Shown one piece after another: positions 1 to 64,000 of a DNA stretch of 64,000 nucleotides (position 1 is its first letter; each line of letters starts with the position of its first letter). The stretch spans positions 4,025 through 68,024 of the forward strand of contig DATJIU010000125.1 of assembly GCA_035492855.1 (NCBI GenBank), written 5' to 3'. The notes below the pieces were generated by a model, which saw only the letters and a list, made by a program, of their open reading frames with translations, did no database searches and was not told the origin of the DNA. This DNA is from Dongiaceae bacterium. GTDB taxonomy: Bacteria > Verrucomicrobiota > Verrucomicrobiia > Limisphaerales > JAFMIX01. The position numbers and the translations under genes were made by a program.

Positions 1-841
1 GATACCCATCGCCGCCGCGGACGTCGCTTTGATAATCGCTCAGGCAGGAGTCCACGCGATGGCCGGCTTCCAAGTCCATCCGGTGCGATTCTCCCGAGTT
101 GTGGCCGCACAGCATCAGGAACAGGTTGGCGTGATGCTTCAATTTGTCGTAAATGGCCTGGCCGCGCGGATCCCAATCGCCATTTGCTTTCAGGATGTCG
201 TGGCTCACCACAATGGCCCGCCGGTTGGCGTATTGCGTCAGCACGCCATCCGCCCAGGCGTCAATGGCCGGATAATCCAGCGTGGGGTCGTTGTAATTGA
301 AATCAATATAGACCATCACAAAGTCCATGCCGCCCGCGGTGAGCAGGTCGTAGTGGTTCTGGTTGGCGGCGGTCATGCTGCCGCCGAAATAGTGATGCCG
401 CGCAAAGTGGTCGCGGCCGAAATAGGCCTGGTACTTTTCCGTGCCGCCGAGGTGATCATGATTGCCCGGCATGATTCCGTACGGAATGCCATCCGGCAGT
501 CCCGTCAGCGCCGGATCTTCCAGCCGGTACATGGCGTTGGTGGCGGGCAGCCATTGCTCGGGCAATTTGTCCCCGCCGTCTGTGATGTCGCCCAGATGCG
601 CCACATAGACAATGTTCAGGTTCGTGCGTTGGGCGATGATCCAGTCCGTCTGCGCCTGGAAAATTTGGGGATAGTCGCGGGCGTAAATCTGCGTGTCCGG
701 CAGTGCCACGATGGTGAAATCCGGTGCCGGTGCGGCTGCCGGCGCCGCTGCTGCGGGTGCCACCGGAGCTTCCGCGGGGGTGGAACAGGAAACCGTCAGC
801 CCACCCCAGGCGGCCAAGACAATGATCAACAGCTTGTTCAT
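1..841 (-). CDS. calcineurin-like metallophosphoesterase, predicted lipoprotein (C-terminus cut by window edge)
   Basis: This gene is absent from the ORF track because it is open at the left edge. Reverse translation from the ATG at 841-839 gives MNKLLIIVLAAWGGLTVSCS, a signal peptide with a lipobox-like Cys. It continues with VALPDTQ, HLGDITDGGD, MPGNHDH and LCGHN, the metallophosphoesterase motif series. I read no stop codon down to position 2. The listed + ORF 29..856 is its antisense shadow. Confidence 0.75.
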   Translation of the reverse strand, partial: MNKLLIIVLAAWGGLTVSCSTPAEAPVAPAAAAPAAAPAPDFTIVALPDTQIYARDYPQIFQAQTDWIIAQRTNLNIVYVAHLGDITDGGDKLPEQWLPATNAMYRLEDPALTGLPDGIPYGIMPGNHDHLGGTEKYQAYFGRDHFARHHYFGGSMTAANQNHYDLLTAGGMDFVMVYIDFNYNDPTLDYPAIDAWADGVLTQYANRRAIVVSHDILKANGDWDPRGQAIYDKLKHHANLFLMLCGHNSGESHRMDLEAGHRVDSCLSDYQSDVRGGDGY

Positions 842-946
842 GACGGCGCAGTCTAATCCCCAGGCAGAAGGCAGGAAACCGATTTATTGCAACTTCTCCG
901 AAACAAATCGTGACGCTGCGGTGGCAACGCGGCATCATCCCGCCGC

Positions 947-2173
947 TTGCAACCGGCCCGTTCCAACCCCGTCCCCCGGCTCCGCCTGCGGGTTACCGCC
1001 ACAGCGGAGACCATCTTGCGCGGCGGACATCCGTGGCTGTTTGCCGCGAGCATCCGCGAACAAAACCGCGCCGGTACCGCCGGCGAACTCGCCGTCATCT
1101 ACGACCGCAAAGACAAATTTCTGGCCTTGGGCCTGTACGATCCCGATTCGCCGCTGCGGGTGCGGGTGTTGCACGCGGGCAAACCAGTGACCGTGGACGC
1201 CGCCTGGTGGCAGCAGCGATTGGAAACCGCATTGCAGCGGCGGCGCGAATTGTTTGACGCCCGCACCAACGGTTTCCGCTGGATTCACGGCGAGAGCGAC
1301 GGCTGGCCCGGGCTGGTGCTGGACCGCTATGCCGGCACGCTGGTGCTGAAGCTTTACACCGCCGCCTGGTTGCCGCGTTTGGCGGAGGTGACACCGTTAA
1401 TCAGGGCAGCCTTGCAGCCGGAACGGTTGATATTACGCCTCAGCCGCAACATTCAAGAGACTGCGCGAAAAGAATATCAGTTGGAAGACGGAATGGACCT
1501 CGCCTTGCGGTCGCTACCCGACCTGACGCCGGTGGAGTTTCAAGAGACGGGCATCTGTTTTGAAGCCGATGTGGTGCGCGGACAGAAGACCGGATTTTTC
1601 CTCGACCAACGCGAAAACCGACGGCGGGTGGAAGCACTTGCACCGGGACGGGCGGTGCTCAACGCCTTCAGTTTCTCCGGCGGATTTTCCCTTTATGCGG
1701 CGCGGGGTGGGGCCGCGTCCGTGACGGATCTCGACATCAGCGTTCACGCCTTGGAAAGCGCGCGGCGCAATTTTGCCTTGAACCGGGCAGACGCGAAGGT
1801 GGCGGCCTGCCGGCATGAAACCGTGCAGGCCGATGCCTTTGCCTGGCTGGAGCAGCAAACCCGGCCGCGGTTTGATCTGGTTATTCTCGATCCGCCTTCG
1901 CTCGCCAAACGGGAGACTGAACGGGCCGGCGCCATCCAGGCCTACGGCCGGCTGGCGGCCAACGGTATGCGGGCGGTGCGTCCGGGCGGGGTGCTGGTGG
2001 CGGCCTCATGCTCGGCGCATGTCAGCGCGGCGGAATTTTTTGAGGCGGTCCGGGCGGCGGCCAAAACCTCCGGGCGGCGCTGGCGTGAACTGGAAACCAC
2101 CGGGCATCCCGCCGACCACCCGGCGACCTTCCCCGAGGCGCAGTATTTGAAGTGCATTTACCTGCAAGCGTGA
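947..2173 (+). CDS. class I SAM-dependent rRNA methyltransferase, RlmI/RlmK-like (PUA + MTase)
   Basis: A 408-aa ORF whose start codon in the sequence is TTG. The N-terminus has a PUA-like [10 protein letters not shown]. This is followed by [17 protein letters not shown], the SAM-site-like [29 protein letters not shown] and [10 protein letters not shown]. This order of motifs is typical of RlmI-type m5C methyltransferases. Confidence 0.8.
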
Positions 2174-2185
2174 CTGACGCCAATT

Positions 2186-3205
2186 TTACTCCCGCACCGT
2201 GCGCAAACCGAGTTGCACGATTTGGTGGATCAGTTGCGGGTACGTCAGCCCGGCGCGGGCGGCGGACTGGGCAAAGTCTTCGTCGGCGGCGAGAATGGGA
2301 TTGGGATTGGCTTCGATAAAATACAGCTCGTTGTTCGCGTTGAGCCGCAGGTCTACGCGCGCATAACCGTCAATGGTGAGCAGGTGGTAAATGCGTTTGC
2401 AGGTCTGCTCGATGCTGCGGATCACGGCGGGATCGAGTCCCTCGGCGAACTGGTTTTGCAGGCCCCAGCGTTTGCGGTATTCCTCGTCCCACTTGGCCTT
2501 GTAGGTGGCGATTTTGGGTTCATCCGGCGGCACTTCGCGGAAGACCAGTTCGCGAATGGGAAACACCTGGAGGCGATGGTTGCCAAGCACGCTCACATAC
2601 AGTTCGCGGCCGGCGATGTATTCCTCGGCAATCACATCGTTGCCCAGTTTCTCGTGGATGAACTGCACCCGGTCGCGAAACTGTTCGTCCGTTTCCACGA
2701 AGGACGCCTGCGAAATGCCGTGCGAGGCCTCCTCCTTCAGCGGCTTGACCAGCAGGGGAAACTTGAGCCGTTTGGGCCGCGCGATGCGTTTGCCCCGGGG
2801 GATCATCACAAAATCGGGCACATCAATGCGGTGATAGCCGAGGATTTTTTTGGAGATGCCCTTGTGTTTGCAGAGGGTCAGCCCGGTGGAACCGCAGCCG
2901 GTGAAAGCCAGCCCGTGCATCTCCAGGAAGGAGACGATGTTCTGGTCAAAGGCCCGGTTGTTTTTGAACTGGTCGGCCAGATTGAAAATCAGGTCTGGCG
3001 CAAAGCTCTGGAGTTTTTGCCGGAGCAGGTCGAGGTCGTCAAAAATGGCCAGATGCTCCACAATGTGGCCGAGTTCCTTCAGCGCGGCGAGGACGTTGGC
3101 CTCGGTCTTCCAGTCGTCGGTCAGGAGTTCGGCGCTCAGGTCCTGGTCCACTGTGGTGGGGGTAATGGCGTCGAAGAGGGCGAGGATTTTGAGTTTCTTT
3201 TTCAA
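2186..3205 (-). CDS. ATP-grasp domain protein (D-Ala-D-Ala ligase-like family)
   Basis: A 339-aa ORF with a TTG start (caa at 3203-3205). Ddl-like ATP-grasp pattern: FPLLVKPLKEEASHGIS, VIAEEYIAGRELYVSVLG and YARVDLRLNANNELYFIEANPNP. Its start lies 4 nt after the stop of the upstream peptidase gene, consistent with an operon. Confidence 0.8.
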   Translation of the reverse strand: MKKKLKILALFDAITPTTVDQDLSAELLTDDWKTEANVLAALKELGHIVEHLAIFDDLDLLRQKLQSFAPDLIFNLADQFKNNRAFDQNIVSFLEMHGLAFTGCGSTGLTLCKHKGISKKILGYHRIDVPDFVMIPRGKRIARPKRLKFPLLVKPLKEEASHGISQASFVETDEQFRDRVQFIHEKLGNDVIAEEYIAGRELYVSVLGNHRLQVFPIRELVFREVPPDEPKIATYKAKWDEEYRKRWGLQNQFAEGLDPAVIRSIEQTCKRIYHLLTIDGYARVDLRLNANNELYFIEANPNPILAADEDFAQSAARAGLTYPQLIHQIVQLGLRTVRE

Positions 3206-3208
3206 GGA

Positions 3209-4228
3209 CTATTTGGTGCGTTTGAATTTGCCGGTGAAAAGGTGGTTCATCACGAGCGTGGTAATATAGGCGGCCACCTGCAGGTTCTGCTTGGGATCGT
3301 AGGCTTTGATGTGCAGGTCCAGTTCGTCGCAGCGGTCAATCAGCCGGGCGAGCAACTGGTTGGCGCGGTATTTTTTTTCATTGGTCCACTGGCACACGGC
3401 ATCCAGCAACTGCCGCCGGTGATGGCGCAGATAGGTGGAGGCGGGCACGCGCCCGGCCACATCGGGCGTGGCGTCAAAAAGCTGGCGCAGGTCGTTGTCG
3501 TAAAAATCCGGAAAGGCGTCCTCGTACAGCTTGCGCTTCCGGGCATAGTGCGTCTTGAGCTTGATGTTGAGGCAATCGTAGTCAGCGGGACGGTACGCCG
3601 GTTGATGCGGCGGCGGTTTGCCGGCGAGCGAACGCATCAGTTCATCCACGTACTCCAGCTTTTGCAGCGCCTTCCAGCCGCGATAACGTTCGCGCCAGTC
3701 GAGTCCGGGGGTCAGCCATACGGCGAATGTTTCGGCCCAGTCCTCGTCGGGATGGCTCTGGGCATACCAGTCGTCCAGGTGGACCACGAAGGAATGGCTG
3801 TAGGGACGCGGCCGGTAAAACTGCGGGGTTTCGTCGGTGGAAGTGGCGCCGAAGACGCGGCGCCACTTGGAACGTTTCTGGATCTGGTAGGCGTAAAAAT
3901 AGGCGTGGGCCGTTTCGTGGCGCATGAGGCGGAGAAACCATTCCGGCGTGTCACCCTCCACTTCGAGCATGAGATTCCGTTCCAGTTTGCGCAGCCGTTC
4001 GTGCGTGAGAAAGAACGGGATGAAAATGGCGGGGAGGCCCACCGGCACAAACCATTCGTCGCCCACGTGGCAGGGAGGATGAAAGGTCAGGCCTTTGGCG
4101 GAAAGCTCGGCATAGAGCTGCTGGATGAGCGGTTCCAGTTCCGTGCCGGAGAGTTGCAACCCAAGCCGGGAGATTTTGCACTCCAGCAATTCGGCATCGC
4201 TGTAGTGGGTCCAGTGGGGAACTTCCAT
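3209..4228 (-). CDS. putative zinc-binding metallopeptidase (HExxH; Peptidase_Mx-like)
   Basis: The ORF in the track is 3209..4282 with a GTG start. I prefer the in-frame ATG at 4228 (MEVPHWTHYSDAELLECK). The HExxH motif is seen as MRHETAHAYFYAY. The remainder (WYAQSHPDEDWAETFAVWL) resembles the family of putative zinc-binding metallopeptidases often found next to ATP-grasp genes. Confidence 0.7.
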   Translation of the reverse strand: MEVPHWTHYSDAELLECKISRLGLQLSGTELEPLIQQLYAELSAKGLTFHPPCHVGDEWFVPVGLPAIFIPFFLTHERLRKLERNLMLEVEGDTPEWFLRLMRHETAHAYFYAYQIQKRSKWRRVFGATSTDETPQFYRPRPYSHSFVVHLDDWYAQSHPDEDWAETFAVWLTPGLDWRERYRGWKALQKLEYVDELMRSLAGKPPPHQPAYRPADYDCLNIKLKTHYARKRKLYEDAFPDFYDNDLRQLFDATPDVAGRVPASTYLRHHRRQLLDAVCQWTNEKKYRANQLLARLIDRCDELDLHIKAYDPKQNLQVAAYITTLVMNHLFTGKFKRTK

Positions 4229-4453
4229 GCGCCGCAAGCTACCATGCGCGCCCCGGCGACCACAAGCCCGGCGCCCGGCCACGCCGGAATATTTGGTCTG
4301 AATATCCTGAAGGCAACCCGCTTGCAGAAGAATTGATCTGGAGGTTGCCGGGGGAGGGATTTTTCGTTTCCAGACTTGTTGAAAACCGGGGTTTCCGCCA
4401 TCTTAGGTTCCGTTGAACAAGGAGTTCAGACCTCCGCGTGAATGTAGTACCAC

Positions 4454-5677
4454 ATGAGCCGTAACCAGCAGCCAACCCCCGAGATTTCGCCGGTTTCCGT
4501 GGCGCCGCGCGAGCGCGCGAAGGGCGGCCGGATTTTGTTCGTCACCGATTTCTATCTGGAAGGCATGCTGGCGGGTATTGTGGATTTTGCCCGCGAGGCG
4601 GGTTGGGATCTGGATGCCAACATGCGATTGCACGGGCGGTTTCCCCCGGCGGACAACGCGGCGGGCATTCTGGCCACGGTACGGGGCGAACGGGTGCGCG
4701 ACTGGCTGGCCAAACAAAATAATTGTCCCATCGTGCGGATGCTGGTATCGCCCTTCGACCTGCCGTATCCGGCGGTGGAAGCGGATTATCGCGCAGCTGG
4801 TGAGGTGGGCGCGCGGCACCTGTTGGAACTGGGACATGTGCATTTTGCCTTTTACGCCCTGCAAAATTCCGAGGACACCGCCGAGGCGTGGTCGGGATTT
4901 TCCAGTGTGCTGAAAGCGGGCGGCCGGCGGGCCACGCTGCTGGACTGGTCGGCCCAAAATTTGAACCGGGGTTACCTGGACGTGGCCCGCGACGAACGCT
5001 GCCGCTGGCTGGCGGGCGAATTGCAGCGGTTGCCCAAGCCGCTGGCCATCATGGGTGACGATGACCGCCGCGTGCTGGATGTGCTGACCGCCTGTGAAAT
5101 GGTGAAATTGCGCGTGCCGGAGGACGTGGTGGTGCTGGGCTGCGACAATCATTGGGTGGAGCAGCGCATGGCCGAGATGCCCATTTCCTCGGTGGACATG
5201 AATTTCAAGGGCATGGGCTGGCACGCTTCGCGAATGTTGCAGCAGTTGATTGACGGCAAAACCCTGGCCGCGCCGGTGCTCAAAATCAGTCCGCTCGGAG
5301 TGCTGGCCCGCCGGTCCACAGCCGCCATGGTGACCGATTCGCCGGAGATCACCGCGGCGGTGTCGTATTTGCGCGAACACTTCCACGAGCGGCTGCGCGT
5401 TTCGGAACTGGCCAAACGCTCGGGGATGTCGGAACGGGTTTTCGAGAAGGAATTCAAGCGGTGCCTGGGGCGTTCGGCGCGGGAGGAAATCCTGCGCGCC
5501 CGGCTGGCCTGTGCCGCCCGGTTGCTGCGCGACACCGACCTCAAACTCGAAGCCATTGCCAACGAGAGCGGGTTTGGCTCGGCGGCGCAGTTGTGCCGCG
5601 CCTTTATTGCCGCCTACGGCTCCAGTCCCAATGTGTGGCGCCAACAGGTCAAACAGGCCGTGGTCATCACCGCGTGA
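4454..5677 (+). CDS. XylR-like transcriptional regulator (periplasmic-binding-protein-like sensor + AraC-type HTH)
   Basis: A 407-aa ORF with an ATG start. The C-terminus has an AraC HTH: LRVSELAKRSGMSERVFEKEFKRCLGRSAREEILRARLACAARLLRDTDLKLEAIANESGFGSAAQLCRAFIAAYGSSP. The N-terminal two thirds are LacI/PBP-like (ILFVTDFY, LAIMGDDD, VVVLGCDN). Confidence 0.85.
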   Translation: MSRNQQPTPEISPVSVAPRERAKGGRILFVTDFYLEGMLAGIVDFAREAGWDLDANMRLHGRFPPADNAAGILATVRGERVRDWLAKQNNCPIVRMLVSPFDLPYPAVEADYRAAGEVGARHLLELGHVHFAFYALQNSEDTAEAWSGFSSVLKAGGRRATLLDWSAQNLNRGYLDVARDERCRWLAGELQRLPKPLAIMGDDDRRVLDVLTACEMVKLRVPEDVVVLGCDNHWVEQRMAEMPISSVDMNFKGMGWHASRMLQQLIDGKTLAAPVLKISPLGVLARRSTAAMVTDSPEITAAVSYLREHFHERLRVSELAKRSGMSERVFEKEFKRCLGRSAREEILRARLACAARLLRDTDLKLEAIANESGFGSAAQLCRAFIAAYGSSPNVWRQQVKQAVVITA

Positions 5678-5757
5678 GAGGGATTGGCAATGGGGACTCC
5701 GCCCCGGGGCGCATCCCAAAACGGCAAAACTTTTTCGGATTAATGCAATGGACGCCG

Positions 5758-5788
5758 CTTGTTAAGGACTGGAGATTGTCTTAACAAG
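5758..5788. promoter_or_regulatory. perfect 9-bp inverted repeat CTTGTTAAG-N13-CTTAACAAG between the XylR-like gene and the prepilin-like gene
   Basis: Read directly from the sequence: cttgttaag at 5758-5766 and cttaacaag at 5780-5788. It is AT-rich in a GC-rich background and has no following T-tract. It is therefore more likely an operator or RNA structure than a terminator. Confidence 0.3.
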
Positions 5789-6017
5789 TGCGCCAGGAGG
5801 ATGGGTCAAGCAGTTTTGCTTAAAATTCCAGGAGGCATCGGACGTCCCATTGATTCAAATTTTTTCCGGGCAGGGGCAGCCCTCCGGGAAGGCAAATTTG
5901 CATCCGGTTTTTCAGCCCGGCGTTTTTAGCCTCTGGGGAATGGGTGATGATTCCCAACGGCGCCCCGGGGCGTTCCCCCGGGGCAAGGAATTGTCGCCGA
6001 CCCGGCCCAACAAATTT

Positions 6018-6830
6018 ATGTGTAACAAGTCGTATTCGGTGCGCCCGGGAAAAACCGGGGCTTTCACCCTCATTGAACTGCTGGTGGTCATTGCCATCAT
6101 CGCCATCCTGGCCTCGTTGCTGTTGCCGGCCTTGTCCAAGGCCAAAACCAAGGCCCAGGGCATTTCCTGCCTTAACAATACGAAGCAGTTGACGCTGGCC
6201 TGGACGATGTACGCGGGGGACAACGGCGGGCACTTCGTTTACAACAAGCCCGGCAATGCTTCCGATCTGGGCAACTGGGTGGGCAATGTGCTGGACTGGA
6301 GCGCCAGCACGCAGAACACGGATTTGAAATTGCTGCAAAAAGCGGCGCTTGGGCCGTATGTCGCCAAAAACGTAGGCATCTACAAATGCCCGGCGGATCA
6401 AATCGGCGGGCCCGCCGGTCCCCGCGATCGCAGCCTTTCCATGAACGCCTATGTGGGCGATACCGGCCACGGCCAGCCGATTACCGCCGGCTTTTCCCAG
6501 TTCATGAAGGAGTCGGACTTCCGCAATCCTTCCGGCATCTTTGTGTTTCTGGACGAGCACCCGGACAGCATCAATGACGGGTGGTTCATTTTCTGCACCG
6601 GAGGAAATCCCCTGGAGCGCAACCAATGGAGCGATCTGCCGGCCTCCTACCACAACGGTGCCGGCGATTTCTCCTTCGCGGATGGCCATTCGGAAATCAA
6701 GCGCTGGCTCAATGCCAGCACCAAGATGAATGTCCGGAAAAATGACGGGTATCTCCCGCTCTCTGTGAATCCGGCCAATAAAAACCAGGACATCACCTGG
6801 GTGGCGGAACGGACCACTTATCGCAAGTAA
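6018..6830 (+). CDS. prepilin-type N-terminal cleavage/methylation domain protein with H-X9-DG motif (DUF1559-like)
   Basis: The track ORF is 5850..6830. I prefer the ATG at 6018 ([14 protein letters not shown]). The class III signal is [30 protein letters not shown]. The C-terminal H-X9-DG motif is seen as [12 protein letters not shown]. Confidence 0.85.
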
Positions 6831-7130
6831 GCCAGAGGTTATGGCCGCACCGGACCCCACCAGCAACCCGGATCCTTGCCGGGACGGACAAGGCCAGCGA
6901 AAGGGCTGGCTCAATGCGGGTTGCGCCGATGGTGGCATCCCACGAATCACTCCATTTGGCATGCTGATATGCAATCCACACTGGCCCGGGTTGAGGCTTT
7001 CCCGGGTCGGAATATAACCGCAACCATATCAGTCATGCACAGGCGCGGATCGGGTTAATCCCCCCGGTCCGCGCCTTAACCATTGCTCCTTGAGGGATTC
7101 AAGGTTACAATTGGGTTAATTCTTTTACCC

Positions 7131-10100
7131 ATGAAGCGTGTTCTCTTCCCACGTCGTTGGTTGTATTGTGTCTGTCTCCTCCTCCTTGCGGTGATTGCTC
7201 CCGCTCAGGCCGCCAACATGACTCCGATAACCGTCACCGGTTTCAATGCGGATTTGGTCATTGAGAGCACGGCTTCCGGCCCGCCCTTTTCCAGTTATGC
7301 CACCGAGCTCAACCCCGGCGAGAACCTCAGTTTCTACGAGTCCGGCCTTTCCGGATTTTTCTATGGCCTGCCGGCGGGAGGTAATTTTACCAGTGCCGAT
7401 GACGGCACCACGGTGTTTCAGTTCCAACCCTTCACGGGTAACAATGCCCTCGTAATGAGCAGTGATACCGGCATCACCACCGGCACCCTCACCCTGGCCA
7501 TCCCGCAGACCTATGGGCGCGTGGCCATCCTGGCCAATTCCGCCAGCGGCGGGGGGTATCCGAACGTCACCTTCAATTTCAACGACGGCACCAGCTACAC
7601 TACCTTCTATAACGCTCCCGATTGGTTCAATAACAGCGGCTACGCCCTGCTGGGGGTGGAACGCATCAACCTCGGCAACGGCAATACCAGCGGCGCCCCG
7701 GACAACCCCCGGTTTTACCAGACGACCGTTGACCTGGATGCCGCGCTGGGCCTGACCAACAAGACGCTGGTGAGCATTTCGTTCGACCAGGCCTCCGGCT
7801 CGGGTTCCACGGCCATTTACGCGGTCAGCGGCGTGGTCGGCCAGCAAATTCCGGCGGCCATCCTCAGCGACCCCAAGGACCTCACGGTCAAGGAGGCGGA
7901 TCCCGCCAGTTTCAATGCGGCGGTGTCAGGCAATCCCACCCCGGCGGTGCAATGGTATCGCGGCGGGGTGAGCATTCCTGGGGCGACCAATCTCACTTAT
8001 AATATTGCGGCCACGGCGCTCACCAATTCCGGCGCCCTCTACCGGCTGGTCGCTTCCAACGTGGCCAACAGTGTCACCTACGTGGTGACCAGTGGCGTGG
8101 CCAAGTTGACCGTGATTGCCGACACCAATCCGCCGGTGTTGCTGCAGGCCCAGTCCCTGGGGTTGACCACCGTGGAAGTGGATTTCTCGGAAAAACTGGC
8201 GCCGGCTTCCGCCACCAACATCGCCAACTACGCCATCACCGGCACGAACGGCAGTCCGGGGATTTCCAGCGCCAGCCTGGACGGCACGCAAAAGACCGTC
8301 CTGCTCACCGTCAGTGCCATGACCGACGGGGCCACGTACACGCTCACCGTCACCAATGTCACCGACCAGGCGGCGGCGGCCAATCCCGTGGCGGCCAACA
8401 GCCATACCAACTTCGTGGCCACCGTGTACACCCCGGCCAACGTGGGCGGGGCGCCCCTCTCCGGCAGCCAAATTGCAGCGGGCAACTGGTTCAATCTCAG
8501 CGGCAGCGGCACGGACCTCGGCGGCACCAGTGATCAGTTCCAGTACAGCTATGTGACCCAGAATGGTGATTTTGACGTCATGGTGCGGCTGGACTCGCTG
8601 ACTTCCGTCGGCGCGTGGACCGAGGCCGGCATGGTGGTGCGCGAAGATCTCACTCCCGGTGCCCGCGAGATCAGCGTCATGGCCACTCCCGGTTCCATCG
8701 GCTGCTATTTTCAGTCGCGGGCGGTCACCGGCGGCGCCACCTCGCTCACCGGTTCCTTCCCGGTCAATTATCCCAACACCTGGCTGCGATTGAAACGGTC
8801 CGGCAACACCTTCACCGGCTGGGCCGGGTTCGACGGGAAAAACTGGACGCAGCTGGGCTCGGTCACGGTGGCGCTGCCAGCATTGCTGGATTTTGGCTTT
8901 GCCGTTTCCAGCCACGATACCACCCGGTTGGCCACCGCTGCCTTCCGCGATTATGGCGCCGTCACCAACGCGACCGAGAGCGGGCCGCCGGATTATGATC
9001 CGCTCGCCCAATGCAGCCGCAACACGCCGCTCGTCATTTCGGAAATCATGTATCACCCCACCAACAGCGGGATGGAATACGTGGAGCTTTACAATTCCAG
9101 CGGCGAACCGCAGGACATCAGCGGCTTCCAGCTGGATGGCAGCGTGCATTACACCTTCCCCACCAACACGGTGATGCCCGGCGGCGGCTTTATGGTGGTG
9201 GCGGAGTCGCCCGCCGCCTTGCAATCCGCCTACGGTCTCAGCGGAGTGTTCGGCCCGTACACCAACACCTTGCCCAACAGCAGCGGCAAGGTGATCTTGC
9301 GCCACCGCTCGGGCGCGCTCTTTTTGGAGGTGGATTATTCCGACCAACCGCCCTGGCCGGCCGCGGCGGACGGCGCGGGACATTCTCTGGTGCTGGCGCA
9401 TCCCTCCTACGGGCAAAGCAACCCGAAGGCCTGGGCGGCCAGCGATGTCATGGGCGGCTCGCCCGGACGGTTGGAACCCATCTCGGCGGATCCCTTGCGG
9501 GGCGTGGTCATCAATGAATTTCTCGCCCACACCGACCCGCCGCTGGAGGACTACATCGAGCTGTACAATCACAGCAACGTGGCCAAGGACCTTTCCGGCG
9601 CCTGGCTGAGCGACACCGCCGGGAGCCTGCTGTACCGCATTCCCAACGGCACCACCATTGCCCCGCGGGGTTTCGCCGTATTCACCCAGACCACGCTGGG
9701 CTTCAGTCTTACCGCGGCGGGCGAACAAATTTTCCTCGTCAATTCCAACCGCTCCCGGGTGATTGACTCCTATGTCTTCGGCGCGCAGGAGAATGGGGTC
9801 TCCTTCGGACGCGTGCCGGATGGCGCTCCGGACTGGTATCGGCTGGCCGCCCGGACCCCGGGCACCAACAATGGCGTGGCAATGCCCGCCCCGGTGGTGA
9901 TCAACGAGCTCATGTACCACCCCGTCACTGAACTGGATGACGACCAGTACGTGGAACTGTACAACCGCACGGCCAGCGCGGTGGACCTCAGCGGCTGGCA
10001 GTTGACGGACGGCATCACCTTCACCTTCCCGGGGGGCACCGTCATTCCGGCGCATGGTTATCTGGTGGCGGCCAGGAACGCCGCGCATTTGCGGGCCAAT

Positions 10101-13100
10101 TATTCCAACCTGACCGCGGCCAACTGCCTGGGTGATTTCGGCGGCCGCCTGAGCCACAGCGGCGAACGGGTGGCGTTGGCCAAGCCGGATTATAATTTTG
10201 TGACCAACAACTTCCAGGTCATCACCAACACCGACTACATCGTGGTCAATGAGGTGACCTATTCCGACGGCGGCCGCTGGCCCCAATGGGCCGACGGCGG
10301 CGGCAGCAGTCTGGAGCTGACGGATCCCAATGCGGACACCCGGCTGGCGGCCAACTGGGCCGACAGCGACGAAACGGCCAAGGCTCCGTGGACCACCGTT
10401 TCCCGGCTCGGCACCGTGGACAATCTCAGCACCACGGCGGACGAATTGCAGGTGTTGCAACTCGGCGCCGGTGAATGTTTGGTGGATGACGTGGAAGTGC
10501 GCGATGCCAGCAACGCCAACCGCATCAGCAATTCCACCTTTGAAAGCGATGCCTCCGGCTGGACGGCCGAGGGCACGGAGGAAAATTCGGGCTGGGAGGC
10601 GGGCAGCGGCTACAACAGCGCGCATTCCTATCATGTGCGCGCGGTGTCGCGCGGCGACAACCAGGTGAACCGCGTCCGGACCCTTTTGACCAGTTCCCTC
10701 TCCTACGGCAGCACCGCCACCATCAAGGCCCGGGTGCGCTGGCTGCGGGGCTCGCCCCAGGTTTTGTTCCGGCTGCGGGGCAACGGGCTGGAAGCCGCCG
10801 CCACCATGACCCTGCCGCCCAATCTCGGCACACCGGGCGCGGCCAACAGCCGGGCCGTGAACAACGCTCCGCCGGCCATCTATGACGTGGCGCATGCCCC
10901 GGTGTTGCCCGCCGCCAGCCAGCCCGTGGTGGTGACCGCACGGGCCAACGATCCGCAGGGAGTAACCGCCCTGACGCTGAACTACCGCCTGGACCCGAAC
11001 ACTTCCTATACTGCGGTGACGATGAAGGATGATGGCACCGGCGGTGATGCCGTGGCGGGTGATGGCGTGTACAGTGCCACCATTCCCGGCCAGGCGACAG
11101 GAGTGATGGTGGCCTATTATATCCAGGCCACCGATGGCTTTGCGCCGGCCGCTTCGGCGCTGTTCCCGAATGATGCCCCGGTACGCGAGTGCCTGATCCA
11201 TTTCGGCGAAACCATTCCCACCGGCAACCTGCCCGTCTATCTCATCTGGATGACCCAGTCCACGTTCAACACCTGGACCGCGCGGAACAAGATGAACAAT
11301 TTGCCCAACGACGTCACCTTTGTGGTGGGCAACCAGCGGGCCATTTACAACGTCCAGGCGCATTACGCCGGCAGTCCGTACATTTCACCGGGCTACAGCA
11401 CGCCCACGGGCAACCGCTGCGGTTACACTGTCAGTTTCCCGCCGGATGATGTTTTCCTGGGCGGCGATGAACTGGTGATTGACTGGCCGGGCGGTCATGG
11501 CGGTGAGAACACTGCCGTGCAGGAACAGATGGCTTACTGGATCGCCGATCGCATGGGGCTGCCCTACAGCTACCGGCATTACATCCGGCTGCAGGTGAAT
11601 GGCGTCACCGACATGCAGCGCGGCGGCGTGTTTGAAGCCGTGTTGCAACCCAGCAGCGAGTACGTGGACATCTGGTCGCCGGATGATACCGAGGGTCAGT
11701 TTTTCAAGATTGAGCGCGCCTTTGAGTGCAGCGATGCCGGCGGCCTGAGTGCCGATCCTGAGCCGCAGTTGCAGCTCTTCACCACCATTGATCCGGCCAC
11801 GGGCAACAGCATCAAGAAAATGGAGCGGTACCGCTGGAACTGGCTGCTCCGCGGCTCGGCCAATACCGCCTATGATTTCACCAACCTCTTCGCCTTGGTG
11901 GACGCGGTGAATTCCACCGACCCCGAGCCGTACACCACCCAGACCGAAGGCATCGCCGACATGGAAGAATGGATGCGCACCTTTGCCTTCGAGCACATCG
12001 TCGTCAATTTCGACAGTTGGGGGCACGCCATCGGCAAGAACATGTACGGCTACAAGCCGGTCAATGGCAAATGGCAGATTTACCCGTTTGACCTCGACTG
12101 GCTGATGCTGGTTTCCGCGCGGGCCTCCGGCTCTTACGCGGCCAACACGGCGGATCTGTTCACCTCTCAGGATCCCACGGTCAGCCGTATGTATTATTTC
12201 CCGCCGTTCCAACGGGCTTATTACCGGGCCGTGCAAAAGGCGGTGGCGGGCCCGTTGCTCAACACCCAGGCCGACCCGGTGATGGATGCCAAGTACCGGT
12301 CGCTGGTGGATAATGGGGTAACGATGTGCGACGGGCAGACGCTGGTCAGTCCCTCCGCAGTCAAACAATGGTTCAGCGACCGCCGCACCTACCTGGTGAA
12401 CCAGCTCGCCGGCGTGGCCGCCAATTTCTCGGTGAACAGTCCCGGCACCTTCACGGTGAACACCAATCTGGCCAGCATCAGCGGCACCGCGCCGATATCC
12501 GTCACCAGCATCACCATCAACGGCCAGAACTGGCCGGTCACCTGGACCAGTGTCACCGATTGGACGCTCAACCTGCCGTTGGCGGCCGGCACCAACCTGT
12601 TCGCCGTTACCGCCTATGATGGCTCTGGCGCCGTGGTGGGCACCGCCAGCAACCTCGTCACGGTGAAATTCACCGGCACCGTGCCGGATCCGGCCGGCAG
12701 CGTGGTTATCAATGAAATCATGTACGACCCCGTGCTCCCCGGCGCCCAATACGTGGAGCTGTTCAATAATTCCAGCAACACGGTGTTTGACCTCTCGGGC
12801 TGGCGGATTAACGGCCTGAACTACACCTTCCCGGCGGGCAGTTATATCGCCCCGGGCGGTTATCTGGTGCTGACCCAGGACCGCAGCCAGTTTGACATCG
12901 TGTACGGCCCCGATCTCCTGGCGTTTGACCAATACGCGGGCAATTTGCAGAACAACGGCGAAGTGCTCACCTTGTTCCGGCCGAGCGCCCTGCCAGACCA
13001 GGAAATCGTGGTGGATCGCGTCCGTTATGAGGCAGCCTCGCCGTGGCCGGCCCCGGCCCTCGGAGCTTCATTGCAACTGGTGGATGCCGGCCAGGACAAC

Positions 13101-15122
13101 AGCCGGGTGGCCAACTGGGTCACCGCCAGTGCGGCATCCGCCCCGCCTTCGGCCCTCTCCCTGATGGCCCTGACGAACACTTGGAAATACATGCAGGTAT
13201 CCAATCTGGATGGCATCAACTGGACGGCGACCAACTTCAACGACACCGCCTGGCCCGCCGGTGCCGGGTTGCTGGCCTACGAAGTGAATTCGCAGATTGT
13301 GCCGCTGATCAACACCGTGTTGAATCCGCCCGGCCAGGCGATCAATGACGTGCAAGCCGGTCACGCGGATTATTTCCGGACTACCATCAATATCCCGAAC
13401 AGCCTTTCCGGCTATACCATCACCGCCAATGCCTATGTGGACGATGGCGCGGTGTTTTATGTGAATGGGGTGGAGGCGGCGCGGGTGCGTATGGCTGCGG
13501 GCGTGGTGACCAACCTCACCTTCAGCACCGGCCAGCCGCCCTCGGGCGATGCCGTCACTCCCGACCAGTTCACCCTGCCCGCTTCGCTGTTTGTGCCGGG
13601 AACCAACTCTATCGCCGTGGAAGTGCATCAGAATGTGGCCGGCAGTTCAGACATCACCTTCGGCTTGCAACTGGACGCGGCCTACACCGGTGGCGTCACT
13701 GCTGAGGCCACGCCCGGCGCGGCCAACTCCGTGGTCGCCACTCAGCCGGCGTTCCCGACCGTCTGGTTGAACGAACTCCAGGCTGACAATGTGAACGGGG
13801 CGACGGATAATTTAGGCCAGCACGAACCGTGGGTGGAACTCTACAATCCGGGATCCAACGCGGTCAGCCTTGCGGGCTGCCATCTCAGTGCCAGCTACAC
13901 CAACCTTACGCAGTGGGCCTTCCCGGCCAATGCCGCAGTGCCCGCCGGCGGATTCCTGCTTGTGTGGTGCGACAATCAGACCAATCAAAGCACGGCCAGT
14001 GTGTTCCATGCCGGATTCCGCCTGGCCTCGGGGACCGGGCAGGTGGCCCTCTCGCGCACCGTTTCCGGTACCAACCAGGTACTGGATTATCTCACCTACA
14101 ACGAACTGCCCTCCAACTGGGCGTACGGCGATGTTCCGGACGGCCAGCCGTTCTACCGCGCCAACCTGTTCTACCCGACGCCGGGCGCCACCAATAACGC
14201 CGCCTCCGCACCCATCGTCGTGTACATTAACGAATGGATGGCCGATAACGGCGCCACCCTCGCGGATCCGGCGGACACCAAGTTCCAGGACTGGTTTGAA
14301 CTCTACAATCCGGGCACCAACACCGTGGATCTCGGGGGTTATTATTTAACGGATGACTTGACCACGCCGCTCAAGAACCAGGTGCCGAACAACGGCCATT
14401 ACACCATTCCGCCCGGTGGCTATCTCCTGGTGTGGGCGGATGGTGAAGCCGGCCAGAACAGCACCAATGTGGCCGACCTGCACGTCAACTTTTCGCTGAG
14501 CAAGGGCGGCGAGGCCATTGGCTTGTTTGCAGCGGATGGCACCCAGATTGACGCCGTGGTGTTCGGGGCCCAGAGTACCGACATCAGCCAGGGTCGGTTC
14601 CCAGATGGCGGGGCCAATCTCTACTTCATGAACACGCCCACGCCGCGGTTGGCCAATGTGCTGCCCAATACCGCGCCGGCACTTTCGCCGCTCACCAACC
14701 GGGAAGTAACGCTCGGCCAGACCGTCACCTTCACCGCCCAGGCCTCCGACGCCGATCACCCGGCACAAACGCTGACCTTCAGCCTCGGCGTGGGTGCGCC
14801 CGCCGGCGCCGCCATCAACCCGGCGAGCGGTCAGTTCAGTTGGACGCCGTCTGTGGCCCCGGCCACCAACCAGATCAGCGTGGTGGTGACCGACAACGGC
14901 ACGCCGAACCTGAGCGCCACCCAAACCTTCTCGGTCATTGTGGACCTACCGCCGACCCTCAATGTCGTGCATTCCGGCGGGCAGTTGCAGCTCTCCTGGT
15001 CGCAGGGAGTGCTCCAGGAGGCCGATAACGTCACCGGTCCTTTCCTGGACGTAACCAATGCTGTTTCTCCCTATGGCATAAGCACTTCGGTGTCGCATAA
15101 GTTTTACCGCATCCGGTTCTAA
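7131..15122 (+). CDS. giant secreted lamin-tail-domain / CotH-domain protein (about 2660 aa)
   Basis: The track ORF is 7083..15122 with a TTG start. The ATG at 7131 gives the signal peptide MKRVLFPRRWLYCVCLLLLAVIAPAQA. Six lamin-tail-like modules share the pattern (V/L)VINE(I/L)MY..-YVELYN-..DLSGW.L. They lie near nt 9030, 9508, 9894, 12699, 13760 and 14218. A CotH-like central region lies at about 11.2-12.4 kb (YLIWMTQSTFNTW, NDVTFVVGNQRAIYNVQAHYAGS, NMYGYKP). There are also an Ig-like I-set module (PAVQWYRGG), a ConA/LamG-like module, a cadherin-like module and a C-terminal FYRIRF tail. Confidence 0.85.
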   Translation: MKRVLFPRRWLYCVCLLLLAVIAPAQAANMTPITVTGFNADLVIESTASGPPFSSYATELNPGENLSFYESGLSGFFYGLPAGGNFTSADDGTTVFQFQPFTGNNALVMSSDTGITTGTLTLAIPQTYGRVAILANSASGGGYPNVTFNFNDGTSYTTFYNAPDWFNNSGYALLGVERINLGNGNTSGAPDNPRFYQTTVDLDAALGLTNKTLVSISFDQASGSGSTAIYAVSGVVGQQIPAAILSDPKDLTVKEADPASFNAAVSGNPTPAVQWYRGGVSIPGATNLTYNIAATALTNSGALYRLVASNVANSVTYVVTSGVAKLTVIADTNPPVLLQAQSLGLTTVEVDFSEKLAPASATNIANYAITGTNGSPGISSASLDGTQKTVLLTVSAMTDGATYTLTVTNVTDQAAAANPVAANSHTNFVATVYTPANVGGAPLSGSQIAAGNWFNLSGSGTDLGGTSDQFQYSYVTQNGDFDVMVRLDSLTSVGAWTEAGMVVREDLTPGAREISVMATPGSIGCYFQSRAVTGGATSLTGSFPVNYPNTWLRLKRSGNTFTGWAGFDGKNWTQLGSVTVALPALLDFGFAVSSHDTTRLATAAFRDYGAVTNATESGPPDYDPLAQCSRNTPLVISEIMYHPTNSGMEYVELYNSSGEPQDISGFQLDGSVHYTFPTNTVMPGGGFMVVAESPAALQSAYGLSGVFGPYTNTLPNSSGKVILRHRSGALFLEVDYSDQPPWPAAADGAGHSLVLAHPSYGQSNPKAWAASDVMGGSPGRLEPISADPLRGVVINEFLAHTDPPLEDYIELYNHSNVAKDLSGAWLSDTAGSLLYRIPNGTTIAPRGFAVFTQTTLGFSLTAAGEQIFLVNSNRSRVIDSYVFGAQENGVSFGRVPDGAPDWYRLAARTPGTNNGVAMPAPVVINELMYHPVTELDDDQYVELYNRTASAVDLSGWQLTDGITFTFPGGTVIPAHGYLVAARNAAHLRANYSNLTAANCLGDFGGRLSHSGERVALAKPDYNFVTNNFQVITNTDYIVVNEVTYSDGGRWPQWADGGGSSLELTDPNADTRLAANWADSDETAKAPWTTVSRLGTVDNLSTTADELQVLQLGAGECLVDDVEVRDASNANRISNSTFESDASGWTAEGTEENSGWEAGSGYNSAHSYHVRAVSRGDNQVNRVRTLLTSSLSYGSTATIKARVRWLRGSPQVLFRLRGNGLEAAATMTLPPNLGTPGAANSRAVNNAPPAIYDVAHAPVLPAASQPVVVTARANDPQGVTALTLNYRLDPNTSYTAVTMKDDGTGGDAVAGDGVYSATIPGQATGVMVAYYIQATDGFAPAASALFPNDAPVRECLIHFGETIPTGNLPVYLIWMTQSTFNTWTARNKMNNLPNDVTFVVGNQRAIYNVQAHYAGSPYISPGYSTPTGNRCGYTVSFPPDDVFLGGDELVIDWPGGHGGENTAVQEQMAYWIADRMGLPYSYRHYIRLQVNGVTDMQRGGVFEAVLQPSSEYVDIWSPDDTEGQFFKIERAFECSDAGGLSADPEPQLQLFTTIDPATGNSIKKMERYRWNWLLRGSANTAYDFTNLFALVDAVNSTDPEPYTTQTEGIADMEEWMRTFAFEHIVVNFDSWGHAIGKNMYGYKPVNGKWQIYPFDLDWLMLVSARASGSYAANTADLFTSQDPTVSRMYYFPPFQRAYYRAVQKAVAGPLLNTQADPVMDAKYRSLVDNGVTMCDGQTLVSPSAVKQWFSDRRTYLVNQLAGVAANFSVNSPGTFTVNTNLASISGTAPISVTSITINGQNWPVTWTSVTDWTLNLPLAAGTNLFAVTAYDGSGAVVGTASNLVTVKFTGTVPDPAGSVVINEIMYDPVLPGAQYVELFNNSSNTVFDLSGWRINGLNYTFPAGSYIAPGGYLVLTQDRSQFDIVYGPDLLAFDQYAGNLQNNGEVLTLFRPSALPDQEIVVDRVRYEAASPWPAPALGASLQLVDAGQDNSRVANWVTASAASAPPSALSLMALTNTWKYMQVSNLDGINWTATNFNDTAWPAGAGLLAYEVNSQIVPLINTVLNPPGQAINDVQAGHADYFRTTINIPNSLSGYTITANAYVDDGAVFYVNGVEAARVRMAAGVVTNLTFSTGQPPSGDAVTPDQFTLPASLFVPGTNSIAVEVHQNVAGSSDITFGLQLDAAYTGGVTAEATPGAANSVVATQPAFPTVWLNELQADNVNGATDNLGQHEPWVELYNPGSNAVSLAGCHLSASYTNLTQWAFPANAAVPAGGFLLVWCDNQTNQSTASVFHAGFRLASGTGQVALSRTVSGTNQVLDYLTYNELPSNWAYGDVPDGQPFYRANLFYPTPGATNNAASAPIVVYINEWMADNGATLADPADTKFQDWFELYNPGTNTVDLGGYYLTDDLTTPLKNQVPNNGHYTIPPGGYLLVWADGEAGQNSTNVADLHVNFSLSKGGEAIGLFAADGTQIDAVVFGAQSTDISQGRFPDGGANLYFMNTPTPRLANVLPNTAPALSPLTNREVTLGQTVTFTAQASDADHPAQTLTFSLGVGAPAGAAINPASGQFSWTPSVAPATNQISVVVTDNGTPNLSATQTFSVIVDLPPTLNVVHSGGQLQLSWSQGVLQEADNVTGPFLDVTNAVSPYGISTSVSHKFYRIRF

Positions 15123-15281
15123 AGCGGCTTTCCGTTCGGAAAAGGAAATCCCGGGAGCGAATTGGAACATACAATTTGCTTGCCGTGCCCGGGAAACATG
15201 TTGTGCTTGAGGCAGCTATTATCCGTTTTTTCGGACAGCGTAACCTGCTGGATAACAACGATGGAACCCCATCAATAACAA

Positions 15282-16307
15282 ATGAAAGCTCTCGTCAAAA
15301 AAGCGGCCGAGCCGGGACTCTGGCTGGAAGATGTTCCCGAACCCAAAACTGGCATCAACGACGTCCTGATCCGGGTGGACCGCACGGGCATTTGCGGCAC
15401 GGACGTCCATATCTACAAGTGGGATGCCTGGGCGCAAAAAACCATCCCGGTGCCGATGGTGGTGGGGCATGAATTTGTCGGCGAAATCATTGAGGTCGGA
15501 GCCAACGTGAAGGATTTCTTCCCCGGCCAGGTGGTCAGCGGCGAAGGCCACGTGGTGTGCGGCCACTGTCGCAACTGCCTCGCGGGCCGGCGACATTTGT
15601 GCGCCGACACCAAGGGCATTGGCGTGAACCGCCCCGGCGCCTTCGCCGAATACCTGGCGCTGCCCATGACAAATGTCTGGGTGCACAGCCCGGGAATCGA
15701 CCGCGATGTGGCGTCCATCTTTGATCCCTTCGGCAACGCGGTGCACACGGCACTCTCCTTTCCCTTGCTCGGCGAGGATGTGCTCATCACCGGCGCCGGC
15801 CCCATCGGCATCATGGCTGCGGCCATTGCGCGGCATGCCGGGGCGCGGTACGTGGTCATCACCGACCTGAATGAATATCGGCTCGATCTCGCCCGCAAAA
15901 TGGGGGTGACTCTCGCCGTCAATCCGCGCGAACGCAATCTCAAGGACGTGCAAAAACAGCTCGGCATGACCGAGGGCTTTGATGTGGGACTGGAAATGTC
16001 CGGCAACGCCTCCGCGTTCCACGATATGATCGCCAACATGTGCCACGGCGGCAAAATCGCCATGCTCGGCATTCCCGAGAAGGAGATGGCCATTGACTGG
16101 AATACCGTCGTGTTTTCCATGCTCACCATCAAGGGCATCTACGGCCGCGAAATGTACGAGACCTGGTACAAGATGACCGTCATGCTGCAAAGCGGGCTGA
16201 ACATCACCCCCGCCATCACCCACCGCATGCATTACACCGAGTTCAAGAAAGGTTTCGAGGTCATGCTCAGCGGCCAGTCTGGCAAGGTCATCCTGAACTG
16301 GCGCTGA
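15282..16307 (+). CDS. tdh: L-threonine 3-dehydrogenase
   Basis: A 341-aa zinc-type alcohol-dehydrogenase-fold protein. The N-terminus [69 protein letters not shown] is characteristic of Tdh. kbl lies in the same operon. Confidence 0.9.
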
Positions 16308-16339
16308 CCGGCAACCGCAACTGACTGACTGGATTTGTT

Positions 16340-17317
16340 ATGAGTGAACCTTTGCCCCGTCTCGCCCGCGCCCGCGCCATCCTCAGCCTCATCGGCCACA
16401 CCCCGCTCGTGCCGCTGACGTTTGCCGCCGAAGGCGTGACCATCTACGCCAAATGTGAATTCCTCAACCCCGGCGGCAGCGTGAAGGACCGCCTCGCCAA
16501 ATATATTTTGCTCGACGCCGAATCGCGGGGCTTGCTGAAACCTGACTCGAACATCCTGGAATGCAGCAGCGGCAACACCGGCATTGCCCTCTCCATGGTG
16601 GGCGCGGCCATGGGCTACCAGGTCACCATCCTCATGTCCGCCAGCGCCAGCCAGGAACGCCGCCGGCTCATCCGCCAGTTCGGCGCCGAACTGATTTTGT
16701 TCGACAGCGGCGGCATGTACCAGACCGGCATCGAACTCTCCCGGCAGATGTCCGCCGGGGATGCGCGCTACTTCCTGCCGCGCCAGTTTGAGAACCCGCT
16801 CAACGTCACCGACCACGAGGAAACCACCGGCCAGGAAATTGTGGACCAGATGGAGCGGCCGGTGGATATTTTTGTGCATGGCTATGGCACCGGCGGCACC
16901 CTGGCCGGGTGCGGGCGCGCCATCAAGAAACGTTGGCCCGCGGCGCGCATCATCGCCATGGAACCCGCCGAGCACGCCCTGCTCGCTGGCGAATGCCCCT
17001 GCTGTCATTACATCGAAGGCGTGGCCGACGGCTTCATGCCGCCGTTGATGCAGTCCGCGCCGCTGGACGGTCACGTCAAAGTCCGGAGCGCCGAGGCCAT
17101 GGAAATGGCGCGCCGCCTGCACCGCGAATTTGGCCTGCTGGTGGGTACATCGTCCGGCGCGAATGTAGCCGCCGCATTGCGGCTGGCCCAGGAAGCTCCG
17201 AAAGCCACCATCCTGACCCTCCTGTGCGACCGCGCGGAACGTTATTTCAGCACCACGTTGTTTGACATGATTGGCCGGGAACATGCGCCCGCGCCGGTTG
17301 CCGCTCCCGTGGCATGA
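16340..17317 (+). CDS. PLP-dependent cysteine synthase family protein (CysK/CBS-like)
   Basis: A 325-aa ORF. The PLP-lysine context is CEFLNPGGSVKDRLA. It also has SSGNTGIALSMVGAAMGYQVTILM and GTSSGANVAAALRLA. Confidence 0.8.
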   Translation: MSEPLPRLARARAILSLIGHTPLVPLTFAAEGVTIYAKCEFLNPGGSVKDRLAKYILLDAESRGLLKPDSNILECSSGNTGIALSMVGAAMGYQVTILMSASASQERRRLIRQFGAELILFDSGGMYQTGIELSRQMSAGDARYFLPRQFENPLNVTDHEETTGQEIVDQMERPVDIFVHGYGTGGTLAGCGRAIKKRWPAARIIAMEPAEHALLAGECPCCHYIEGVADGFMPPLMQSAPLDGHVKVRSAEAMEMARRLHREFGLLVGTSSGANVAAALRLAQEAPKATILTLLCDRAERYFSTTLFDMIGREHAPAPVAAPVA

Positions 17318-18030
17318 GCCTCACACAGCAAATTCCGGGGTACTTCGACGTGGCTGCGGCCGCGGCCCCCACCCTGCTGCAACAGATCCTGGAGCACTTT
17401 GGCATTGCCGTGGCCGCGGTCACCGGCGTGCTGGCCGCGCGCGGCAAGCACATTGACCTCTTCGGGGCCCTCGTGCTGGGCCTGGTTACCGCCTTTGGCG
17501 GCGGCACGGTGCGCGACCTGATGGTGGGCGACCTGCCCGTGGTCTGGCTGCGCGGTCCCGCTTATCTGCTCAATGCCGTCAGTGCCGCGTTGCTCACCTT
17601 TTTCGTTGCCCGGGTCTGGCTGCTGCCCCGCCAGGTGCTGCTCGTGGCCGATGCCTTTGCGCTCGCCCTGTTCACCATGATCGGCGCCCGCAAGGGCGTG
17701 GCCCTGCACCTCTCCGGCTCGGTGGCCGTGTTTCTTGGCGTGGTCACCGGCGTGGCCGGCGGGATGTTACGCGACGTGCTCGTCGGCGAAATGCCCCTGG
17801 TCTTTCAGCCCGCCATTCATCTGTATGCCACCGCCGCCATGATCGGCGCCGTAGTGTTCACCGTGCTCTGCCACCTGGGTGTGCCGTATCCGGTGGCCAC
17901 GCCCATCGGGGTTCTGCTGGTGCTGGGCCTGCGCCTCGCGGGCATCCGCTGGCGGCTCTCCCTGCCCATGTTTGAACCTCAGGAGCCGCCGCCCACCAGC
18001 CGCAACCGGCTGCCCATTTCCAAATTATGA
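17314..18030 (+). CDS. UPF0126 / trimeric intracellular cation channel-like membrane protein (YadS/YicG family, Pfam glycine-transporter domain)
   Basis: A 238-aa hydrophobic protein with two internal repeats carrying [17 protein letters not shown] and [17 protein letters not shown]. It has ATGA start/stop overlaps with both neighbours, at 17314-17317 and 18027-18030. Confidence 0.75.
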
Positions 18031-19211
18031 ACCTGACCTTCCAACAACACGTCACCCAACAGCTCGCCGCCGCGCGCACCGCGGGCACCTACAAGACCGA
18101 ACGTGTCATCATGACGCCGCAAGGCACCACCATCCGTGTGGCTGACGGCCAGCCGGTGCTCAATTTTTGCGCCAACAACTACCTCGGCCTCGCCCAGCAT
18201 CCCGCCGTCCGCGAAGCCGCCAAGCGCGCCCTCGACGAATGGGGTTATGGCCTGGCCTCCGTCCGGTTCATCTGCGGCACCCAAGGCGTGCACAAACAGT
18301 TGGAAAAGGCCCTCAGCACCTTTCTCGGCACGGATGACACCATCCTTTACAGTTCGTGCTTTGATGCCAACGGCGGCCTGTTTGAAACCCTGCTCGGCGC
18401 CGAAGACGCCATCATCAGCGACGAACTCAACCACGCCAGCATCATTGACGGCGTCCGCCTCTGCAAAGCCACGCGCTACCGCTATCGCAACAACGACCTG
18501 GCCGATCTCGAAGCGCAATTGAAAAGCGCCGCCGCCGCGCGCTTCAAAATGATCGCCACCGACGGCGTGTTCTCCATGGATGGCTACATCGCCAACCTCG
18601 CCGGCATTTGCGATCTTGCAGAAAAATATGGCGCGCTTGTGATGGTGGATGATTCGCATGCCGTCGGGTTCATGGGCCGCACCGGCCGCGGCACGCCCGA
18701 GTACAACAACGTCATCGGTCGCGTGGATATCATCACCGGCACGCTGGGCAAGGCCCTGGGCGGCGCCAGCGGCGGTTACACCAGCGGCCGGCGCGAAATC
18801 ATCGAACTCCTGCGCCAGCGTTCCCGGCCCTATCTTTTCTCCAACACCCTCGCGCCCGCTATCACCGGCGCGTCGCTGGAAGTCTTGCGGCTACTCACAG
18901 AATCCACCGCCCTGCGCGACAAACTGGAGGCCAACACCCAATATTTCCGCGAGGCCATGACCGCCCACGGCTTCAACATTTTGCCCGGCACCCATCCCAT
19001 TGTGCCCATCATGCTGGGCGATGCCGCCCTGGCCACCAAGTTTGCCGACGCCATGCTGGCCCGCGGCGTGTATGTGATCGGCTTCTCCTATCCCGTCGTG
19101 CCGCAGGGCAAGGCGCGCATCCGCACCCAAATCTCCGCCGCGCATTCCCGGGAAGATTTGGAGTTCGCCGTCCGCGCCTTCGCCGCCACCAAAAAAGAAT
19201 TCGGCCTCTGA
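18027..19211 (+). CDS. kbl: glycine C-acetyltransferase (2-amino-3-ketobutyrate CoA ligase)
   Basis: A 394-aa alpha-oxoamine synthase. Motifs seen: [34 protein letters not shown] and [19 protein letters not shown] (the PLP lysine). It shares an operon with tdh. Confidence 0.9.
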
Positions 19212-19240
19212 CGCTGGCGGCGGGCGCTCTGCCGGACCGC

Positions 19241-19272
19241 ATTTTGGTGGGGCGAGCGTCCTCGCGAGCCGC
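19241..19272 (+). repeat. dispersed short repeat, copy A (attttggtggggcgagcgtcctcgcgagccgc)
   Basis: All 32 nt are identical to 25082-25113. The core is also present, inverted, at 28371-28397. It contains a small hairpin, gcgag-cgtc-ctcgc. It is intergenic, after kbl. Confidence 0.8.
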
Positions 19273-19457
19273 TCCGGCGATAATAACCCGCAGTTTCAAC
19301 TGCGGGTCGCGATTCCATATTCAAGCCCCACCGGGCGGCTGGAATAATTAGCCTCAACGATCCGGCTCACCTTCCTCTTCTTGCCGCCCTTCGCACCCTT
19401 CGCGTGAGCTTTTCACCTCAGAAAACTGAATTTGAACGAAATACACTTTGCGGAATC

Positions 19458-19482
19458 AATTACTTTGTGATACAAAGTAATT
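19458..19482. promoter_or_regulatory. perfect 11-bp inverted repeat AATTACTTTGT-gat-ACAAAGTAATT, 35 nt upstream of the radical SAM gene
   Basis: Read directly from the sequence. It is AT-rich within GC-rich DNA and sits immediately upstream of the ATG at 19517. This makes it a candidate operator overlapping the promoter. Confidence 0.45.
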
Positions 19483-19516
19483 AGGATAAAAAGCACCGCC
19501 AACCTGCGTTCAACCC

Positions 19517-21163
19517 ATGAAAATCCTTCTCCTCAACCCGCCGCACCCGGCCATCGGCAGCCGGATTCCGCGCGAACACCTGCCGCCCCTCGGCCTCCTG
19601 TCCCTCGGCGGCCCGCTGCGCGATGCCGGGCACGAGGTCACCCTGCTCGACGCGGAGTTTGGGCCCATGGCCCTGGCCCAAATCATCGCCGCCGCACGGG
19701 AACGTAATCCCGACGCCGTCTTGCTGGGCCACTCCGGCTCCACCTCCGCCCATCCCGTGGCCTGCCGCATTGCCACTGCTTTGAAGGCCGCTTTGCCACA
19801 GACCTGGATCGTCTATGGCGGCGTGTTTCCCTCGTATCACTGGAGCGAAATTATGGCGCAGGAATCAGAAATGGATTTCATCGTGCGGGGTGAAGGGGAG
19901 GAGACCATCGTGCGCCTGGTTGCCGCGCTGGAACAGCGGCAACCATTGGACCGGGTGCCCGGAATCGTGTTCCGTACCGGCACGGTCCCCGGCGTACGGC
20001 GGCTAATGTCGGTCGGGACAGACGCTCCCGCCGTGGCCAACGCCCCGGCGCCGGTCATTCGCGACCTCGACGCCTGCCGCGTGGGTTGGGAACTTATTGA
20101 CCATCGCCGCTACACTTATTACGGCAAACGCCGCGCCGTGGTCGCGCAATTTTCGCGCGGCTGTCCGCACCGCTGTAGTTATTGCGGCCAGCACCAGTTT
20201 TGGCGCGCCTGGCGGCACCGCGACCCCGTGAAGTTCGCCGCCGAACTCGCCTGGCTGCACCGCGAGCACGGCGTGGAACTCGTGAATTTCGCCGATGAAA
20301 ATCCCACTGCCTCGCGTCCGGCCTGGCAGGCGTTTCTGGAAGCGCTCATCGCCGAAAACGTCCCGCTGACCTTCATCGGCACCACGCGCGCCGGCGACAT
20401 CGTTCGCGACGCCGACATCCTGCACCTGTACCGGCGCGCCGGGGTGGTGCGTTTCTTGTTGGGACTCGAAAGCACCGACGACGCCACCCTGCAGGCTATT
20501 CACAAGGGCAGCACCCGTGCCATCGACCGCGAGGCCATCCAGTTGCTCCGCCGGCACGGCATCATTTCCATGGCCGCCTGGGTGGCCGGTTTTGTGCAGG
20601 AGCGCGACACCGACTACTGGCGCACCCTGCGGCAGTTGCTCACTTACGATCCGGACCAGATCCAGGCGCTCTACGCCACGCCGCACCGCTGGACTCCCTT
20701 CGCGCAACAGGAAGCCGCGCACCGCGTGGTGCAGACCGACCTCAGCCGCTGGGATTACAAACATCAAATCCTCGAAAGCCGGCATGTGCCCAACTGGCGG
20801 GTCGTGCTCTGGGTGAAATTTATCGAAGCCGTCTGCCAGCTGCGGCCCAAGGCGCTGTACCGGTTGCTGGCGCATCCCGACCCGGAATTCCGGGCCGGCA
20901 TGCAATGGTACTCCAACATTGGCCGGCGCGTCTGGCCGTATGAAGTGTGGCACTGGCTCTTCCGCGACCGCCGCACCGCCACCGGCCCCGCGCTCGGAGA
21001 GTTCCTCAACGGCGGGTGGAAACAATTTTTTTCGCAGTCGAAAACTGATCGGAAGGCAACGAAACCGGTTTCGCCCCAGATGCCACCTTGGCAGGCTGGC
21101 GGCGGCTTACTAAGCTTGCCGCATCAAACCGGTAAAAATGTGGCGGCCGGACCGGTCCGATAA
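19517..21163 (+). CDS. B12-binding domain-containing radical SAM protein (BchE/P-methylase-like class B)
   Basis: A 548-aa ORF. The N-terminus has a cobalamin-binding-like Rossmann fold (MKILLLNPPHP, LLGHSGSTSAHP). The radical SAM cluster motif is FSRGCPHRCSYCGQ (CxxxCxxC). The C-terminal region is conserved-looking (YDPDQIQALYATPHRWTPF). Confidence 0.8.
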   Translation: MKILLLNPPHPAIGSRIPREHLPPLGLLSLGGPLRDAGHEVTLLDAEFGPMALAQIIAAARERNPDAVLLGHSGSTSAHPVACRIATALKAALPQTWIVYGGVFPSYHWSEIMAQESEMDFIVRGEGEETIVRLVAALEQRQPLDRVPGIVFRTGTVPGVRRLMSVGTDAPAVANAPAPVIRDLDACRVGWELIDHRRYTYYGKRRAVVAQFSRGCPHRCSYCGQHQFWRAWRHRDPVKFAAELAWLHREHGVELVNFADENPTASRPAWQAFLEALIAENVPLTFIGTTRAGDIVRDADILHLYRRAGVVRFLLGLESTDDATLQAIHKGSTRAIDREAIQLLRRHGIISMAAWVAGFVQERDTDYWRTLRQLLTYDPDQIQALYATPHRWTPFAQQEAAHRVVQTDLSRWDYKHQILESRHVPNWRVVLWVKFIEAVCQLRPKALYRLLAHPDPEFRAGMQWYSNIGRRVWPYEVWHWLFRDRRTATGPALGEFLNGGWKQFFSQSKTDRKATKPVSPQMPPWQAGGGLLSLPHQTGKNVAAGPVR

Positions 21164-21172
21164 CCTTCAACT

Positions 21173-22684
21173 ATGATTCGCAAGATCATTTGCTTCAATT
21201 CTCTCATTGTCCTGGCGTTGGCGGTGGGATTCTTCATCTACCCGCCAGTTCGGGCCTGGCTGGATATCCGCGATCCGGCCTTGCGCCAGCCCGGCATGCC
21301 CCGGGTGGCCTGGCGCCTCTACCACAGTCTCACCCCGCGCTATGCCGCGTGGGCCCGGGAGCGCGTCGCTGCAGGCCGCGCGGCGGAAGTGGATCGGGAT
21401 GACATTTCCGGCACCGAATGGCCCTTGTTTGGTTCGGCTTTTTATCTTTGGAGCCTGGAGAATTTGCAGGCAGCGTGGGATGCTGGCGACCATTCGGGAG
21501 GTGCCGAGCCTCGCGTCTATGCGCGCGAAGCCATTCAGGCGACTGCGGAACTGGTGGTGGATCCCCGCCATGCCACCTGGGTGAAAAAACACTGGGGCGA
21601 AAACTATTTGCACCGGGAAAATGTGTTCTACCGCATGCTGGTGATCGCCGCGCTAACCAGCCGGGAGAAACTCTTGCACGATGGTTTTCGCCAGGACCTC
21701 CTGCGGGACCAGGTGGAGACTTTCGCGGCTGAACTGGATGCTTCACCCACCGGTCTGCTGGATGATTACCCCGCGCAATGTTATCCTGGCGATGTCATGG
21801 CTGCGCTCATGTGCATCCGGCGGGCGGACGCCGTGCTGGGCACGGACCATTCCCAATTTATCCAACGCGCGCTGCGCGGCTTTACAGGCCCCCAAGCCAC
21901 CCCGGAAGGGCTGCCCCCGTATGCGGCCAATGCCAAAACCGGCCGGCCTGAGTCCGCGGCCCGCGGCTGCGGAAATTCCTACATGGGGCTTACGGCGCCG
22001 GAACTGTGGCCGGCCCAAGCCCAAAGTTGGTTTGAGCAATACGACAAATTATTCTGGCAGCACCGTATTTCGGCAGTGGGATACCGGGAATATCCCGTGG
22101 CATTGGCCGCGCCGGATTGGACCATGGACGTGGATGCCGGGCCGGTAATTGCCGGTCATGGGGTTTCGGCCAGCGCTTTTGGCCTTGGGGCCGCGCGGAA
22201 GAATGGCCGGTTTGACCGTGCTTACCCGCTCGCGGCCGAACTGCTCATTACCGTGGGAGAATTGCCCAATGGCGTGCTGGCCGGTCCGCGACTGCTTTCA
22301 AATGTGAGCGATGCCCCTTTGTTGGGCGAGGCCGCCGTCCTGTGGCAGCTCAGTGTCCCGCCGGAAAAAAACTTCCCCATCAAAACCGGCGACCGGTTGC
22401 CCGCGTATGTTTATGTTGTCACTGCCATTTGGCTGCTCCCCGGGCTGATCCTGATCTGGTGGGCGCTGCGAAGCGTTCGAAGAATCCGCCGCGCGCCAGA
22501 GGTGACCGTATGGTTTCCGCGATTTCAACTTGGCCTGTGGAGTGGGCTATTGCTGGCGGCGGTGATTGCGTATTTCCTGGGTCACCTCCTGCTGGGCATC
22601 GCCCTGTTGATTTTTGGTGTGATGTTTCCGGCTACGAGCCGAAATACTGCGTCAGCGCAGGGCGACCGTTACCTTGAAACATAG
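21173..22684 (+). CDS. hypothetical membrane-anchored protein (function unknown)
   Basis: A 503-aa ORF starting 9 nt after the radical SAM stop. It has an N-terminal TM helix ([16 protein letters not shown]) and 2-3 C-terminal TM helices ([49 protein letters not shown]). I recognise no motif in the central soluble part. Confidence 0.6.
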
Positions 22685-23445
22685 GCCGCGGCGCGCAGGT
22701 TCACCACGTCCGGGTCGTCCGGGCTGCTGGTCGCGCAGCGCCATTTGAAGGATTCCACATGCCCGTCGGCAAAGCTCAAGGGGTAGCACGTTTTATGAAC
22801 GCGCGTGGGCGTGTCATTCATGCCATAACCCGGATCAATGATGACCGCCAGCATCGCGTCATTGACGCCCTTGGGGTCCTCGTCCACGAAAACAAAGAGC
22901 CGGGCCGGGGCCGGTAGGGCGGAATCTTTTTGATAGACCGCCCGCGCGGGATCCAGGCCATCCACCCACAGCGCTGGCGAAAGGCCGTTCATCCAGTTGT
23001 TCATCGAGTAGGTGCGCACATACGGAACGCCCCCCACGCTCCGGGTGTCCAGCGAGCAGCGATAAATTCCCGGCGCGCCAGTGTACGGGAACAGGGTGCC
23101 GCGGGTGAGGCACGCGGCATTGGTCGCATCCAGCACGCCCGGATCCAACTGGGCGTAAGCCGGGTCGGGCGGGATGGTTTGCGCATTGCCCAGGGCCCAG
23201 GCATTCAGATTGGTCGCCAGCGGCAGATGATAGGGAACGCACGAGGCAAGCCGGCCTTCGTTGTCGCCATTATACGAGGTCCAGGCCGTGGTTAGTTGTT
23301 TCAGATTATTGAGGCAGATGGTCTGTTTGGCCTTGGCTTTGGCGGACGACAGGGCCGGCAACAACAACGCGGCCAGAATGGCGATGATGGCAATCACCAC
23401 CAGCAGTTCAATCAAGGTAAAGCCGCTGCGAACGTGCCGGTTCAT
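22669..23445 (-). CDS. prepilin-type N-terminal cleavage/methylation domain protein with H-X9-DG motif (DUF1559-like)
   Basis: A 258-aa ORF starting [40 protein letters not shown]. The H-X9-DG motif is seen as [12 protein letters not shown]. Its 3' end overlaps the convergent gene 21173..22684 by 16 nt. Confidence 0.85.
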
Positions 23446-23522
23446 GGCAAATGAGACAATGAGCCGCTTTTGGCGCTTGTCAAATCATCCAATTTGGCCG
23501 GAGGCACCTGGCAGCAGTCCGT

Positions 23523-24839
23523 TTAGCGCACGGTCAAATTGGAAAACACGCCGTCACTGGGATAGTTCGGATCGCCATAGACCCGGAGTCCAATGAAGCC
23601 GGAGGCGAAGCTGGCGTCGTTGGTTTTTATAACGGGATTGTCGTTCAAGCGGATTTCCAGGTGCGTACCGTTGGCCTGAAAGGTGAATTTTTCCAATTGT
23701 CCCGGCGCTGAAAGTCCGCGGCGTTTGAAGATGGCGAGCTCCCGTTCTTCGCCGACCTGTCTTTTGATCAGGACTATTTTGGAGGTGTCGGCCCGGGCCG
23801 ACGGCGTGCCATCCGGAGCAAAAATAGCGAGATAGCCGTTTTCCCCATCCTGCAGGCGCAGGGCCAATGAGGCTTCCCGGTTGGTCGTGCTGACCAGGGC
23901 CGATACGGTGACGTTGCCGTATTGTTTGGTGGACGCCAAAATGCTGTCGCCGTTGGTGGTGTGTCCGGTGATGACGCCGTTGGCCCAATTCCATTGCTCC
24001 GCCGTGCCATTCAGCACCGACCAGTCTTTGGGAATTCCGTAAATATGGGTTTCGCGATGCGGGAAGGTGAGGGTCGCTACCGTTCCCGCCACCAGCAACA
24101 CACCCGCCCCGGCGATGATTGCGGTTTTTGCCTTGGTCCATGCCATAATTTTCAATGCTCCTTGAATGAGGGTTAAAGTGGAAGCGCTGGCCGCCGCCCC
24201 TTTGGCGATGGCGGCAACCGCCACTGTTTTTGCCAACGTCGCCGGAGCGACCTGAATGGAGTGGAGGGCCACAACTTCAGCAATTATTGCCGTGGTGGAA
24301 TCCACGCCCCGCTTCGCAAAAAATTTTCGCAGCCGTTCCAACGCCCGGGTGACACGTTTCTTGGCGGCGCCCTCGCTGGCGCCCAGGGCCGCGCCCACTT
24401 CGCCCAGGCTGCGGCCTTCAAAAAACCGCAGCACCACGGCGTCATGATCCTTCCGGCCGAGTTGTTCCAGCGCATCCTCCAGCAGCGGGGCGATGCGCGT
24501 CCAGTCTCCGGATTCCGGTTCATTCAGGGTGGATTGCATGTAGGCCTCCTGCTCGCGGTGCTGCCGCCGTCGTTGGGTGGTCAGCGCGTTGGCACCGGTG
24601 TAGCGCGCCGTGCGGCACAGCCAGCCGGACAGCACGGTGTGGGGGGATAATTGTGCCGCCTTGCGGGCCAGGATAATGAATGTGGCCTGCGTGATTTCCT
24701 CCGCGAGCTGCGGATCGCCCACCTGCCGCAAGGCCACCGAATACACCAGATTGACATGCCGGGAAACCAGCGCGGCAAAGGCCGGCTCGGAATTGTTCCG
24801 GGCATACTCCCGGAGCAACGCCATGTCGTCAGTCATCAT
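23523..24839 (-). CDS. ECF-type sigma-70 factor fused to TM segments and an extracytoplasmic ConA/LamG-like (DUF1080-like) domain
   Basis: The track ORF is 23523..24848 with a GTG start. ATG codons occur at 24839 and 24836. Sigma region 2 is LVSRHVNLVYSVALRQVGDPQLAEEITQATFIILARK. Region 4 is RFFEGRSLGEVGAALGASEGAAKKRVTRALERLRKFF. Hydrophobic stretches follow (TAIIAGAGVLLVAGTVATLTF). A roughly 170-aa C-terminal beta-rich domain completes the protein (WNWANGVITGHT, FIGLRVYGDP). Confidence 0.75.
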   Translation of the reverse strand: MMTDDMALLREYARNNSEPAFAALVSRHVNLVYSVALRQVGDPQLAEEITQATFIILARKAAQLSPHTVLSGWLCRTARYTGANALTTQRRRQHREQEAYMQSTLNEPESGDWTRIAPLLEDALEQLGRKDHDAVVLRFFEGRSLGEVGAALGASEGAAKKRVTRALERLRKFFAKRGVDSTTAIIAEVVALHSIQVAPATLAKTVAVAAIAKGAAASASTLTLIQGALKIMAWTKAKTAIIAGAGVLLVAGTVATLTFPHRETHIYGIPKDWSVLNGTAEQWNWANGVITGHTTNGDSILASTKQYGNVTVSALVSTTNREASLALRLQDGENGYLAIFAPDGTPSARADTSKIVLIKRQVGEERELAIFKRRGLSAPGQLEKFTFQANGTHLEIRLNDNPVIKTNDASFASGFIGLRVYGDPNYPSDGVFSNLTVR

Positions 24840-25081
24840 CTTACCCACATATTTACGCCGGCGTGAAAAAGGGACAGATTATTTCAGGGTTTCCGCACCC
24901 GTTTACAGCACGCTAACGGGGTTCGCGCAATCAACGGAATGTCCACAGCAATTTCCGCAAACTCGGTGACAGGAAGAACGGTTCGTGAATACACTGCTAT
25001 AATTCCTGCCAGGTTGGTCCGAAGGAAATGGAGATGGCTTCCGGTATCCTGAAGTGAACCTTTGCTTGGCCTCGGAATGTT

Positions 25082-25113
25082 ATTTTGGTGGGGCGAGCGT
25101 CCTCGCGAGCCGC
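25082..25113 (+). repeat. dispersed short repeat, copy B
   Basis: Identical 32-mer to 19241-19272. It is intergenic, between the MarR gene end and the ECF sigma gene start. Confidence 0.8.
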
Positions 25114-25133
25114 CTCTGAAACAATGTCCACCC

Positions 25134-25625
25134 TCAATGTTCCTCGCCGGATTCATGCACTGCTTCGTGGCCGATCTCGAACAGCGCCGCCAGCGTGCGC
25201 CGGGTGCAAAGCACGTCGGCCGTGCCCACTCGCGCGGTCAGTTCGACATCTATCTTTTCCCGTTCCGCCGCCTGGATGGCTGCCGCCGCCTGGCCGCGTT
25301 CCGTGAGGGAGACGGTCAGTTTGCGCCGGTCGTCGGCGTCCACCATGCGGCCGAGGTAGCCTCGTAGCACCAAGGTATCAACCAACTGCCCCGCCGCCTG
25401 CTTGGAGACCCCCAGTTCCTTGATCAACTGCCCCAGCGGCACGCCATCTGCGCCCATGGCGAGCCCGCCAATGACATACAGGCCGTTTCGGGGGATGTCG
25501 TCGTAACCTGCTGCGGTTAAGGCGCGGCGCATGGCGGCGCCGTAGGTGTTTCGGGCATGCCGGAGCAACGCCGGCAGCACTATTTCTTCGTACCATGGCT
25601 TCGACTCATTCATGGAAACGATCAT
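25134..25625 (-). CDS. MarR family transcriptional regulator
   Basis: A 163-aa ORF. The winged-helix region is LGQLIKELGVSKQAAGQLVDTLVLRGYLGRMVDADDRRKLTVSLTERG. An alternative ATG is at 25613. Confidence 0.8.
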   Translation of the reverse strand: MIVSMNESKPWYEEIVLPALLRHARNTYGAAMRRALTAAGYDDIPRNGLYVIGGLAMGADGVPLGQLIKELGVSKQAAGQLVDTLVLRGYLGRMVDADDRRKLTVSLTERGQAAAAIQAAEREKIDVELTARVGTADVLCTRRTLAALFEIGHEAVHESGEEH

Positions 25626-25644
25626 AAAGTAAATAATTCATATA

Positions 25645-25677
25645 GTCAATAAAATTGACAGTCAATTTGTGATTGAA
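25645..25677. promoter_or_regulatory. tandem palindromes GTCAAT-aaa-ATTGAC and GTCAAT-ttgtg-ATTGA directly upstream of the MarR gene (candidate autoregulatory operator)
   Basis: Read directly from the sequence at 25645-25659 and 25661-25676, 20 nt upstream of the MarR start. MarR proteins typically bind such pseudo-palindromes in their own promoters. Confidence 0.5.
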
Positions 25678-25974
25678 TTGTAAAGGCATCTTGGAATTCG
25701 AGTTACATTGAGGGAGCGCGACTGTGCTGCAAGCCAGTCGCAGCAATAAAGCCAACCAAGTTAGAAGAGATTGGGGATGATACGGCAAAGATTGTGGTGC
25801 TGCGGCTGGTCTCCGACACAGCCGCGCTCCGGGACAGCCCGCTCTCGCGGAAATCCCCGAGGTGAGATCCCTAAAATGTACCGCTAAGAAACCAAGGCAT
25901 TGCGGCAGCGATGCCTTACCATTAACGAGGCAGGGCAAAGCTGCCGCTTTGTAGGGGCTTCACTTGCGCCGCAT

Positions 25975-26580
25975 TCACCGGGGGTTCAACGCGACATCGC
26001 TTTTGGCGAAGGCCGAGGCGAGGAAGTTGTCCACCGGCTCATTTTCCACGAGGCCGAACTGGCGCAGCACCGGCAGGCCGATGAAGCGGCCCGCCAGTTC
26101 CGAAACCGGCAGATACTCGTTGATGGCTTGCAGCATCCGGGCGTGATGGCCTTCGTCGGGATCCAACTCGGAATCGGAATCCGCGTAGGTGGCCTCCTCG
26201 CCGCGCCAGGGTTCGTTTTCCCCGGCTTCGGCGTTTTCCGGCAGATTGGCGCGTCGGAAGAAGACGCAGGCATCTTCGCGGATGCGGCGTTCCTCGCCGA
26301 GCAGCCACACGAGCACGGCGCCGTTGTGCAGACTGGACCGCGCATGGGTGACCAGCCGGGTCCGCGGCGAACGCGCCAGCAGGACGGCGCGGAGCAGCAA
26401 CGCGAGGTCGGCGGGGATTTCGCTGGTGCCGACAAGGTCGAGTTGCAGCGTGCGCGGCTGGCGCGCGAGGGCGCGTTCCAGCTGCGGGATGCGGTCCAGG
26501 TAATAGAACTGGCCGTAGGCCAGGCGCAGCTCGAACCGGCGCAATTGGGGCCGGCGTCGGGATCGGGTTTTGGTTCTCAT
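25975..26580 (-). CDS. hypothetical protein downstream of RtcB (201 aa, no recognised motif; weak ClpP-fold-like pattern)
   Basis: This ORF is on the same strand as rtcB and starts 84 nt after it. The N-terminus is basic (MRTKTRSRRRPQLRR). It has no GGQ motif, so it is not PrfH. The stretch LDLVGTSEIPADLALLLRAVLLARSPRTRLVTHARSSLHNGAVLVWLLG loosely recalls the ClpP core, but without an evident catalytic His. The overlapping + ORF 25900..26613 is Arg/Gly-rich antisense. Confidence 0.55.
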   Translation of the reverse strand: MRTKTRSRRRPQLRRFELRLAYGQFYYLDRIPQLERALARQPRTLQLDLVGTSEIPADLALLLRAVLLARSPRTRLVTHARSSLHNGAVLVWLLGEERRIREDACVFFRRANLPENAEAGENEPWRGEEATYADSDSELDPDEGHHARMLQAINEYLPVSELAGRFIGLPVLRQFGLVENEPVDNFLASAFAKSDVALNPR

Positions 26581-26663
26581 AAATTCTCTTTTGTTTTTTG
26601 CTTGGTAAATTAAAAAAGCGCCGGGTTGCCGGTTGCAGACGGAGGGTCCACAACCGGCAACTA

Positions 26664-27794
26664 TTAGCGGCGCAACTTGCGCGTCTTGTACGTGAGGAGC
26701 GGACGGAACGTCGCGATGACGGATCCGAGTCCGGCAGCAACGAGGTCCACGACCACAGCCTCAATGTTCTTGTACGCGGCGGGCGCTTCCTCGTAGAGCA
26801 GGTCGCGCTCTTCGCAGATGACCCGGCTGCCGAGCGGCGTTTGGGTCAATTGCGAACGGCCGAACCGTTCGCGCATGCGCGCGCGGGCGGCGCTGCGGGC
26901 CCACTTGCGGCCCGCGCCGTGCGCCAGCGACCACGCGTGACTCGCGCCATCACCCACCGGCTTCACGAGGTAGCTCAATGCCCCGCGCGAACCTGGGATG
27001 ACCACGTAGTCGCTCTCCGCCGCCACGGCGCCCTTGCGGTGGAGCCACACGGTTTCACCCGCGCTGTCGCGGCGGGTGATGCTGTTGTGGACGCCATCCC
27101 ACAGGCATTCGGCGCCGACTCCGAGCGTGGCGGCGAAGCGTTGCGCGAGGAGCGCCCGGCTGGCGCGCGCCCAGCGCACCGCGAAGTCGTGACCGCGGAG
27201 ATAGCTCTCCGCAGCCAGCGAATCCGCCGCCACGCCGGCACCGCAGTGCTCGGCTACATGGGCGCGCAGGATGGTATCACCCAGGCCGCGCGAACCGCTG
27301 TGCACCAGCACCACGAGCTGTTGCTTGCCGAGGCCAAGCGGCCGGAACGCGGCGGCGTCCACCACCTGTTCGACGGTTTGCAACTCGGCGAAGTGGTTGC
27401 CGCCGCCGAGGGTGCCCAGGACGGCATCGAACTCCGTGGACGCGAGGCCGTGCGCGGCGAGATAATCGCCGCGCGCGCCTTCCCACGGGTGTTCAAGGTC
27501 GAACGCCTGCTGCGCCCAGCGGTCCAGCCGGATGTCGCGCCGGACGAGGTCCGTCCGGAACAGCGCCATGCCGCAGCCGATGTCGCCACCGATGAGGTGC
27601 GGATAAATCACACCCTCGGTGACGAAGGCGGCGCCGACCGGCGCGCCCTTGCCCGGGTGCAAATCCGGGAAGCCGGCGGCGGCGCGCATGCCGTTGAGCC
27701 GGGCCGTGGCGTAGAGCTGGCGCACCGCTTCGCCTTCCACCCAGCTTTTGGGGGAAGCGAAGAGGCGCACCGGGGATTCAGTTATAGTGTTCAT
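26664..27794 (-). CDS. rtcB: RtcB-family RNA 3'-phosphate ligase (short, about 376 aa, subclass)
   Basis: RtcB signature blocks are seen in order: FPDLHPGKGAPVG, IGGDIGCGMALF, LGTLGGGNHFAELQ, VLVHSGSRGLG, IPGSRGALSYLV and SLAHGAGRKW. The 432-aa + ORF 26598..27896 is its antisense shadow. Confidence 0.85.
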   Translation of the reverse strand: MNTITESPVRLFASPKSWVEGEAVRQLYATARLNGMRAAAGFPDLHPGKGAPVGAAFVTEGVIYPHLIGGDIGCGMALFRTDLVRRDIRLDRWAQQAFDLEHPWEGARGDYLAAHGLASTEFDAVLGTLGGGNHFAELQTVEQVVDAAAFRPLGLGKQQLVVLVHSGSRGLGDTILRAHVAEHCGAGVAADSLAAESYLRGHDFAVRWARASRALLAQRFAATLGVGAECLWDGVHNSITRRDSAGETVWLHRKGAVAAESDYVVIPGSRGALSYLVKPVGDGASHAWSLAHGAGRKWARSAARARMRERFGRSQLTQTPLGSRVICEERDLLYEEAPAAYKNIEAVVVDLVAAGLGSVIATFRPLLTYKTRKLRR

Positions 27795-27885
27795 GTTTTC
27801 AATAACCCGCCAGAGCGGGGGAATGGGATTCTGTTGACGGTCGTCGCAACGGGCGCCGACCGCCGCCCCGCCCGCATAAGGCGGG

Positions 27886-28041
27886 CTAGGGGGTAATTTC
27901 GAGTTTGGGTTTCGCGCCGAACCGGTTCACCGGCCGGAACACGAGGTTCAGGCGCTTGGCGAGCCGGATGCGGATGGCCCGTGGGGGCCGGTAACTGCGA
28001 AACCGGGGCATTTGGTATTGGTAACGGATGGTGGATTTCAT
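27886..28041 (-). CDS. possible small, very basic protein (51 aa) upstream of rtcB
   Basis: The ATG at 28041 gives MKSTIRYQYQMPRFRSYRPPRAIRIRLAKRLNLVFRPVNRFGAKPKLEITP. Third codon positions are strongly G/C-biased, as in the genuine genes here. It has no recognised homolog and no clear SD sequence. Confidence 0.35.
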   Translation of the reverse strand: MKSTIRYQYQMPRFRSYRPPRAIRIRLAKRLNLVFRPVNRFGAKPKLEITP

Positions 28042-28370
28042 GGTTTTTTCTTTCGTTATGGTTTTTAAAGCGAACTCAGTGATGCCAGCGAACCTTGTAG
28101 CCGGGCGGGCTGTCATCCGGCGGCACCACGGGTGCCGGCGGGGGATTTTGCGGGCCGGTTATTTTGGGTGGTCGCGGCGGGCGCGACCGAGGCTTATGCC
28201 GCAGCAACAGTTGCAGCAGACAGTGAATGGGTTTCATGTTGGTTCAGGGGTTGAGGGTTTTGAGTGACCGAAAAAAATTGGCCGCGAACTTTGCGAAAGG
28301 TCGCGGTGCCGCCCTGATGAATCAGGCGGTGAAATTGGGAATGGGACGGCGCCGCGGGATTATGCTCCGA

Positions 28371-28397
28371 CGGCTCGCGGGGACGCTCGCCCCACCA
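28371..28397 (-). repeat. dispersed short repeat, copy C (inverted, one mismatch in core)
   Basis: The reverse complement reads tggtggggcgagcgtccccgcgagccg. It matches the core of copies A and B except for one T/C difference. Confidence 0.7.
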
Positions 28398-28465
28398 CGG
28401 GGTCGATTTAACGGAGTAAACCGCAGGCCGGAGTTAAAGGCTAAAAATTGGGGGAAATGCCGGAG

Positions 28466-28542
28466 TGGTGCACCCGGCAGGACTTGAACCTGCAACCCTT
28501 TGATCCGAAGTCAAATGCTCTATCCAATTGAGCTACGGGTGC
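28466..28542 (-). tRNA. tRNA-Arg (anticodon UCG), CCA encoded
   Basis: I folded this by hand into a 77-nt cloverleaf. Acceptor stem: GCACCCG/CGGGTGC. D arm: GCTC-AATTGGATA-GAGC. Anticodon stem TTTGA/TCAAA with loop CT-TCG-GA. Variable loop: GGGTT. T arm: GCAGG-TTCAAGT-CCTGC. Discriminator A followed by CCA. Confidence 0.9.
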
Positions 28543-29032
28543 GCGCGGCAAAATCAAACTAAACTTTCCGGGCGGAAAGTCGAGTGCGGCATCGGGAAAA
28601 TGAAGCGGCGGGCGGTGGTCCGGACAATGATCTGAATTTTGGGAGTGGGCTCACAACCCGCCGCAGAAATTGAAAGGACCGGGGTCGCGGCAGTCGAACT
28701 GATGGCGGTTCGCCATGGTGGCCGTCCGCCGGGACCAAGAAAGAACAAACACCTCTTGGCAGCTGGCGCTGTCAACCCGCGGTTTCACGGCGGTTATTTC
28801 GGTGTTTGGGGGCACACCTCCTGCGAAGCCCTTAAATTGTGAAAATGGTTCCGGTCGTCCTGGCCGACACCGGCGCTGACGCTGGCGCGGGAACTCCACC
28901 CGGCGCGGGCGGGGTTCCGGTGCCGCAATGAATTTGGCGCGGGCGGATGTCATCGGGACGTCATGGGTTTATAGTTCATGTTGGTTGCCTTTCATTGCTG
29001 CCATGGTTCGTCAATTACCGTCAGTTTCCGGG

Positions 29033-29068
29033 AAACAAAAAACCCTGCTTACAACGCGGTAAGCAGGG
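29033..29068 (-). terminator. rho-independent terminator on the minus strand, with no annotated gene upstream of it
   Basis: A perfect 10-bp stem, ccctgcttac / gtaagcaggg (29043-29068), with a 6-nt loop. Read on the minus strand it is followed by TTTTTTGTTT. On the plus strand an A-tract follows, so it functions only for minus-strand transcripts. Confidence 0.6.
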
Positions 29069-29470
29069 TGCAAAAAAATCGTAATCCAATACGCTACCTG
29101 CCTGCCTCCATGAAATCCCGTTTGACTGCGGAACGATGCCCGGAAATGCTCCCGGAATGCCGCCGCCAGAACGCGCCACGCAATCCCAGACGGCCCTGAC
29201 GGAGCCCGGTGGCTTCCGGCAGTTGCGCCCGGCGGTTGCTGGTAATGTTCATGGAGTATGTCATCAAATGTGAAAGACGAATATCACACCGGCACGGTTA
29301 CCGTCCACTTATACTTTGCGGGTGGGCATTATCTTGAATCCGAATATCTGAATGCATTGATGGATGGTTTTATGCGCGGAAACCCAGTTCTGCCGGAGTT
29401 TCCTAATGGTTGTCATTACCGGCAGGGTTCTGCGCTTGCAAACAACGGTTAAGTTGTTACACCGGAGCGC

Positions 29471-30880
29471 ATGCGTTTTGGAACCAATGCCGCTTTTAAA
29501 CTGAGTTTCGGGGCTGTTGCGGGAATGGCCGTTTTGCTGACCACCGGGTTGCACGCCGAGGAGACTTCCTGGCCGTATGCCGCCGCGCAGGACGCGGCCT
29601 GGAGCGCCCGGGGTTGCACCAATGACACCAAGGGCGCGTGGTTTCGCGCCGCCAAATTCGGGGCGTTCATTCATTTTGGCGTCTACTCCGGTTTGGGCGG
29701 TTACTGGCAGGGCAAGGGCCCGTATGACCCCGCGGAGCAAATCATGGGGCTGGGCGATCATCACGCCGCCATCCCGGTGGACCAGTATCGCACGGAAGTC
29801 GCCGGGACGTTCGATCCCACCAACTTCAACGCGCACGAGTGGGTGAGTCTCATCAAGGCCGCCGGCCAGAAATACGTCATCGTGACCACCAAGCATCACG
29901 ACGGCTTTTGCATGTTCAATACCGCCACCACCAGCAACAACGTGGTGGCCGCCACGCCATTCAAGCGCGACGTCATCAAGGAACTCGCCGCTGAATGCCA
30001 GCGGCAGGGCATCGTGTTCTGCCCCTATTATTCCATCGGCGACTGGAGCGCCGCCCAGGTGATGAACCCGGAATACAAAACCTATCCGGATTATATGCGC
30101 GCCCAGTTGAAGGAACTGCTCAGCAACTATGGCGACATCAAAATGCTGTGGTTCGACAACTATTGGTATGTGGATGGCCAGTGGAAAAACGACCTGCCCC
30201 ATGCCAAGGAACTCTACGCCTACGTGCGGTCACTGAGCCCGACGGTGCTGATCAACGACCGCTGCGGGCGCGGGGCGAGCTCCACCGATGGCGATTACGC
30301 CACGCCGGAGAACCAGTTGAAAGGTTCGCGGCAGAGCCGGTATTTTGAGGTCGTGATGACCGACACGGAGGATGACAACTGGGGCTGGGTGCGCACCGCC
30401 ACCAATTATCGCAAGCCCGCGGACCTCATCCGCAATCTGATTGATTGCACCAGCAAGGGCGGCAATTTTGTGCTCAACGTGGGCCCCACCGCCACCGGCG
30501 AATTTCCCGAGCAGCACAAGGCCATCCTCGCCGTTATGGGCAAATGGCTGGCCACGAACGGCGCCGCCATTTACGACACCGTGCCGGCGCCCGAATGCGA
30601 ACCCGAGGCGTTGGACGGCTTCAAATGTTACACCACCAAAAAGGGCGCCAGCATCTTTCTGCACGTGCTGTCGTGGCCGGCGGCAGGCCAGCGTGCCGCG
30701 GTGCGCGTGAATCGGGACGACCTGCTCCAGGCGCAATGGCTGGATGGCTCGTTGCCCGCGCCCGATTATGCCGGCACCGTGAGCAACCGCGTCACCGAGG
30801 TGACCTTCGCCGCGCCCGCCCAACCCGACCCCTACGCCACGGTCCTGCAACTCACCTTCAAACATCCGGTGGCGGAGTAA
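29471..30880 (+). CDS. alpha-L-fucosidase (GH29)
   Basis: A 469-aa ORF with a signal peptide. GH29 blocks seen: WFRAAKFGAFIHFGVYS, QKYVIVTTKHHDGFCMFNT and GNFVLNVGPTATGEFP. Confidence 0.85.
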   Translation: MRFGTNAAFKLSFGAVAGMAVLLTTGLHAEETSWPYAAAQDAAWSARGCTNDTKGAWFRAAKFGAFIHFGVYSGLGGYWQGKGPYDPAEQIMGLGDHHAAIPVDQYRTEVAGTFDPTNFNAHEWVSLIKAAGQKYVIVTTKHHDGFCMFNTATTSNNVVAATPFKRDVIKELAAECQRQGIVFCPYYSIGDWSAAQVMNPEYKTYPDYMRAQLKELLSNYGDIKMLWFDNYWYVDGQWKNDLPHAKELYAYVRSLSPTVLINDRCGRGASSTDGDYATPENQLKGSRQSRYFEVVMTDTEDDNWGWVRTATNYRKPADLIRNLIDCTSKGGNFVLNVGPTATGEFPEQHKAILAVMGKWLATNGAAIYDTVPAPECEPEALDGFKCYTTKKGASIFLHVLSWPAAGQRAAVRVNRDDLLQAQWLDGSLPAPDYAGTVSNRVTEVTFAAPAQPDPYATVLQLTFKHPVAE

Positions 30881-30911
30881 ATCCGATTCAGAGCCGGTAA
30901 ACGCCATGCGG

Positions 30912-31031
30912 GGTAGGGCGGGCAGTCCTCTGCCCGCCGCGGCGTGGCGCATCAAACGACGATACGTTTGCGGTGAGACCAGAACCTGTTGGCATAGTCG
31001 TGACGGCGCGCACGGAGTGACGCGCCCTACC
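30912..31031. repeat. 120-bp palindromic REP/MITE-like element
   Basis: The outer perfect 9-bp inverted repeat is ggtagggcg (30912-30920) and cgccctacc (31023-31031). Each arm holds a GC hairpin. The first is ggcgggcag-tcct-ctgcccgcc (30917-30938). The second is ggcgcg-cacggagtga-cgcgcc (31005-31026). It is intergenic, between the two GH genes. Confidence 0.6.
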
Positions 31032-31205
31032 GCAACGGGTTGGCATCGCTTCGCGACCAAACCGCAGTTGATTCGTTCTCCCAGCCGGTCAGCACCAACC
31101 TCCCCGCTTTCGGGGATACGGGCCGGAAGCGAAAGCGCCTATCATCACTGCTGCTTCCGGCCCCGGCTTTGTGCTGACGGCGGGCAGGGAAGGCTGATGG
31201 GTTGA

Positions 31206-32564
31206 ATGATGTGTCGAATCTTTTCATTGCGGGGCGGGCTGCTCGCCGCGCTGGCTGGGATGGTTGGAGTCTGGGGTTTTGCCGGTTGCTCGTGGGGAGA
31301 ACCCCGGAATGCTGCCACCGGACCAACCAACGCGGATACTTATCCCGCAGACATCGTGGCGCCGTATCATGGCCCGGTCGTTCATGGCGTGGATACCCAG
31401 ACGCTCACCGGCAAGGTGATGTGCGGTTATCAGGGCTGGTTTGGCGCCCCGGGCGATGGCCGGCCGGACCACAACTGGCAGCATTGGACCAAGAACTGGG
31501 GGGGCAATTTTACCGATGGCAACGTCAAGGTGGATTTGTGGCCGGACGTTTCCGAACTGGGCGACTCCGAACGCTTTGCCACCGCTTTTCAACTGCCCGA
31601 TGGCCGGCCCGCCGAGGTGTTCAGCTCGTATGAAAAGGCCACCGTGCTCCGGCATTTCCAATGGATGCATGATTACGGCCTGGACGGCGTCTTTGTGCAG
31701 CGGTTTGCCAACGGCCTCAAGAACCCTTCCAGCCTGCGCCATTGCAATACCGTGCTGGCCAGTTGCCGCGAGGGCGCCAACCGTTATGGCCGCACCTATG
31801 CGGTGATGTACGACCTCAGCGGGCTGCCGGGCGGCCGCATCGCGGATGTGATGGACGACTGGCGGATGCTCCGGCGCGACATGACCATCACCGCCGACCC
31901 CGCCTATCTGCATCACCGGGGCAAACCCGTGGTGGCTGTGTGGGGTATCGGCTTCAGCGATCATCGCGATTACACCCTGGCCGAATGCCGCCGGCTCGTG
32001 GAGTTTTTGAAGCAGGACGGTTGCACGGTCATGATCGGCGTGCCGGCCCACTGGCGGGAGTTGCGCGACGACGCCCTCGACAACCCGGAACTGCTGAAAA
32101 TCGCCGCCGCGGCGGACATCATCAGTCCGTGGACCGTTGGTCGCTACGGTGACCCGGCTGGAGCGGAGCGGTACGCGGAACAGCAGTTAAAGCCCGACCT
32201 CGCGTGGTGCCGGCAGCGGGGCATTGATTATCTGCCCGTGGTGTTTCCCGGCTTCAGCTGGCATAACATGAAGGGCGGCCCGCTGAATCAGATTCCCCGG
32301 CTGCACGGCAAGTTTCTGCAAACCCAGTTCGCCCAGGCGTGGCAGGCCGGGGCGACGATGGCTTATGTGGCCATGTTCGATGAAGTGGACGAGGGCACGG
32401 CCATCTTCAAATGCGCCAACGCCGTGCCGGAAGGCGAGCGCTCGCAATTTTTGACGTACGAAGGGCTGCCGTCCGATTTCTACTTAAAACTGGTCGGCGC
32501 GGCCACCCGGCAGTTTCACGGCGAAACCAACGCCGCCGCGTGGCTGACGCTGCGGAACCGTTAG
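31206..32564 (+). CDS. GH99-like / GH71-99-like TIM-barrel glycoside hydrolase family protein, lipoprotein
   Basis: A 452-aa ORF. The lipobox-like signal is LAGMVGVWGFAGCS. Motifs seen are VMCGYQGWFGAPGDG and MFDEVDEGTAIFKC. The latter resembles the acidic xxEWxEGT catalytic block of GH99-type enzymes. The exact family is uncertain. Confidence 0.55.
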   Translation: MMCRIFSLRGGLLAALAGMVGVWGFAGCSWGEPRNAATGPTNADTYPADIVAPYHGPVVHGVDTQTLTGKVMCGYQGWFGAPGDGRPDHNWQHWTKNWGGNFTDGNVKVDLWPDVSELGDSERFATAFQLPDGRPAEVFSSYEKATVLRHFQWMHDYGLDGVFVQRFANGLKNPSSLRHCNTVLASCREGANRYGRTYAVMYDLSGLPGGRIADVMDDWRMLRRDMTITADPAYLHHRGKPVVAVWGIGFSDHRDYTLAECRRLVEFLKQDGCTVMIGVPAHWRELRDDALDNPELLKIAAAADIISPWTVGRYGDPAGAERYAEQQLKPDLAWCRQRGIDYLPVVFPGFSWHNMKGGPLNQIPRLHGKFLQTQFAQAWQAGATMAYVAMFDEVDEGTAIFKCANAVPEGERSQFLTYEGLPSDFYLKLVGAATRQFHGETNAAAWLTLRNR

Positions 32565-32803
32565 CAACTGGTAAACCCCCAGCAAGCTCTGCCACAGCGG
32601 TCCAAGACACCGTGGCAACCTCTCCGATTCGATAAAAACGATGTTAATCCTTGCCGGCATGATGTTTGGAGGCAGTTTTCACATTTCGGCCATTTACCCA
32701 GCCGCCCAAGAAAACCCAACTCGCAGCTTGCCTTTTGGGCGGGTTTGGCTACCTTTGCGCGCTCGCTGTTGCGTTTGAGGTGACGGCGCAACCAATTACA
32801 TTT

Positions 32804-33361
32804 ATGGCTACAGCAAACGATCTTCGCCGCGGCATGGCGATCAATTATAACGGCGACATCGCGGTCGTCCTGGATACGCAACACCGGACCCCCGGCAACC
32901 TGCGCGCCTTTGTGCAGGCCAGCATCCGCAGCATCCGCACCGGCAAGTCTTCCGATGTGCGCTTCAGCTCCACCGAAAAAATCGAGGTTATCCCCATGAT
33001 GACCCGCAAGATGGAGTTCAGCTACAAGGACCAGGAAGACTATGTGTTTTCCGACCCGGAAAACTACGAGACCGTGACCGTCACCCCGGAAATCGTGGGC
33101 GACGCCAAGAATTTCCTCGTTGAAAACGCCCAGGTCACCGTGACCATTGTGGAAGAAAAGGTGGTTTCCGTGGAACTGCCCTCCAGCGTGGTGCTCACCG
33201 TCACCGACGCGCCGGAAGGCATCCGGGGGGATTCCGCCAACAACGTCCAGAAAACGGTTACCGTGGAAACCGGCATCACCGTACAGGCGCCGCTGTTCAT
33301 CAAGACCGGCGAGAAGATCAAGATTGATACCCGCACCGGCAAATACATGGAACGCGCCTGA
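32804..33361 (+). CDS. efp: elongation factor P family protein (EfpL/YeiP-like subtype)
   Basis: The track ORF is 32666..33361. The ATG at 32804 gives a 185-aa protein starting MATANDLRRGMAINYNGDIAVVLD. The loop is HRTPGNLRAFVQ. It also has FSYKDQEDYVFSDPENYE and ends KIDTRTGKYMERA. Confidence 0.9.
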   Translation: MATANDLRRGMAINYNGDIAVVLDTQHRTPGNLRAFVQASIRSIRTGKSSDVRFSSTEKIEVIPMMTRKMEFSYKDQEDYVFSDPENYETVTVTPEIVGDAKNFLVENAQVTVTIVEEKVVSVELPSSVVLTVTDAPEGIRGDSANNVQKTVTVETGITVQAPLFIKTGEKIKIDTRTGKYMERA

Positions 33362-33389
33362 GCGGCGCCTCCTCCGGTTGTCCTTTTAG

Positions 33390-33414
33390 CCCGCCAATTC
33401 TGGCGGGTTTTTTT
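33390..33414 (+). terminator. rho-independent terminator after efp
   Basis: The stem is cccgcca / tggcggg (33390-33407) with loop attc. Seven T residues follow at 33408-33414. Confidence 0.75.
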
Positions 33415-33473
33415 ATTTCCCCCAGCGCCAAGAAGTTCTTTCCAACGGTAACGCTTCCAGCTAAAGATGCTGC

Positions 33474-35252
33474 ATGCCTGAGCCCAGTCGCAAGGGAGAA
33501 CGGGTTTACCGGGGGCTCCCGGTTTCGGCCGGCGTCTGCCGCGGTAAAATCCTCGTCTTGAACAAACCCCGCTCCGGGGTGGCCCGCCGCGATATTGGCG
33601 AAGCCCAGGTGGCGGAGGAAATCCAGCGCCTGAGTCACGCCCTGAGCCAGACCCGGCAACAGGTGCTCGAGGTGCAGCGCCAGGTGAAGGCCGGGTTGGG
33701 CGACGCCGAGGGCGGCATCTTTGATGCGCACCTGCTGGTGCTCGAAGACCCCGTGCTCATTGAGGAAGTCACCCGGATTGTCCGTCGCGAAAAGGTCAAT
33801 GCGGAATATGCCTTTAACGTCGTGGCCGAAAAATACGCCAGCGCCCTGGCGGCCATCGAGGACGAGTATTTGCGCGAGCGGTCCAACGACATGCGCGACG
33901 TCACCTCGCGGGTGATGCAGAATTTGGCGGGAGAAAAGGTGGGGCCGGATCTGCAAAATCTGCCCGAGCCGTGCATCATCATCAGCCATGACCTGACCCC
34001 CTCCACCACCGCGCAGCTGGACAAGGACAAGGTGCTGGGCTTTGGCACCGATGTGGGCAGCCAGACATCGCACACCGCCATCATGGCGCGCTCCATGCGC
34101 ATTCCCGCCGTGGTGGGGTTGAAGGATGCCAGCGAGGTTTTTACGGATGGCGACTACGCGTTGCTGGATGGCTTCAACGGCGTGATCATTGTCAACCCCA
34201 CCGACCAGACCCTGTTTGAATACGGCCAGTTGGTCCGGCGGCAGGACACCCTGCAACAGAAGCTCCAGGACCTGCAGGGCAAGCCGGCGGTGACCCTGGA
34301 TGGCCATGCGGTGATGCTCTCCGCCAATATCGAACAGTCCAGCGACGTGGAGAGCGTCCTGTCCTGCGGCGCCGACGGCGTGGGGCTGTTCCGCACCGAA
34401 TACCTGTTCATCAACCGCGCCGAACTGCCCACCGAGGAACAGCAATATGCCGCCTACCTGGAAATTGCGGCGGCGTTGAAACCGCAACCGGTGGTCATCC
34501 GCACCCTGGACCTGGGCGGCGACAAGTTTTTGTCCCATCTGACCATGCCCCAGGAAATGAATCCGTTCCTGGGCTGGCGGGCCATCCGGTTCTGCTTGCA
34601 GGAGCGCGAGGTGTTCCGCGCCCAGTTGCGCGCCATCCTGCGCGCCAGCGCCCAGGGCAACGTAAAGATGATGTACCCGATGATTTCGGGGCTGGACGAA
34701 TTGAACCAGGCCAACGCCCTCGTGGCCGAGTACAAGGAGGAGTTGCGCCGCGAAAAAATTCCCTTCGACGAAAAACTGGAAATCGGCGCGATGATCGAAA
34801 TTCCCTCCGCCGTCATGGTGGCGGACGCCCTGGCCAAGCGCGCCCGGTTTTTCAGCATCGGGACCAATGATCTCATCCAGTACTCGATGGCCGTGGACCG
34901 GTTGAACGAAAAGATCGCGCATCTGTACGAGCCCACGCACCCGGCCATTGTGCGCCTGATCAAGGCCACGGTGGATGCCGCCCACGCCCAGGGCATTCCC
35001 GTGAGTGTCTGTGGCGAGATGGCCGGCGAGCCGGTGCTCGCGCCGCTGCTGCTCGGCCTGGGGGTGGACGAACTCAGCGCCGCGCCGCCGCATGTGCCCT
35101 CGCTCAAGTTCCTGATCCGCCGGCTCAAAATTTCCGAGGCCCGGGAACTTGCGGAGTTCGCATTGACATGCGAATCGGCTTCGGAAATTCTCTCGCGCGC
35201 GCGGACGCTGGCAAGGAGCGTCGCGCCCAGTCTGTTCGAGACCGAAAAATAA
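33474..35252 (+). CDS. ptsI: phosphoenolpyruvate-protein phosphotransferase (PTS enzyme I)
   Basis: A 592-aa ORF. The active-site His context is GSQTSHTAIMARSMRIPAVVG. The PEP-utilising TIM barrel has RTLDLGGDK, FFSIGTNDLIQY and VSVCGEMAGEP. Confidence 0.9.
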   Translation: MPEPSRKGERVYRGLPVSAGVCRGKILVLNKPRSGVARRDIGEAQVAEEIQRLSHALSQTRQQVLEVQRQVKAGLGDAEGGIFDAHLLVLEDPVLIEEVTRIVRREKVNAEYAFNVVAEKYASALAAIEDEYLRERSNDMRDVTSRVMQNLAGEKVGPDLQNLPEPCIIISHDLTPSTTAQLDKDKVLGFGTDVGSQTSHTAIMARSMRIPAVVGLKDASEVFTDGDYALLDGFNGVIIVNPTDQTLFEYGQLVRRQDTLQQKLQDLQGKPAVTLDGHAVMLSANIEQSSDVESVLSCGADGVGLFRTEYLFINRAELPTEEQQYAAYLEIAAALKPQPVVIRTLDLGGDKFLSHLTMPQEMNPFLGWRAIRFCLQEREVFRAQLRAILRASAQGNVKMMYPMISGLDELNQANALVAEYKEELRREKIPFDEKLEIGAMIEIPSAVMVADALAKRARFFSIGTNDLIQYSMAVDRLNEKIAHLYEPTHPAIVRLIKATVDAAHAQGIPVSVCGEMAGEPVLAPLLLGLGVDELSAAPPHVPSLKFLIRRLKISEARELAEFALTCESASEILSRARTLARSVAPSLFETEK

Positions 35253-35301
35253 CCAGCCCGGCACGGGGAGGCCGGGCGAACCAAATCGCGAAGCCAACAC
35301 T

Positions 35302-36048
35302 ATGAAAGTTATTATTCTGGCCGCCGGGTACGCCACCCGGCTTTATCCGCTCACGCTCAATACGCCCAAACCCCTGCTGCCCGTGGCCGGCCGGCCGATG
35401 ATTGATTACGTGATGGACAACCTGGCGCCCATTACCGGCATTGACCGCGTTTATGTGGTCACCAACGCCAAGTTTGCCGGCCATTTCCAGAAATGGGCCG
35501 ATGATTACCGGGCCCACAAATCGCCGCTCGCCTTCACCGTGGTAAACGATGGCTCGACCGACGATTCCAACAAGCTCGGCGCCATCGGCGACATCCATTA
35601 CGTCCTCGACCGCGAGAAGGTGGACGATGACGTCATTGTGGTGGCGGGCGACAATCTCTTCAGCGAAAAGCTCGGCGACTTCGGCCGGCTCTGCCGCGAG
35701 AAAAAGGCGCCCGTGCTCGCGCTGTACGACGTCGGCGACCTGGAGCAGATCAAGAAATACAATTCCATTACGGTGGACGCCGCGAGGCGCATTACTTTCT
35801 TTGAGGAGAAGCCCAAGAACCCCACCAGCACGCGCACGGGCATCGCGCTCTATTATTATCCCAAGAGCAGCTTGCCGCTCATCCGGCAATACATCGCCGA
35901 GGGCAACAACCCCGACCAGCCCGGCCGGCTGGTGCAGTGGTTGTATCCCCGCACGCCGTTCTACACCTGGGACGTGCCCGGGCTGTGGTTCGACATCGGT
36001 TCCAAGGAAACGCTGGAGGAAGCCAACCGCATCTTCGCGGCCCGGTAA
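35302..36048 (+). CDS. sugar-phosphate nucleotidyltransferase family protein
   Basis: A 248-aa ORF. The N-terminal NTP-transferase signature is MKVIILAAGYATRLYPLTLNTPKPLLPVAGRPMIDY. Confidence 0.8.
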   Translation: MKVIILAAGYATRLYPLTLNTPKPLLPVAGRPMIDYVMDNLAPITGIDRVYVVTNAKFAGHFQKWADDYRAHKSPLAFTVVNDGSTDDSNKLGAIGDIHYVLDREKVDDDVIVVAGDNLFSEKLGDFGRLCREKKAPVLALYDVGDLEQIKKYNSITVDAARRITFFEEKPKNPTSTRTGIALYYYPKSSLPLIRQYIAEGNNPDQPGRLVQWLYPRTPFYTWDVPGLWFDIGSKETLEEANRIFAAR

Positions 36049-36346
36049 GCGGCGCTCCAGTGCCGGAGGGTCGGCATCTTTGTGGTGACCGCCCGCCCAA
36101 AATATTAAGCTCCGTCAGGAGTGCCATCCGCGGACCCGGTGCGGAGCTGGTGCTCGTGCGGAGCTTGTCGTTTTAAAGCGCCGGGTGGCGGCAAGGAAGC
36201 CGCGCCTGCACCGGTGGGTCAATGAATGCCTGGTTATGACGCACGGGACACTGGCGCGTTGTCCTACGGGTGAGTTAATGTCTGGCCTCAAGGATGACCC
36301 AGCGAACCGTCCCTGGCATTGGGTCTTAACTCAATACAATCAGAAT

Positions 36347-37825
36347 ATGAATCTGCCTTCCCCCTCTTCCAACTCACGATGCAGATTGAAACCCACCTTT
36401 CCCCGGGCCACGGTGGCGCTGCTGGCGGCATCTCTGGCCGGGCCTGCGGCCTGGGCGGCCGAGGCGCCCGCGGGGAAAACCGCTCCCAGCACCACGCTGC
36501 TGAATGACTGGCTGCGGGCGCAGTCACCTGAATTCAAAGCTTGGGACTTGGGCGGGCAGATCCGCTTCCGCTACGAGGACAAGCCGAATGCCGGGACTTT
36601 TCCCAACGCGGATTTTATTGCAGCCGGACCGGCCAATGACGATGAGTTCATCCTGTTCCGGGAACGGTTGCACCTCGGTTACCAGCCGGAATCGTGGCTG
36701 AAGTTTTACGTGGAGGCGCAGGACGCCTCGGGTTATTGGGATGAGCGGACGCCTTCGCCGAACACGGATGTTTTTGATTTGCAGCAGGCGTACTTGCAAT
36801 GGGGCGACGGCAAGAAATGCCCGTTCAGTCTCAAATTGGGCCGACAGGAACTGGTGTATGGCGACGAGCGGTTTGTGGGGCGGGGCGACTGGAGCAATAC
36901 TGGTCGGGTGTTTGACGCCATCAAACTGCGGGCCGAAGGCAGCGCCGGCTGGGTGGATGGGTTCACCTCGCACGTGGTGGTGCCCTACGATGATCATTTC
37001 AACGAGAGCAACGACGAGGACTGGTTCTCGGGCGTTTATGCCGCCACGCGCCGGGGCGTGCCCTGGCAGGAAACGCAGGTGTATTGCCTGGTGCGCAATT
37101 ACAGCGCCGCCGCGGCCGATGCCATTGCGCCCGGCGTGCCGGGGTCGCCCAAGACCGCGCGGGACATCGTCACCTTCGGCACGTTGTGGAAATCGCTGCC
37201 CGGCAAACTGGGCGGTTGGGATTACAGCCTCGAAGTCGCCGGGCAATTGGGCACGGTGAATTCAGGCGGGGTGCGGCGCGACCAGCGGTCGTACGCGGTT
37301 TTTGCCAGCGGCGGTTATACCTTGACCAAAGCGTGGGCGAGCCCGCGGTTGGGCATTGGATATGAACACGGTTCCGGTGACAGCAATCCCAACGATGGCA
37401 CGGTGGAGACGTTTGAAAACGTCTTTGGCACGCAACACAGACCGTATGGGCAGATGGATCTGTTCGGGGCGCGCAACATGCACATCCCCAAGTTGAGCCT
37501 GACGGCCAAGCCCGCCAAGAATTTTACCGTGGGAGTGGATTACCTGTGGTTCATCCTGGCGGATCCCAATGACTACCTGTATCCCGAGTCCGGCAGCGGC
37601 CGCAGCGGCAACGGGTACGGCATCCATCCCGGCTATGATGCCTATGTTGGCTCCGAACTGGACCTGGTAGGCACATACACGTTCAAGAACTGGGGCGTCC
37701 TCCAGGCTGGGTATGGCCATTTCTTTGTTGGTGAGTATGTTACGCAATCAGTGGGCAGCGTGCCGGCCAACGGCGGCACTACCGATGCCGACTGGTTCTT
37801 TGCCCAAGTGACTTTCAACTTTTAA
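36347..37825 (+). CDS. alginate-export-family outer membrane beta-barrel porin
   Basis: The track ORF is 36185..37825. The ATG at 36347 gives the signal peptide MNLPSPSS...LAGPAAWAAE. The Alginate_exp-like pattern is IRFRYEDK, FRERLHLGY, DLQQAYLQWG, LGRQELVYGDERFVGRGDWSNTGRVFDAIKLR. The protein ends in F (VTFNF). Confidence 0.7.
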   Translation: MNLPSPSSNSRCRLKPTFPRATVALLAASLAGPAAWAAEAPAGKTAPSTTLLNDWLRAQSPEFKAWDLGGQIRFRYEDKPNAGTFPNADFIAAGPANDDEFILFRERLHLGYQPESWLKFYVEAQDASGYWDERTPSPNTDVFDLQQAYLQWGDGKKCPFSLKLGRQELVYGDERFVGRGDWSNTGRVFDAIKLRAEGSAGWVDGFTSHVVVPYDDHFNESNDEDWFSGVYAATRRGVPWQETQVYCLVRNYSAAAADAIAPGVPGSPKTARDIVTFGTLWKSLPGKLGGWDYSLEVAGQLGTVNSGGVRRDQRSYAVFASGGYTLTKAWASPRLGIGYEHGSGDSNPNDGTVETFENVFGTQHRPYGQMDLFGARNMHIPKLSLTAKPAKNFTVGVDYLWFILADPNDYLYPESGSGRSGNGYGIHPGYDAYVGSELDLVGTYTFKNWGVLQAGYGHFFVGEYVTQSVGSVPANGGTTDADWFFAQVTFNF

Positions 37826-37833
37826 GACTCTTT

Positions 37834-38616
37834 ATGCTTTTTCTGCGTTTCTGGATTTTCGCCGCGATCGGGCTGATGCTCGCCGCCAGCCTGCATGCGG
37901 CCCAAGTTACCGTGTTTGCTGCGGCCAGTCTTACCGATGCGCTCAAGGAAATTGCCGCGGCCTACGAACCACAGAGCGGTGACAAGATTGTCTTCAACTT
38001 CGCTGCTTCGGGGACGCTGGCGCGCCAGATTGAGGCCGGCGCCCCGGCGGACCTTTTCTTCTCCGCCGATGAGGCGAAGGCCGATGGCTTGGAGAAGAAA
38101 GGTCTGCTGGTCAGCGGCATCCGCCAAAGCTTGCTCGGCAACGCGCTGGTCATTGTGACTCCGCTCGACGGCGCGACGATCCAGACGCCGACTGATCTCA
38201 CCAATGTCGCCCTGGGGCGCATCGCCATCGGCGATCCTAAAATCGTGCCAGCCGGCACGTACGCCCAGGCCTACCTGGAAAAACTGGGGCTTTGGGCGGC
38301 GGTATCGTCCAACGCGGTTCCGTGCGAGAGTGTGCGCGCGGTGCTGGCGGCGGTGGAATCCGGCAATGTCGCTGCCGGCCTGGTTTACAAAACCGATGCC
38401 GCCATCTCCCGCAAGGTAAAGGTGGCGTATGAAGTGCCTCTGGCCAACGGCCCCAAAATCACCTATCCGTTGGCATTGCTTCGCGATGCCCCACAGCCGG
38501 ACGCCGCCAAAAAATTTTTGGCCTATCTGGCCACCGAACCCGCCGCGAAAATCTTTCGCCAGGCAGGATTTATCCTGTTACAAGATTTCCCGGCAACAAA
38601 ATCAAAAACGCCATGA
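37834..38616 (+). CDS. modA: molybdate ABC transporter substrate-binding protein
   Basis: A 260-aa ORF with a signal peptide. The ModA pattern is VTVFAAASLTDALKEIAAAYE, FNFAASGTLARQIEAGAPADLFFSAD and PAGTYAQAYLEKLGLW. No modB or modC follows. Confidence 0.85.
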   Translation: MLFLRFWIFAAIGLMLAASLHAAQVTVFAAASLTDALKEIAAAYEPQSGDKIVFNFAASGTLARQIEAGAPADLFFSADEAKADGLEKKGLLVSGIRQSLLGNALVIVTPLDGATIQTPTDLTNVALGRIAIGDPKIVPAGTYAQAYLEKLGLWAAVSSNAVPCESVRAVLAAVESGNVAAGLVYKTDAAISRKVKVAYEVPLANGPKITYPLALLRDAPQPDAAKKFLAYLATEPAAKIFRQAGFILLQDFPATKSKTP

Positions 38617-39065
38617 AAGTTGAAGGAATCAAAGGTTGTTTCGAGAAGACCGGCGGCCTGTTTTATTTTGGCCGGATGTGTTCCAAAATCCGGCTGCACG
38701 CCAAAGGCGCACTGCCGGAAGATTATCTCGAGATGCTGGGCCAGGGCTTTGATGGCCGAACCTGCCGGTATTTGCGAGTGCAATACGAAGCGGTCAAGGC
38801 GCAGGTGCTTTCCGGCAAATCCGATGCCGAGGTGCTCGAATGGTGCCTGGACCAAGGCCGGCGGCTGACCGCCGAGGAGATTTTGATTTACAACAGCTTC
38901 ATGAGCAAACGGGGCTGGCATGACGACGAAACCGATGGCTTCATCCCGGAAATGATCCGGAAGTATGGTTTGCCCAATGACGGCCGGGTTTTGACCGACT
39001 TCGACCTGATTGAGATGGATGAGGGGCGTTGGTATCCCGAAATGTGGCGAGATGCCTGGAAATAG
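38613..39065 (+). CDS. DUF5069-like protein
   Basis: A 150-aa ORF with an ATGA overlap with modA. The FYFGRMCSKIRLHAKGALPEDY...GFDGRTCRYL pattern resembles DUF5069. Function is unknown. Confidence 0.55.
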   Translation: MKVEGIKGCFEKTGGLFYFGRMCSKIRLHAKGALPEDYLEMLGQGFDGRTCRYLRVQYEAVKAQVLSGKSDAEVLEWCLDQGRRLTAEEILIYNSFMSKRGWHDDETDGFIPEMIRKYGLPNDGRVLTDFDLIEMDEGRWYPEMWRDAWK

Positions 39066-39123
39066 TCTGGCGCGGGCAAACGGGTTTTCCGCCAGTCCCG
39101 CCGCAAAAAGCCTGCCGGGTGGC

Positions 39124-40314
39124 CTACTTCTTGGGCTCTGGTTTCATCCGTTTCCAGGTGGGCAGCGGCAATTCGCCCGATTGATAGCTTTCCAGCCCTC
39201 GCTTGAGCGTGGCCTGGATGCTGGGATTTTTCTCGGCGAGAGTTACCGCCTGTTGTTCGGTGGTCAGGGCGGCGTTCTTGTCGCCCTTCATGAATTGAAT
39301 CCGCGCCAGGGTATCCAGGTAGAGTCCCTTGATCACGGGGTCTGCGGCCAGGGCCACGGCGCGTTCCGAGGCTTTGAGCGCCACGTCCAGGTCGGGATGC
39401 TCAATGTTATCATCGGTGGTGAGCAGCAGGGAAACGATGTTTTGCATGAGCGCGTTGGTGGGGTTGGCATCGCTCAATTGCGCGGCTTCATTGAAGGCGG
39501 CGGGAAAATTCCTCTGCCCCACATAAACCTGAAAGTGGGTCAGGGAAACATATTGTGTCAGGTTGGCATCGGCGCCGGCGAGTTGGTTCAATTGATCCAG
39601 TGCGGTGGCAGCCTGACCCCAATCCTTGGCTTTCATGCTGGTTTGAATTTCGGTCTTTAGGCGGGCTATGTCGTTCTGCTGTTTTTCTTCGGCGGCGGCC
39701 GCTTCCCTGGCGTGATAGGTGCCGGCGAGCACGGCTTCAATGGTGCTTTCCTTCAGTTCCATGGGGTGGCCGATCCAAGCGATGGCCCCGCGGGTATCCA
39801 CCAGGAACGCCGTGGGGATGCCGTTCCGGCCTGCGGCGGTCATCCAGGTGTCGGACATTTTGCCCTGGTTGCTGCCCGTCTTGTCGTCCAAGGCCACGCG
39901 ATAGGTCATGTTGCTGCCCATGGAAGCAATGAATGGCGCGACCTTGCTCGCGTCGGTTTCCCAGCAATCCTGGCCGATGACGATCAAACCCTGGTCTTTG
40001 AACTTCTCATAGATGGCATTGAGATGCGGGATGGACGCCTTGCAGGGCCCGCACCAAGTGGCCCAAAACTCCACGATGTACGCCTTGCCGGCAGCAAACC
40101 CGGTGACCGGATCGCCCTGCACATACTTGCCGGTCTGCAGCTGGGGTGCGGGATCGCCCACGTGCAGGGTGACGGGCGGCGGCACGGGGGCTTTGGCAGC
40201 GGTGGTGTTGTTGGTCGTATCCGGCGGCGTGGCGGTGACTGCAGTGGCGGTGAGCGCCCAACTCGTGGCGATCAAGCAAGTGAGTGCGCGGAGAAAATGT
40301 TTGGTCATGTTCAT
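39124..40314 (-). CDS. TlpA-like thiol:disulfide oxidoreductase with C-terminal helical repeat (TPR-like) region
   Basis: A 396-aa ORF with a signal peptide. The thioredoxin active site is VEFWATWCGPCKASIPHL. The C-terminal half is alpha-helical and repeat-like. Confidence 0.8.
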   Translation of the reverse strand: MNMTKHFLRALTCLIATSWALTATAVTATPPDTTNNTTAAKAPVPPPVTLHVGDPAPQLQTGKYVQGDPVTGFAAGKAYIVEFWATWCGPCKASIPHLNAIYEKFKDQGLIVIGQDCWETDASKVAPFIASMGSNMTYRVALDDKTGSNQGKMSDTWMTAAGRNGIPTAFLVDTRGAIAWIGHPMELKESTIEAVLAGTYHAREAAAAEEKQQNDIARLKTEIQTSMKAKDWGQAATALDQLNQLAGADANLTQYVSLTHFQVYVGQRNFPAAFNEAAQLSDANPTNALMQNIVSLLLTTDDNIEHPDLDVALKASERAVALAADPVIKGLYLDTLARIQFMKGDKNAALTTEQQAVTLAEKNPSIQATLKRGLESYQSGELPLPTWKRMKPEPKK

Positions 40315-40532
40315 GAATCGAACCGGGTTTGCGGGATGTCCTGTGAATTAAGGACATGGTGCTCCGGTTCGAGGACAAAGCAAGACCGTACCTTGGCGGT
40401 GCCAGCCGAATTGACTCAAAAAGAATGTTGCCAAGGCGTCGGAAACGATGGTGTGGTCACCCTGCGGGCGATCAAACCTTCGCGTTAATTTTGCGCCGGC
40501 GGTGGCGGGTTGTTGCCCGCTGGCAGACCGGG

Positions 40533-41435
40533 CTACTGGTCCAGAGTGTTAAGCCACGCCGGTTTGGCCTGCCAGTAACCGTAGCTGAGATGCGGGTCGT
40601 TGTCGTTGTTCCAGCGGGCCCGCCAGAAGGCATTGTTGGGATCCCGCACATCGTTGCGCCGCGGGGTTTCCACGTGGCCGTCGCAGAACAGGACGTCGGT
40701 GCGGAAATTGTGCCGGTTGGCCGGGCAGGCGGAATGGCCGCTGACGGTTTTGACGTCCGCCGGTTCACAGTTGCCATTGAAGGACGGAGTCACATTTTTG
40801 GGCACGGAGGGCACATCACAAATCCAGATCATTTCCGTGGGCTTCCGGACGGTGCTGTCGCGGACAGGACCCTGGTACAGGCCGCCGTCAACATCGCCGC
40901 CCAGGCCGAGTTGGGGCCGGGTGATGACTTCGCTGCCGCCCTGGAAATGAATGCCCCAGTCATTGTAGCCCAGACCAAAGTATGATCGGGAGGTGATCGC
41001 ATAAGCGTCGGCGACCCCGCCCGGCCCGGTGCCGCCCAGCGAAGGGTTGGCGTTGGTGTCCCATGCGGTCCAAGGTTGCGCGGCGGGACAGGTGAAGGCC
41101 TTGCGGGCGCCGCCCATGAGGTTGAACAACCGCACCGGCCAGACATAGTAGTAGTTGGCTGAACCGCCGGCCGGAGTGGAGAGACAACCCGGATACGCGC
41201 CGTTGTCGCCGATGTACATGACCCCGGCGATGCCAATCTGCCGCATGTTGTTCACGCACGAAATTTGCTTGGCCCGGGCCTTGGCCTTGGTCAGCGCTGG
41301 GAGCAGCAGGCCGGCCAGAATGGCGATGATGGCGATGACCACCAGCAGCTCGATGAGGGTGAAGCCGGTGGTGTTTTTGCGATTCGGCCGGAAGCCGGGT
41401 TGCTGAAATTTGCCAATGGACATGGGTGTTTGCAT
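40533..41435 (-). CDS. prepilin-type N-terminal cleavage/methylation domain protein with H-X9-DG motif (DUF1559-like)
   Basis: The track ORF is 40533..41525. I prefer the ATG at 41435 (or 41423). It carries [34 protein letters not shown]. The H-X9-DG motif is seen as [12 protein letters not shown]. Confidence 0.85.
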
Positions 41436-41570
41436 TTCGCTTTGGGATCTGCCCCGTTTCATTTCCGCAGGGTCATGCTTCGACAAAGCATGCCGCCGGA
41501 AGCTGAACGCGGGGGCGCTCCGCAATGTTTTGGATGATGAGACTACGCTACCTTGATTGCCGCCCGGTTG

Positions 41571-41597
41571 TCATGGCACATAAAACGGCCTCGCCAC
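41571..41597 (-). promoter_or_regulatory. conserved leader mini-ORF/box, copy 1 (GTG GCG AGG CCG TTT TAT GTG CCA TGA c; V-A-R-P-F-Y-V-P-stop)
   Basis: Read on the minus strand, 136 nt upstream of the prepilin-like gene start at 41435. It is enclosed by a 6-bp inverted repeat, gattgc ... gcaatc. See the first finding. Confidence 0.6.
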
Positions 41598-41756
41598 TGC
41601 AATCCGAAGTGCCACCAGGCGAGAACAGGTGCCGTCGCCGGAGAATTGCGGGCGGGCAAGGCGGAGGTTGATGCCGGGTCCAGCGGGTCAGCCAGGTTCC
41701 TACCCACTGGGGCAACGGGCCTGCAAGGCAAGCCAGGCAAGGGAGTGATACACACC

Positions 41757-41780
41757 ATGAGGCCACTTCATGTGCCATGA
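41757..41780 (+). promoter_or_regulatory. conserved leader mini-ORF/box, copy 2 (ATG AGG CCA CTT CAT GTG CCA TGA c; M-R-P-L-H-V-P-stop)
   Basis: On the plus strand, 340 nt upstream of the LamG giant gene. It is divergent from copy 1 in the same intergenic region. Confidence 0.6.
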
Positions 41781-42119
41781 CACCCACTACGGGTTCGGAT
41801 AGGCTGGAGATTACTAACCCCAGTTGACCGAGAGTATTGTTAATGAAATTTAACGCACTCAGGCTCTTCGGATTTGTTTCCGGGAGCTGTTTTATAATTT
41901 CGTCTTTTCTGACTGCGCCGGTCGTTCCTGCGGCGCTGACGCAGGCATGCCGTTTCAATGACGGCATCATAAGTAGCTCCCAGTTGACCTCGGGAGTGCC
42001 GCCGCCAGCAGCGGTATCCCAGAAGGTTTCCTCGCAGCAAAAGCCCGGCGGCTTAAGCCGGATTTGACATCATTTTAACCCACCATCCACAACTGAACCC
42101 GAACCACACCATAATCAAA

Positions 42120-44996
42120 ATGAAAACAGCAAAACGAATACAGCCGCAACTTGGCCGGGGCCTGGCCCGGGCTTTGGCGGGCGCACTCTTGGGCGCGCTG
42201 GTCGCCACCGCGAGTGCGCAAAACCTGACGCACCGCTGGAGTTTCAACGATGCCAGCGACTCGGTCGGCACGGCCAGCGTCTCGCTCACGGGCAATGCCA
42301 CGATTGACAGCGGAATGTTGAATGTTCCCGGCGGCGGCGGGGCCTCCGATTTTGGCTCGGTGGACATCTCGAGTGATTACACCAATTACACCAGCACCAC
42401 GATTGAATGCTGGTTTACGGAAACTTTCATCCAGGACTGGTCCAAGGTGTGGATGTTTGGCAATGGCGGCGTGAACGCCAATGCCGGTACCACCTATCAG
42501 GATTTCACGCCCAACCGCGGCAATGCGCAAGCCCCGGGGATTTCGATTACCCCGGCACCGTTTTCTGGCGGTGATTTTGCCGTTGCCGGGAGCGCCCAGC
42601 TTGCTGGGGGGGTCGAACACCATGCGGTGGCTGTGTATGATTACGGCGCCAACACCATGACGCTTTACGTTGACGGCGTATATAACTGTTCCGGCAGCAT
42701 GCAGAACACTCCCATCAGCGCCCTTAAGTCAACCCAGTTCCGCTTCGGCGCCGGGACCTCCTGGGGCGATACCAGCTTCAACGGCACCATTGACGAAATG
42801 CGCATATATGACGGACCGTTGACGCCGGTGCAGGCGGAAGCGGATTACGAAGCCGGCCCGGATACGATCAGTGCCGGTCCCGGCGCTTTGACCGCGATTC
42901 AATTTAACAATCCGGCTACAGTGATTGTCGGGGGCAAGTTCACTCCTGCAATTCTCGCGACCTATGCTGCTCTGACGAACAAGGTGGATGTCACCCGGAT
43001 GTCCGGCATTACATATTCGTCCGATGATACCAATGTGGTTAATTTCGGCACGGACGGCCTGTTCCATGCGGTGGCGGTCGGTAGCACCACGATTCATGCG
43101 GCGTTCCAGTCCCAGAACGCGGCCCTGGTCGTGCATGTGCAAACCGAACCCGCGGTGGTGGTCCATCGCTACAGCTTCGATGGCACCGCCGGCACCACGA
43201 CCATCACGGACTCGGTAGGAAATGCCGATGGCACGCTGAACAACGGTTCGGGCACGGCCACCCTCACCGGCACCGGTCAGTTGACGCTGGATGGCAATGC
43301 CAGCTCGGGCTACGTGTCGTTGCCGTCCGGCATTCTCGCCAACCTCACGAACGCCACCTTCCAGATCTGGGCGACCAACCTGGATGTGAATTCCGACTGG
43401 GCGGAATTATGGGCCTTTGGCACTAACAATGGATCCCAGGGCGTGGAATACATCGCCCTGATCCCGAACAATCCCAACAACCACACCATCCGGTTGGACG
43501 CCCATGGGGCCAATGGCTTCTCGTTTGATGCCCCGACGGCGATGGCTTTGAGCAATGTCTCCTGTGTAACGCTGACCTACAATTACTCGGCGCAGGTGGC
43601 GTCCATGTATGTAGATGGTCGCAAAGTGGCCACCTCCACTGCCGCCAAGGTGCTCTATACGATTCCAGATTCGAACAACTACCTCGGGCAGTCCGAATGG
43701 TACGGCAGTGGCGATCCCTATTTCACCGGCGTTATTGATGAGTTCCGCATTTACTCCGGGGTGGAATCGGAACTGCAAATCGCCATTGACGCGAAGGTCG
43801 GCCCGAACTCGGTGGTCACCAATGCCGGCGCGATGCAGTCGCTCACGGTGACCATGGATACTACAAATGTGGATGTCCGCGGACTGAACGTGCCCATCCG
43901 GGTGTTGGCGAACTTCGCCAATGTGAGCGGGGTGGATATCACCACCCTGCCGGAGACCTCGCTCAGCAGCAGCGCGCCGGACGTGGGCACGATTGTCAAC
44001 GGCACCTTTGCCCCGCAAAATGCCGGGACGACCACGGTGACGGCCAGTTATAACGGGGTTAACGGTTCCGTGGTGGTGAATGTGGTGGACACGAATGGTC
44101 CGCCGACGCTGCTGCATCATTATACCTTCAATGAAACCTCCGGGACCACCATCCATGATTCCGTGGGGACCATTGATGGCACTGTGAATGGCCCCGTGAC
44201 TTGGACCGGCACGCAAATGGTAATGCCGACGGCGAATCCCGCGCCGGATGGCAGCGGTCAGCCCACGGCCGCCAGTGGCTGGGTATCCTTCCCCGCGAAC
44301 GAGGGCTTGGTGACTGGATTGCCGAATGAAGCGAGCATTGAGTGCTGGGTGGTCTGGGCTGGCGGCGCGGTCTGGCAGGAAATGTTCGACTTTGGCCAGG
44401 CGGCCAATCCCGGCGTATCCACCGGCGGTGGCCAGTACGTGATGGTGAGCCCCCACGACGGGGCCAGCGGAGCGTTGCGGCTGGAATGGTTCCCCGGCGG
44501 ATTGGTGCTCACCGGACCTTCGCTCCAGCAAAATGTGCTGAGCCAGGTGGTCATCACGCACGATCAGGACCGCCAGTTGGACAAGCTCTACCTGAACGGC
44601 CAGTTGGTCGCTACGGGCAGCAACCCGCTGCTGTGGTCGAGCCTGCCGGATACGGACAACTGGCTGGCCCGCGACCAGTGGCCGGATGCCATGTTCAATG
44701 GCGCATATGCTGACCTGCGTTTCTGGGATGGCGCCCTGACCGCCGGTCAGGTGGCCAGTTCCTATGCCACGGGGCCGGAAACGATCGCCGGACCGGCGCT
44801 GCACATCACGGCTGCGGGCGGGCAAATTACGCTCACCTGGCCGGCCAGCGCCTCGGGCTTCAATCCGGAGTCCGCGACGGATCTGGTGAATGGTCCTTGG
44901 ACTGCGGTGTCGGGAACACCGACCGTGGTCAACGGTCAGAACGTGCTGACCGTGCCGGCAACGCAAAGCCGGACGTTCTACCGGCTGAAACAGTAA
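42120..44996 (+). CDS. secreted LamG/ConA-like triple-module protein with bacterial Ig-like (Big_2-like) domains (958 aa)
   Basis: The signal peptide is MKTAKRIQPQL...LVATASAQ. Three jelly-roll modules each open with H(R/H)(W/Y)(S/T)F(N/D), near nt 42231, 43164 and 44115. Each ends with IDE(M/F)RIY..., as in Laminin_G_3. Big_2-like inserts are present (VAVGSTTIHAAF, AGTTTVTASY). The C-terminal tail is TFYRLKQ. Confidence 0.8.
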   Translation: MKTAKRIQPQLGRGLARALAGALLGALVATASAQNLTHRWSFNDASDSVGTASVSLTGNATIDSGMLNVPGGGGASDFGSVDISSDYTNYTSTTIECWFTETFIQDWSKVWMFGNGGVNANAGTTYQDFTPNRGNAQAPGISITPAPFSGGDFAVAGSAQLAGGVEHHAVAVYDYGANTMTLYVDGVYNCSGSMQNTPISALKSTQFRFGAGTSWGDTSFNGTIDEMRIYDGPLTPVQAEADYEAGPDTISAGPGALTAIQFNNPATVIVGGKFTPAILATYAALTNKVDVTRMSGITYSSDDTNVVNFGTDGLFHAVAVGSTTIHAAFQSQNAALVVHVQTEPAVVVHRYSFDGTAGTTTITDSVGNADGTLNNGSGTATLTGTGQLTLDGNASSGYVSLPSGILANLTNATFQIWATNLDVNSDWAELWAFGTNNGSQGVEYIALIPNNPNNHTIRLDAHGANGFSFDAPTAMALSNVSCVTLTYNYSAQVASMYVDGRKVATSTAAKVLYTIPDSNNYLGQSEWYGSGDPYFTGVIDEFRIYSGVESELQIAIDAKVGPNSVVTNAGAMQSLTVTMDTTNVDVRGLNVPIRVLANFANVSGVDITTLPETSLSSSAPDVGTIVNGTFAPQNAGTTTVTASYNGVNGSVVVNVVDTNGPPTLLHHYTFNETSGTTIHDSVGTIDGTVNGPVTWTGTQMVMPTANPAPDGSGQPTAASGWVSFPANEGLVTGLPNEASIECWVVWAGGAVWQEMFDFGQAANPGVSTGGGQYVMVSPHDGASGALRLEWFPGGLVLTGPSLQQNVLSQVVITHDQDRQLDKLYLNGQLVATGSNPLLWSSLPDTDNWLARDQWPDAMFNGAYADLRFWDGALTAGQVASSYATGPETIAGPALHITAAGGQITLTWPASASGFNPESATDLVNGPWTAVSGTPTVVNGQNVLTVPATQSRTFYRLKQ

Positions 44997-45022
44997 CATC
45001 TTGCTGAGGGTATGCATCGGGG

Positions 45023-45057
45023 AAGGCTGGGCGCGGCAACGCGTCCAGCCTTTTTTT
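45023..45057 (+). terminator. strong rho-independent terminator after the LamG gene
   Basis: An 11-bp stem, ggctgggcgcg / cgcgtccagcc, with one G-U pair and loop gcaa. Seven T residues follow at 45051-45057. It lies inside the 5' extension of track ORF 45012..48365, which supports the ATG at 45126 as the true start of the kinase. Confidence 0.8.
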
Positions 45058-45125
45058 GCCGCCCGGAGCGCTGCCGGACAGATTCCGCTCGCCCCTGGGC
45101 GCGTGCCCCCCTTAAATTTGCCGGT

Positions 45126-48100
45126 ATGACGCCCGCCATCCGCGCCTGGTTTCAGGTTTTGCGCTGCTGCCTTGTGGCCAGCCTCGGGTGGGCGGCAACG
45201 GAACCGGTCCGGGCGCAGACCATGCCGCATACTTCGGCGGATTATCTCATCCACGTCTGGACTTCCGATGACGGCCTGCCGCAAAATTCCGTAAACTGCC
45301 TCGCGCAGACGCCCGACGGCTACCTCTGGATCGGCACCCGCAGCGGCGGGCTGGCACGGTTCGATGGCGCCAATTTTGTCACCTTCAATCCGCAGTCCAC
45401 TCCCGGCCTGCGCGATGTGGAAATCGAAACGTTGAGTGTGGATTCGCAGGGCACGATGTGGATTGCCGCGGGCAACGAATCCATCACCAGTCTGACGCTG
45501 GGAAAATTCCGGCTCGTCCGCGAACCCAATGCCGCGCCGCGGTGGCATCCCCTGCAAATTCCCATCGTGGCCGAGGATGCCGGGGCGGTCTATTTCGCCG
45601 CCTACGGCAACGCGGTGTTTCGCGTGCCCCGGCATGGCGAGGTGAATGCCGCCCAGCACATTGACCTCGTGCCGCCCCCGCCCGACCCGCCGCCGGGCCA
45701 GTTCAGCCGGGCGCCCGATGGCACCCTGTGGTATGTCACCGAAAACTATGACATTGCGCGGATGCAATTCACCTCACCGAGCAGCGCCCAGTTCAGCGTG
45801 TTCCATCCCGGGGTGCCGGTACAGGAACTCGTTCGGGATGCCACGGGCCAGATTTGGGGCATCGAGGGCAATCGCGTCGGCATTGTGACGCCTGCGGGCT
45901 TCACCGATCACACCCCGACCAACGGACCCGCCCCGCAGGATGTCCGGCAGATTATTCCCGCCCGGGATGGCGGTCTGTGGATTTGGGACGGCAACGAACT
46001 GCGGAAAATGTCCGCCGGGCAGTGGTGTTTGACCGCCGCCCACTTTCACCCGCCGCATGACCGGGAGTCACTGCATTTTACGGCGGATTCCCAGGGAGGC
46101 CTGTGGGTTATAGAATATGGCACCGGCCTGTGGCACGTGGCGCCGGACGGCAAGACCGACCTGCTGACGCCGGAAAACGGCCTGCCCAGCAAGTTCATCA
46201 CCTGCTGCATGGAGGACTACGAGGGCAACATCTGGATTGGCACCAAAGAGGCGGGCCTGGCGCGGATTCGCCGCCGGCTGTTCAAGGTGTTCACCGCGGC
46301 CGATGGCATTCCCGGGGATGTCGCCCAATCCGTTTGCGAAGACGAGCAGCATACCATCTGGGTGGGCACCGCCACCGGAGGGCTGGCGCGCAAAACGGGA
46401 GACAAGTTTGAATCCATCCCGCTCACGCCCAACCCCGACCCGTTGATTGAGAGTGTCACCGTCTGTCCCGATGCCGTCAACGGCATCTGGGTGGGCACGC
46501 TACAGGGCCGGATTTTCCGGGTCGTGAGCAATGAAGTCCAAAACGTGAATGACACCACGGCCTGGTCCTTTCCGCTGGAGCGGCTGCGCGACCACGTGGC
46601 GAATGCCATGATGCAGGACAGCAGCGGCCGGGTGTGGTTCTCCAACGGCTCGGGGGCGTATTATTATCAGAACGGTACCTTTTCGGCGTTCGACAACACC
46701 CGCGGTTTTGTAACCGGGATCGGGGTTCGGGCTATTGCCGAGGGGCCGCGGGGCACCCTTTGGTTTGGCACCGAGCCGGGCGACCTCTGGCAGTTTAACA
46801 AAGACCTGCCGGCCCGGCACCATCAGCCGGCCGACTGGCCGAACGCTCGCGTGGCGGCGCTGTTGCCCGACGCGGATGGCAGCGTGTGGGTGGGGACGTT
46901 GGGGGGCGGTCTGCTCCATTTTGCGAACGGTACGTTTACCCGCATCACCACCGCCCAGGGCCTGCCTGACAATAGTATCACCCAGTTGCTCGAAGACCAG
47001 GACGGTTATCTCTGGGGCGGGACATATGCGGGAATTTTCCGTGCAGCCAAAAAAGACTTGAAGAACCTGGCTGCAGGCAAGGCGGACGAGATTTCCGTTT
47101 CCGTGTATGGGCGCTTCGACGGGCTCCCGGCGCAATCGTATTCCGGCTGGTTTCAACCTTCGTGTTGGCGCTCGCACGACGGCTGGCTGTGGTTCACCAC
47201 GGTGAAAGGCCTCGTGGCCGTCAGTCCGCAGGATGTGACGGTGAATCATCGGCCGCCGCCCGTGATTGTCGAGGAGATGCGGGTGGACAGCGTGCCGCGC
47301 GACCTGGAGGGTTATGAAATGGCCGCCACCAATACGGTGCTGCAACTCGGACCAGGCCGGCATTATGTGGAGTTCCGGTTCACCGGCATTGATTTCAACG
47401 AGCCGGACCAGGTGCGGTTCAAATGGCGGCTGGAGGGCGTGGAAAAAGAGTGGCGCGAAGGTGTAAACCGTCGCGTGGTGAGTTACGGGCCGCTCCTGCC
47501 GGGCAATTATTGTTTCCGCGTGCTGGCCGCCAACAGCGACGGCGTGTGGAACAAGATCGGCGCCAGCGTGGCGTTTGAGGTGCTGCCGTTCTTCTGGGAG
47601 ACCTGGTGGTTCAAGGCATTCCTGATTGCCGCCAGTTGCGGTGGCCTGGCCCTGGCGGTGACGCTCGGTTTGCGCCGCCGGCACCGGCTGGAACTCGAAC
47701 GCCTGGAACGCCGGCATGAGATGGAGCGTGAACGCACGCGCATTGCCCGCGACATGCACGATGAAATCGGCTCCAAGCTGGCGCGCATTTCCTTCCTGAG
47801 CGAAATCGTCAAGAGCGAGGCCCGGAGTGCCAGCGCGGCGGACGGGGTGGTGGATTCGCTGTCCCGCACGGCGCGTGACCTGTTGCTGTCGCTGGACCGG
47901 ATGCTCTGGGCGGTGAATCCCCGCAACGACTCGCTGGAAAAGCTCTCCGCGTATTTGAACCGTTACGCCGCAGAATATTTTCAGAGCACCTCGATCCGGT
48001 GCCGGCTGGCGTTTCCGGGGAATTTGCCGGCCATCCCGCTCTCCGCCGAAATGCGGCATAACATTTTTCTCGCCTTTGAGGAGGCGCTGGCCAACACCCT

Positions 48101-48365
48101 CAAGCATGCCGGCGCCACCGAGGTCAGTGCTGAACTGGTCTGCCACAACGGCACCGTGGAAATTTCCATCGCCGATAACGGCCGGGGCTTTGATGTGCCC
48201 GCGCGCACTGCGGCCATCCAGCCCGAAGCCGGCGAGCATCTGGGACTTTCCGGTATGCACCACCGCTTGCAATTGCTCGGCGGAACGTGTCACATCACCA
48301 GTACACCCGGCGGTGGCACCCTGGTCAGATTCGTGTTGCCCCTCCATACCACCCATGCCCAATAA
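45126..48365 (+). CDS. sensor histidine kinase with periplasmic beta-propeller (Reg_prop) repeats and Y_Y_Y domain; HisKA_3 + HATPase_c
   Basis: The signal/TM region is MTPAIRAWFQVLRCCLVASLGW. Many repeats of the type GLPqNsV..l.qD..G.lWiGT are present. A Y_Y_Y-like block (LGPGRHYVEFRF, YGPLLPGNYCFRV) is followed by a TM helix. The H-box is ERERTRIARDMHDEIGSKL. The ATPase region has LANTLKHAGA, DNGRGFD and GLSGMHHRLQLLGG. Confidence 0.85.
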   Translation: MTPAIRAWFQVLRCCLVASLGWAATEPVRAQTMPHTSADYLIHVWTSDDGLPQNSVNCLAQTPDGYLWIGTRSGGLARFDGANFVTFNPQSTPGLRDVEIETLSVDSQGTMWIAAGNESITSLTLGKFRLVREPNAAPRWHPLQIPIVAEDAGAVYFAAYGNAVFRVPRHGEVNAAQHIDLVPPPPDPPPGQFSRAPDGTLWYVTENYDIARMQFTSPSSAQFSVFHPGVPVQELVRDATGQIWGIEGNRVGIVTPAGFTDHTPTNGPAPQDVRQIIPARDGGLWIWDGNELRKMSAGQWCLTAAHFHPPHDRESLHFTADSQGGLWVIEYGTGLWHVAPDGKTDLLTPENGLPSKFITCCMEDYEGNIWIGTKEAGLARIRRRLFKVFTAADGIPGDVAQSVCEDEQHTIWVGTATGGLARKTGDKFESIPLTPNPDPLIESVTVCPDAVNGIWVGTLQGRIFRVVSNEVQNVNDTTAWSFPLERLRDHVANAMMQDSSGRVWFSNGSGAYYYQNGTFSAFDNTRGFVTGIGVRAIAEGPRGTLWFGTEPGDLWQFNKDLPARHHQPADWPNARVAALLPDADGSVWVGTLGGGLLHFANGTFTRITTAQGLPDNSITQLLEDQDGYLWGGTYAGIFRAAKKDLKNLAAGKADEISVSVYGRFDGLPAQSYSGWFQPSCWRSHDGWLWFTTVKGLVAVSPQDVTVNHRPPPVIVEEMRVDSVPRDLEGYEMAATNTVLQLGPGRHYVEFRFTGIDFNEPDQVRFKWRLEGVEKEWREGVNRRVVSYGPLLPGNYCFRVLAANSDGVWNKIGASVAFEVLPFFWETWWFKAFLIAASCGGLALAVTLGLRRRHRLELERLERRHEMERERTRIARDMHDEIGSKLARISFLSEIVKSEARSASAADGVVDSLSRTARDLLLSLDRMLWAVNPRNDSLEKLSAYLNRYAAEYFQSTSIRCRLAFPGNLPAIPLSAEMRHNIFLAFEEALANTLKHAGATEVSAELVCHNGTVEISIADNGRGFDVPARTAAIQPEAGEHLGLSGMHHRLQLLGGTCHITSTPGGGTLVRFVLPLHTTHAQ

Positions 48366-49002
48366 ATCCATTACTTTCGCCATTGTGGACGATGACGCCG
48401 GCTTGCGGGACAGCATCGTCCGGTATCTCACAGTCAAAGGCGGGTTCGTTTGTGTCGGCCAGTACGGCAGCGCGCAGGAGGCGCTGGTCGGCCTGCCGGA
48501 CGCCCGGTCTACCGTGGTGCTCATGGACATTAAAATGAAAGGCATGGATGGCATTGAGTGCGTTCGCCGGCTCAAGGAGACCATGCCGGACGTGCTCGTC
48601 ATCATGCTCACCGTGTTTGAAGACGAGGATCTCATTTTTGACGCGCTGATGGCCGGCGCCATGGGCTATTTGCTCAAGCGCCAACCGCCCGGGCAACTGC
48701 TCGACGCCATTCATGAATTGCTGGATGGCGGTTCGCCGATGTCGGCCACCATTGCACGCAAAGTGGTGAAGCTGCTGCAACGCTCCGGCGATCCCGGCAA
48801 GCCCAGCAGTGGCACCCGCATGTTGTTGTCCGACCGCCAGCGGGAAATGCTCGATTTGCTGGCCGCCGGGGAGCCGTACAAAGCCATCGCGGACAAAATG
48901 GGACTGAGCATCCACACCGTCCGGGGGTATATCCGGCGCATCTATGAAAAACTCCAGGTGCACACTCGCACGGAGGCGGTGGCCAAGTACCTGCAGCGGT
49001 GA
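48355..49002 (+). CDS. NarL/LuxR-family response regulator
   Basis: The track ORF is 48076..49002. The ATG at 48355 overlaps the kinase stop by 11 nt. The receiver domain has ITFAIVDDDAGLRDSI, VVLMDIKMKGMDGIE and VIMLTVFEDEDLIFDALMAGAMGYLLK. The LuxR HTH is LSDRQREMLDLLAAGEPYKAIADKMGLSIHTVRGYIRRIYEKLQVHTRTEAV. Confidence 0.9.
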   Translation: MPNKSITFAIVDDDAGLRDSIVRYLTVKGGFVCVGQYGSAQEALVGLPDARSTVVLMDIKMKGMDGIECVRRLKETMPDVLVIMLTVFEDEDLIFDALMAGAMGYLLKRQPPGQLLDAIHELLDGGSPMSATIARKVVKLLQRSGDPGKPSSGTRMLLSDRQREMLDLLAAGEPYKAIADKMGLSIHTVRGYIRRIYEKLQVHTRTEAVAKYLQR

Positions 49003-49024
49003 GCTTTTACCTGGTCGCCCGGCA

Positions 49025-49048
49025 ATGAGGCCATTCTATGCTCCATGA
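49025..49048 (+). promoter_or_regulatory. conserved leader mini-ORF/box, copy 3 (ATG AGG CCA TTC TAT GCT CCA TGA c; M-R-P-F-Y-A-P-stop)
   Basis: It lies 80 nt upstream of the ATG at 49128. It is enclosed by a perfect 9-bp inverted repeat, cccggcaat (49018-49026) and attgccggg (49052-49060), which would pair the first two bases (AT) of the mini-ORF start codon. Confidence 0.6.
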
Positions 49049-49127
49049 CAAATTGCCGGGACTGCGGATATTCTAAATGCTTGCCTCCCTGCCAGTGAGA
49101 CAAGGTTGGAATGTGCAATTTGTAGCA

Positions 49128-52100
49128 ATGCGTTTTTTGATGGCGTTTGGATCACCGAATTTATTTCACTCCGTTGAAAATCGGCCGCAGTCACCCGGGG
49201 CGCGGCCTTTATTCTGCTGGACCCTTTGCCTGACTGTTGGAATTTTGCTGGCGGCCTGCGGGGTCCGGGCCGATTCCTACTGGCAGGGTGGCACCGGCGA
49301 TTTCAATGTTGCCGCTTCCTGGATTCCTTCTGGCGTGCCCGGCGGGGTCAATGCCATCAATGACAGTGGCTCGAACAATGTGGTGCTCATTCATTCGGGT
49401 GACCCGGCCTGGAGTCCGTGGGACATTCGGGCAGGCGATGGCAGCGGCACTTCCGGTTCATACTTGCAAACCGGCGATACGGTTACGGTGAACGGTTGGT
49501 TTCGCCTGGGTGACAGCGCCAGTGCCACCGGCTATTACACCCTGAGCAACGGCGTGGTGAACGTGGCATTGCAGGCACACGTGGGCGAAGCAGGTGTCGG
49601 CGTGCTGAATATCAATGGTGGCACGTTCAATGTGGGGCAAACTCCGTTTTGTCTCGGCGATGGCGATTTTGGCGCTGGTGGCAGCGGTACGGTGTTTGTG
49701 AATGGCGGCGCACTCAACACTCCCGTGGGAGTGGATGTCTGGATCGGTGAAGGCCATAACGGCGGGGCAGGCGGCAATGGCAGGATGGTTGTCACCAGTG
49801 GCACGGTGAGCATCGGCGGTTGGCTGGCGGTGGGACGTTTTGGCGGCAACGGTGACCTGGAAATCTCCGGCGGCAGCCTCACCCTGCTTCCCGGCAATAC
49901 TGGTAATCTCACCCTGGCTACGACGCCGAGCGTCGGAGTGGTGAAACAAAGCGGCGGGGCATTGACCAACACCGCCTCACAAACCTGGGTGGCCGAAAGC
50001 GCCACGGGGTCCTGGACTTTGAGCGGCGGCGTCGATGTGCTGGGCGATGTGTTGCTGACCCGCCTAGCCGGAGCCACCGGCACGTTCAACCTGAACGGCG
50101 GCGACTTGTATGTTTCGCAGATCGCAGATCCGGGCGGCAATGGTACATTTAATTTTAATGGCGGCCGACTTCATGCCCGTGCCGCCACGGACGATTTCTT
50201 ACAGGCCCATCACGGCATCAATGTGCAGGGCGGTGGCGCCATAATTGATTCCGCCGGGTACGACCTCACCATCACGGGAGCCATGGCCAATGGCGGTGGC
50301 GGGTTGACCAAGCTGGGGGCGGGCACACTGACGTTGTCCGGCAATCTCGCTTATTCCGGCGGCACTATCGTGAGCAATGGTACGCTGACAATTTCCGCGC
50401 CCAACGCCTTTGCCTCGTCCGGTTGCCTCGTTTCCGGTGGCACGGCCTTTGGCGTAAAACTCGCCTCGGCCAACGCCCAATTATTTGTTCCCGTGTTGAA
50501 TCTAGCCGCCACCGGCACGGGCTTGAACTTCGATTATGCCGGCGCCGGGGGTCAGTCTCTGGCGCCGCTTCGGGTCAGCTCGTTGACCGTCAGCGGTCCG
50601 GTCAGGGTTAATGTGGCGGGTTACAATTTTTCGCCCGGCCAATTTCCGCTGCTGCAATATGTCACGCGCACCGGCGGCGGCAGCTTTACCCTCGGCACTG
50701 TGCCGGCCGGAATGACGGCGCAACTGGTGACCAACGCAGCGAACAAATCCATTGATCTGCTCGTCACCACTGCCGCAACCGGAGGCATGCCATGGGAGTC
50801 CAAGCAGGCTCCGTTGATGACCGACTGGGCCCAAGAGGTGAACCACACCAGCACACTGCCCGAATATCCGCGCCCGCAAATGGTGCGTTCCAATTGGCTG
50901 AATTTGAACGGAGTCTGGCAGTTTCAGCCCGGGGCCACGAACGACGCCGTGCCGGCCGGGCAGAATCTGGTGGGGGTTATTCTGGTGCCATTTCCGATGG
51001 AGTCGGCGCTCTCCGGCGTCATGCAGTACCATCCGTTCTCGTGGTATCGCCGGCAGTTCACCGTACCGCCGGGTTGGACGGGGCAGCGCATTCTGTTGCA
51101 CTTTGATGCGGTCACCTGGCGGTCGCAAATCTACATTAACGGGCAGAGCGTCGGCGCGCATACTGGCGGATACAACCCCTTCAACTTTGACATCACGCCG
51201 TATCTCAACGGCGGCACCAATGAACTGCTCGTGCAGGTGTATAGTCCGCAGGACAGCGGCGGCCAGCCGCGCGGCAAGCAGACGCTGTACCCGGGCGGCA
51301 TCATGTTTACCTCGGCCTCCGGCATCTGGCAGCCGGTGTGGTTGGAGCCGGTGCCCGCCACCCGCATCAGCAACCTGCATCTCACGCCAGACATTGATAA
51401 CCACCGGCTGCTCGTGAACGTGGCCATCACGGGGCCCAGCGCCGGTTTGCAGGTACGGGGCGTGGCATTGGATGGCACCAATGTGCTGGCCACCACCACC
51501 GTGCTGCCCGGCAACAACCTCTATCTCAACATTCCGGCACCGCAACTGTGGTCGCCCACCAATCCCTATCTCTACAATTTGCAAATTTCCCTAACGAGCA
51601 ACTCGGTGCCGGTGGACAATGTGGGCAGTTATTTTGGCATGCGCAAAATCAGCCTCGGGGTCACCAACGGCTTCACCAAATTGTTTTTGAACAACCAATT
51701 TCAATTCGAATTTGGTCCATTGGATCAGGGATTCTGGCCGGATGGCGTTTATACCGCGCCCACCGACCGCGCCCTGCGGAGCGATTTGGAAATGGAAAAA
51801 GCGCTCGGTTTCAACATGGTGCGCAAGCACATCAAGGTGGAGCCGCAACGTTGGTATTATTGGGCCGATCACGTGGGGATTTTGGTCTGGCAGGACATGC
51901 CCAGTTGCAATTCCTACACGGCCAACCCCGCGCCGCCGCCGGTGGATCCTGCGGATTATGTTGGTGAACTCTCCGCCATGGTCACGAATCATTGGAACAG
52001 CCCGGCCATCATTTCCTGGGTGGTGTTCAATGAGGGGCAGGGACAGAGCGGTACTGGCAATGGGGTGGGCCAGACCAACACCGCGTACTTGGTTTCCCTG

Positions 52101-53039
52101 GTCAAGAGTTTGGATCCCACCCGTCTCGCCAATGAGGCCAGCGGCTGGAATCATGTGGGGGCGGGCGACGTGCTGGATTACCATAATTATCCCGACCCGG
52201 TCGCACCGGTGAGTGCAAATCAAGCGGTGGCCTGCGGGGAATTTGGCGGCGTGTGGCAGGGCATCACTGGCCACACCTGGACACCGGGCACGGGCGAAGT
52301 TAGTCCGGCACAGGCATCCGGTTCCGTGGCCGGCCAATTTGAAGCCCTGGCCAATGAACTCCCGGATTTGATTCAAAATCATGGCCTGAGCGCGGCGGTT
52401 TACACGGAAATCAGCGATGTGGAAATCGAACTCGCCGGCTTGCGCACGTATGACCGCCGGGTCCTCAAGCCCGACTTGCTCCGGATGCAAAAGGCGATCA
52501 CGGCATTGACCGGCGGGCCATTGCCCACCAACCGGCCGCCGGTGATTTTGCCGGTCCCGAGTGCTTTTATCACTGCCGGCCAGACTTTGCAGCTGACCAA
52601 CCGCGCCACCGATAGTGATTTGCCCGCGCAAACATTGACGTGGAGCTTGGGCACACATCCCGCTGGAGCCGCTTTGGACGCCACCACCGGGGTGCTCACC
52701 TGGCGTGCCACCATTGCGCAGTCGCCTTCCACCAATTCTTTTCAGGTGACGGTTACGGATGACGGCATTCCGGTCCGGAACGCCACCCAAAGTTTTTTTG
52801 TCATCGTCCGGCAGCCAGCGGCGCCGGAGTTATCCGCGCCAATCTGGACGGCGGGACAATTTGAAATGTCCGTCGGTGGCGACGCCGGGCCGGATTATTC
52901 CATTTACACCACCACGAATCTGACCGGGCCGTGGCAGTTGCTGTTGAGCACCAACCCGGCGGTATTGCCGTTTCAATTCATGGATCCGGACTCGGGTGAA
53001 TTCTCCCAACGCTTTTATCGGGTGGTGTTGGGTCCGTGA
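49128..53039 (+). CDS. giant secreted protein: autotransporter-associated beta-strand repeats + GH2-family glycosidase + cadherin-like module
   Basis: The track ORF is 49077..53039, and the ATG at 49128 is a plausible start. The N-terminal roughly 480 aa have repeats of the type GGTLTLSGN..YSGGT.V..GTL. The GH2 blocks are ILLHFDAVTWRSQIYINGQSVGAHTGGYNPFNFDIT, GIWQPVWLE, NMVRKHIKVEP and IISWVVFNEGQGQ. A cadherin-like module (ATDSDLPAQTLTWSL) follows. The tail is RFYRVVLGP. Confidence 0.8.
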   Translation: MRFLMAFGSPNLFHSVENRPQSPGARPLFCWTLCLTVGILLAACGVRADSYWQGGTGDFNVAASWIPSGVPGGVNAINDSGSNNVVLIHSGDPAWSPWDIRAGDGSGTSGSYLQTGDTVTVNGWFRLGDSASATGYYTLSNGVVNVALQAHVGEAGVGVLNINGGTFNVGQTPFCLGDGDFGAGGSGTVFVNGGALNTPVGVDVWIGEGHNGGAGGNGRMVVTSGTVSIGGWLAVGRFGGNGDLEISGGSLTLLPGNTGNLTLATTPSVGVVKQSGGALTNTASQTWVAESATGSWTLSGGVDVLGDVLLTRLAGATGTFNLNGGDLYVSQIADPGGNGTFNFNGGRLHARAATDDFLQAHHGINVQGGGAIIDSAGYDLTITGAMANGGGGLTKLGAGTLTLSGNLAYSGGTIVSNGTLTISAPNAFASSGCLVSGGTAFGVKLASANAQLFVPVLNLAATGTGLNFDYAGAGGQSLAPLRVSSLTVSGPVRVNVAGYNFSPGQFPLLQYVTRTGGGSFTLGTVPAGMTAQLVTNAANKSIDLLVTTAATGGMPWESKQAPLMTDWAQEVNHTSTLPEYPRPQMVRSNWLNLNGVWQFQPGATNDAVPAGQNLVGVILVPFPMESALSGVMQYHPFSWYRRQFTVPPGWTGQRILLHFDAVTWRSQIYINGQSVGAHTGGYNPFNFDITPYLNGGTNELLVQVYSPQDSGGQPRGKQTLYPGGIMFTSASGIWQPVWLEPVPATRISNLHLTPDIDNHRLLVNVAITGPSAGLQVRGVALDGTNVLATTTVLPGNNLYLNIPAPQLWSPTNPYLYNLQISLTSNSVPVDNVGSYFGMRKISLGVTNGFTKLFLNNQFQFEFGPLDQGFWPDGVYTAPTDRALRSDLEMEKALGFNMVRKHIKVEPQRWYYWADHVGILVWQDMPSCNSYTANPAPPPVDPADYVGELSAMVTNHWNSPAIISWVVFNEGQGQSGTGNGVGQTNTAYLVSLVKSLDPTRLANEASGWNHVGAGDVLDYHNYPDPVAPVSANQAVACGEFGGVWQGITGHTWTPGTGEVSPAQASGSVAGQFEALANELPDLIQNHGLSAAVYTEISDVEIELAGLRTYDRRVLKPDLLRMQKAITALTGGPLPTNRPPVILPVPSAFITAGQTLQLTNRATDSDLPAQTLTWSLGTHPAGAALDATTGVLTWRATIAQSPSTNSFQVTVTDDGIPVRNATQSFFVIVRQPAAPELSAPIWTAGQFEMSVGGDAGPDYSIYTTTNLTGPWQLLLSTNPAVLPFQFMDPDSGEFSQRFYRVVLGP

Positions 53040-53071
53040 ATAATATCGGAGTCCAACCTGTCAGGAGAAAA

Positions 53072-54085
53072 ATGAACAAAAACTGTACGCTGTTGTTGAT
53101 GCTGACCGCCGCCATTGCGGGCCTGTTTTTCACCCCGGCGCCCGCCGCCGAACCGCCGGCCGGTTTTTTTCAAAATCCCATCAACCCCGGCCCGGATCCC
53201 TGGATGGTTTATTACCAGGGCAACTACTATCTCTCCACCACGCAGGGCAGTGCCATCCGCCTCTGGAAGTCGCCCACGCTGTCCGGCCTGAAAACCGTCG
53301 CGCCGGTCACCGTATGGAGCGATACCAACGCCACGCGTTCCGCTTTGGTCTGGGCGCCGGAACTCCATTTTTTCAATGACCGCTGGTATCTCTATTATAC
53401 CGCCACCTCCAGTGACAAAGTGGATGCCAATCACCGTACGTTTGTGCTGGAGAGCGCCGGCATGGATCCACTAGGGCCCTATGAATTCAAGGCGCGCCTG
53501 TTCAATCCCACCAACGACCAATACGCGATTGACCCCACCGTGTTCAAGAATCAGGCCGACGGTGCGCTCTATTTTCTTTGGGCCGCCCGGCCTGGCCACG
53601 TCTTGTATATTGCGCGCCTGACGAATCCCTGGACCGTTGCAGGCAACGGGGTCTATCTTCCCGCGGATGGTTTCGGCTGCACGGAAGTCCGGGAGGGGCC
53701 GGAAATTCTCCAACATAACGGAAAGATTTTTCTCATTTACTCTGCCTGCGACACCGGCAAGCCGGACTACAAACTGGGCATGCTGATGGCTGACGCCAAG
53801 GCTGACCTGCTCGATCCCCATTCGTGGAAGCAATATCCGCAACCGGTCTTTGAACGTAATGACGCCAATGGGGTGTATGGTCCGGGACACAACGGGTTTT
53901 TCCATTCTCCCGATGGCAAGGAAGACTGGATCGTTTACCACGGCAAAACCACCTCCGCTTACACCTACGCCGGCCGTACCACCCGTGCGCAGAAATTCAC
54001 TTGGAATCCTGACGGCATGCCCAATTTCGGCGTGCCGCTGCCGCTTGACACCGTGCTGGCAGAACCGTCCGGCACCGGCAAATGA
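53072..54085 (+). CDS. glycoside hydrolase family 43 protein
   Basis: The track ORF is 53036..54085. The ATG at 53072 is preceded by aggag and gives the signal peptide MNKNCTLLLMLTAAIAGLFF. The GH43 pattern is NPGPDPWMVYYQGNYYL, VWAPELHFFNDRWYLYYTA, YAIDPTVF and EVREGPEIL. Confidence 0.85.
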   Translation: MNKNCTLLLMLTAAIAGLFFTPAPAAEPPAGFFQNPINPGPDPWMVYYQGNYYLSTTQGSAIRLWKSPTLSGLKTVAPVTVWSDTNATRSALVWAPELHFFNDRWYLYYTATSSDKVDANHRTFVLESAGMDPLGPYEFKARLFNPTNDQYAIDPTVFKNQADGALYFLWAARPGHVLYIARLTNPWTVAGNGVYLPADGFGCTEVREGPEILQHNGKIFLIYSACDTGKPDYKLGMLMADAKADLLDPHSWKQYPQPVFERNDANGVYGPGHNGFFHSPDGKEDWIVYHGKTTSAYTYAGRTTRAQKFTWNPDGMPNFGVPLPLDTVLAEPSGTGK

Positions 54086-54128
54086 ACCGGCAACACCTCC
54101 CTCGACTCCACACTATAAATTTGCGACC

Positions 54129-55154
54129 ATGAAAAAAATACTGGGCATTGTCTCGGGCATACTCACCGGCATTTTGATGATGGCTTCGGCCCGCGCCCAG
54201 ATGCCCGATCCTCCGGGACAGGTGGCACCCGGCGAGACGCCCAAATACGAGGCCTATCTTTTCGCCCACATGATGGAGGGCGATTATGGCCGGCTTTATT
54301 ATAGCGTCAGCCTGGATGGCTTGCACTGGCAAAGCCTCAATGGCGGGAAGCGGGTTTTTAACGAATACCACGGCCACTCCAGCATCTGCAAAGGTCCCGA
54401 TGGCCGGTACTATCTGGTGGGCAATCGCGGCGATGACGCCCCGGACATCAATTTCTGGGTGTCGGATGATTTGATCACCTGGAAAAAATTCAGCGACTTC
54501 ACCCCGGATATCAAACATGTGCCGGATTATCCCAAGGCCCTCGCCCGCATTGGCGCGCCCAAGCTGTACTACGACCAGGCCAGTCAGCAATTTCTTCTCA
54601 CGTGGCACACCCCGCATGATCTCGGCAAGACCGACCTGCCAGAACCCTACTGGGCCAGCCAGCGCACCCTGTACGTCACCTCCAAGGATTTGCAAACCTT
54701 CACGCAACCGCCCCACAAATTCTTCCGCTGGGACCTGGCCACCATTGATGTGATGGTGCAGAAAGAGAACGGCGAGTATTACGCCATCGTCAAGGATGAG
54801 CGGTATCCCACGCTCGACTGGCCGACCGGCAAGACCATCCGCATTTGCAAGGCGGGCAAGTTACTGGGACGCTATTCCAAACCGGGGCCGCCAATCAGTC
54901 CCAATTTTCGCGAGGCGCCCACGGTCATTCCTTCGCCCAACGGCAAGGTTTGGTATCTATATTACGAACAATATCCCGGTGTGGCTTATGGGCTTTCCGT
55001 AGCGGCCAAACTGGACGGCCCGTGGTATCAGGTGGCCGGCAATCAGCGCCCGGAATGGGATAAATATTACGTCACGCCCCACGCGCGGCACGGCTGCATG
55101 CTGCCCATCTCCCGCGCACAATATGATGCTTTGGTAACCGCTTTTGGCAAATGA
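54129..55154 (+). CDS. secreted five-bladed-propeller-like glycoside hydrolase family protein (GH43/GH117-like, uncertain)
   Basis: The track ORF is 53850..55154. The ATG at 54129 gives the signal peptide MKKILGIVSGILTGILMMASARAQ. Propeller-like strands are seen (YLFAHMM, LYYSVSLDGLHW, GAPKLYYD, FREAPTV). The family assignment is tentative. Confidence 0.5.
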   Translation: MKKILGIVSGILTGILMMASARAQMPDPPGQVAPGETPKYEAYLFAHMMEGDYGRLYYSVSLDGLHWQSLNGGKRVFNEYHGHSSICKGPDGRYYLVGNRGDDAPDINFWVSDDLITWKKFSDFTPDIKHVPDYPKALARIGAPKLYYDQASQQFLLTWHTPHDLGKTDLPEPYWASQRTLYVTSKDLQTFTQPPHKFFRWDLATIDVMVQKENGEYYAIVKDERYPTLDWPTGKTIRICKAGKLLGRYSKPGPPISPNFREAPTVIPSPNGKVWYLYYEQYPGVAYGLSVAAKLDGPWYQVAGNQRPEWDKYYVTPHARHGCMLPISRAQYDALVTAFGK

Positions 55155-55177
55155 CTCGCCACCTGACTGGAAAGGCA

Positions 55178-55201
55178 ATGAGGCCATTTTATGTCCCATG
55201 A
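55178..55201 (+). promoter_or_regulatory. conserved leader mini-ORF/box, copy 4 (ATG AGG CCA TTT TAT GTC CCA TGA c; M-R-P-F-Y-V-P-stop)
   Basis: It lies 191 nt upstream of the GH-A gene start at 55392. It is flanked by gactgg ... ccggtc, a 6-bp stem with one G-U pair. Confidence 0.6.
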
Positions 55202-55391
55202 CGTCCGGTCGGAAATTTTCAATACTGGGGCCAATGCATTCCCTGCTTTGAAAGTGTGCCGGAAGCGAACCTTTATGGGAAGGTGGCCGGTTGCGCCCGG
55301 AGCGGGTGGCCGCTAAAACGTGGGTGCCGACAAATTTATTTTTCTTTCGCACTGCCGCATAACCGGCGTATCACAAATCCTGTAATTATTT

Positions 55392-56594
55392 ATGAAGCGT
55401 TCTCTTGGCATCCTTTCCGCCGGTCTTTTGCTTTGTGGCCAGATTGTCGCGGCTGAGCCCGCCGCCGCTCCGGCTCGTTGGTCCGTGGAAAGGGCGAATG
55501 CCTGGTATGCCGCCCAGCCCTGGCTGGTGGGCGCCAACTTTGTGCCCAGCACGGCCATCAACCAGCTCGAAATGTGGCAAGCTGACACTTTTGACCCCGC
55601 CACCATTGACCGCGAACTCGGTTACGCCCAGAGCATCGGCATGAACACCATGCGCGTGTTTTTGCACGACATTCCTTGGCGCGAGGATGCCGCTGGTTAT
55701 TTCCAACGGATTGACCAGTTCCTCACCATCTGTGACCGCCACCAGATCCGGCCGTTGTTTGTCATATTCGATGGGGTGTGGAATCCCTATCCCAAGCCGG
55801 GACCGCAACCGGCTCCCGTGCCCGGCCTGCACAACTCCGGTTGGATGCAGTCGCCCGGACGGGAAATCCTGGCTGACCCCGCCAAGCAGGAAGCGCTGAA
55901 ACCTTACGTGGTAGCGCTGCTTACCCGTTATAAAAATGATCCGCGCGTGTTGGCGTGGGATTTGTTCAACGAACCCGACAACCCCAACCGCCAGGCATAT
56001 GGTCGCGACGGCGCCAATACCGAATTGCCCGAGCCCGAAAAAGAAAAGGTTGCCACGGAACTGCTGCGCAAGACCTTTGCCTGGGCGCGCGAAGTCGGTC
56101 CGTCCCAGCCGGTCACTGCCGGGGTATGGCTGGGCGATTACCTCGACCATCCCACGGAATTGCAGGCGCTCTGCCTGAATGAGTCGGATGTCATTTCCTA
56201 TCACAATTACGACGCGCCCGAAGAAATGCGCAGACGCATCGTCGGCCTGGAAAAATTGGGCCGGCCGGTCATTTGCACCGAGTACATGGCGCGCGGCAAT
56301 AACTCCACCTTTGCCGGTATCTTGCCCATCCTCAAGGCTCATCATGTGGGCGCGTATAATTGGGGCCTCGTGGACGGCAAATCGCAGACCATCTACCCGT
56401 GGGATTCCTGGCAGAAACATTACACCAATGAACCGGCCGTGTGGTTTCACGATGTCTTCCGTCCCGACGGCCGGCCTTTCTCCATTGCGGAGGTGACTTT
56501 GATCCGCCAGTTGACGGGGCGCGGCGATGCCACACCCAAGTTGTCCACTGCGGCCAGCCCCGCTACTGCCGCGGCTCCGGCCACTCCCAATTAA
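55392..56594 (+). CDS. clan GH-A (GH5-like) TIM-barrel glycoside hydrolase
   Basis: A 400-aa ORF with a signal peptide. It has WLVGANFVPSTAINQLEMW. The acid/base NEP motif appears in AWDLFNEPDNP and the nucleophile context in PVICTEYMARG. Confidence 0.65.
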   Translation: MKRSLGILSAGLLLCGQIVAAEPAAAPARWSVERANAWYAAQPWLVGANFVPSTAINQLEMWQADTFDPATIDRELGYAQSIGMNTMRVFLHDIPWREDAAGYFQRIDQFLTICDRHQIRPLFVIFDGVWNPYPKPGPQPAPVPGLHNSGWMQSPGREILADPAKQEALKPYVVALLTRYKNDPRVLAWDLFNEPDNPNRQAYGRDGANTELPEPEKEKVATELLRKTFAWAREVGPSQPVTAGVWLGDYLDHPTELQALCLNESDVISYHNYDAPEEMRRRIVGLEKLGRPVICTEYMARGNNSTFAGILPILKAHHVGAYNWGLVDGKSQTIYPWDSWQKHYTNEPAVWFHDVFRPDGRPFSIAEVTLIRQLTGRGDATPKLSTAASPATAAAPATPN

Positions 56595-56808
56595 TTTTGG
56601 GGAGATTGGTCAGAGGCGCTGCCCCCTTCGCTCCACCGATCCGGCGTCTCTCACGCCATTTCAACCGTGCCCTGAACCGGGCAAACCACGCGTGCCCGCT
56701 GGCCCGGATTTTGCGGGTCACGAGCATTCCAGTTGTCATGCCGAGAAATGGGGTTACCATCGAAGTCATTGGCAACCCCGACCGAGGCCCATTTGCGCTG
56801 GACCGTTG

Positions 56809-58296
56809 ATGAAATCGCGAATGTTTTATTCCCCAATCCGGATCCTGGCGTTGGGCCTGGCGTGGTGGCTCCTGGCGGCCGTGATTCCAGTCCGCGCCGC
56901 GACCGTGTCCGGGGGTGTGGAAATCCCTGAGGCCACAAAAGACTATTTGCAATGGACCAACGGGATGGGACCCTGGATCTGGGCTTCCGATACGTTCGAC
57001 AACCAGACTTGCAAGCTTTGGAAAAGCTTTGAAATTCCCGCGGCGGCGGCGGTGGTCAAAGCACAGTTGGTGCTGTCGGTGGATGATGAGTTCAGCCTGT
57101 TCCTGGATGGGCGCGAACTGGGACGGGGCGTGGATTGGCGCGAGGTGTTTGTCTTCGATTTGACAGCCCTGCTTGCCCCCGGAAAGCATGTGTTGGCCAT
57201 TCGGGCCTATAACGCGGCCATCGCCGCGGGCATGACCATGTCCCTGAAGGTCAGTCTGGCGGATGGTCGGGTTATTGAAGTCAAATCGGATGAAAGCTGG
57301 CGCATTGTGCCGGATTCGGTGAAGCATTGGGAGCGCCGGACCGCCGCGCCGCCGGACTGGCCGGCGGCGCTGGTTGAAGCGCCATTGGGCGAAGGCCCGT
57401 GGGGCGACTGGCCGGTGAATGCCATCCTGATGCCGCCGCTGCAACCCATCCGGTTGCCCTTCTGGCAGACGGCCTGGTTTCAAATTTTCTTTCTGACCTG
57501 CTTCGGCCTGGTGGCCCTCTTCAGCCTGCAACTGATGGCGCAACTGGCGTTGCATCGGAAGGAACGGTGGCTCCTCCAGCGGGAGCGCACCCGTATTGCC
57601 CGGGAAATTCATGACGACATCGGCGCCCGGATGACCCAGTTGGTGCTGCAAGGCGAAGTGGCGCAGTGCGGCCTGCCCGAGGGTTCCAAAACGCAGCGGG
57701 AGCTGGGGCAAATCTGCGAGGACGCGCGGCATCTGCTGGCCACGCTGGATGAGATTCTCTGGGCCGTGAATCCGCAGCGCGATACCTTGCGCGATTTCGA
57801 ATCGTTTGTGTGCAAATATGCCCAGGAATTCCTCAAGCCCACGGCCATTCAATGTCTCCTGGAAGTGCCTCCGGACCCGGCTCCCGTGGACTTCAACATT
57901 GCCATCCGGCGCAGTTTGTTGATGGCCATCAAAGAGGCGCTTAACAACGTGGTCAAGTATTCCCGTGCCACCGAACTGCAACTCCGGATCAAACACGAGC
58001 GACAAAAACTGACAGTGACGATCCAGGACAATGGCGCGGGATTTGACCCGCAGGCCCTGGAGCCCGGACGCCATGGCATTACCAATATGCATGAGCGCAT
58101 GAATGAGCTGGGGGGCAACTGCACCATCAGCAGCCGGTCCGGGCAGGGGTGCCGGGTGGAATTTAGCGTTCCTCTGCGGCAAACGCCACCGGCGCTGTGG
58201 TGGCGGATTCCCGGCTTCGAGCGTGTTTGGAAACGGATACGCAAAGGCAGAACGCTGGCAACGACCGATCCCTCGTCAGATCGGACCCGCGGCTGA
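56809..58296 (+). CDS. sensor histidine kinase (jelly-roll-like periplasmic domain, HisKA_3 + HATPase_c), no adjacent response regulator
   Basis: The track ORF is 56527..58296. The ATG at 56809 gives MKSRMFYSPIRILALGLAWWLLAAVIPVRA. The periplasmic domain has KLWKSFEIP...LVLSVDDEFSLFLDGRELG...HVLAIRAYN. The H-box is ERTRIAREIHDDIGARM. The ATPase region has LNNVVKYSRA, DNGAGFD and GITNMHERMNELGG. Confidence 0.8.
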   Translation: MKSRMFYSPIRILALGLAWWLLAAVIPVRAATVSGGVEIPEATKDYLQWTNGMGPWIWASDTFDNQTCKLWKSFEIPAAAAVVKAQLVLSVDDEFSLFLDGRELGRGVDWREVFVFDLTALLAPGKHVLAIRAYNAAIAAGMTMSLKVSLADGRVIEVKSDESWRIVPDSVKHWERRTAAPPDWPAALVEAPLGEGPWGDWPVNAILMPPLQPIRLPFWQTAWFQIFFLTCFGLVALFSLQLMAQLALHRKERWLLQRERTRIAREIHDDIGARMTQLVLQGEVAQCGLPEGSKTQRELGQICEDARHLLATLDEILWAVNPQRDTLRDFESFVCKYAQEFLKPTAIQCLLEVPPDPAPVDFNIAIRRSLLMAIKEALNNVVKYSRATELQLRIKHERQKLTVTIQDNGAGFDPQALEPGRHGITNMHERMNELGGNCTISSRSGQGCRVEFSVPLRQTPPALWWRIPGFERVWKRIRKGRTLATTDPSSDRTRG

Positions 58297-58516
58297 AACT
58301 CCGGCACCTGGCCGCTTACCGCAACTGCGGGAACAGCTTGCGGAGCCGCACTCCATCGTCTGCGGATGCGCGCTGATTGCAACCGTCACCTATTTGGGTG
58401 ATCCCGCCCTAACCACTTTTGGGGATTTGCATACTTACCACCAGTGATACGCTCACATTGAGTGACCACTATCCCAATCAACTGTGACAACAGTTTCTAA
58501 CCCCTACCCCCTGTCT

Positions 58517-61500
58517 ATGAAAAGACCAACCAACTCAGATGAATTCAGGATTTTAGCCCCAGGTGATTTCGCCAAAGCCCGGGGCCGGCGGCAAAGATTT
58601 TGGCCGGCGACTTTCTTGGCCGCGCTCCTTGGGGCCGGTGCCATTTGCGGCTCCGCCTCGGGCGCGCCCATCTCAGTGCCGAACTTCTCCTTCGAGCTGT
58701 GGACCAATGCCTCCACGGGATTTGGCCTGGACGATGGCGCCGGCAGTCCCGGACCGGATGTGAGCCCGAACTGGCTGGGAGCCGGCAACGGTGGCATCAA
58801 TATTTACAATCCCCTGGATGCTGATTTCTCCGGCACCACGGGTTCGCCGGGCACGCTCCCGGCCACGGGCGACGGCACCAATTACCTGAGGATTGGCCTG
58901 GGCAACACCGGCCAGGCCTGGCAGACCATCGGCACCTGGCAATCCAATACGGTCTATACGTTGACCGTTGCCGCCGGCAACGCCCTGGCCGGTGACGGCG
59001 GCTTGGGCCGGATCGCCCTGCTCAAGGGCAGCTTTCCGGCGGGGACGGTCATTGCGGCCGCTGCGGTGGATACTACCGCCGTGACTCCCGGAACCTTCGC
59101 GGATACGACATTGGTGTTTACCAACGGCCAAACCTCCGGCGCCCCGCTCACCATCATGTTGCAGGGCACCGGCGGTTCGGGCGGCCAGATGATTTACGAC
59201 AACGTGCGGCTGGACGGCACCGCCGCCGCGCAAACCCCGGCGGCGTTTGTGCCCACCGCCGCACCTTCGATCAATCCCTACTTGGGGACTCTGGTCACTT
59301 TGACCGAGGATCCGGCCGGCGCGGCTCCATTCACGTATCAATGGCAGACCGATGGCGGCAATGGGGGAACTTCCTTCAGTGATATTTCCGGAGCCACCAA
59401 TGCCACCTACGTTGCCGACACTGGCGCGACCGGGGTAGGCACCTTCGAGTACCGGGTGGTCGTGGGCAACTCCTTCGGCTCCTCCACAAGTGGTGCCCTG
59501 ACGCTGACCGTCCAGGAAGGCTCTCCCGTTATCACGTCCGACACCCATCCGGGCACCGCAGTGGACGTGCTGGGCAGTTCGGTGACCTTTACCGCGGCCT
59601 TTGATGGCACCCGCCCGATTTCATATCAATGGCAGTTGGATGGCTCGGACGTGCCGGGAGCGACCAATGCCACGCTCACCCTGACCAACCTCCAATTTAC
59701 TGATATGGGTTCCTATTCGCTGGTGGCTTCCAACGCGGGCGGAATCTTTTCCAGCACCCCGGCCCCCTTGACGGTGAATCCGGTCCCGGATCCCACCAAC
59801 AATATCATCATGGATACGGCGAGCCAGTTGGGTTCATCAACTTTCGCCACCTTCTCGCCGACTTGGGCCATCTCCACCAATGGTGATCTGATTGCCGGAA
59901 CTGCCCCGAGCACTGTGGGACCGGGCGCCTTCAATGATCCTCAGGAACACATTGCGGGCACGCCGGCGGTGCTTACGGATGGCCGGTTTGGCACGCTGTT
60001 TGGTCAGGGCATCACCAGTCCGGATGTGGTTACCGGCGGCACAGCCGGCAGCGGAGCCGGGCAGTACGTCATTTACACGCTCCCGGCTTCGGCCAATGGC
60101 TGGGACATCACCAACATCGTCACCTACGGGGGCTGGGCCGATGCGGGACGCGATGCGCAACGGTACGTGCTGTACTATTCCACCATCGCGGCGCCCACCA
60201 ACTTCCTTCTGCTCGCGGATGTGGCTTACAATCCCGATAACCCGAGCAGCATTCAATCCGCGACTCGCGTGACCCTGGCTTCCGGCGATGGCGGCGCGTA
60301 TGTCAAGAGCGTGGCGGCGCTGAAATTTGATTTCAGTACCTTGAACAACGGGCCGGAGAACGGCTTCGTGGGCTACACCGAGATCCAGGTTTATGGCACC
60401 AATTCGGCCGCCAACGTGGTGTTGACCCAGGATACCACGCCGGGCACGGCTTCGGATGTGGAAGGTGGCAGTGTGACGTTCACCGCGGCGTTTTCGGGCG
60501 CCACCACCTATCAATGGCTGAAGGTTGTGGGCGGGGTGACCAATCCGGTTGCCGGAGCCACCAGTCCGACACTCACGTTGAGCAACCTCCAGTTTGGCGA
60601 TGCTGGCACGTATCTGCTCAAGGCCACCGGCGTTTCCGGCTCGGCCATGAGCAGCGGCAGCACCTTGACGGTGAATTCGGTGGGCAACGCCCTGATCAGC
60701 GGAGATAATCTGGTGGCGTCCGCCGCCACCCAAACCGGGCGGGGTCAGGTTTATACGCCCAACTGGCTCCCGGCCACCAACGCGGATCTCATCCGCGGCA
60801 CCGCCCCGACTGGCGTCGGCTCCGGGGTTTTCAACCAGGAAGGCTGCGGCGGCATCGCCGTGCTGACCGACGGCGCCTTCGGCTCCGTGGGCAGCGCCAT
60901 CAATAGCAGCCTCTGCAGTGTCGGCCAGAATGCCGGCCAGTCGGTGACCTATACCCTGGCGGGCTCCTCCAGCGGATATGACATTACCAACATCGTCACC
61001 TTTGGCGGTTGGAGCGATGCGGGTCGCGACGAGCAGGGTTACACGGTTTCGTACTCCACGGTCTTTGACCCGGCCACGTTCATCCCCATCGGGACGGTGG
61101 ATTTCAATCCGGGTCCGGTGGCCGGGCCCTCGGCCGTGCGGTTGAGCCTGTCTCCGGCGAGCGGGTTGCTGGCCACCAATGTGAGCCGGATCCGGTTTGA
61201 TTTCACCGTCCCCGGCATTGAAAACGGGTGGGGCGGCGCGGCCGAAATTGCGGTGCAAGGCCAGGCCTCCGCGGCTGTGCCCATCGCCCCCTATATCACC
61301 CAGGACATTCTGCCGGTGACCGGCTCGGATGTGGTGGGCAGTCAGGTGATCATGACCGCCGCCTTCGACGGCAGCAGCCCGATCACGTACCAATGGCAGA
61401 ATGTCACTGGTGGAGTGACGAACGATATCGTCGGCGCCACCAGCCCCTCCTTGACCTTGAACAACCTGCAGCTTACGGACGCGGGTTCGTATCAATTGCG

Positions 61501-62383
61501 GGCCTCCAACGCGGTGGGCGTGGCGTATAGCACCGCTAACACCTTCACTGTAAACCCGGTTCCGGATCCGGTTAGCGGGGTCATTGTGTCACCCGCCAAC
61601 CAGACGGCCAGCGGCGCGTTTGTCCCGACTTGGGCGGTGGCGTCCGGCAGTCTGATCGCCAGCCAGGCACCGAGCAGCACTGGCTTGGGCAACTTCACCG
61701 CGGAAGGGGCCACCGGCACCTCCGTGCTTACGGACGGCGCCCTCAACCTCTGGGGCGGTGGCGTGGCCGGTCTGGCCACTCTCGGTTCCGGTGCGGGCGG
61801 GCATTCCATCACCTACACCCTCACGGGATCCGCTGGCGGTTATGACATTACCAGCATCGTCAGCTATGCCGGTTGGGCGGATGGCGGGCGCGATCAGCAG
61901 GCCTATACCGTGTCTTATTCCACCGTGGCGGATCCGGCCACGTTCATCACCATCGGCAGTGCCAATTACAATCCGGACCTGCCGGGGGCGGTGCCTTCGG
62001 CCGACCGGGTCACCATCAGTTCGGCCTCCGCCACGCCGTTGGCCTCCGGTGCGGGGATGATTACGTTCAACTTCCTCACGCCGGCGGGCGAAAACGGTTA
62101 CTCCGGCTATGCCGAGTTCCAGGTGTTTGGCACCCCGGTTTCGGGTGGCGGGCCCGGTACGGTGGACTCCGTGCAACTCAGCGCCGGCAGCTTGGTGTTG
62201 ACCGGGAGTGGTTGGACGCCGAATGGCACCTATACGTGGCTGACTTCCACCAACGCGGGAGCGCCCATCTCCGAATGGACGACCAACGCCACCGGCACCT
62301 TCAGCGGCACCGGAACGTTTAGCAACGCCATCCCGGTGAGCGGGACCACGCCGGCGAGCTTCTTCCGCCTCAAGACACCTTGA
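58517..62383 (+). CDS. giant secreted protein with Ig-like (I-set-like) domains alternating with three copies of an unassigned roughly 200-aa module
   Basis: The track ORF is 58484..62383 with a GTG start, and an ATG lies at 58517. The signal region is FWPATFLAALLGAGAICGSASG. The Ig-like modules carry (P)I(S/T)YQWQ and LTL.NLQ..D.G.Y. Three repeats at about nt 59795-60397, 60686-61264 and 61568-62131 carry VLTDG.FG, GYDIT.IV.Y.GW.D.GRD.Q.Y.V.YST and GY.E..V.G. The tail is SFFRLKTP. Confidence 0.8.
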   Translation: MKRPTNSDEFRILAPGDFAKARGRRQRFWPATFLAALLGAGAICGSASGAPISVPNFSFELWTNASTGFGLDDGAGSPGPDVSPNWLGAGNGGINIYNPLDADFSGTTGSPGTLPATGDGTNYLRIGLGNTGQAWQTIGTWQSNTVYTLTVAAGNALAGDGGLGRIALLKGSFPAGTVIAAAAVDTTAVTPGTFADTTLVFTNGQTSGAPLTIMLQGTGGSGGQMIYDNVRLDGTAAAQTPAAFVPTAAPSINPYLGTLVTLTEDPAGAAPFTYQWQTDGGNGGTSFSDISGATNATYVADTGATGVGTFEYRVVVGNSFGSSTSGALTLTVQEGSPVITSDTHPGTAVDVLGSSVTFTAAFDGTRPISYQWQLDGSDVPGATNATLTLTNLQFTDMGSYSLVASNAGGIFSSTPAPLTVNPVPDPTNNIIMDTASQLGSSTFATFSPTWAISTNGDLIAGTAPSTVGPGAFNDPQEHIAGTPAVLTDGRFGTLFGQGITSPDVVTGGTAGSGAGQYVIYTLPASANGWDITNIVTYGGWADAGRDAQRYVLYYSTIAAPTNFLLLADVAYNPDNPSSIQSATRVTLASGDGGAYVKSVAALKFDFSTLNNGPENGFVGYTEIQVYGTNSAANVVLTQDTTPGTASDVEGGSVTFTAAFSGATTYQWLKVVGGVTNPVAGATSPTLTLSNLQFGDAGTYLLKATGVSGSAMSSGSTLTVNSVGNALISGDNLVASAATQTGRGQVYTPNWLPATNADLIRGTAPTGVGSGVFNQEGCGGIAVLTDGAFGSVGSAINSSLCSVGQNAGQSVTYTLAGSSSGYDITNIVTFGGWSDAGRDEQGYTVSYSTVFDPATFIPIGTVDFNPGPVAGPSAVRLSLSPASGLLATNVSRIRFDFTVPGIENGWGGAAEIAVQGQASAAVPIAPYITQDILPVTGSDVVGSQVIMTAAFDGSSPITYQWQNVTGGVTNDIVGATSPSLTLNNLQLTDAGSYQLRASNAVGVAYSTANTFTVNPVPDPVSGVIVSPANQTASGAFVPTWAVASGSLIASQAPSSTGLGNFTAEGATGTSVLTDGALNLWGGGVAGLATLGSGAGGHSITYTLTGSAGGYDITSIVSYAGWADGGRDQQAYTVSYSTVADPATFITIGSANYNPDLPGAVPSADRVTISSASATPLASGAGMITFNFLTPAGENGYSGYAEFQVFGTPVSGGGPGTVDSVQLSAGSLVLTGSGWTPNGTYTWLTSTNAGAPISEWTTNATGTFSGTGTFSNAIPVSGTTPASFFRLKTP

Positions 62384-62430
62384 CGCGGCAGAGAGTGGGG
62401 TAGCAACGGGATTGCTGGGGGGAAAGAAAT

Positions 62431-62469
62431 ATTGTCCGGAGGGAGGGTTGCCCTCCGGACAATTTTCTA
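62431..62469 (+). terminator. rho-independent terminator after the Ig-repeat giant gene
   Basis: A perfect 13-bp stem, attgtccggaggg / ccctccggacaat (62431-62463), with a 7-nt loop. It runs into TTTTCT. Confidence 0.65.
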
Positions 62470-62514
62470 AAGGGGGCGGAGATTCCTTGGGAAAAATTAT
62501 TTTTTTGAAGCACT

Positions 62515-63354
62515 ATGTCTAAAATACCGTTTGAAATCCGATGCGGAGCCCGCGGCCGGGGTAACCTAAAGGCCTTTACCCTCATTGAATTGCTCGTGGT
62601 TATTGCCATCATCGCCATTCTGGCGGGATTGCTGTTGCCCGCCTTGTCCAAGGCCAAGGAAAAAGCCACCGGCATCAGTTGCGTGAACAACCTCAAGCAG
62701 CTGACGCTGGCCGCCGTGCTGTATGCCGGCGATTACAACGATGCCATCCCGCCCAACTTCCTGGGCAGTCCCAACGCCTGGGTTTCGGGCGATGTCAGCC
62801 AGTTGCCGGGCGCCACGAATGTGACCGACATCCGGAAGGCGGTCCTGTTTCCCTACAACAAGTCCGAGGCCATCTACCAGTGTCCCGGCGACAAGTTTGG
62901 GCTCAACGGCGCGAGCGTGCCGCGGGTGCGCAGCTATTCCATGAGCGGCATGATGGGCTGGAACGGCGGCGTCAAATACGGGGTGCATGACAGCCTCATG
63001 GAGAACAAAAAATTCAGCGATGTGCACAACCCCAATCCCTCGGAGGCCATTTTTTTCGTGGATGAGCAATCCAATCCGGTGCGGGACCTGTGCAGCATCG
63101 ACGACGGTTATTTCGCGATCAACCTGACCGGGCTGCGCTATTACTGGCGCAATATTCCCGCCAGCCGGCATGGCAATTTCGGGCTGTTCTCGTATGCCGA
63201 CGGGCACGCCGACAAGATAAAATGGCTTGAGGGCAAAACCCGCTCGTTGAAATTCAACGCCGGCGGGCAACCGACCGGCACCATCGGCACCGCCCCCAAC
63301 GACCGGGATTACCGCCAGTTGTGGATGTCCATTTATCCGGCCAGCATGTGGTGA
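62515..63354 (+). CDS. prepilin-type N-terminal cleavage/methylation domain protein with H-X9-DG motif (DUF1559-like)
   Basis: A 279-aa ORF carrying [33 protein letters not shown]. The H-X9-DG motif is seen as [12 protein letters not shown]. Confidence 0.85.
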
Positions 63355-63547
63355 CCCGCGCCGGAGTTTTTGCCGGCATTGCTGTTAGTCTCCAAGACGT
63401 TTCGACAGCGGATAGGCCACCGGGCCGGTTGGCTTTCCTCTAAGCTGGATTCATATCATCTGCCTTGGTCAGCAAACGTCACGCCCGGCTACGAAAAAGC
63501 TGTTGCCGAGGTGAATTGACACTGGCATCGTCGCTGCGCTCGCCTCG

Positions 63548-64000
63548 ATGCATTTTTCCGAGTTCAAAACTAGGCTAAAGTTTTTGGTTAAGAGAACTGA
63601 CCCGGATCGGGCAGGCCATTGGCAGCGATTTTTGAGTGTCCCATGTCTCGAACTGGATGAGTTCGCGGTTTTCCTTTGTTATGAGTTTTTGGGAGGAACA
63701 GAAACCAAACGCCGCGAAATCGAGGCGATGGCCAATGACGATGATATTTTGTGGTTTTTCGAAGCGTTTATTGATCGCCAGGCCGCGGCAATCGAGAAAG
63801 GTTCCGATACGGAGGCGTTACTCTTGGGGTTTACGGCGGTCGCCATAATTGGGCCCAATTCTGATCCCCGGGATGTCACATTATGGCTTGGAGATTTGTA
63901 CCTTACTGCGGTAATTGCCTCAATTCCGGAACGGGCCCAATTGTGTGAGCGCGTGGGCAGTCTTGCGGCAGAGAAGTGGGGGGTTGCAGAGCAGATAAGA
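63548..64000 (+). CDS. hypothetical protein, 5' part only (runs off the right edge)
   Basis: This ORF is absent from the track because it is open at the edge. The ATG at 63548 opens a stop-free frame to 64000 (151 codons): MHFSEFKTRLKFLVKRTDPDRAGHWQRFLSVPCLELDEFAVFLCYEFLGGTETKRREIEAMANDDDILWFFEAFIDRQAAAIEKGSDTEALLLGF... The sequence looks protein-like, but the codons are A/T-ending, unlike the rest of the window. I recognise no motif. Confidence 0.5.
   Translation, partial: MHFSEFKTRLKFLVKRTDPDRAGHWQRFLSVPCLELDEFAVFLCYEFLGGTETKRREIEAMANDDDILWFFEAFIDRQAAAIEKGSDTEALLLGFTAVAIIGPNSDPRDVTLWLGDLYLTAVIASIPERAQLCERVGSLAAEKWGVAEQIR

Follow-up and report, generated by a model that had tools for sequence, protein, structure and literature searches.

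A conserved 25-bp box at four promoters of a Verrucomicrobiia glycan-degradation locus is probably the operator of a locus-encoded NarL/LuxR-type response regulator

Results

A short repeat that occurs four times in a glycan-degradation locus of an uncultured soil Verrucomicrobiia (Limisphaerales-like) bacterium is probably a 25-bp DNA box overlapping the -35 element, at which the locus-encoded NarL/LuxR-type response regulator would bind and activate a local regulon of four transcription units. We put the probability of this reading at about 75%. An earlier note on the same DNA had proposed a family of leader peptides or a leader RNA and, as an alternative, an operator in the DNA to which the LuxR-type regulator of the locus would bind. 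It was this alternative that gained support, from the promoter geometry, from conservation at the nucleotide level and from the co-occurrence of the box with the regulator, its candidate binding protein.

In the window, that is, the whole 64-kb stretch of DNA analyzed, AGGCCNYTYYATGYNCCATGAC has exactly four matches, at 41570-41591 on the minus strand and at 41760-41781, 49028-49049 and 55181-55202 on the plus strand, and the next-best match has at least 7 mismatches. Shuffled sequence gave no matches when up to 2 mismatches were allowed and on average 0.05 when 3 were. The window scan and the shuffles together confirmed the four-copy element described before, at all four positions. Its extent had been given as about 24 nt; the conserved stretch is longer, running from T-1/G0 to A23, with the consensus TGAGGCCAYTTYATGYNCCATGACA. 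The extended 25-mer, scanned over the 64 kb, matched the four sites with 0-1 mismatches and all other positions with at least 7, the upstream regions of 58484 and 62515 included. The distance between the recurring ATGA motifs, previously reported as 21 nt, is 20 nt.

All four copies are intergenic and aimed at the next gene, as had been stated, and Pfam bore out the gene types assigned earlier (N_methyl/DUF1559, LamG, PATR plus GH2 and a TIM-barrel glycoside hydrolase). Box D (41569..41593, minus strand; cGAGGCCGTTTTATGTGCC-ATGACA; 19 orthologous class-D sites) lies at the promoter of a gene for a prepilin-type N_methyl and DUF1559 protein (40533..41435, minus strand). Box L (41758..41782, plus strand; TGAGGCCACTTCATGTGCC-ATGACA; 20 class-L sites) lies at the promoter of the LamG-kinase-regulator operon, a proposed autoregulated operon whose first gene encodes a LamG-repeat protein (42120..44996, plus strand). 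The two boxes make up a 27-nt inverted repeat with arms 166 nt apart. Box G (49026..49050, plus strand; 16 class-G sites) begins 24 nt 3′ of the regulator stop codon and precedes an operon on the same strand that comprises PATR-GH2 (49128-53039), GH43 (53036-54085) and a GH43-related gene (ending at 55154, with an uncertain start). Box T (55179..55203, plus strand; 17 class-T sites) is likewise 24 nt 3′ of the stop codon of its upstream gene and lies at the promoter of a GH5-like TIM-barrel hydrolase (55392..56594, plus strand).

For comparison we used orthologous loci from ~13 GTDB species and 7 further loci reached through the regulator protein, the latter chosen independently of the motif (~20 loci together). 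One syntenic locus is conserved across the compared genomes, and the box is present at the same four promoters in ~20 related soil Verrucomicrobiia loci, giving 72 sites that amount to four orthologous sets, so that statistics on them overstate independence. All 7 loci found through the regulator have the box. The strict motif is confined to this one locus per genome; in a 3.3-Mb contig, for example, it occurs solely at 1.400-1.416 Mb, and the genome-wide association with CAZyme genes that had been suggested as a check is not borne out. The number of matches outside Verrucomicrobiia was close to the calculated chance expectation, and motif matches in Desulfococcus, Fimbriimonadales, Gluconobacter and Oscillospiraceae (L015, L024, L028, L033 and L035) were rejected, as they lacked the syntenic genes.

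Where the gene content of the locus differs, the boxes differ as well. Loci without GH genes (L036, L039) have lost boxes G and T and kept D and L, while in DASZLX the GH2 gene is lost and box G precedes the next gene instead. In other genomes the GH5-like gene is inverted, and box T has moved with the gene in the same relative orientation. Conservation of the box is at the nucleotide level, not at the codon level. Positions 3, 12 and 18, which would be synonymous third positions if the element were translated, are invariant in 72/72 sites, contrary to the earlier hint of codon-level conservation, whereas positions 7, 10 and 14, the would-be first or second codon positions, are freely variable. 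Positions flanking the box carry ~0 information, and four-fold sites of adjacent genes match the window at 39-48%.

Each box ends in a -35-like hexamer. The final 6 nt read ATGACA in box D (41569-41574, minus strand), box L (41777-41782, plus strand) and box G (49045-49050, plus strand), and ATGACG in box T (55198-55203, plus strand). ATGACA is a near-consensus -35 (5/6), and in 41 of 46 sites ATGACN is followed after 16-18 nt by a -10-like hexamer with A2 and T6, vs. 13.7% at random positions. A consensus promoter scan independently reported ATGACA-16-GATATT and ATGACA-18-TATTCT at 49045-49074. Assigned in this way by consensus geometry, the predicted -10 elements are TAGCGT for the DUF1559 promoter (41545..41550, minus strand; 18-nt spacer), TAGGCT for the LamG operon (41800..41805, plus strand; 17-nt spacer), GATATT or TATTCT with a 16-nt or 18-nt spacer, respectively, for the box G promoter (49067..49074, plus strand), and AATACT for the box T promoter (55221..55226, plus strand; 17-nt spacer). 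From the -35/-10 geometry, transcription is predicted to start ~30 nt 3′ of the TGA. The box would then span ~-54 to -30, with its centre near -42, and lie upstream of the predicted start, and not in the leader, where the element had been placed before. The hexamers TAGGCT, AATACT and TAGCGT are weak (3-4/6), which would be compatible with an activator-dependent promoter.

The same box could in principle be a repressor operator, with the regulator occluding the -35 and blocking RNA polymerase until the signal relieves repression, and we consider this unlikely. Since the box includes the near-consensus -35, a protein bound to it would overlap with the sigma contact, and some GerE-family proteins do repress from positions that overlap the -35. 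However, with such weak -10 hexamers the promoters would be poor even when free, and the conserved box continues for 18 bp beyond the -35 in the upstream direction, with its center at ~-42, where class II activators classically bind. Glycan loci under two-component control are, moreover, normally regulated positively (PMC3243724).

The sole DNA-binding protein of the conserved block is a NarL/LuxR-type response regulator (48355..49002, plus strand; REC and GerE/LuxR-type HTH domains by Pfam), which we propose as the box-binding protein. Its best solved-structure matches are DevR, VraR, NarL and DesR. With orthologues 82-90% identical it is the best-conserved protein of the block, and the HTH segment GLSIHTVRGYIRR is invariant in 14 orthologues. 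A REC and GerE regulator was found in every locus whose contig extends to it, and every locus examined contains both the box and the NarL-type regulator. The accompanying sensor histidine kinase (45012..48365, plus strand) is syntenic in all loci and contains by Pfam Reg_prop beta-propeller repeats (E=4e-45), Y_Y_Y (E=4.6e-12), HisKA_3 and HATPase_c domains; the 3′ end of its gene overlaps the 5′ start of the regulator gene. Many GerE-type regulators bind inverted repeats. Dyad symmetry of TGAGGCCAYTTYATGYNCCATGACA against its reverse complement was not significant, with just CCAY cores 12 bp apart and short CATG palindromes, and we derived no convincing half-site architecture for the regulator in the box.

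We propose that the box functions as double-stranded DNA (TGAGGCCAYTTYATGYNCC-ATGACA), with its 3′ hexamer serving as the -35 of a sigma-70-type promoter, and that the box would lie outside the transcript made from its own promoter. A glycan fragment would be sensed by the kinase through its periplasmic beta-propeller/Y_Y_Y domain, and the kinase would phosphorylate the regulator. The regulator would bind the box and, acting like a class II activator, stimulate RNA polymerase at four promoters, i.e., those of the DUF1559 pseudopilin-like gene, the LamG-kinase-regulator operon, the GH2-GH43 operon and the GH5-like hydrolase gene. Through box L, the LamG-kinase-regulator operon would be under positive autoregulation.

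Slightly less plausible than repression is recognition of the box by a factor from outside the conserved block, be it an ECF or sigma-54 sigma factor or an unlinked transcription factor. The reverse complement of the box has TGGCAC, resembling a sigma-54 -24 element, and genes for an ECF-type sigma (23523-24848), a MarR regulator and an AraC-type regulator are present in the window. Yet these three genes are >15 kb from the locus, the flanks of the conserved block vary between species, and it is the NarL-type regulator that accompanies the box in every locus examined. With just ~12 nt between them, the conserved halves of the box are not far enough apart to be recognized as -35 and -10 by a sigma-70-family factor. 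An ECF-type promoter built from the two halves was rejected on account of this short gap and of the position of the ECF sigma gene outside the conserved block. A sigma-54 promoter on the reverse strand was rejected as well: it would have a GG-to-GC spacing of 11 instead of 10 and run antisense to the class G and T genes, and the locus encodes no enhancer-binding protein/AAA+ activator.

Very improbable, in our estimate, is the arrest peptide proposed in the earlier note, a uORF of 7-8 codons (M-R-P-F/L-Y/H-V/A-P-stop) in the 5′ leader at whose Pro-UGA ribosome stalling would control the genes. In the window, all four copies fit the reading NTG...CCA TGA; 49 of the 53 sites of classes L, G and T have ATG, GTG or TTG next to the box, and TGA is kept in 68/72 sites. 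No adjacent start codon, however, is present in any of the 19 class-D sites (overall, 49/72 sites have one). In one class-D site a TAG stands in frame two codons upstream, the class-G site of L040 has an adjacent TAG, and in L041 and CAYTJG256 the triplet in place of the start is CTG. TGA is changed to AGA in class L of L036, L039 and L042 and to TTA in class G of L042, and the terminal Pro is changed to Ser (CCA to TCA) in 3 sites; the boxes with an altered TGA or CCA are otherwise intact. Of the 24 sites in the loci reached through the regulator protein, just 11 retain a start, seven codons and TGA together, and a Shine-Dalgarno-like sequence occurs in only 4/49 sites. An unvarying CCA-TGA-C, a start codon and inverted repeats around the element are thus features of this window but not of the orthologues. 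Relatives keep the nucleotides and not the start or stop, an outcome named beforehand as speaking against a Pro-UGA leader-peptide family.

Position argues the same way. The predicted -10 hexamer lies 3′ of the mini-ORF, which would put the transcription start downstream of the element, a second outcome named beforehand as speaking against the peptide, and in CAWJTA, DASZLX, DASTXC45, DATAZE and L037 the divergent, back-to-back boxes are 19-22 bp apart, which leaves no room for a promoter upstream of them. Boxes G and T could nevertheless be present in RNA, which favors the peptide: no terminator was found between the preceding stop codons and these two boxes, and since they follow the stop codons at 24 nt, they would be transcribed in read-through mRNA. 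The mini-ORF NTG...CCA-UGA is intact in nearly every class-T site. An additional use of boxes G and T at the RNA level, with the mini-ORF translated in read-through mRNA and modulating re-initiation or polarity into the hydrolase genes, nevertheless seems to us just as improbable as the arrest peptide. Under the operator reading, the ORF-like appearance of ATG...CCA TGA arises from the sequence of the box, whose 5′ edge reads RTG and whose 3′ edge reads ATGACA. As a caution on method, a box that starts with RTG and ends in a -35-like ATGACA can mimic a conserved mini-ORF.

Least probable of all is a structured cis-regulatory leader RNA, an RNA switch or a protein-binding hairpin into which the 25 nt would fold in the 5′ UTR together with the inverted repeats on either side: the perfect 9-bp inverted repeat reported around box G (cccggcaat/attgccggg) is real and a 6-bp one encloses box D, but the conserved flanking stem expected of such an RNA is absent from the orthologues, where inverted repeats around the box stay at the level of shuffles (mean 4.08 vs. 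3.79 nt, 49 sites) and there is no consensus fold (RNAalifold on 71 sites, -0.21 kcal/mol with just a 4-bp stem; average MFE z-score -0.07), while Rfam gave no relevant match at the gathering score over the whole window or at E<=1 over 41000-56000, and the predicted transcription start is 3′ of the box.

Discussion

As an element, the box described here would be of an ordinary kind; the lineage that carries it is unstudied. The 20-bp lux box has its center at -42.5 (PMC3376562). The arrangement proposed here resembles class II activation by LuxR in that a box of ~20-25 bp covers the -35 near -42 and the binding protein, here a candidate, has a GerE/LuxR-type HTH. In contrast, the lux box is an inverted repeat recognized by an acyl-homoserine-lactone receptor, whereas our box is asymmetric and its candidate regulator would be controlled by phosphorylation.

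The regulator shares its REC and GerE architecture with the NarL/FixJ-family systems (NarL, DevR/DosR and VraR/LiaR), in which a local regulon is combined with autoregulation of the regulator's own operon, as we propose for this locus. Compared with the operators of that family, the box has no evident 7-2-7 or palindromic arrangement, and to our knowledge its sequence fits no NarL heptamer, DevR/DosR or VraR/LiaR consensus. The sensor also differs, being a beta-propeller/Y_Y_Y kinase and not a nitrate, redox or cell-wall sensor.

In this respect the locus is closer to the hybrid two-component systems (HTCS) of Bacteroidetes, where a periplasmic Reg_prop and YYY sensor binds the inducing oligosaccharides and exerts positive control on the adjacent glycoside-hydrolase locus (PMC3243724). 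The same Reg_prop and YYY periplasmic sensor is found in the kinase at 45012-48365. The HTCS, however, is one polypeptide with an AraC HTH, while here the system is split into a HisKA_3 kinase and a separate NarL-type regulator. The locus genes include no SusC/SusD-type matches, and LamG and DUF1559/N_methyl proteins belong to the regulon instead. The likeness to TnaC-type arrest peptides is superficial, consisting in a short ORF ending in Pro-UGA before catabolic genes in this window. Unlike in TnaC, the start, the stop and the Pro are not conserved, a ribosome-binding site is lacking and the element lies upstream of the predicted start.

In the literature on DUF1559 and on Reg_prop/Y_Y_Y/HisKA_3 we found no such regulon beyond the work on Bacteroides HTCS, and we know of essentially no characterized transcriptional regulation in uncultured soil Verrucomicrobiia of the Limisphaerales-like type. 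The analysis offers a concrete cis-element and a proposed four-promoter regulon for a glycan-degradation locus in this group. It also suggests that a sensor of the Bacteroides HTCS type (Reg_prop/YYY) works here as a split pair, a kinase and a NarL-type regulator, with a recognizable putative operator. The DUF1559 prepilin-like and LamG proteins, both of poorly understood families, form the invariant core of the proposed glycan-responsive regulon, which gives a lead on the function of both. For DUF1559 the lead is of particular use, as this family has undergone great expansion in Planctomycetes and Verrucomicrobia.

A box recurs at four promoters of the glycan locus

The box, an element of about 25 bp ending in ATGACA (position 1 is the A of AGG), was matched by the pattern AGGCCNYTYYATGYNCCATGAC at four places in the window, in each case pointing toward the gene that follows, as the earlier note had described. 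The class D match (41570-41591, minus strand) precedes a prepilin-type N_methyl gene with a DUF1559 domain (40533-41435, minus strand). The class L match (41760-41781, plus strand) precedes an operon of plus-strand genes coding for LamG repeats (42120-44996), a sensor kinase with Reg_prop propeller repeats and Y_Y_Y, HisKA_3 and HATPase_c domains (45012-48365), and a REC + GerE response regulator of NarL/LuxR type (48355-49002), which overlaps the kinase end. On the same strand, the class G match (49028-49049) lies before the GH2 operon, where a PATR + GH2 gene (49128-53039) is followed by two GH43-type genes (53036-55154), and the class T match (55181-55202) before a GH5-like TIM-barrel hydrolase gene (55392-56594); all domains were assigned with Pfam. 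Dinucleotide-preserving shuffles gave no AGGCCNYTYYATGYNCCATGAC matches when as many as 2 mismatches were allowed and 0.05 on average when 3 were. A scan of the 64 kb with the longer 25-mer consensus gave 0-1 mismatches at the four sites and at least 7 everywhere else. The four-copy repeat is thus real and far above chance.

Three further N_methyl genes, one also with DUF1559, are present at 5850-6830 (plus), 22669-23445 (minus) and 62515-63354 (plus). The 25-mer scan of the 64 kb detected no box at any of them; the regulon therefore includes a single member of this expanded family.

The box is conserved with the locus

A strict-pattern scan of 185,579 species genomes returned 35 stretches, all but five from soil Verrucomicrobiia/Limisphaerales MAGs. 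In each genome the matches sat on one contig, in neighbouring 8-kb blocks; on a 3.3-Mb contig, for instance, they lay exclusively at 1.400-1.416 Mb, and on a 485-kb contig at 80-104 kb. By tblastn with the window's proteins, the Verrucomicrobiia stretches were the same syntenic locus throughout, LamG being 52-60% and the regulator 82-90% identical. The same search found no syntenic genes in the outlying stretches L015, L024, L028, L033 and L035, which belong to Desulfococcus, Fimbriimonadales, Gluconobacter (twice) and Oscillospiraceae; they fit chance, since about 9 chance matches are estimated for a collection of this size. A motif-independent sample was obtained by a regulator homologue search and retrieval of seven long contigs around 82-86%-identical orthologues, and the box was present at every expected promoter, with at most 4 of 25 mismatches. 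The sites total 72 and form four orthologous sets, with 19 in class D, 20 in L, 16 in G and 17 in T.

The boxes follow their genes through rearrangement. Loci L036 (10666-20648) and L039 (10682-20648) keep the DUF1559-LamG-kinase-regulator core, with GH2, GH43 and GH5-like genes replaced by unrelated ones; boxes G and T are absent and the D/L pair is retained. GH2 is gone from DASZLX, where box G precedes the next gene. In DASZLX and DASTXC53 the GH5-like gene is inverted, and box T has moved along with unchanged orientation to it.

Box L reads GGGCC...CCAAGACA in L036, L039 and L042. On JBBCGE010000003.1 (L005, ~4069-5139), an intact box D precedes a far more divergent DUF1559 paralogue (36-44% identity vs. 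66-79% in other loci). Some taxonomic labels look wrong, namely 'Dongiaceae bacterium' at NCBI for the window regulator (P0001), 'Bifidobacteriaceae' for the syntenic contigs CAYTJG010000256.1 and CAYTJG010000050.1 (L018, L020) and 'Candidatus Acidoferrales' for the regulator orthologue P0035; these likely reflect mis-binned contigs. The remaining carriers are all Verrucomicrobiia.

Predicted promoter architecture around the box

Conservation extends from T-1/G0 to A23, reading TGAGGCCAYTTYATGYNCC-ATGACA, and recurs downstream at A42 and T46. In 41 of 46 sites, an A2/T6 hexamer comes 16-18 nt after ATGACN. Random positions show this arrangement at a rate of 13.7%, and shifted windows around the same sites show it in 1-15 of 46. 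The sites are orthologous sets, not independent draws, and the unconserved intervening sequence serves as internal control. A generic promoter scanner independently returned ATGACA-16-GATATT and ATGACA-18-TATTCT at 49045-49074. With positions 41-46 as the -10, this geometry would place the transcription start near position 53 and the box at about -54 to -30, centred near -42. In 16 of 17 class L loci, 68-88 nt separate box position 1 from the start codon of LamG, so that the leader would have a sensible length, 15-35 nt. The starts of the divergent boxes D and L are separated by only 19-22 bp in five loci, leaving no room for a promoter upstream of either.

A third conserved feature lies in the spacer, an A-tract resembling GGAAAA/GAAAA some 8-13 nt past ATGACA (~-22 to -17; 0.5-0.84 bits per position), seen in classes D, G and T and not at that position in class L. 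It lies at 41560-41553 (minus), 49060-49066 (plus) and 55211-55216 (plus), and at motif positions ~31-36 in L001-L042; it may be contacted by protein as a second site, or affect the shape of the spacer. The window's own LamG leader (41813-42119) exceeds those of 16 of 17 orthologues by ~290 nt (box to ATG, 360 nt vs. 68-88 nt). The extra DNA carries a plus-strand ORF of 74-76 aa (41837/41843-42067) whose product is hydrophobic and signal-peptide-like at its N-terminus and has no match in Pfam.

The response regulator as candidate binder

The REC + GerE regulator is the single DNA-binding protein encoded in the conserved block, and box and regulator occurred together in every locus examined, whether found by motif or by regulator. 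This supports the alternative raised in the earlier note, an operator of the LuxR-type regulator. The regulator is also the locus protein with the highest conservation (HTH segment GLSIHTVRGYIRR invariant in 14 orthologues), and its nearest solved relatives are DevR, VraR, NarL and DesR. In its periplasmic part the partner kinase combines Reg_prop and YYY, an architecture which, in the hybrid two-component systems (HTCS) of Bacteroides, binds the oligosaccharide that induces a polysaccharide utilisation locus (PMC3243724). We infer that the kinase (45012-48365) would sense a glycan fragment and phosphorylate the regulator, which would bind the box overlapping the -35 and activate the four promoters, its own operon among them. 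A second HisKA_3/HATPase_c kinase gene (56527-58296, plus), directly after the GH5-like gene and overlapping its end, has no adjacent response regulator and is missing from the orthologous loci fetched; its product could provide the REC + GerE regulator with a second input.

Relative to the predicted start, the box has a position matching that of the lux box, which is 20 bp long and centred at -42.5 (PMC3376562). The dyad symmetry typical of lux-type boxes is missing. By position and type of candidate binder, the box probably works like the class II activator box of a GerE-HTH regulator. The locus resembles an HTCS-controlled polysaccharide utilisation locus in its sensor and differs in being a split system with NarL-type output and no SusC/D pair. 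The box appears as a two-component operator, itself testable, with a local regulon in an unstudied lineage. The locus provides evidence that HTCS-type sensing also exists beyond Bacteroidetes as a split system, and the regulon would link DUF1559/LamG proteins with glycan degradation.

Alternative readings of the box

The same box could serve as a repressor operator, which we consider improbable since the weak -10 hexamers (TAGGCT, AATACT, TAGCGT) favour activation. Recognition by an unlinked factor or an alternative sigma factor is similarly improbable. The reverse strand of the box resembles a sigma-54 -24 element (TGGCAC), yet its GG-to-GC spacing is 11, its orientation in classes G and T would be away from the genes, and the locus encodes no enhancer-binding protein. 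The box halves are too close together for a -35/-10 pair, and the ECF sigma (23523-24848), AraC and MarR genes of the window are distant from the conserved block and not syntenic with it.

The earlier note had favoured a translated short ORF, a leader peptide upstream of the glycan genes. This is now very unlikely and, by the criteria that the note itself had set, refuted, as start, stop and terminal Pro are not kept in orthologues. None of 19 class D sites has ATG, GTG or TTG before AGG; in-frame upstream starts lie 2-28 codons off at unconserved positions, and one site has an in-frame TAG two codons upstream. Outside class D the triplet also reads CTG (twice), GTC and TAG (once each). TGA is lost in three class L sites (CCA AGA CA) and one class G site (ATTACG), Pro becomes Ser in three sites, and only 11 of 24 regulator-found sites keep the start, seven codons and TGA together. 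Of 49 sites, only 4 are preceded by a Shine-Dalgarno-like sequence, and there is no information content from -19 to -3. Nor is conservation codon-level: all 72 sites agree at positions 3, 12 and 18, which would be third codon positions (18 a four-fold degenerate one), with free variation at 7, 10 and 14, which would be first or second ones. At conserved codons of neighbouring genes, four-fold sites match the window in only 39-48%. Selection therefore acts on nucleotides and not on a peptide. Membership of the arrest-peptide class was likewise rejected, three of its defining features (start/RBS, stop/Pro, codon-level conservation) being absent.

A structured leader RNA has a negligible probability: the inverted repeats noticed around copies 1 and 3 exist in the window but are not conserved in orthologues, Rfam gave no match for the box region, the longest flank complementarity averages 4.08 nt (3.79 nt in shuffles), RNAalifold on 71 sites yielded a single 4-bp stem at -0.21 kcal/mol, and MFE z-scores average -0.07.

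Other features of the window

The gene at 23523-24848 (minus), adjoining an N_methyl gene, encodes an ECF-type sigma (Sigma70_r2/r4) fused to a 3-keto-disaccharide hydrolase-like domain, an unusual combination that is unrelated to the box. A tRNA gene (28469-28542, minus) is the sole Rfam gathering-level match in the window. A 2679-aa protein (7083-15122, plus) combines six Lamin Tail Domains with a CotH kinase-like domain and Ig domains.
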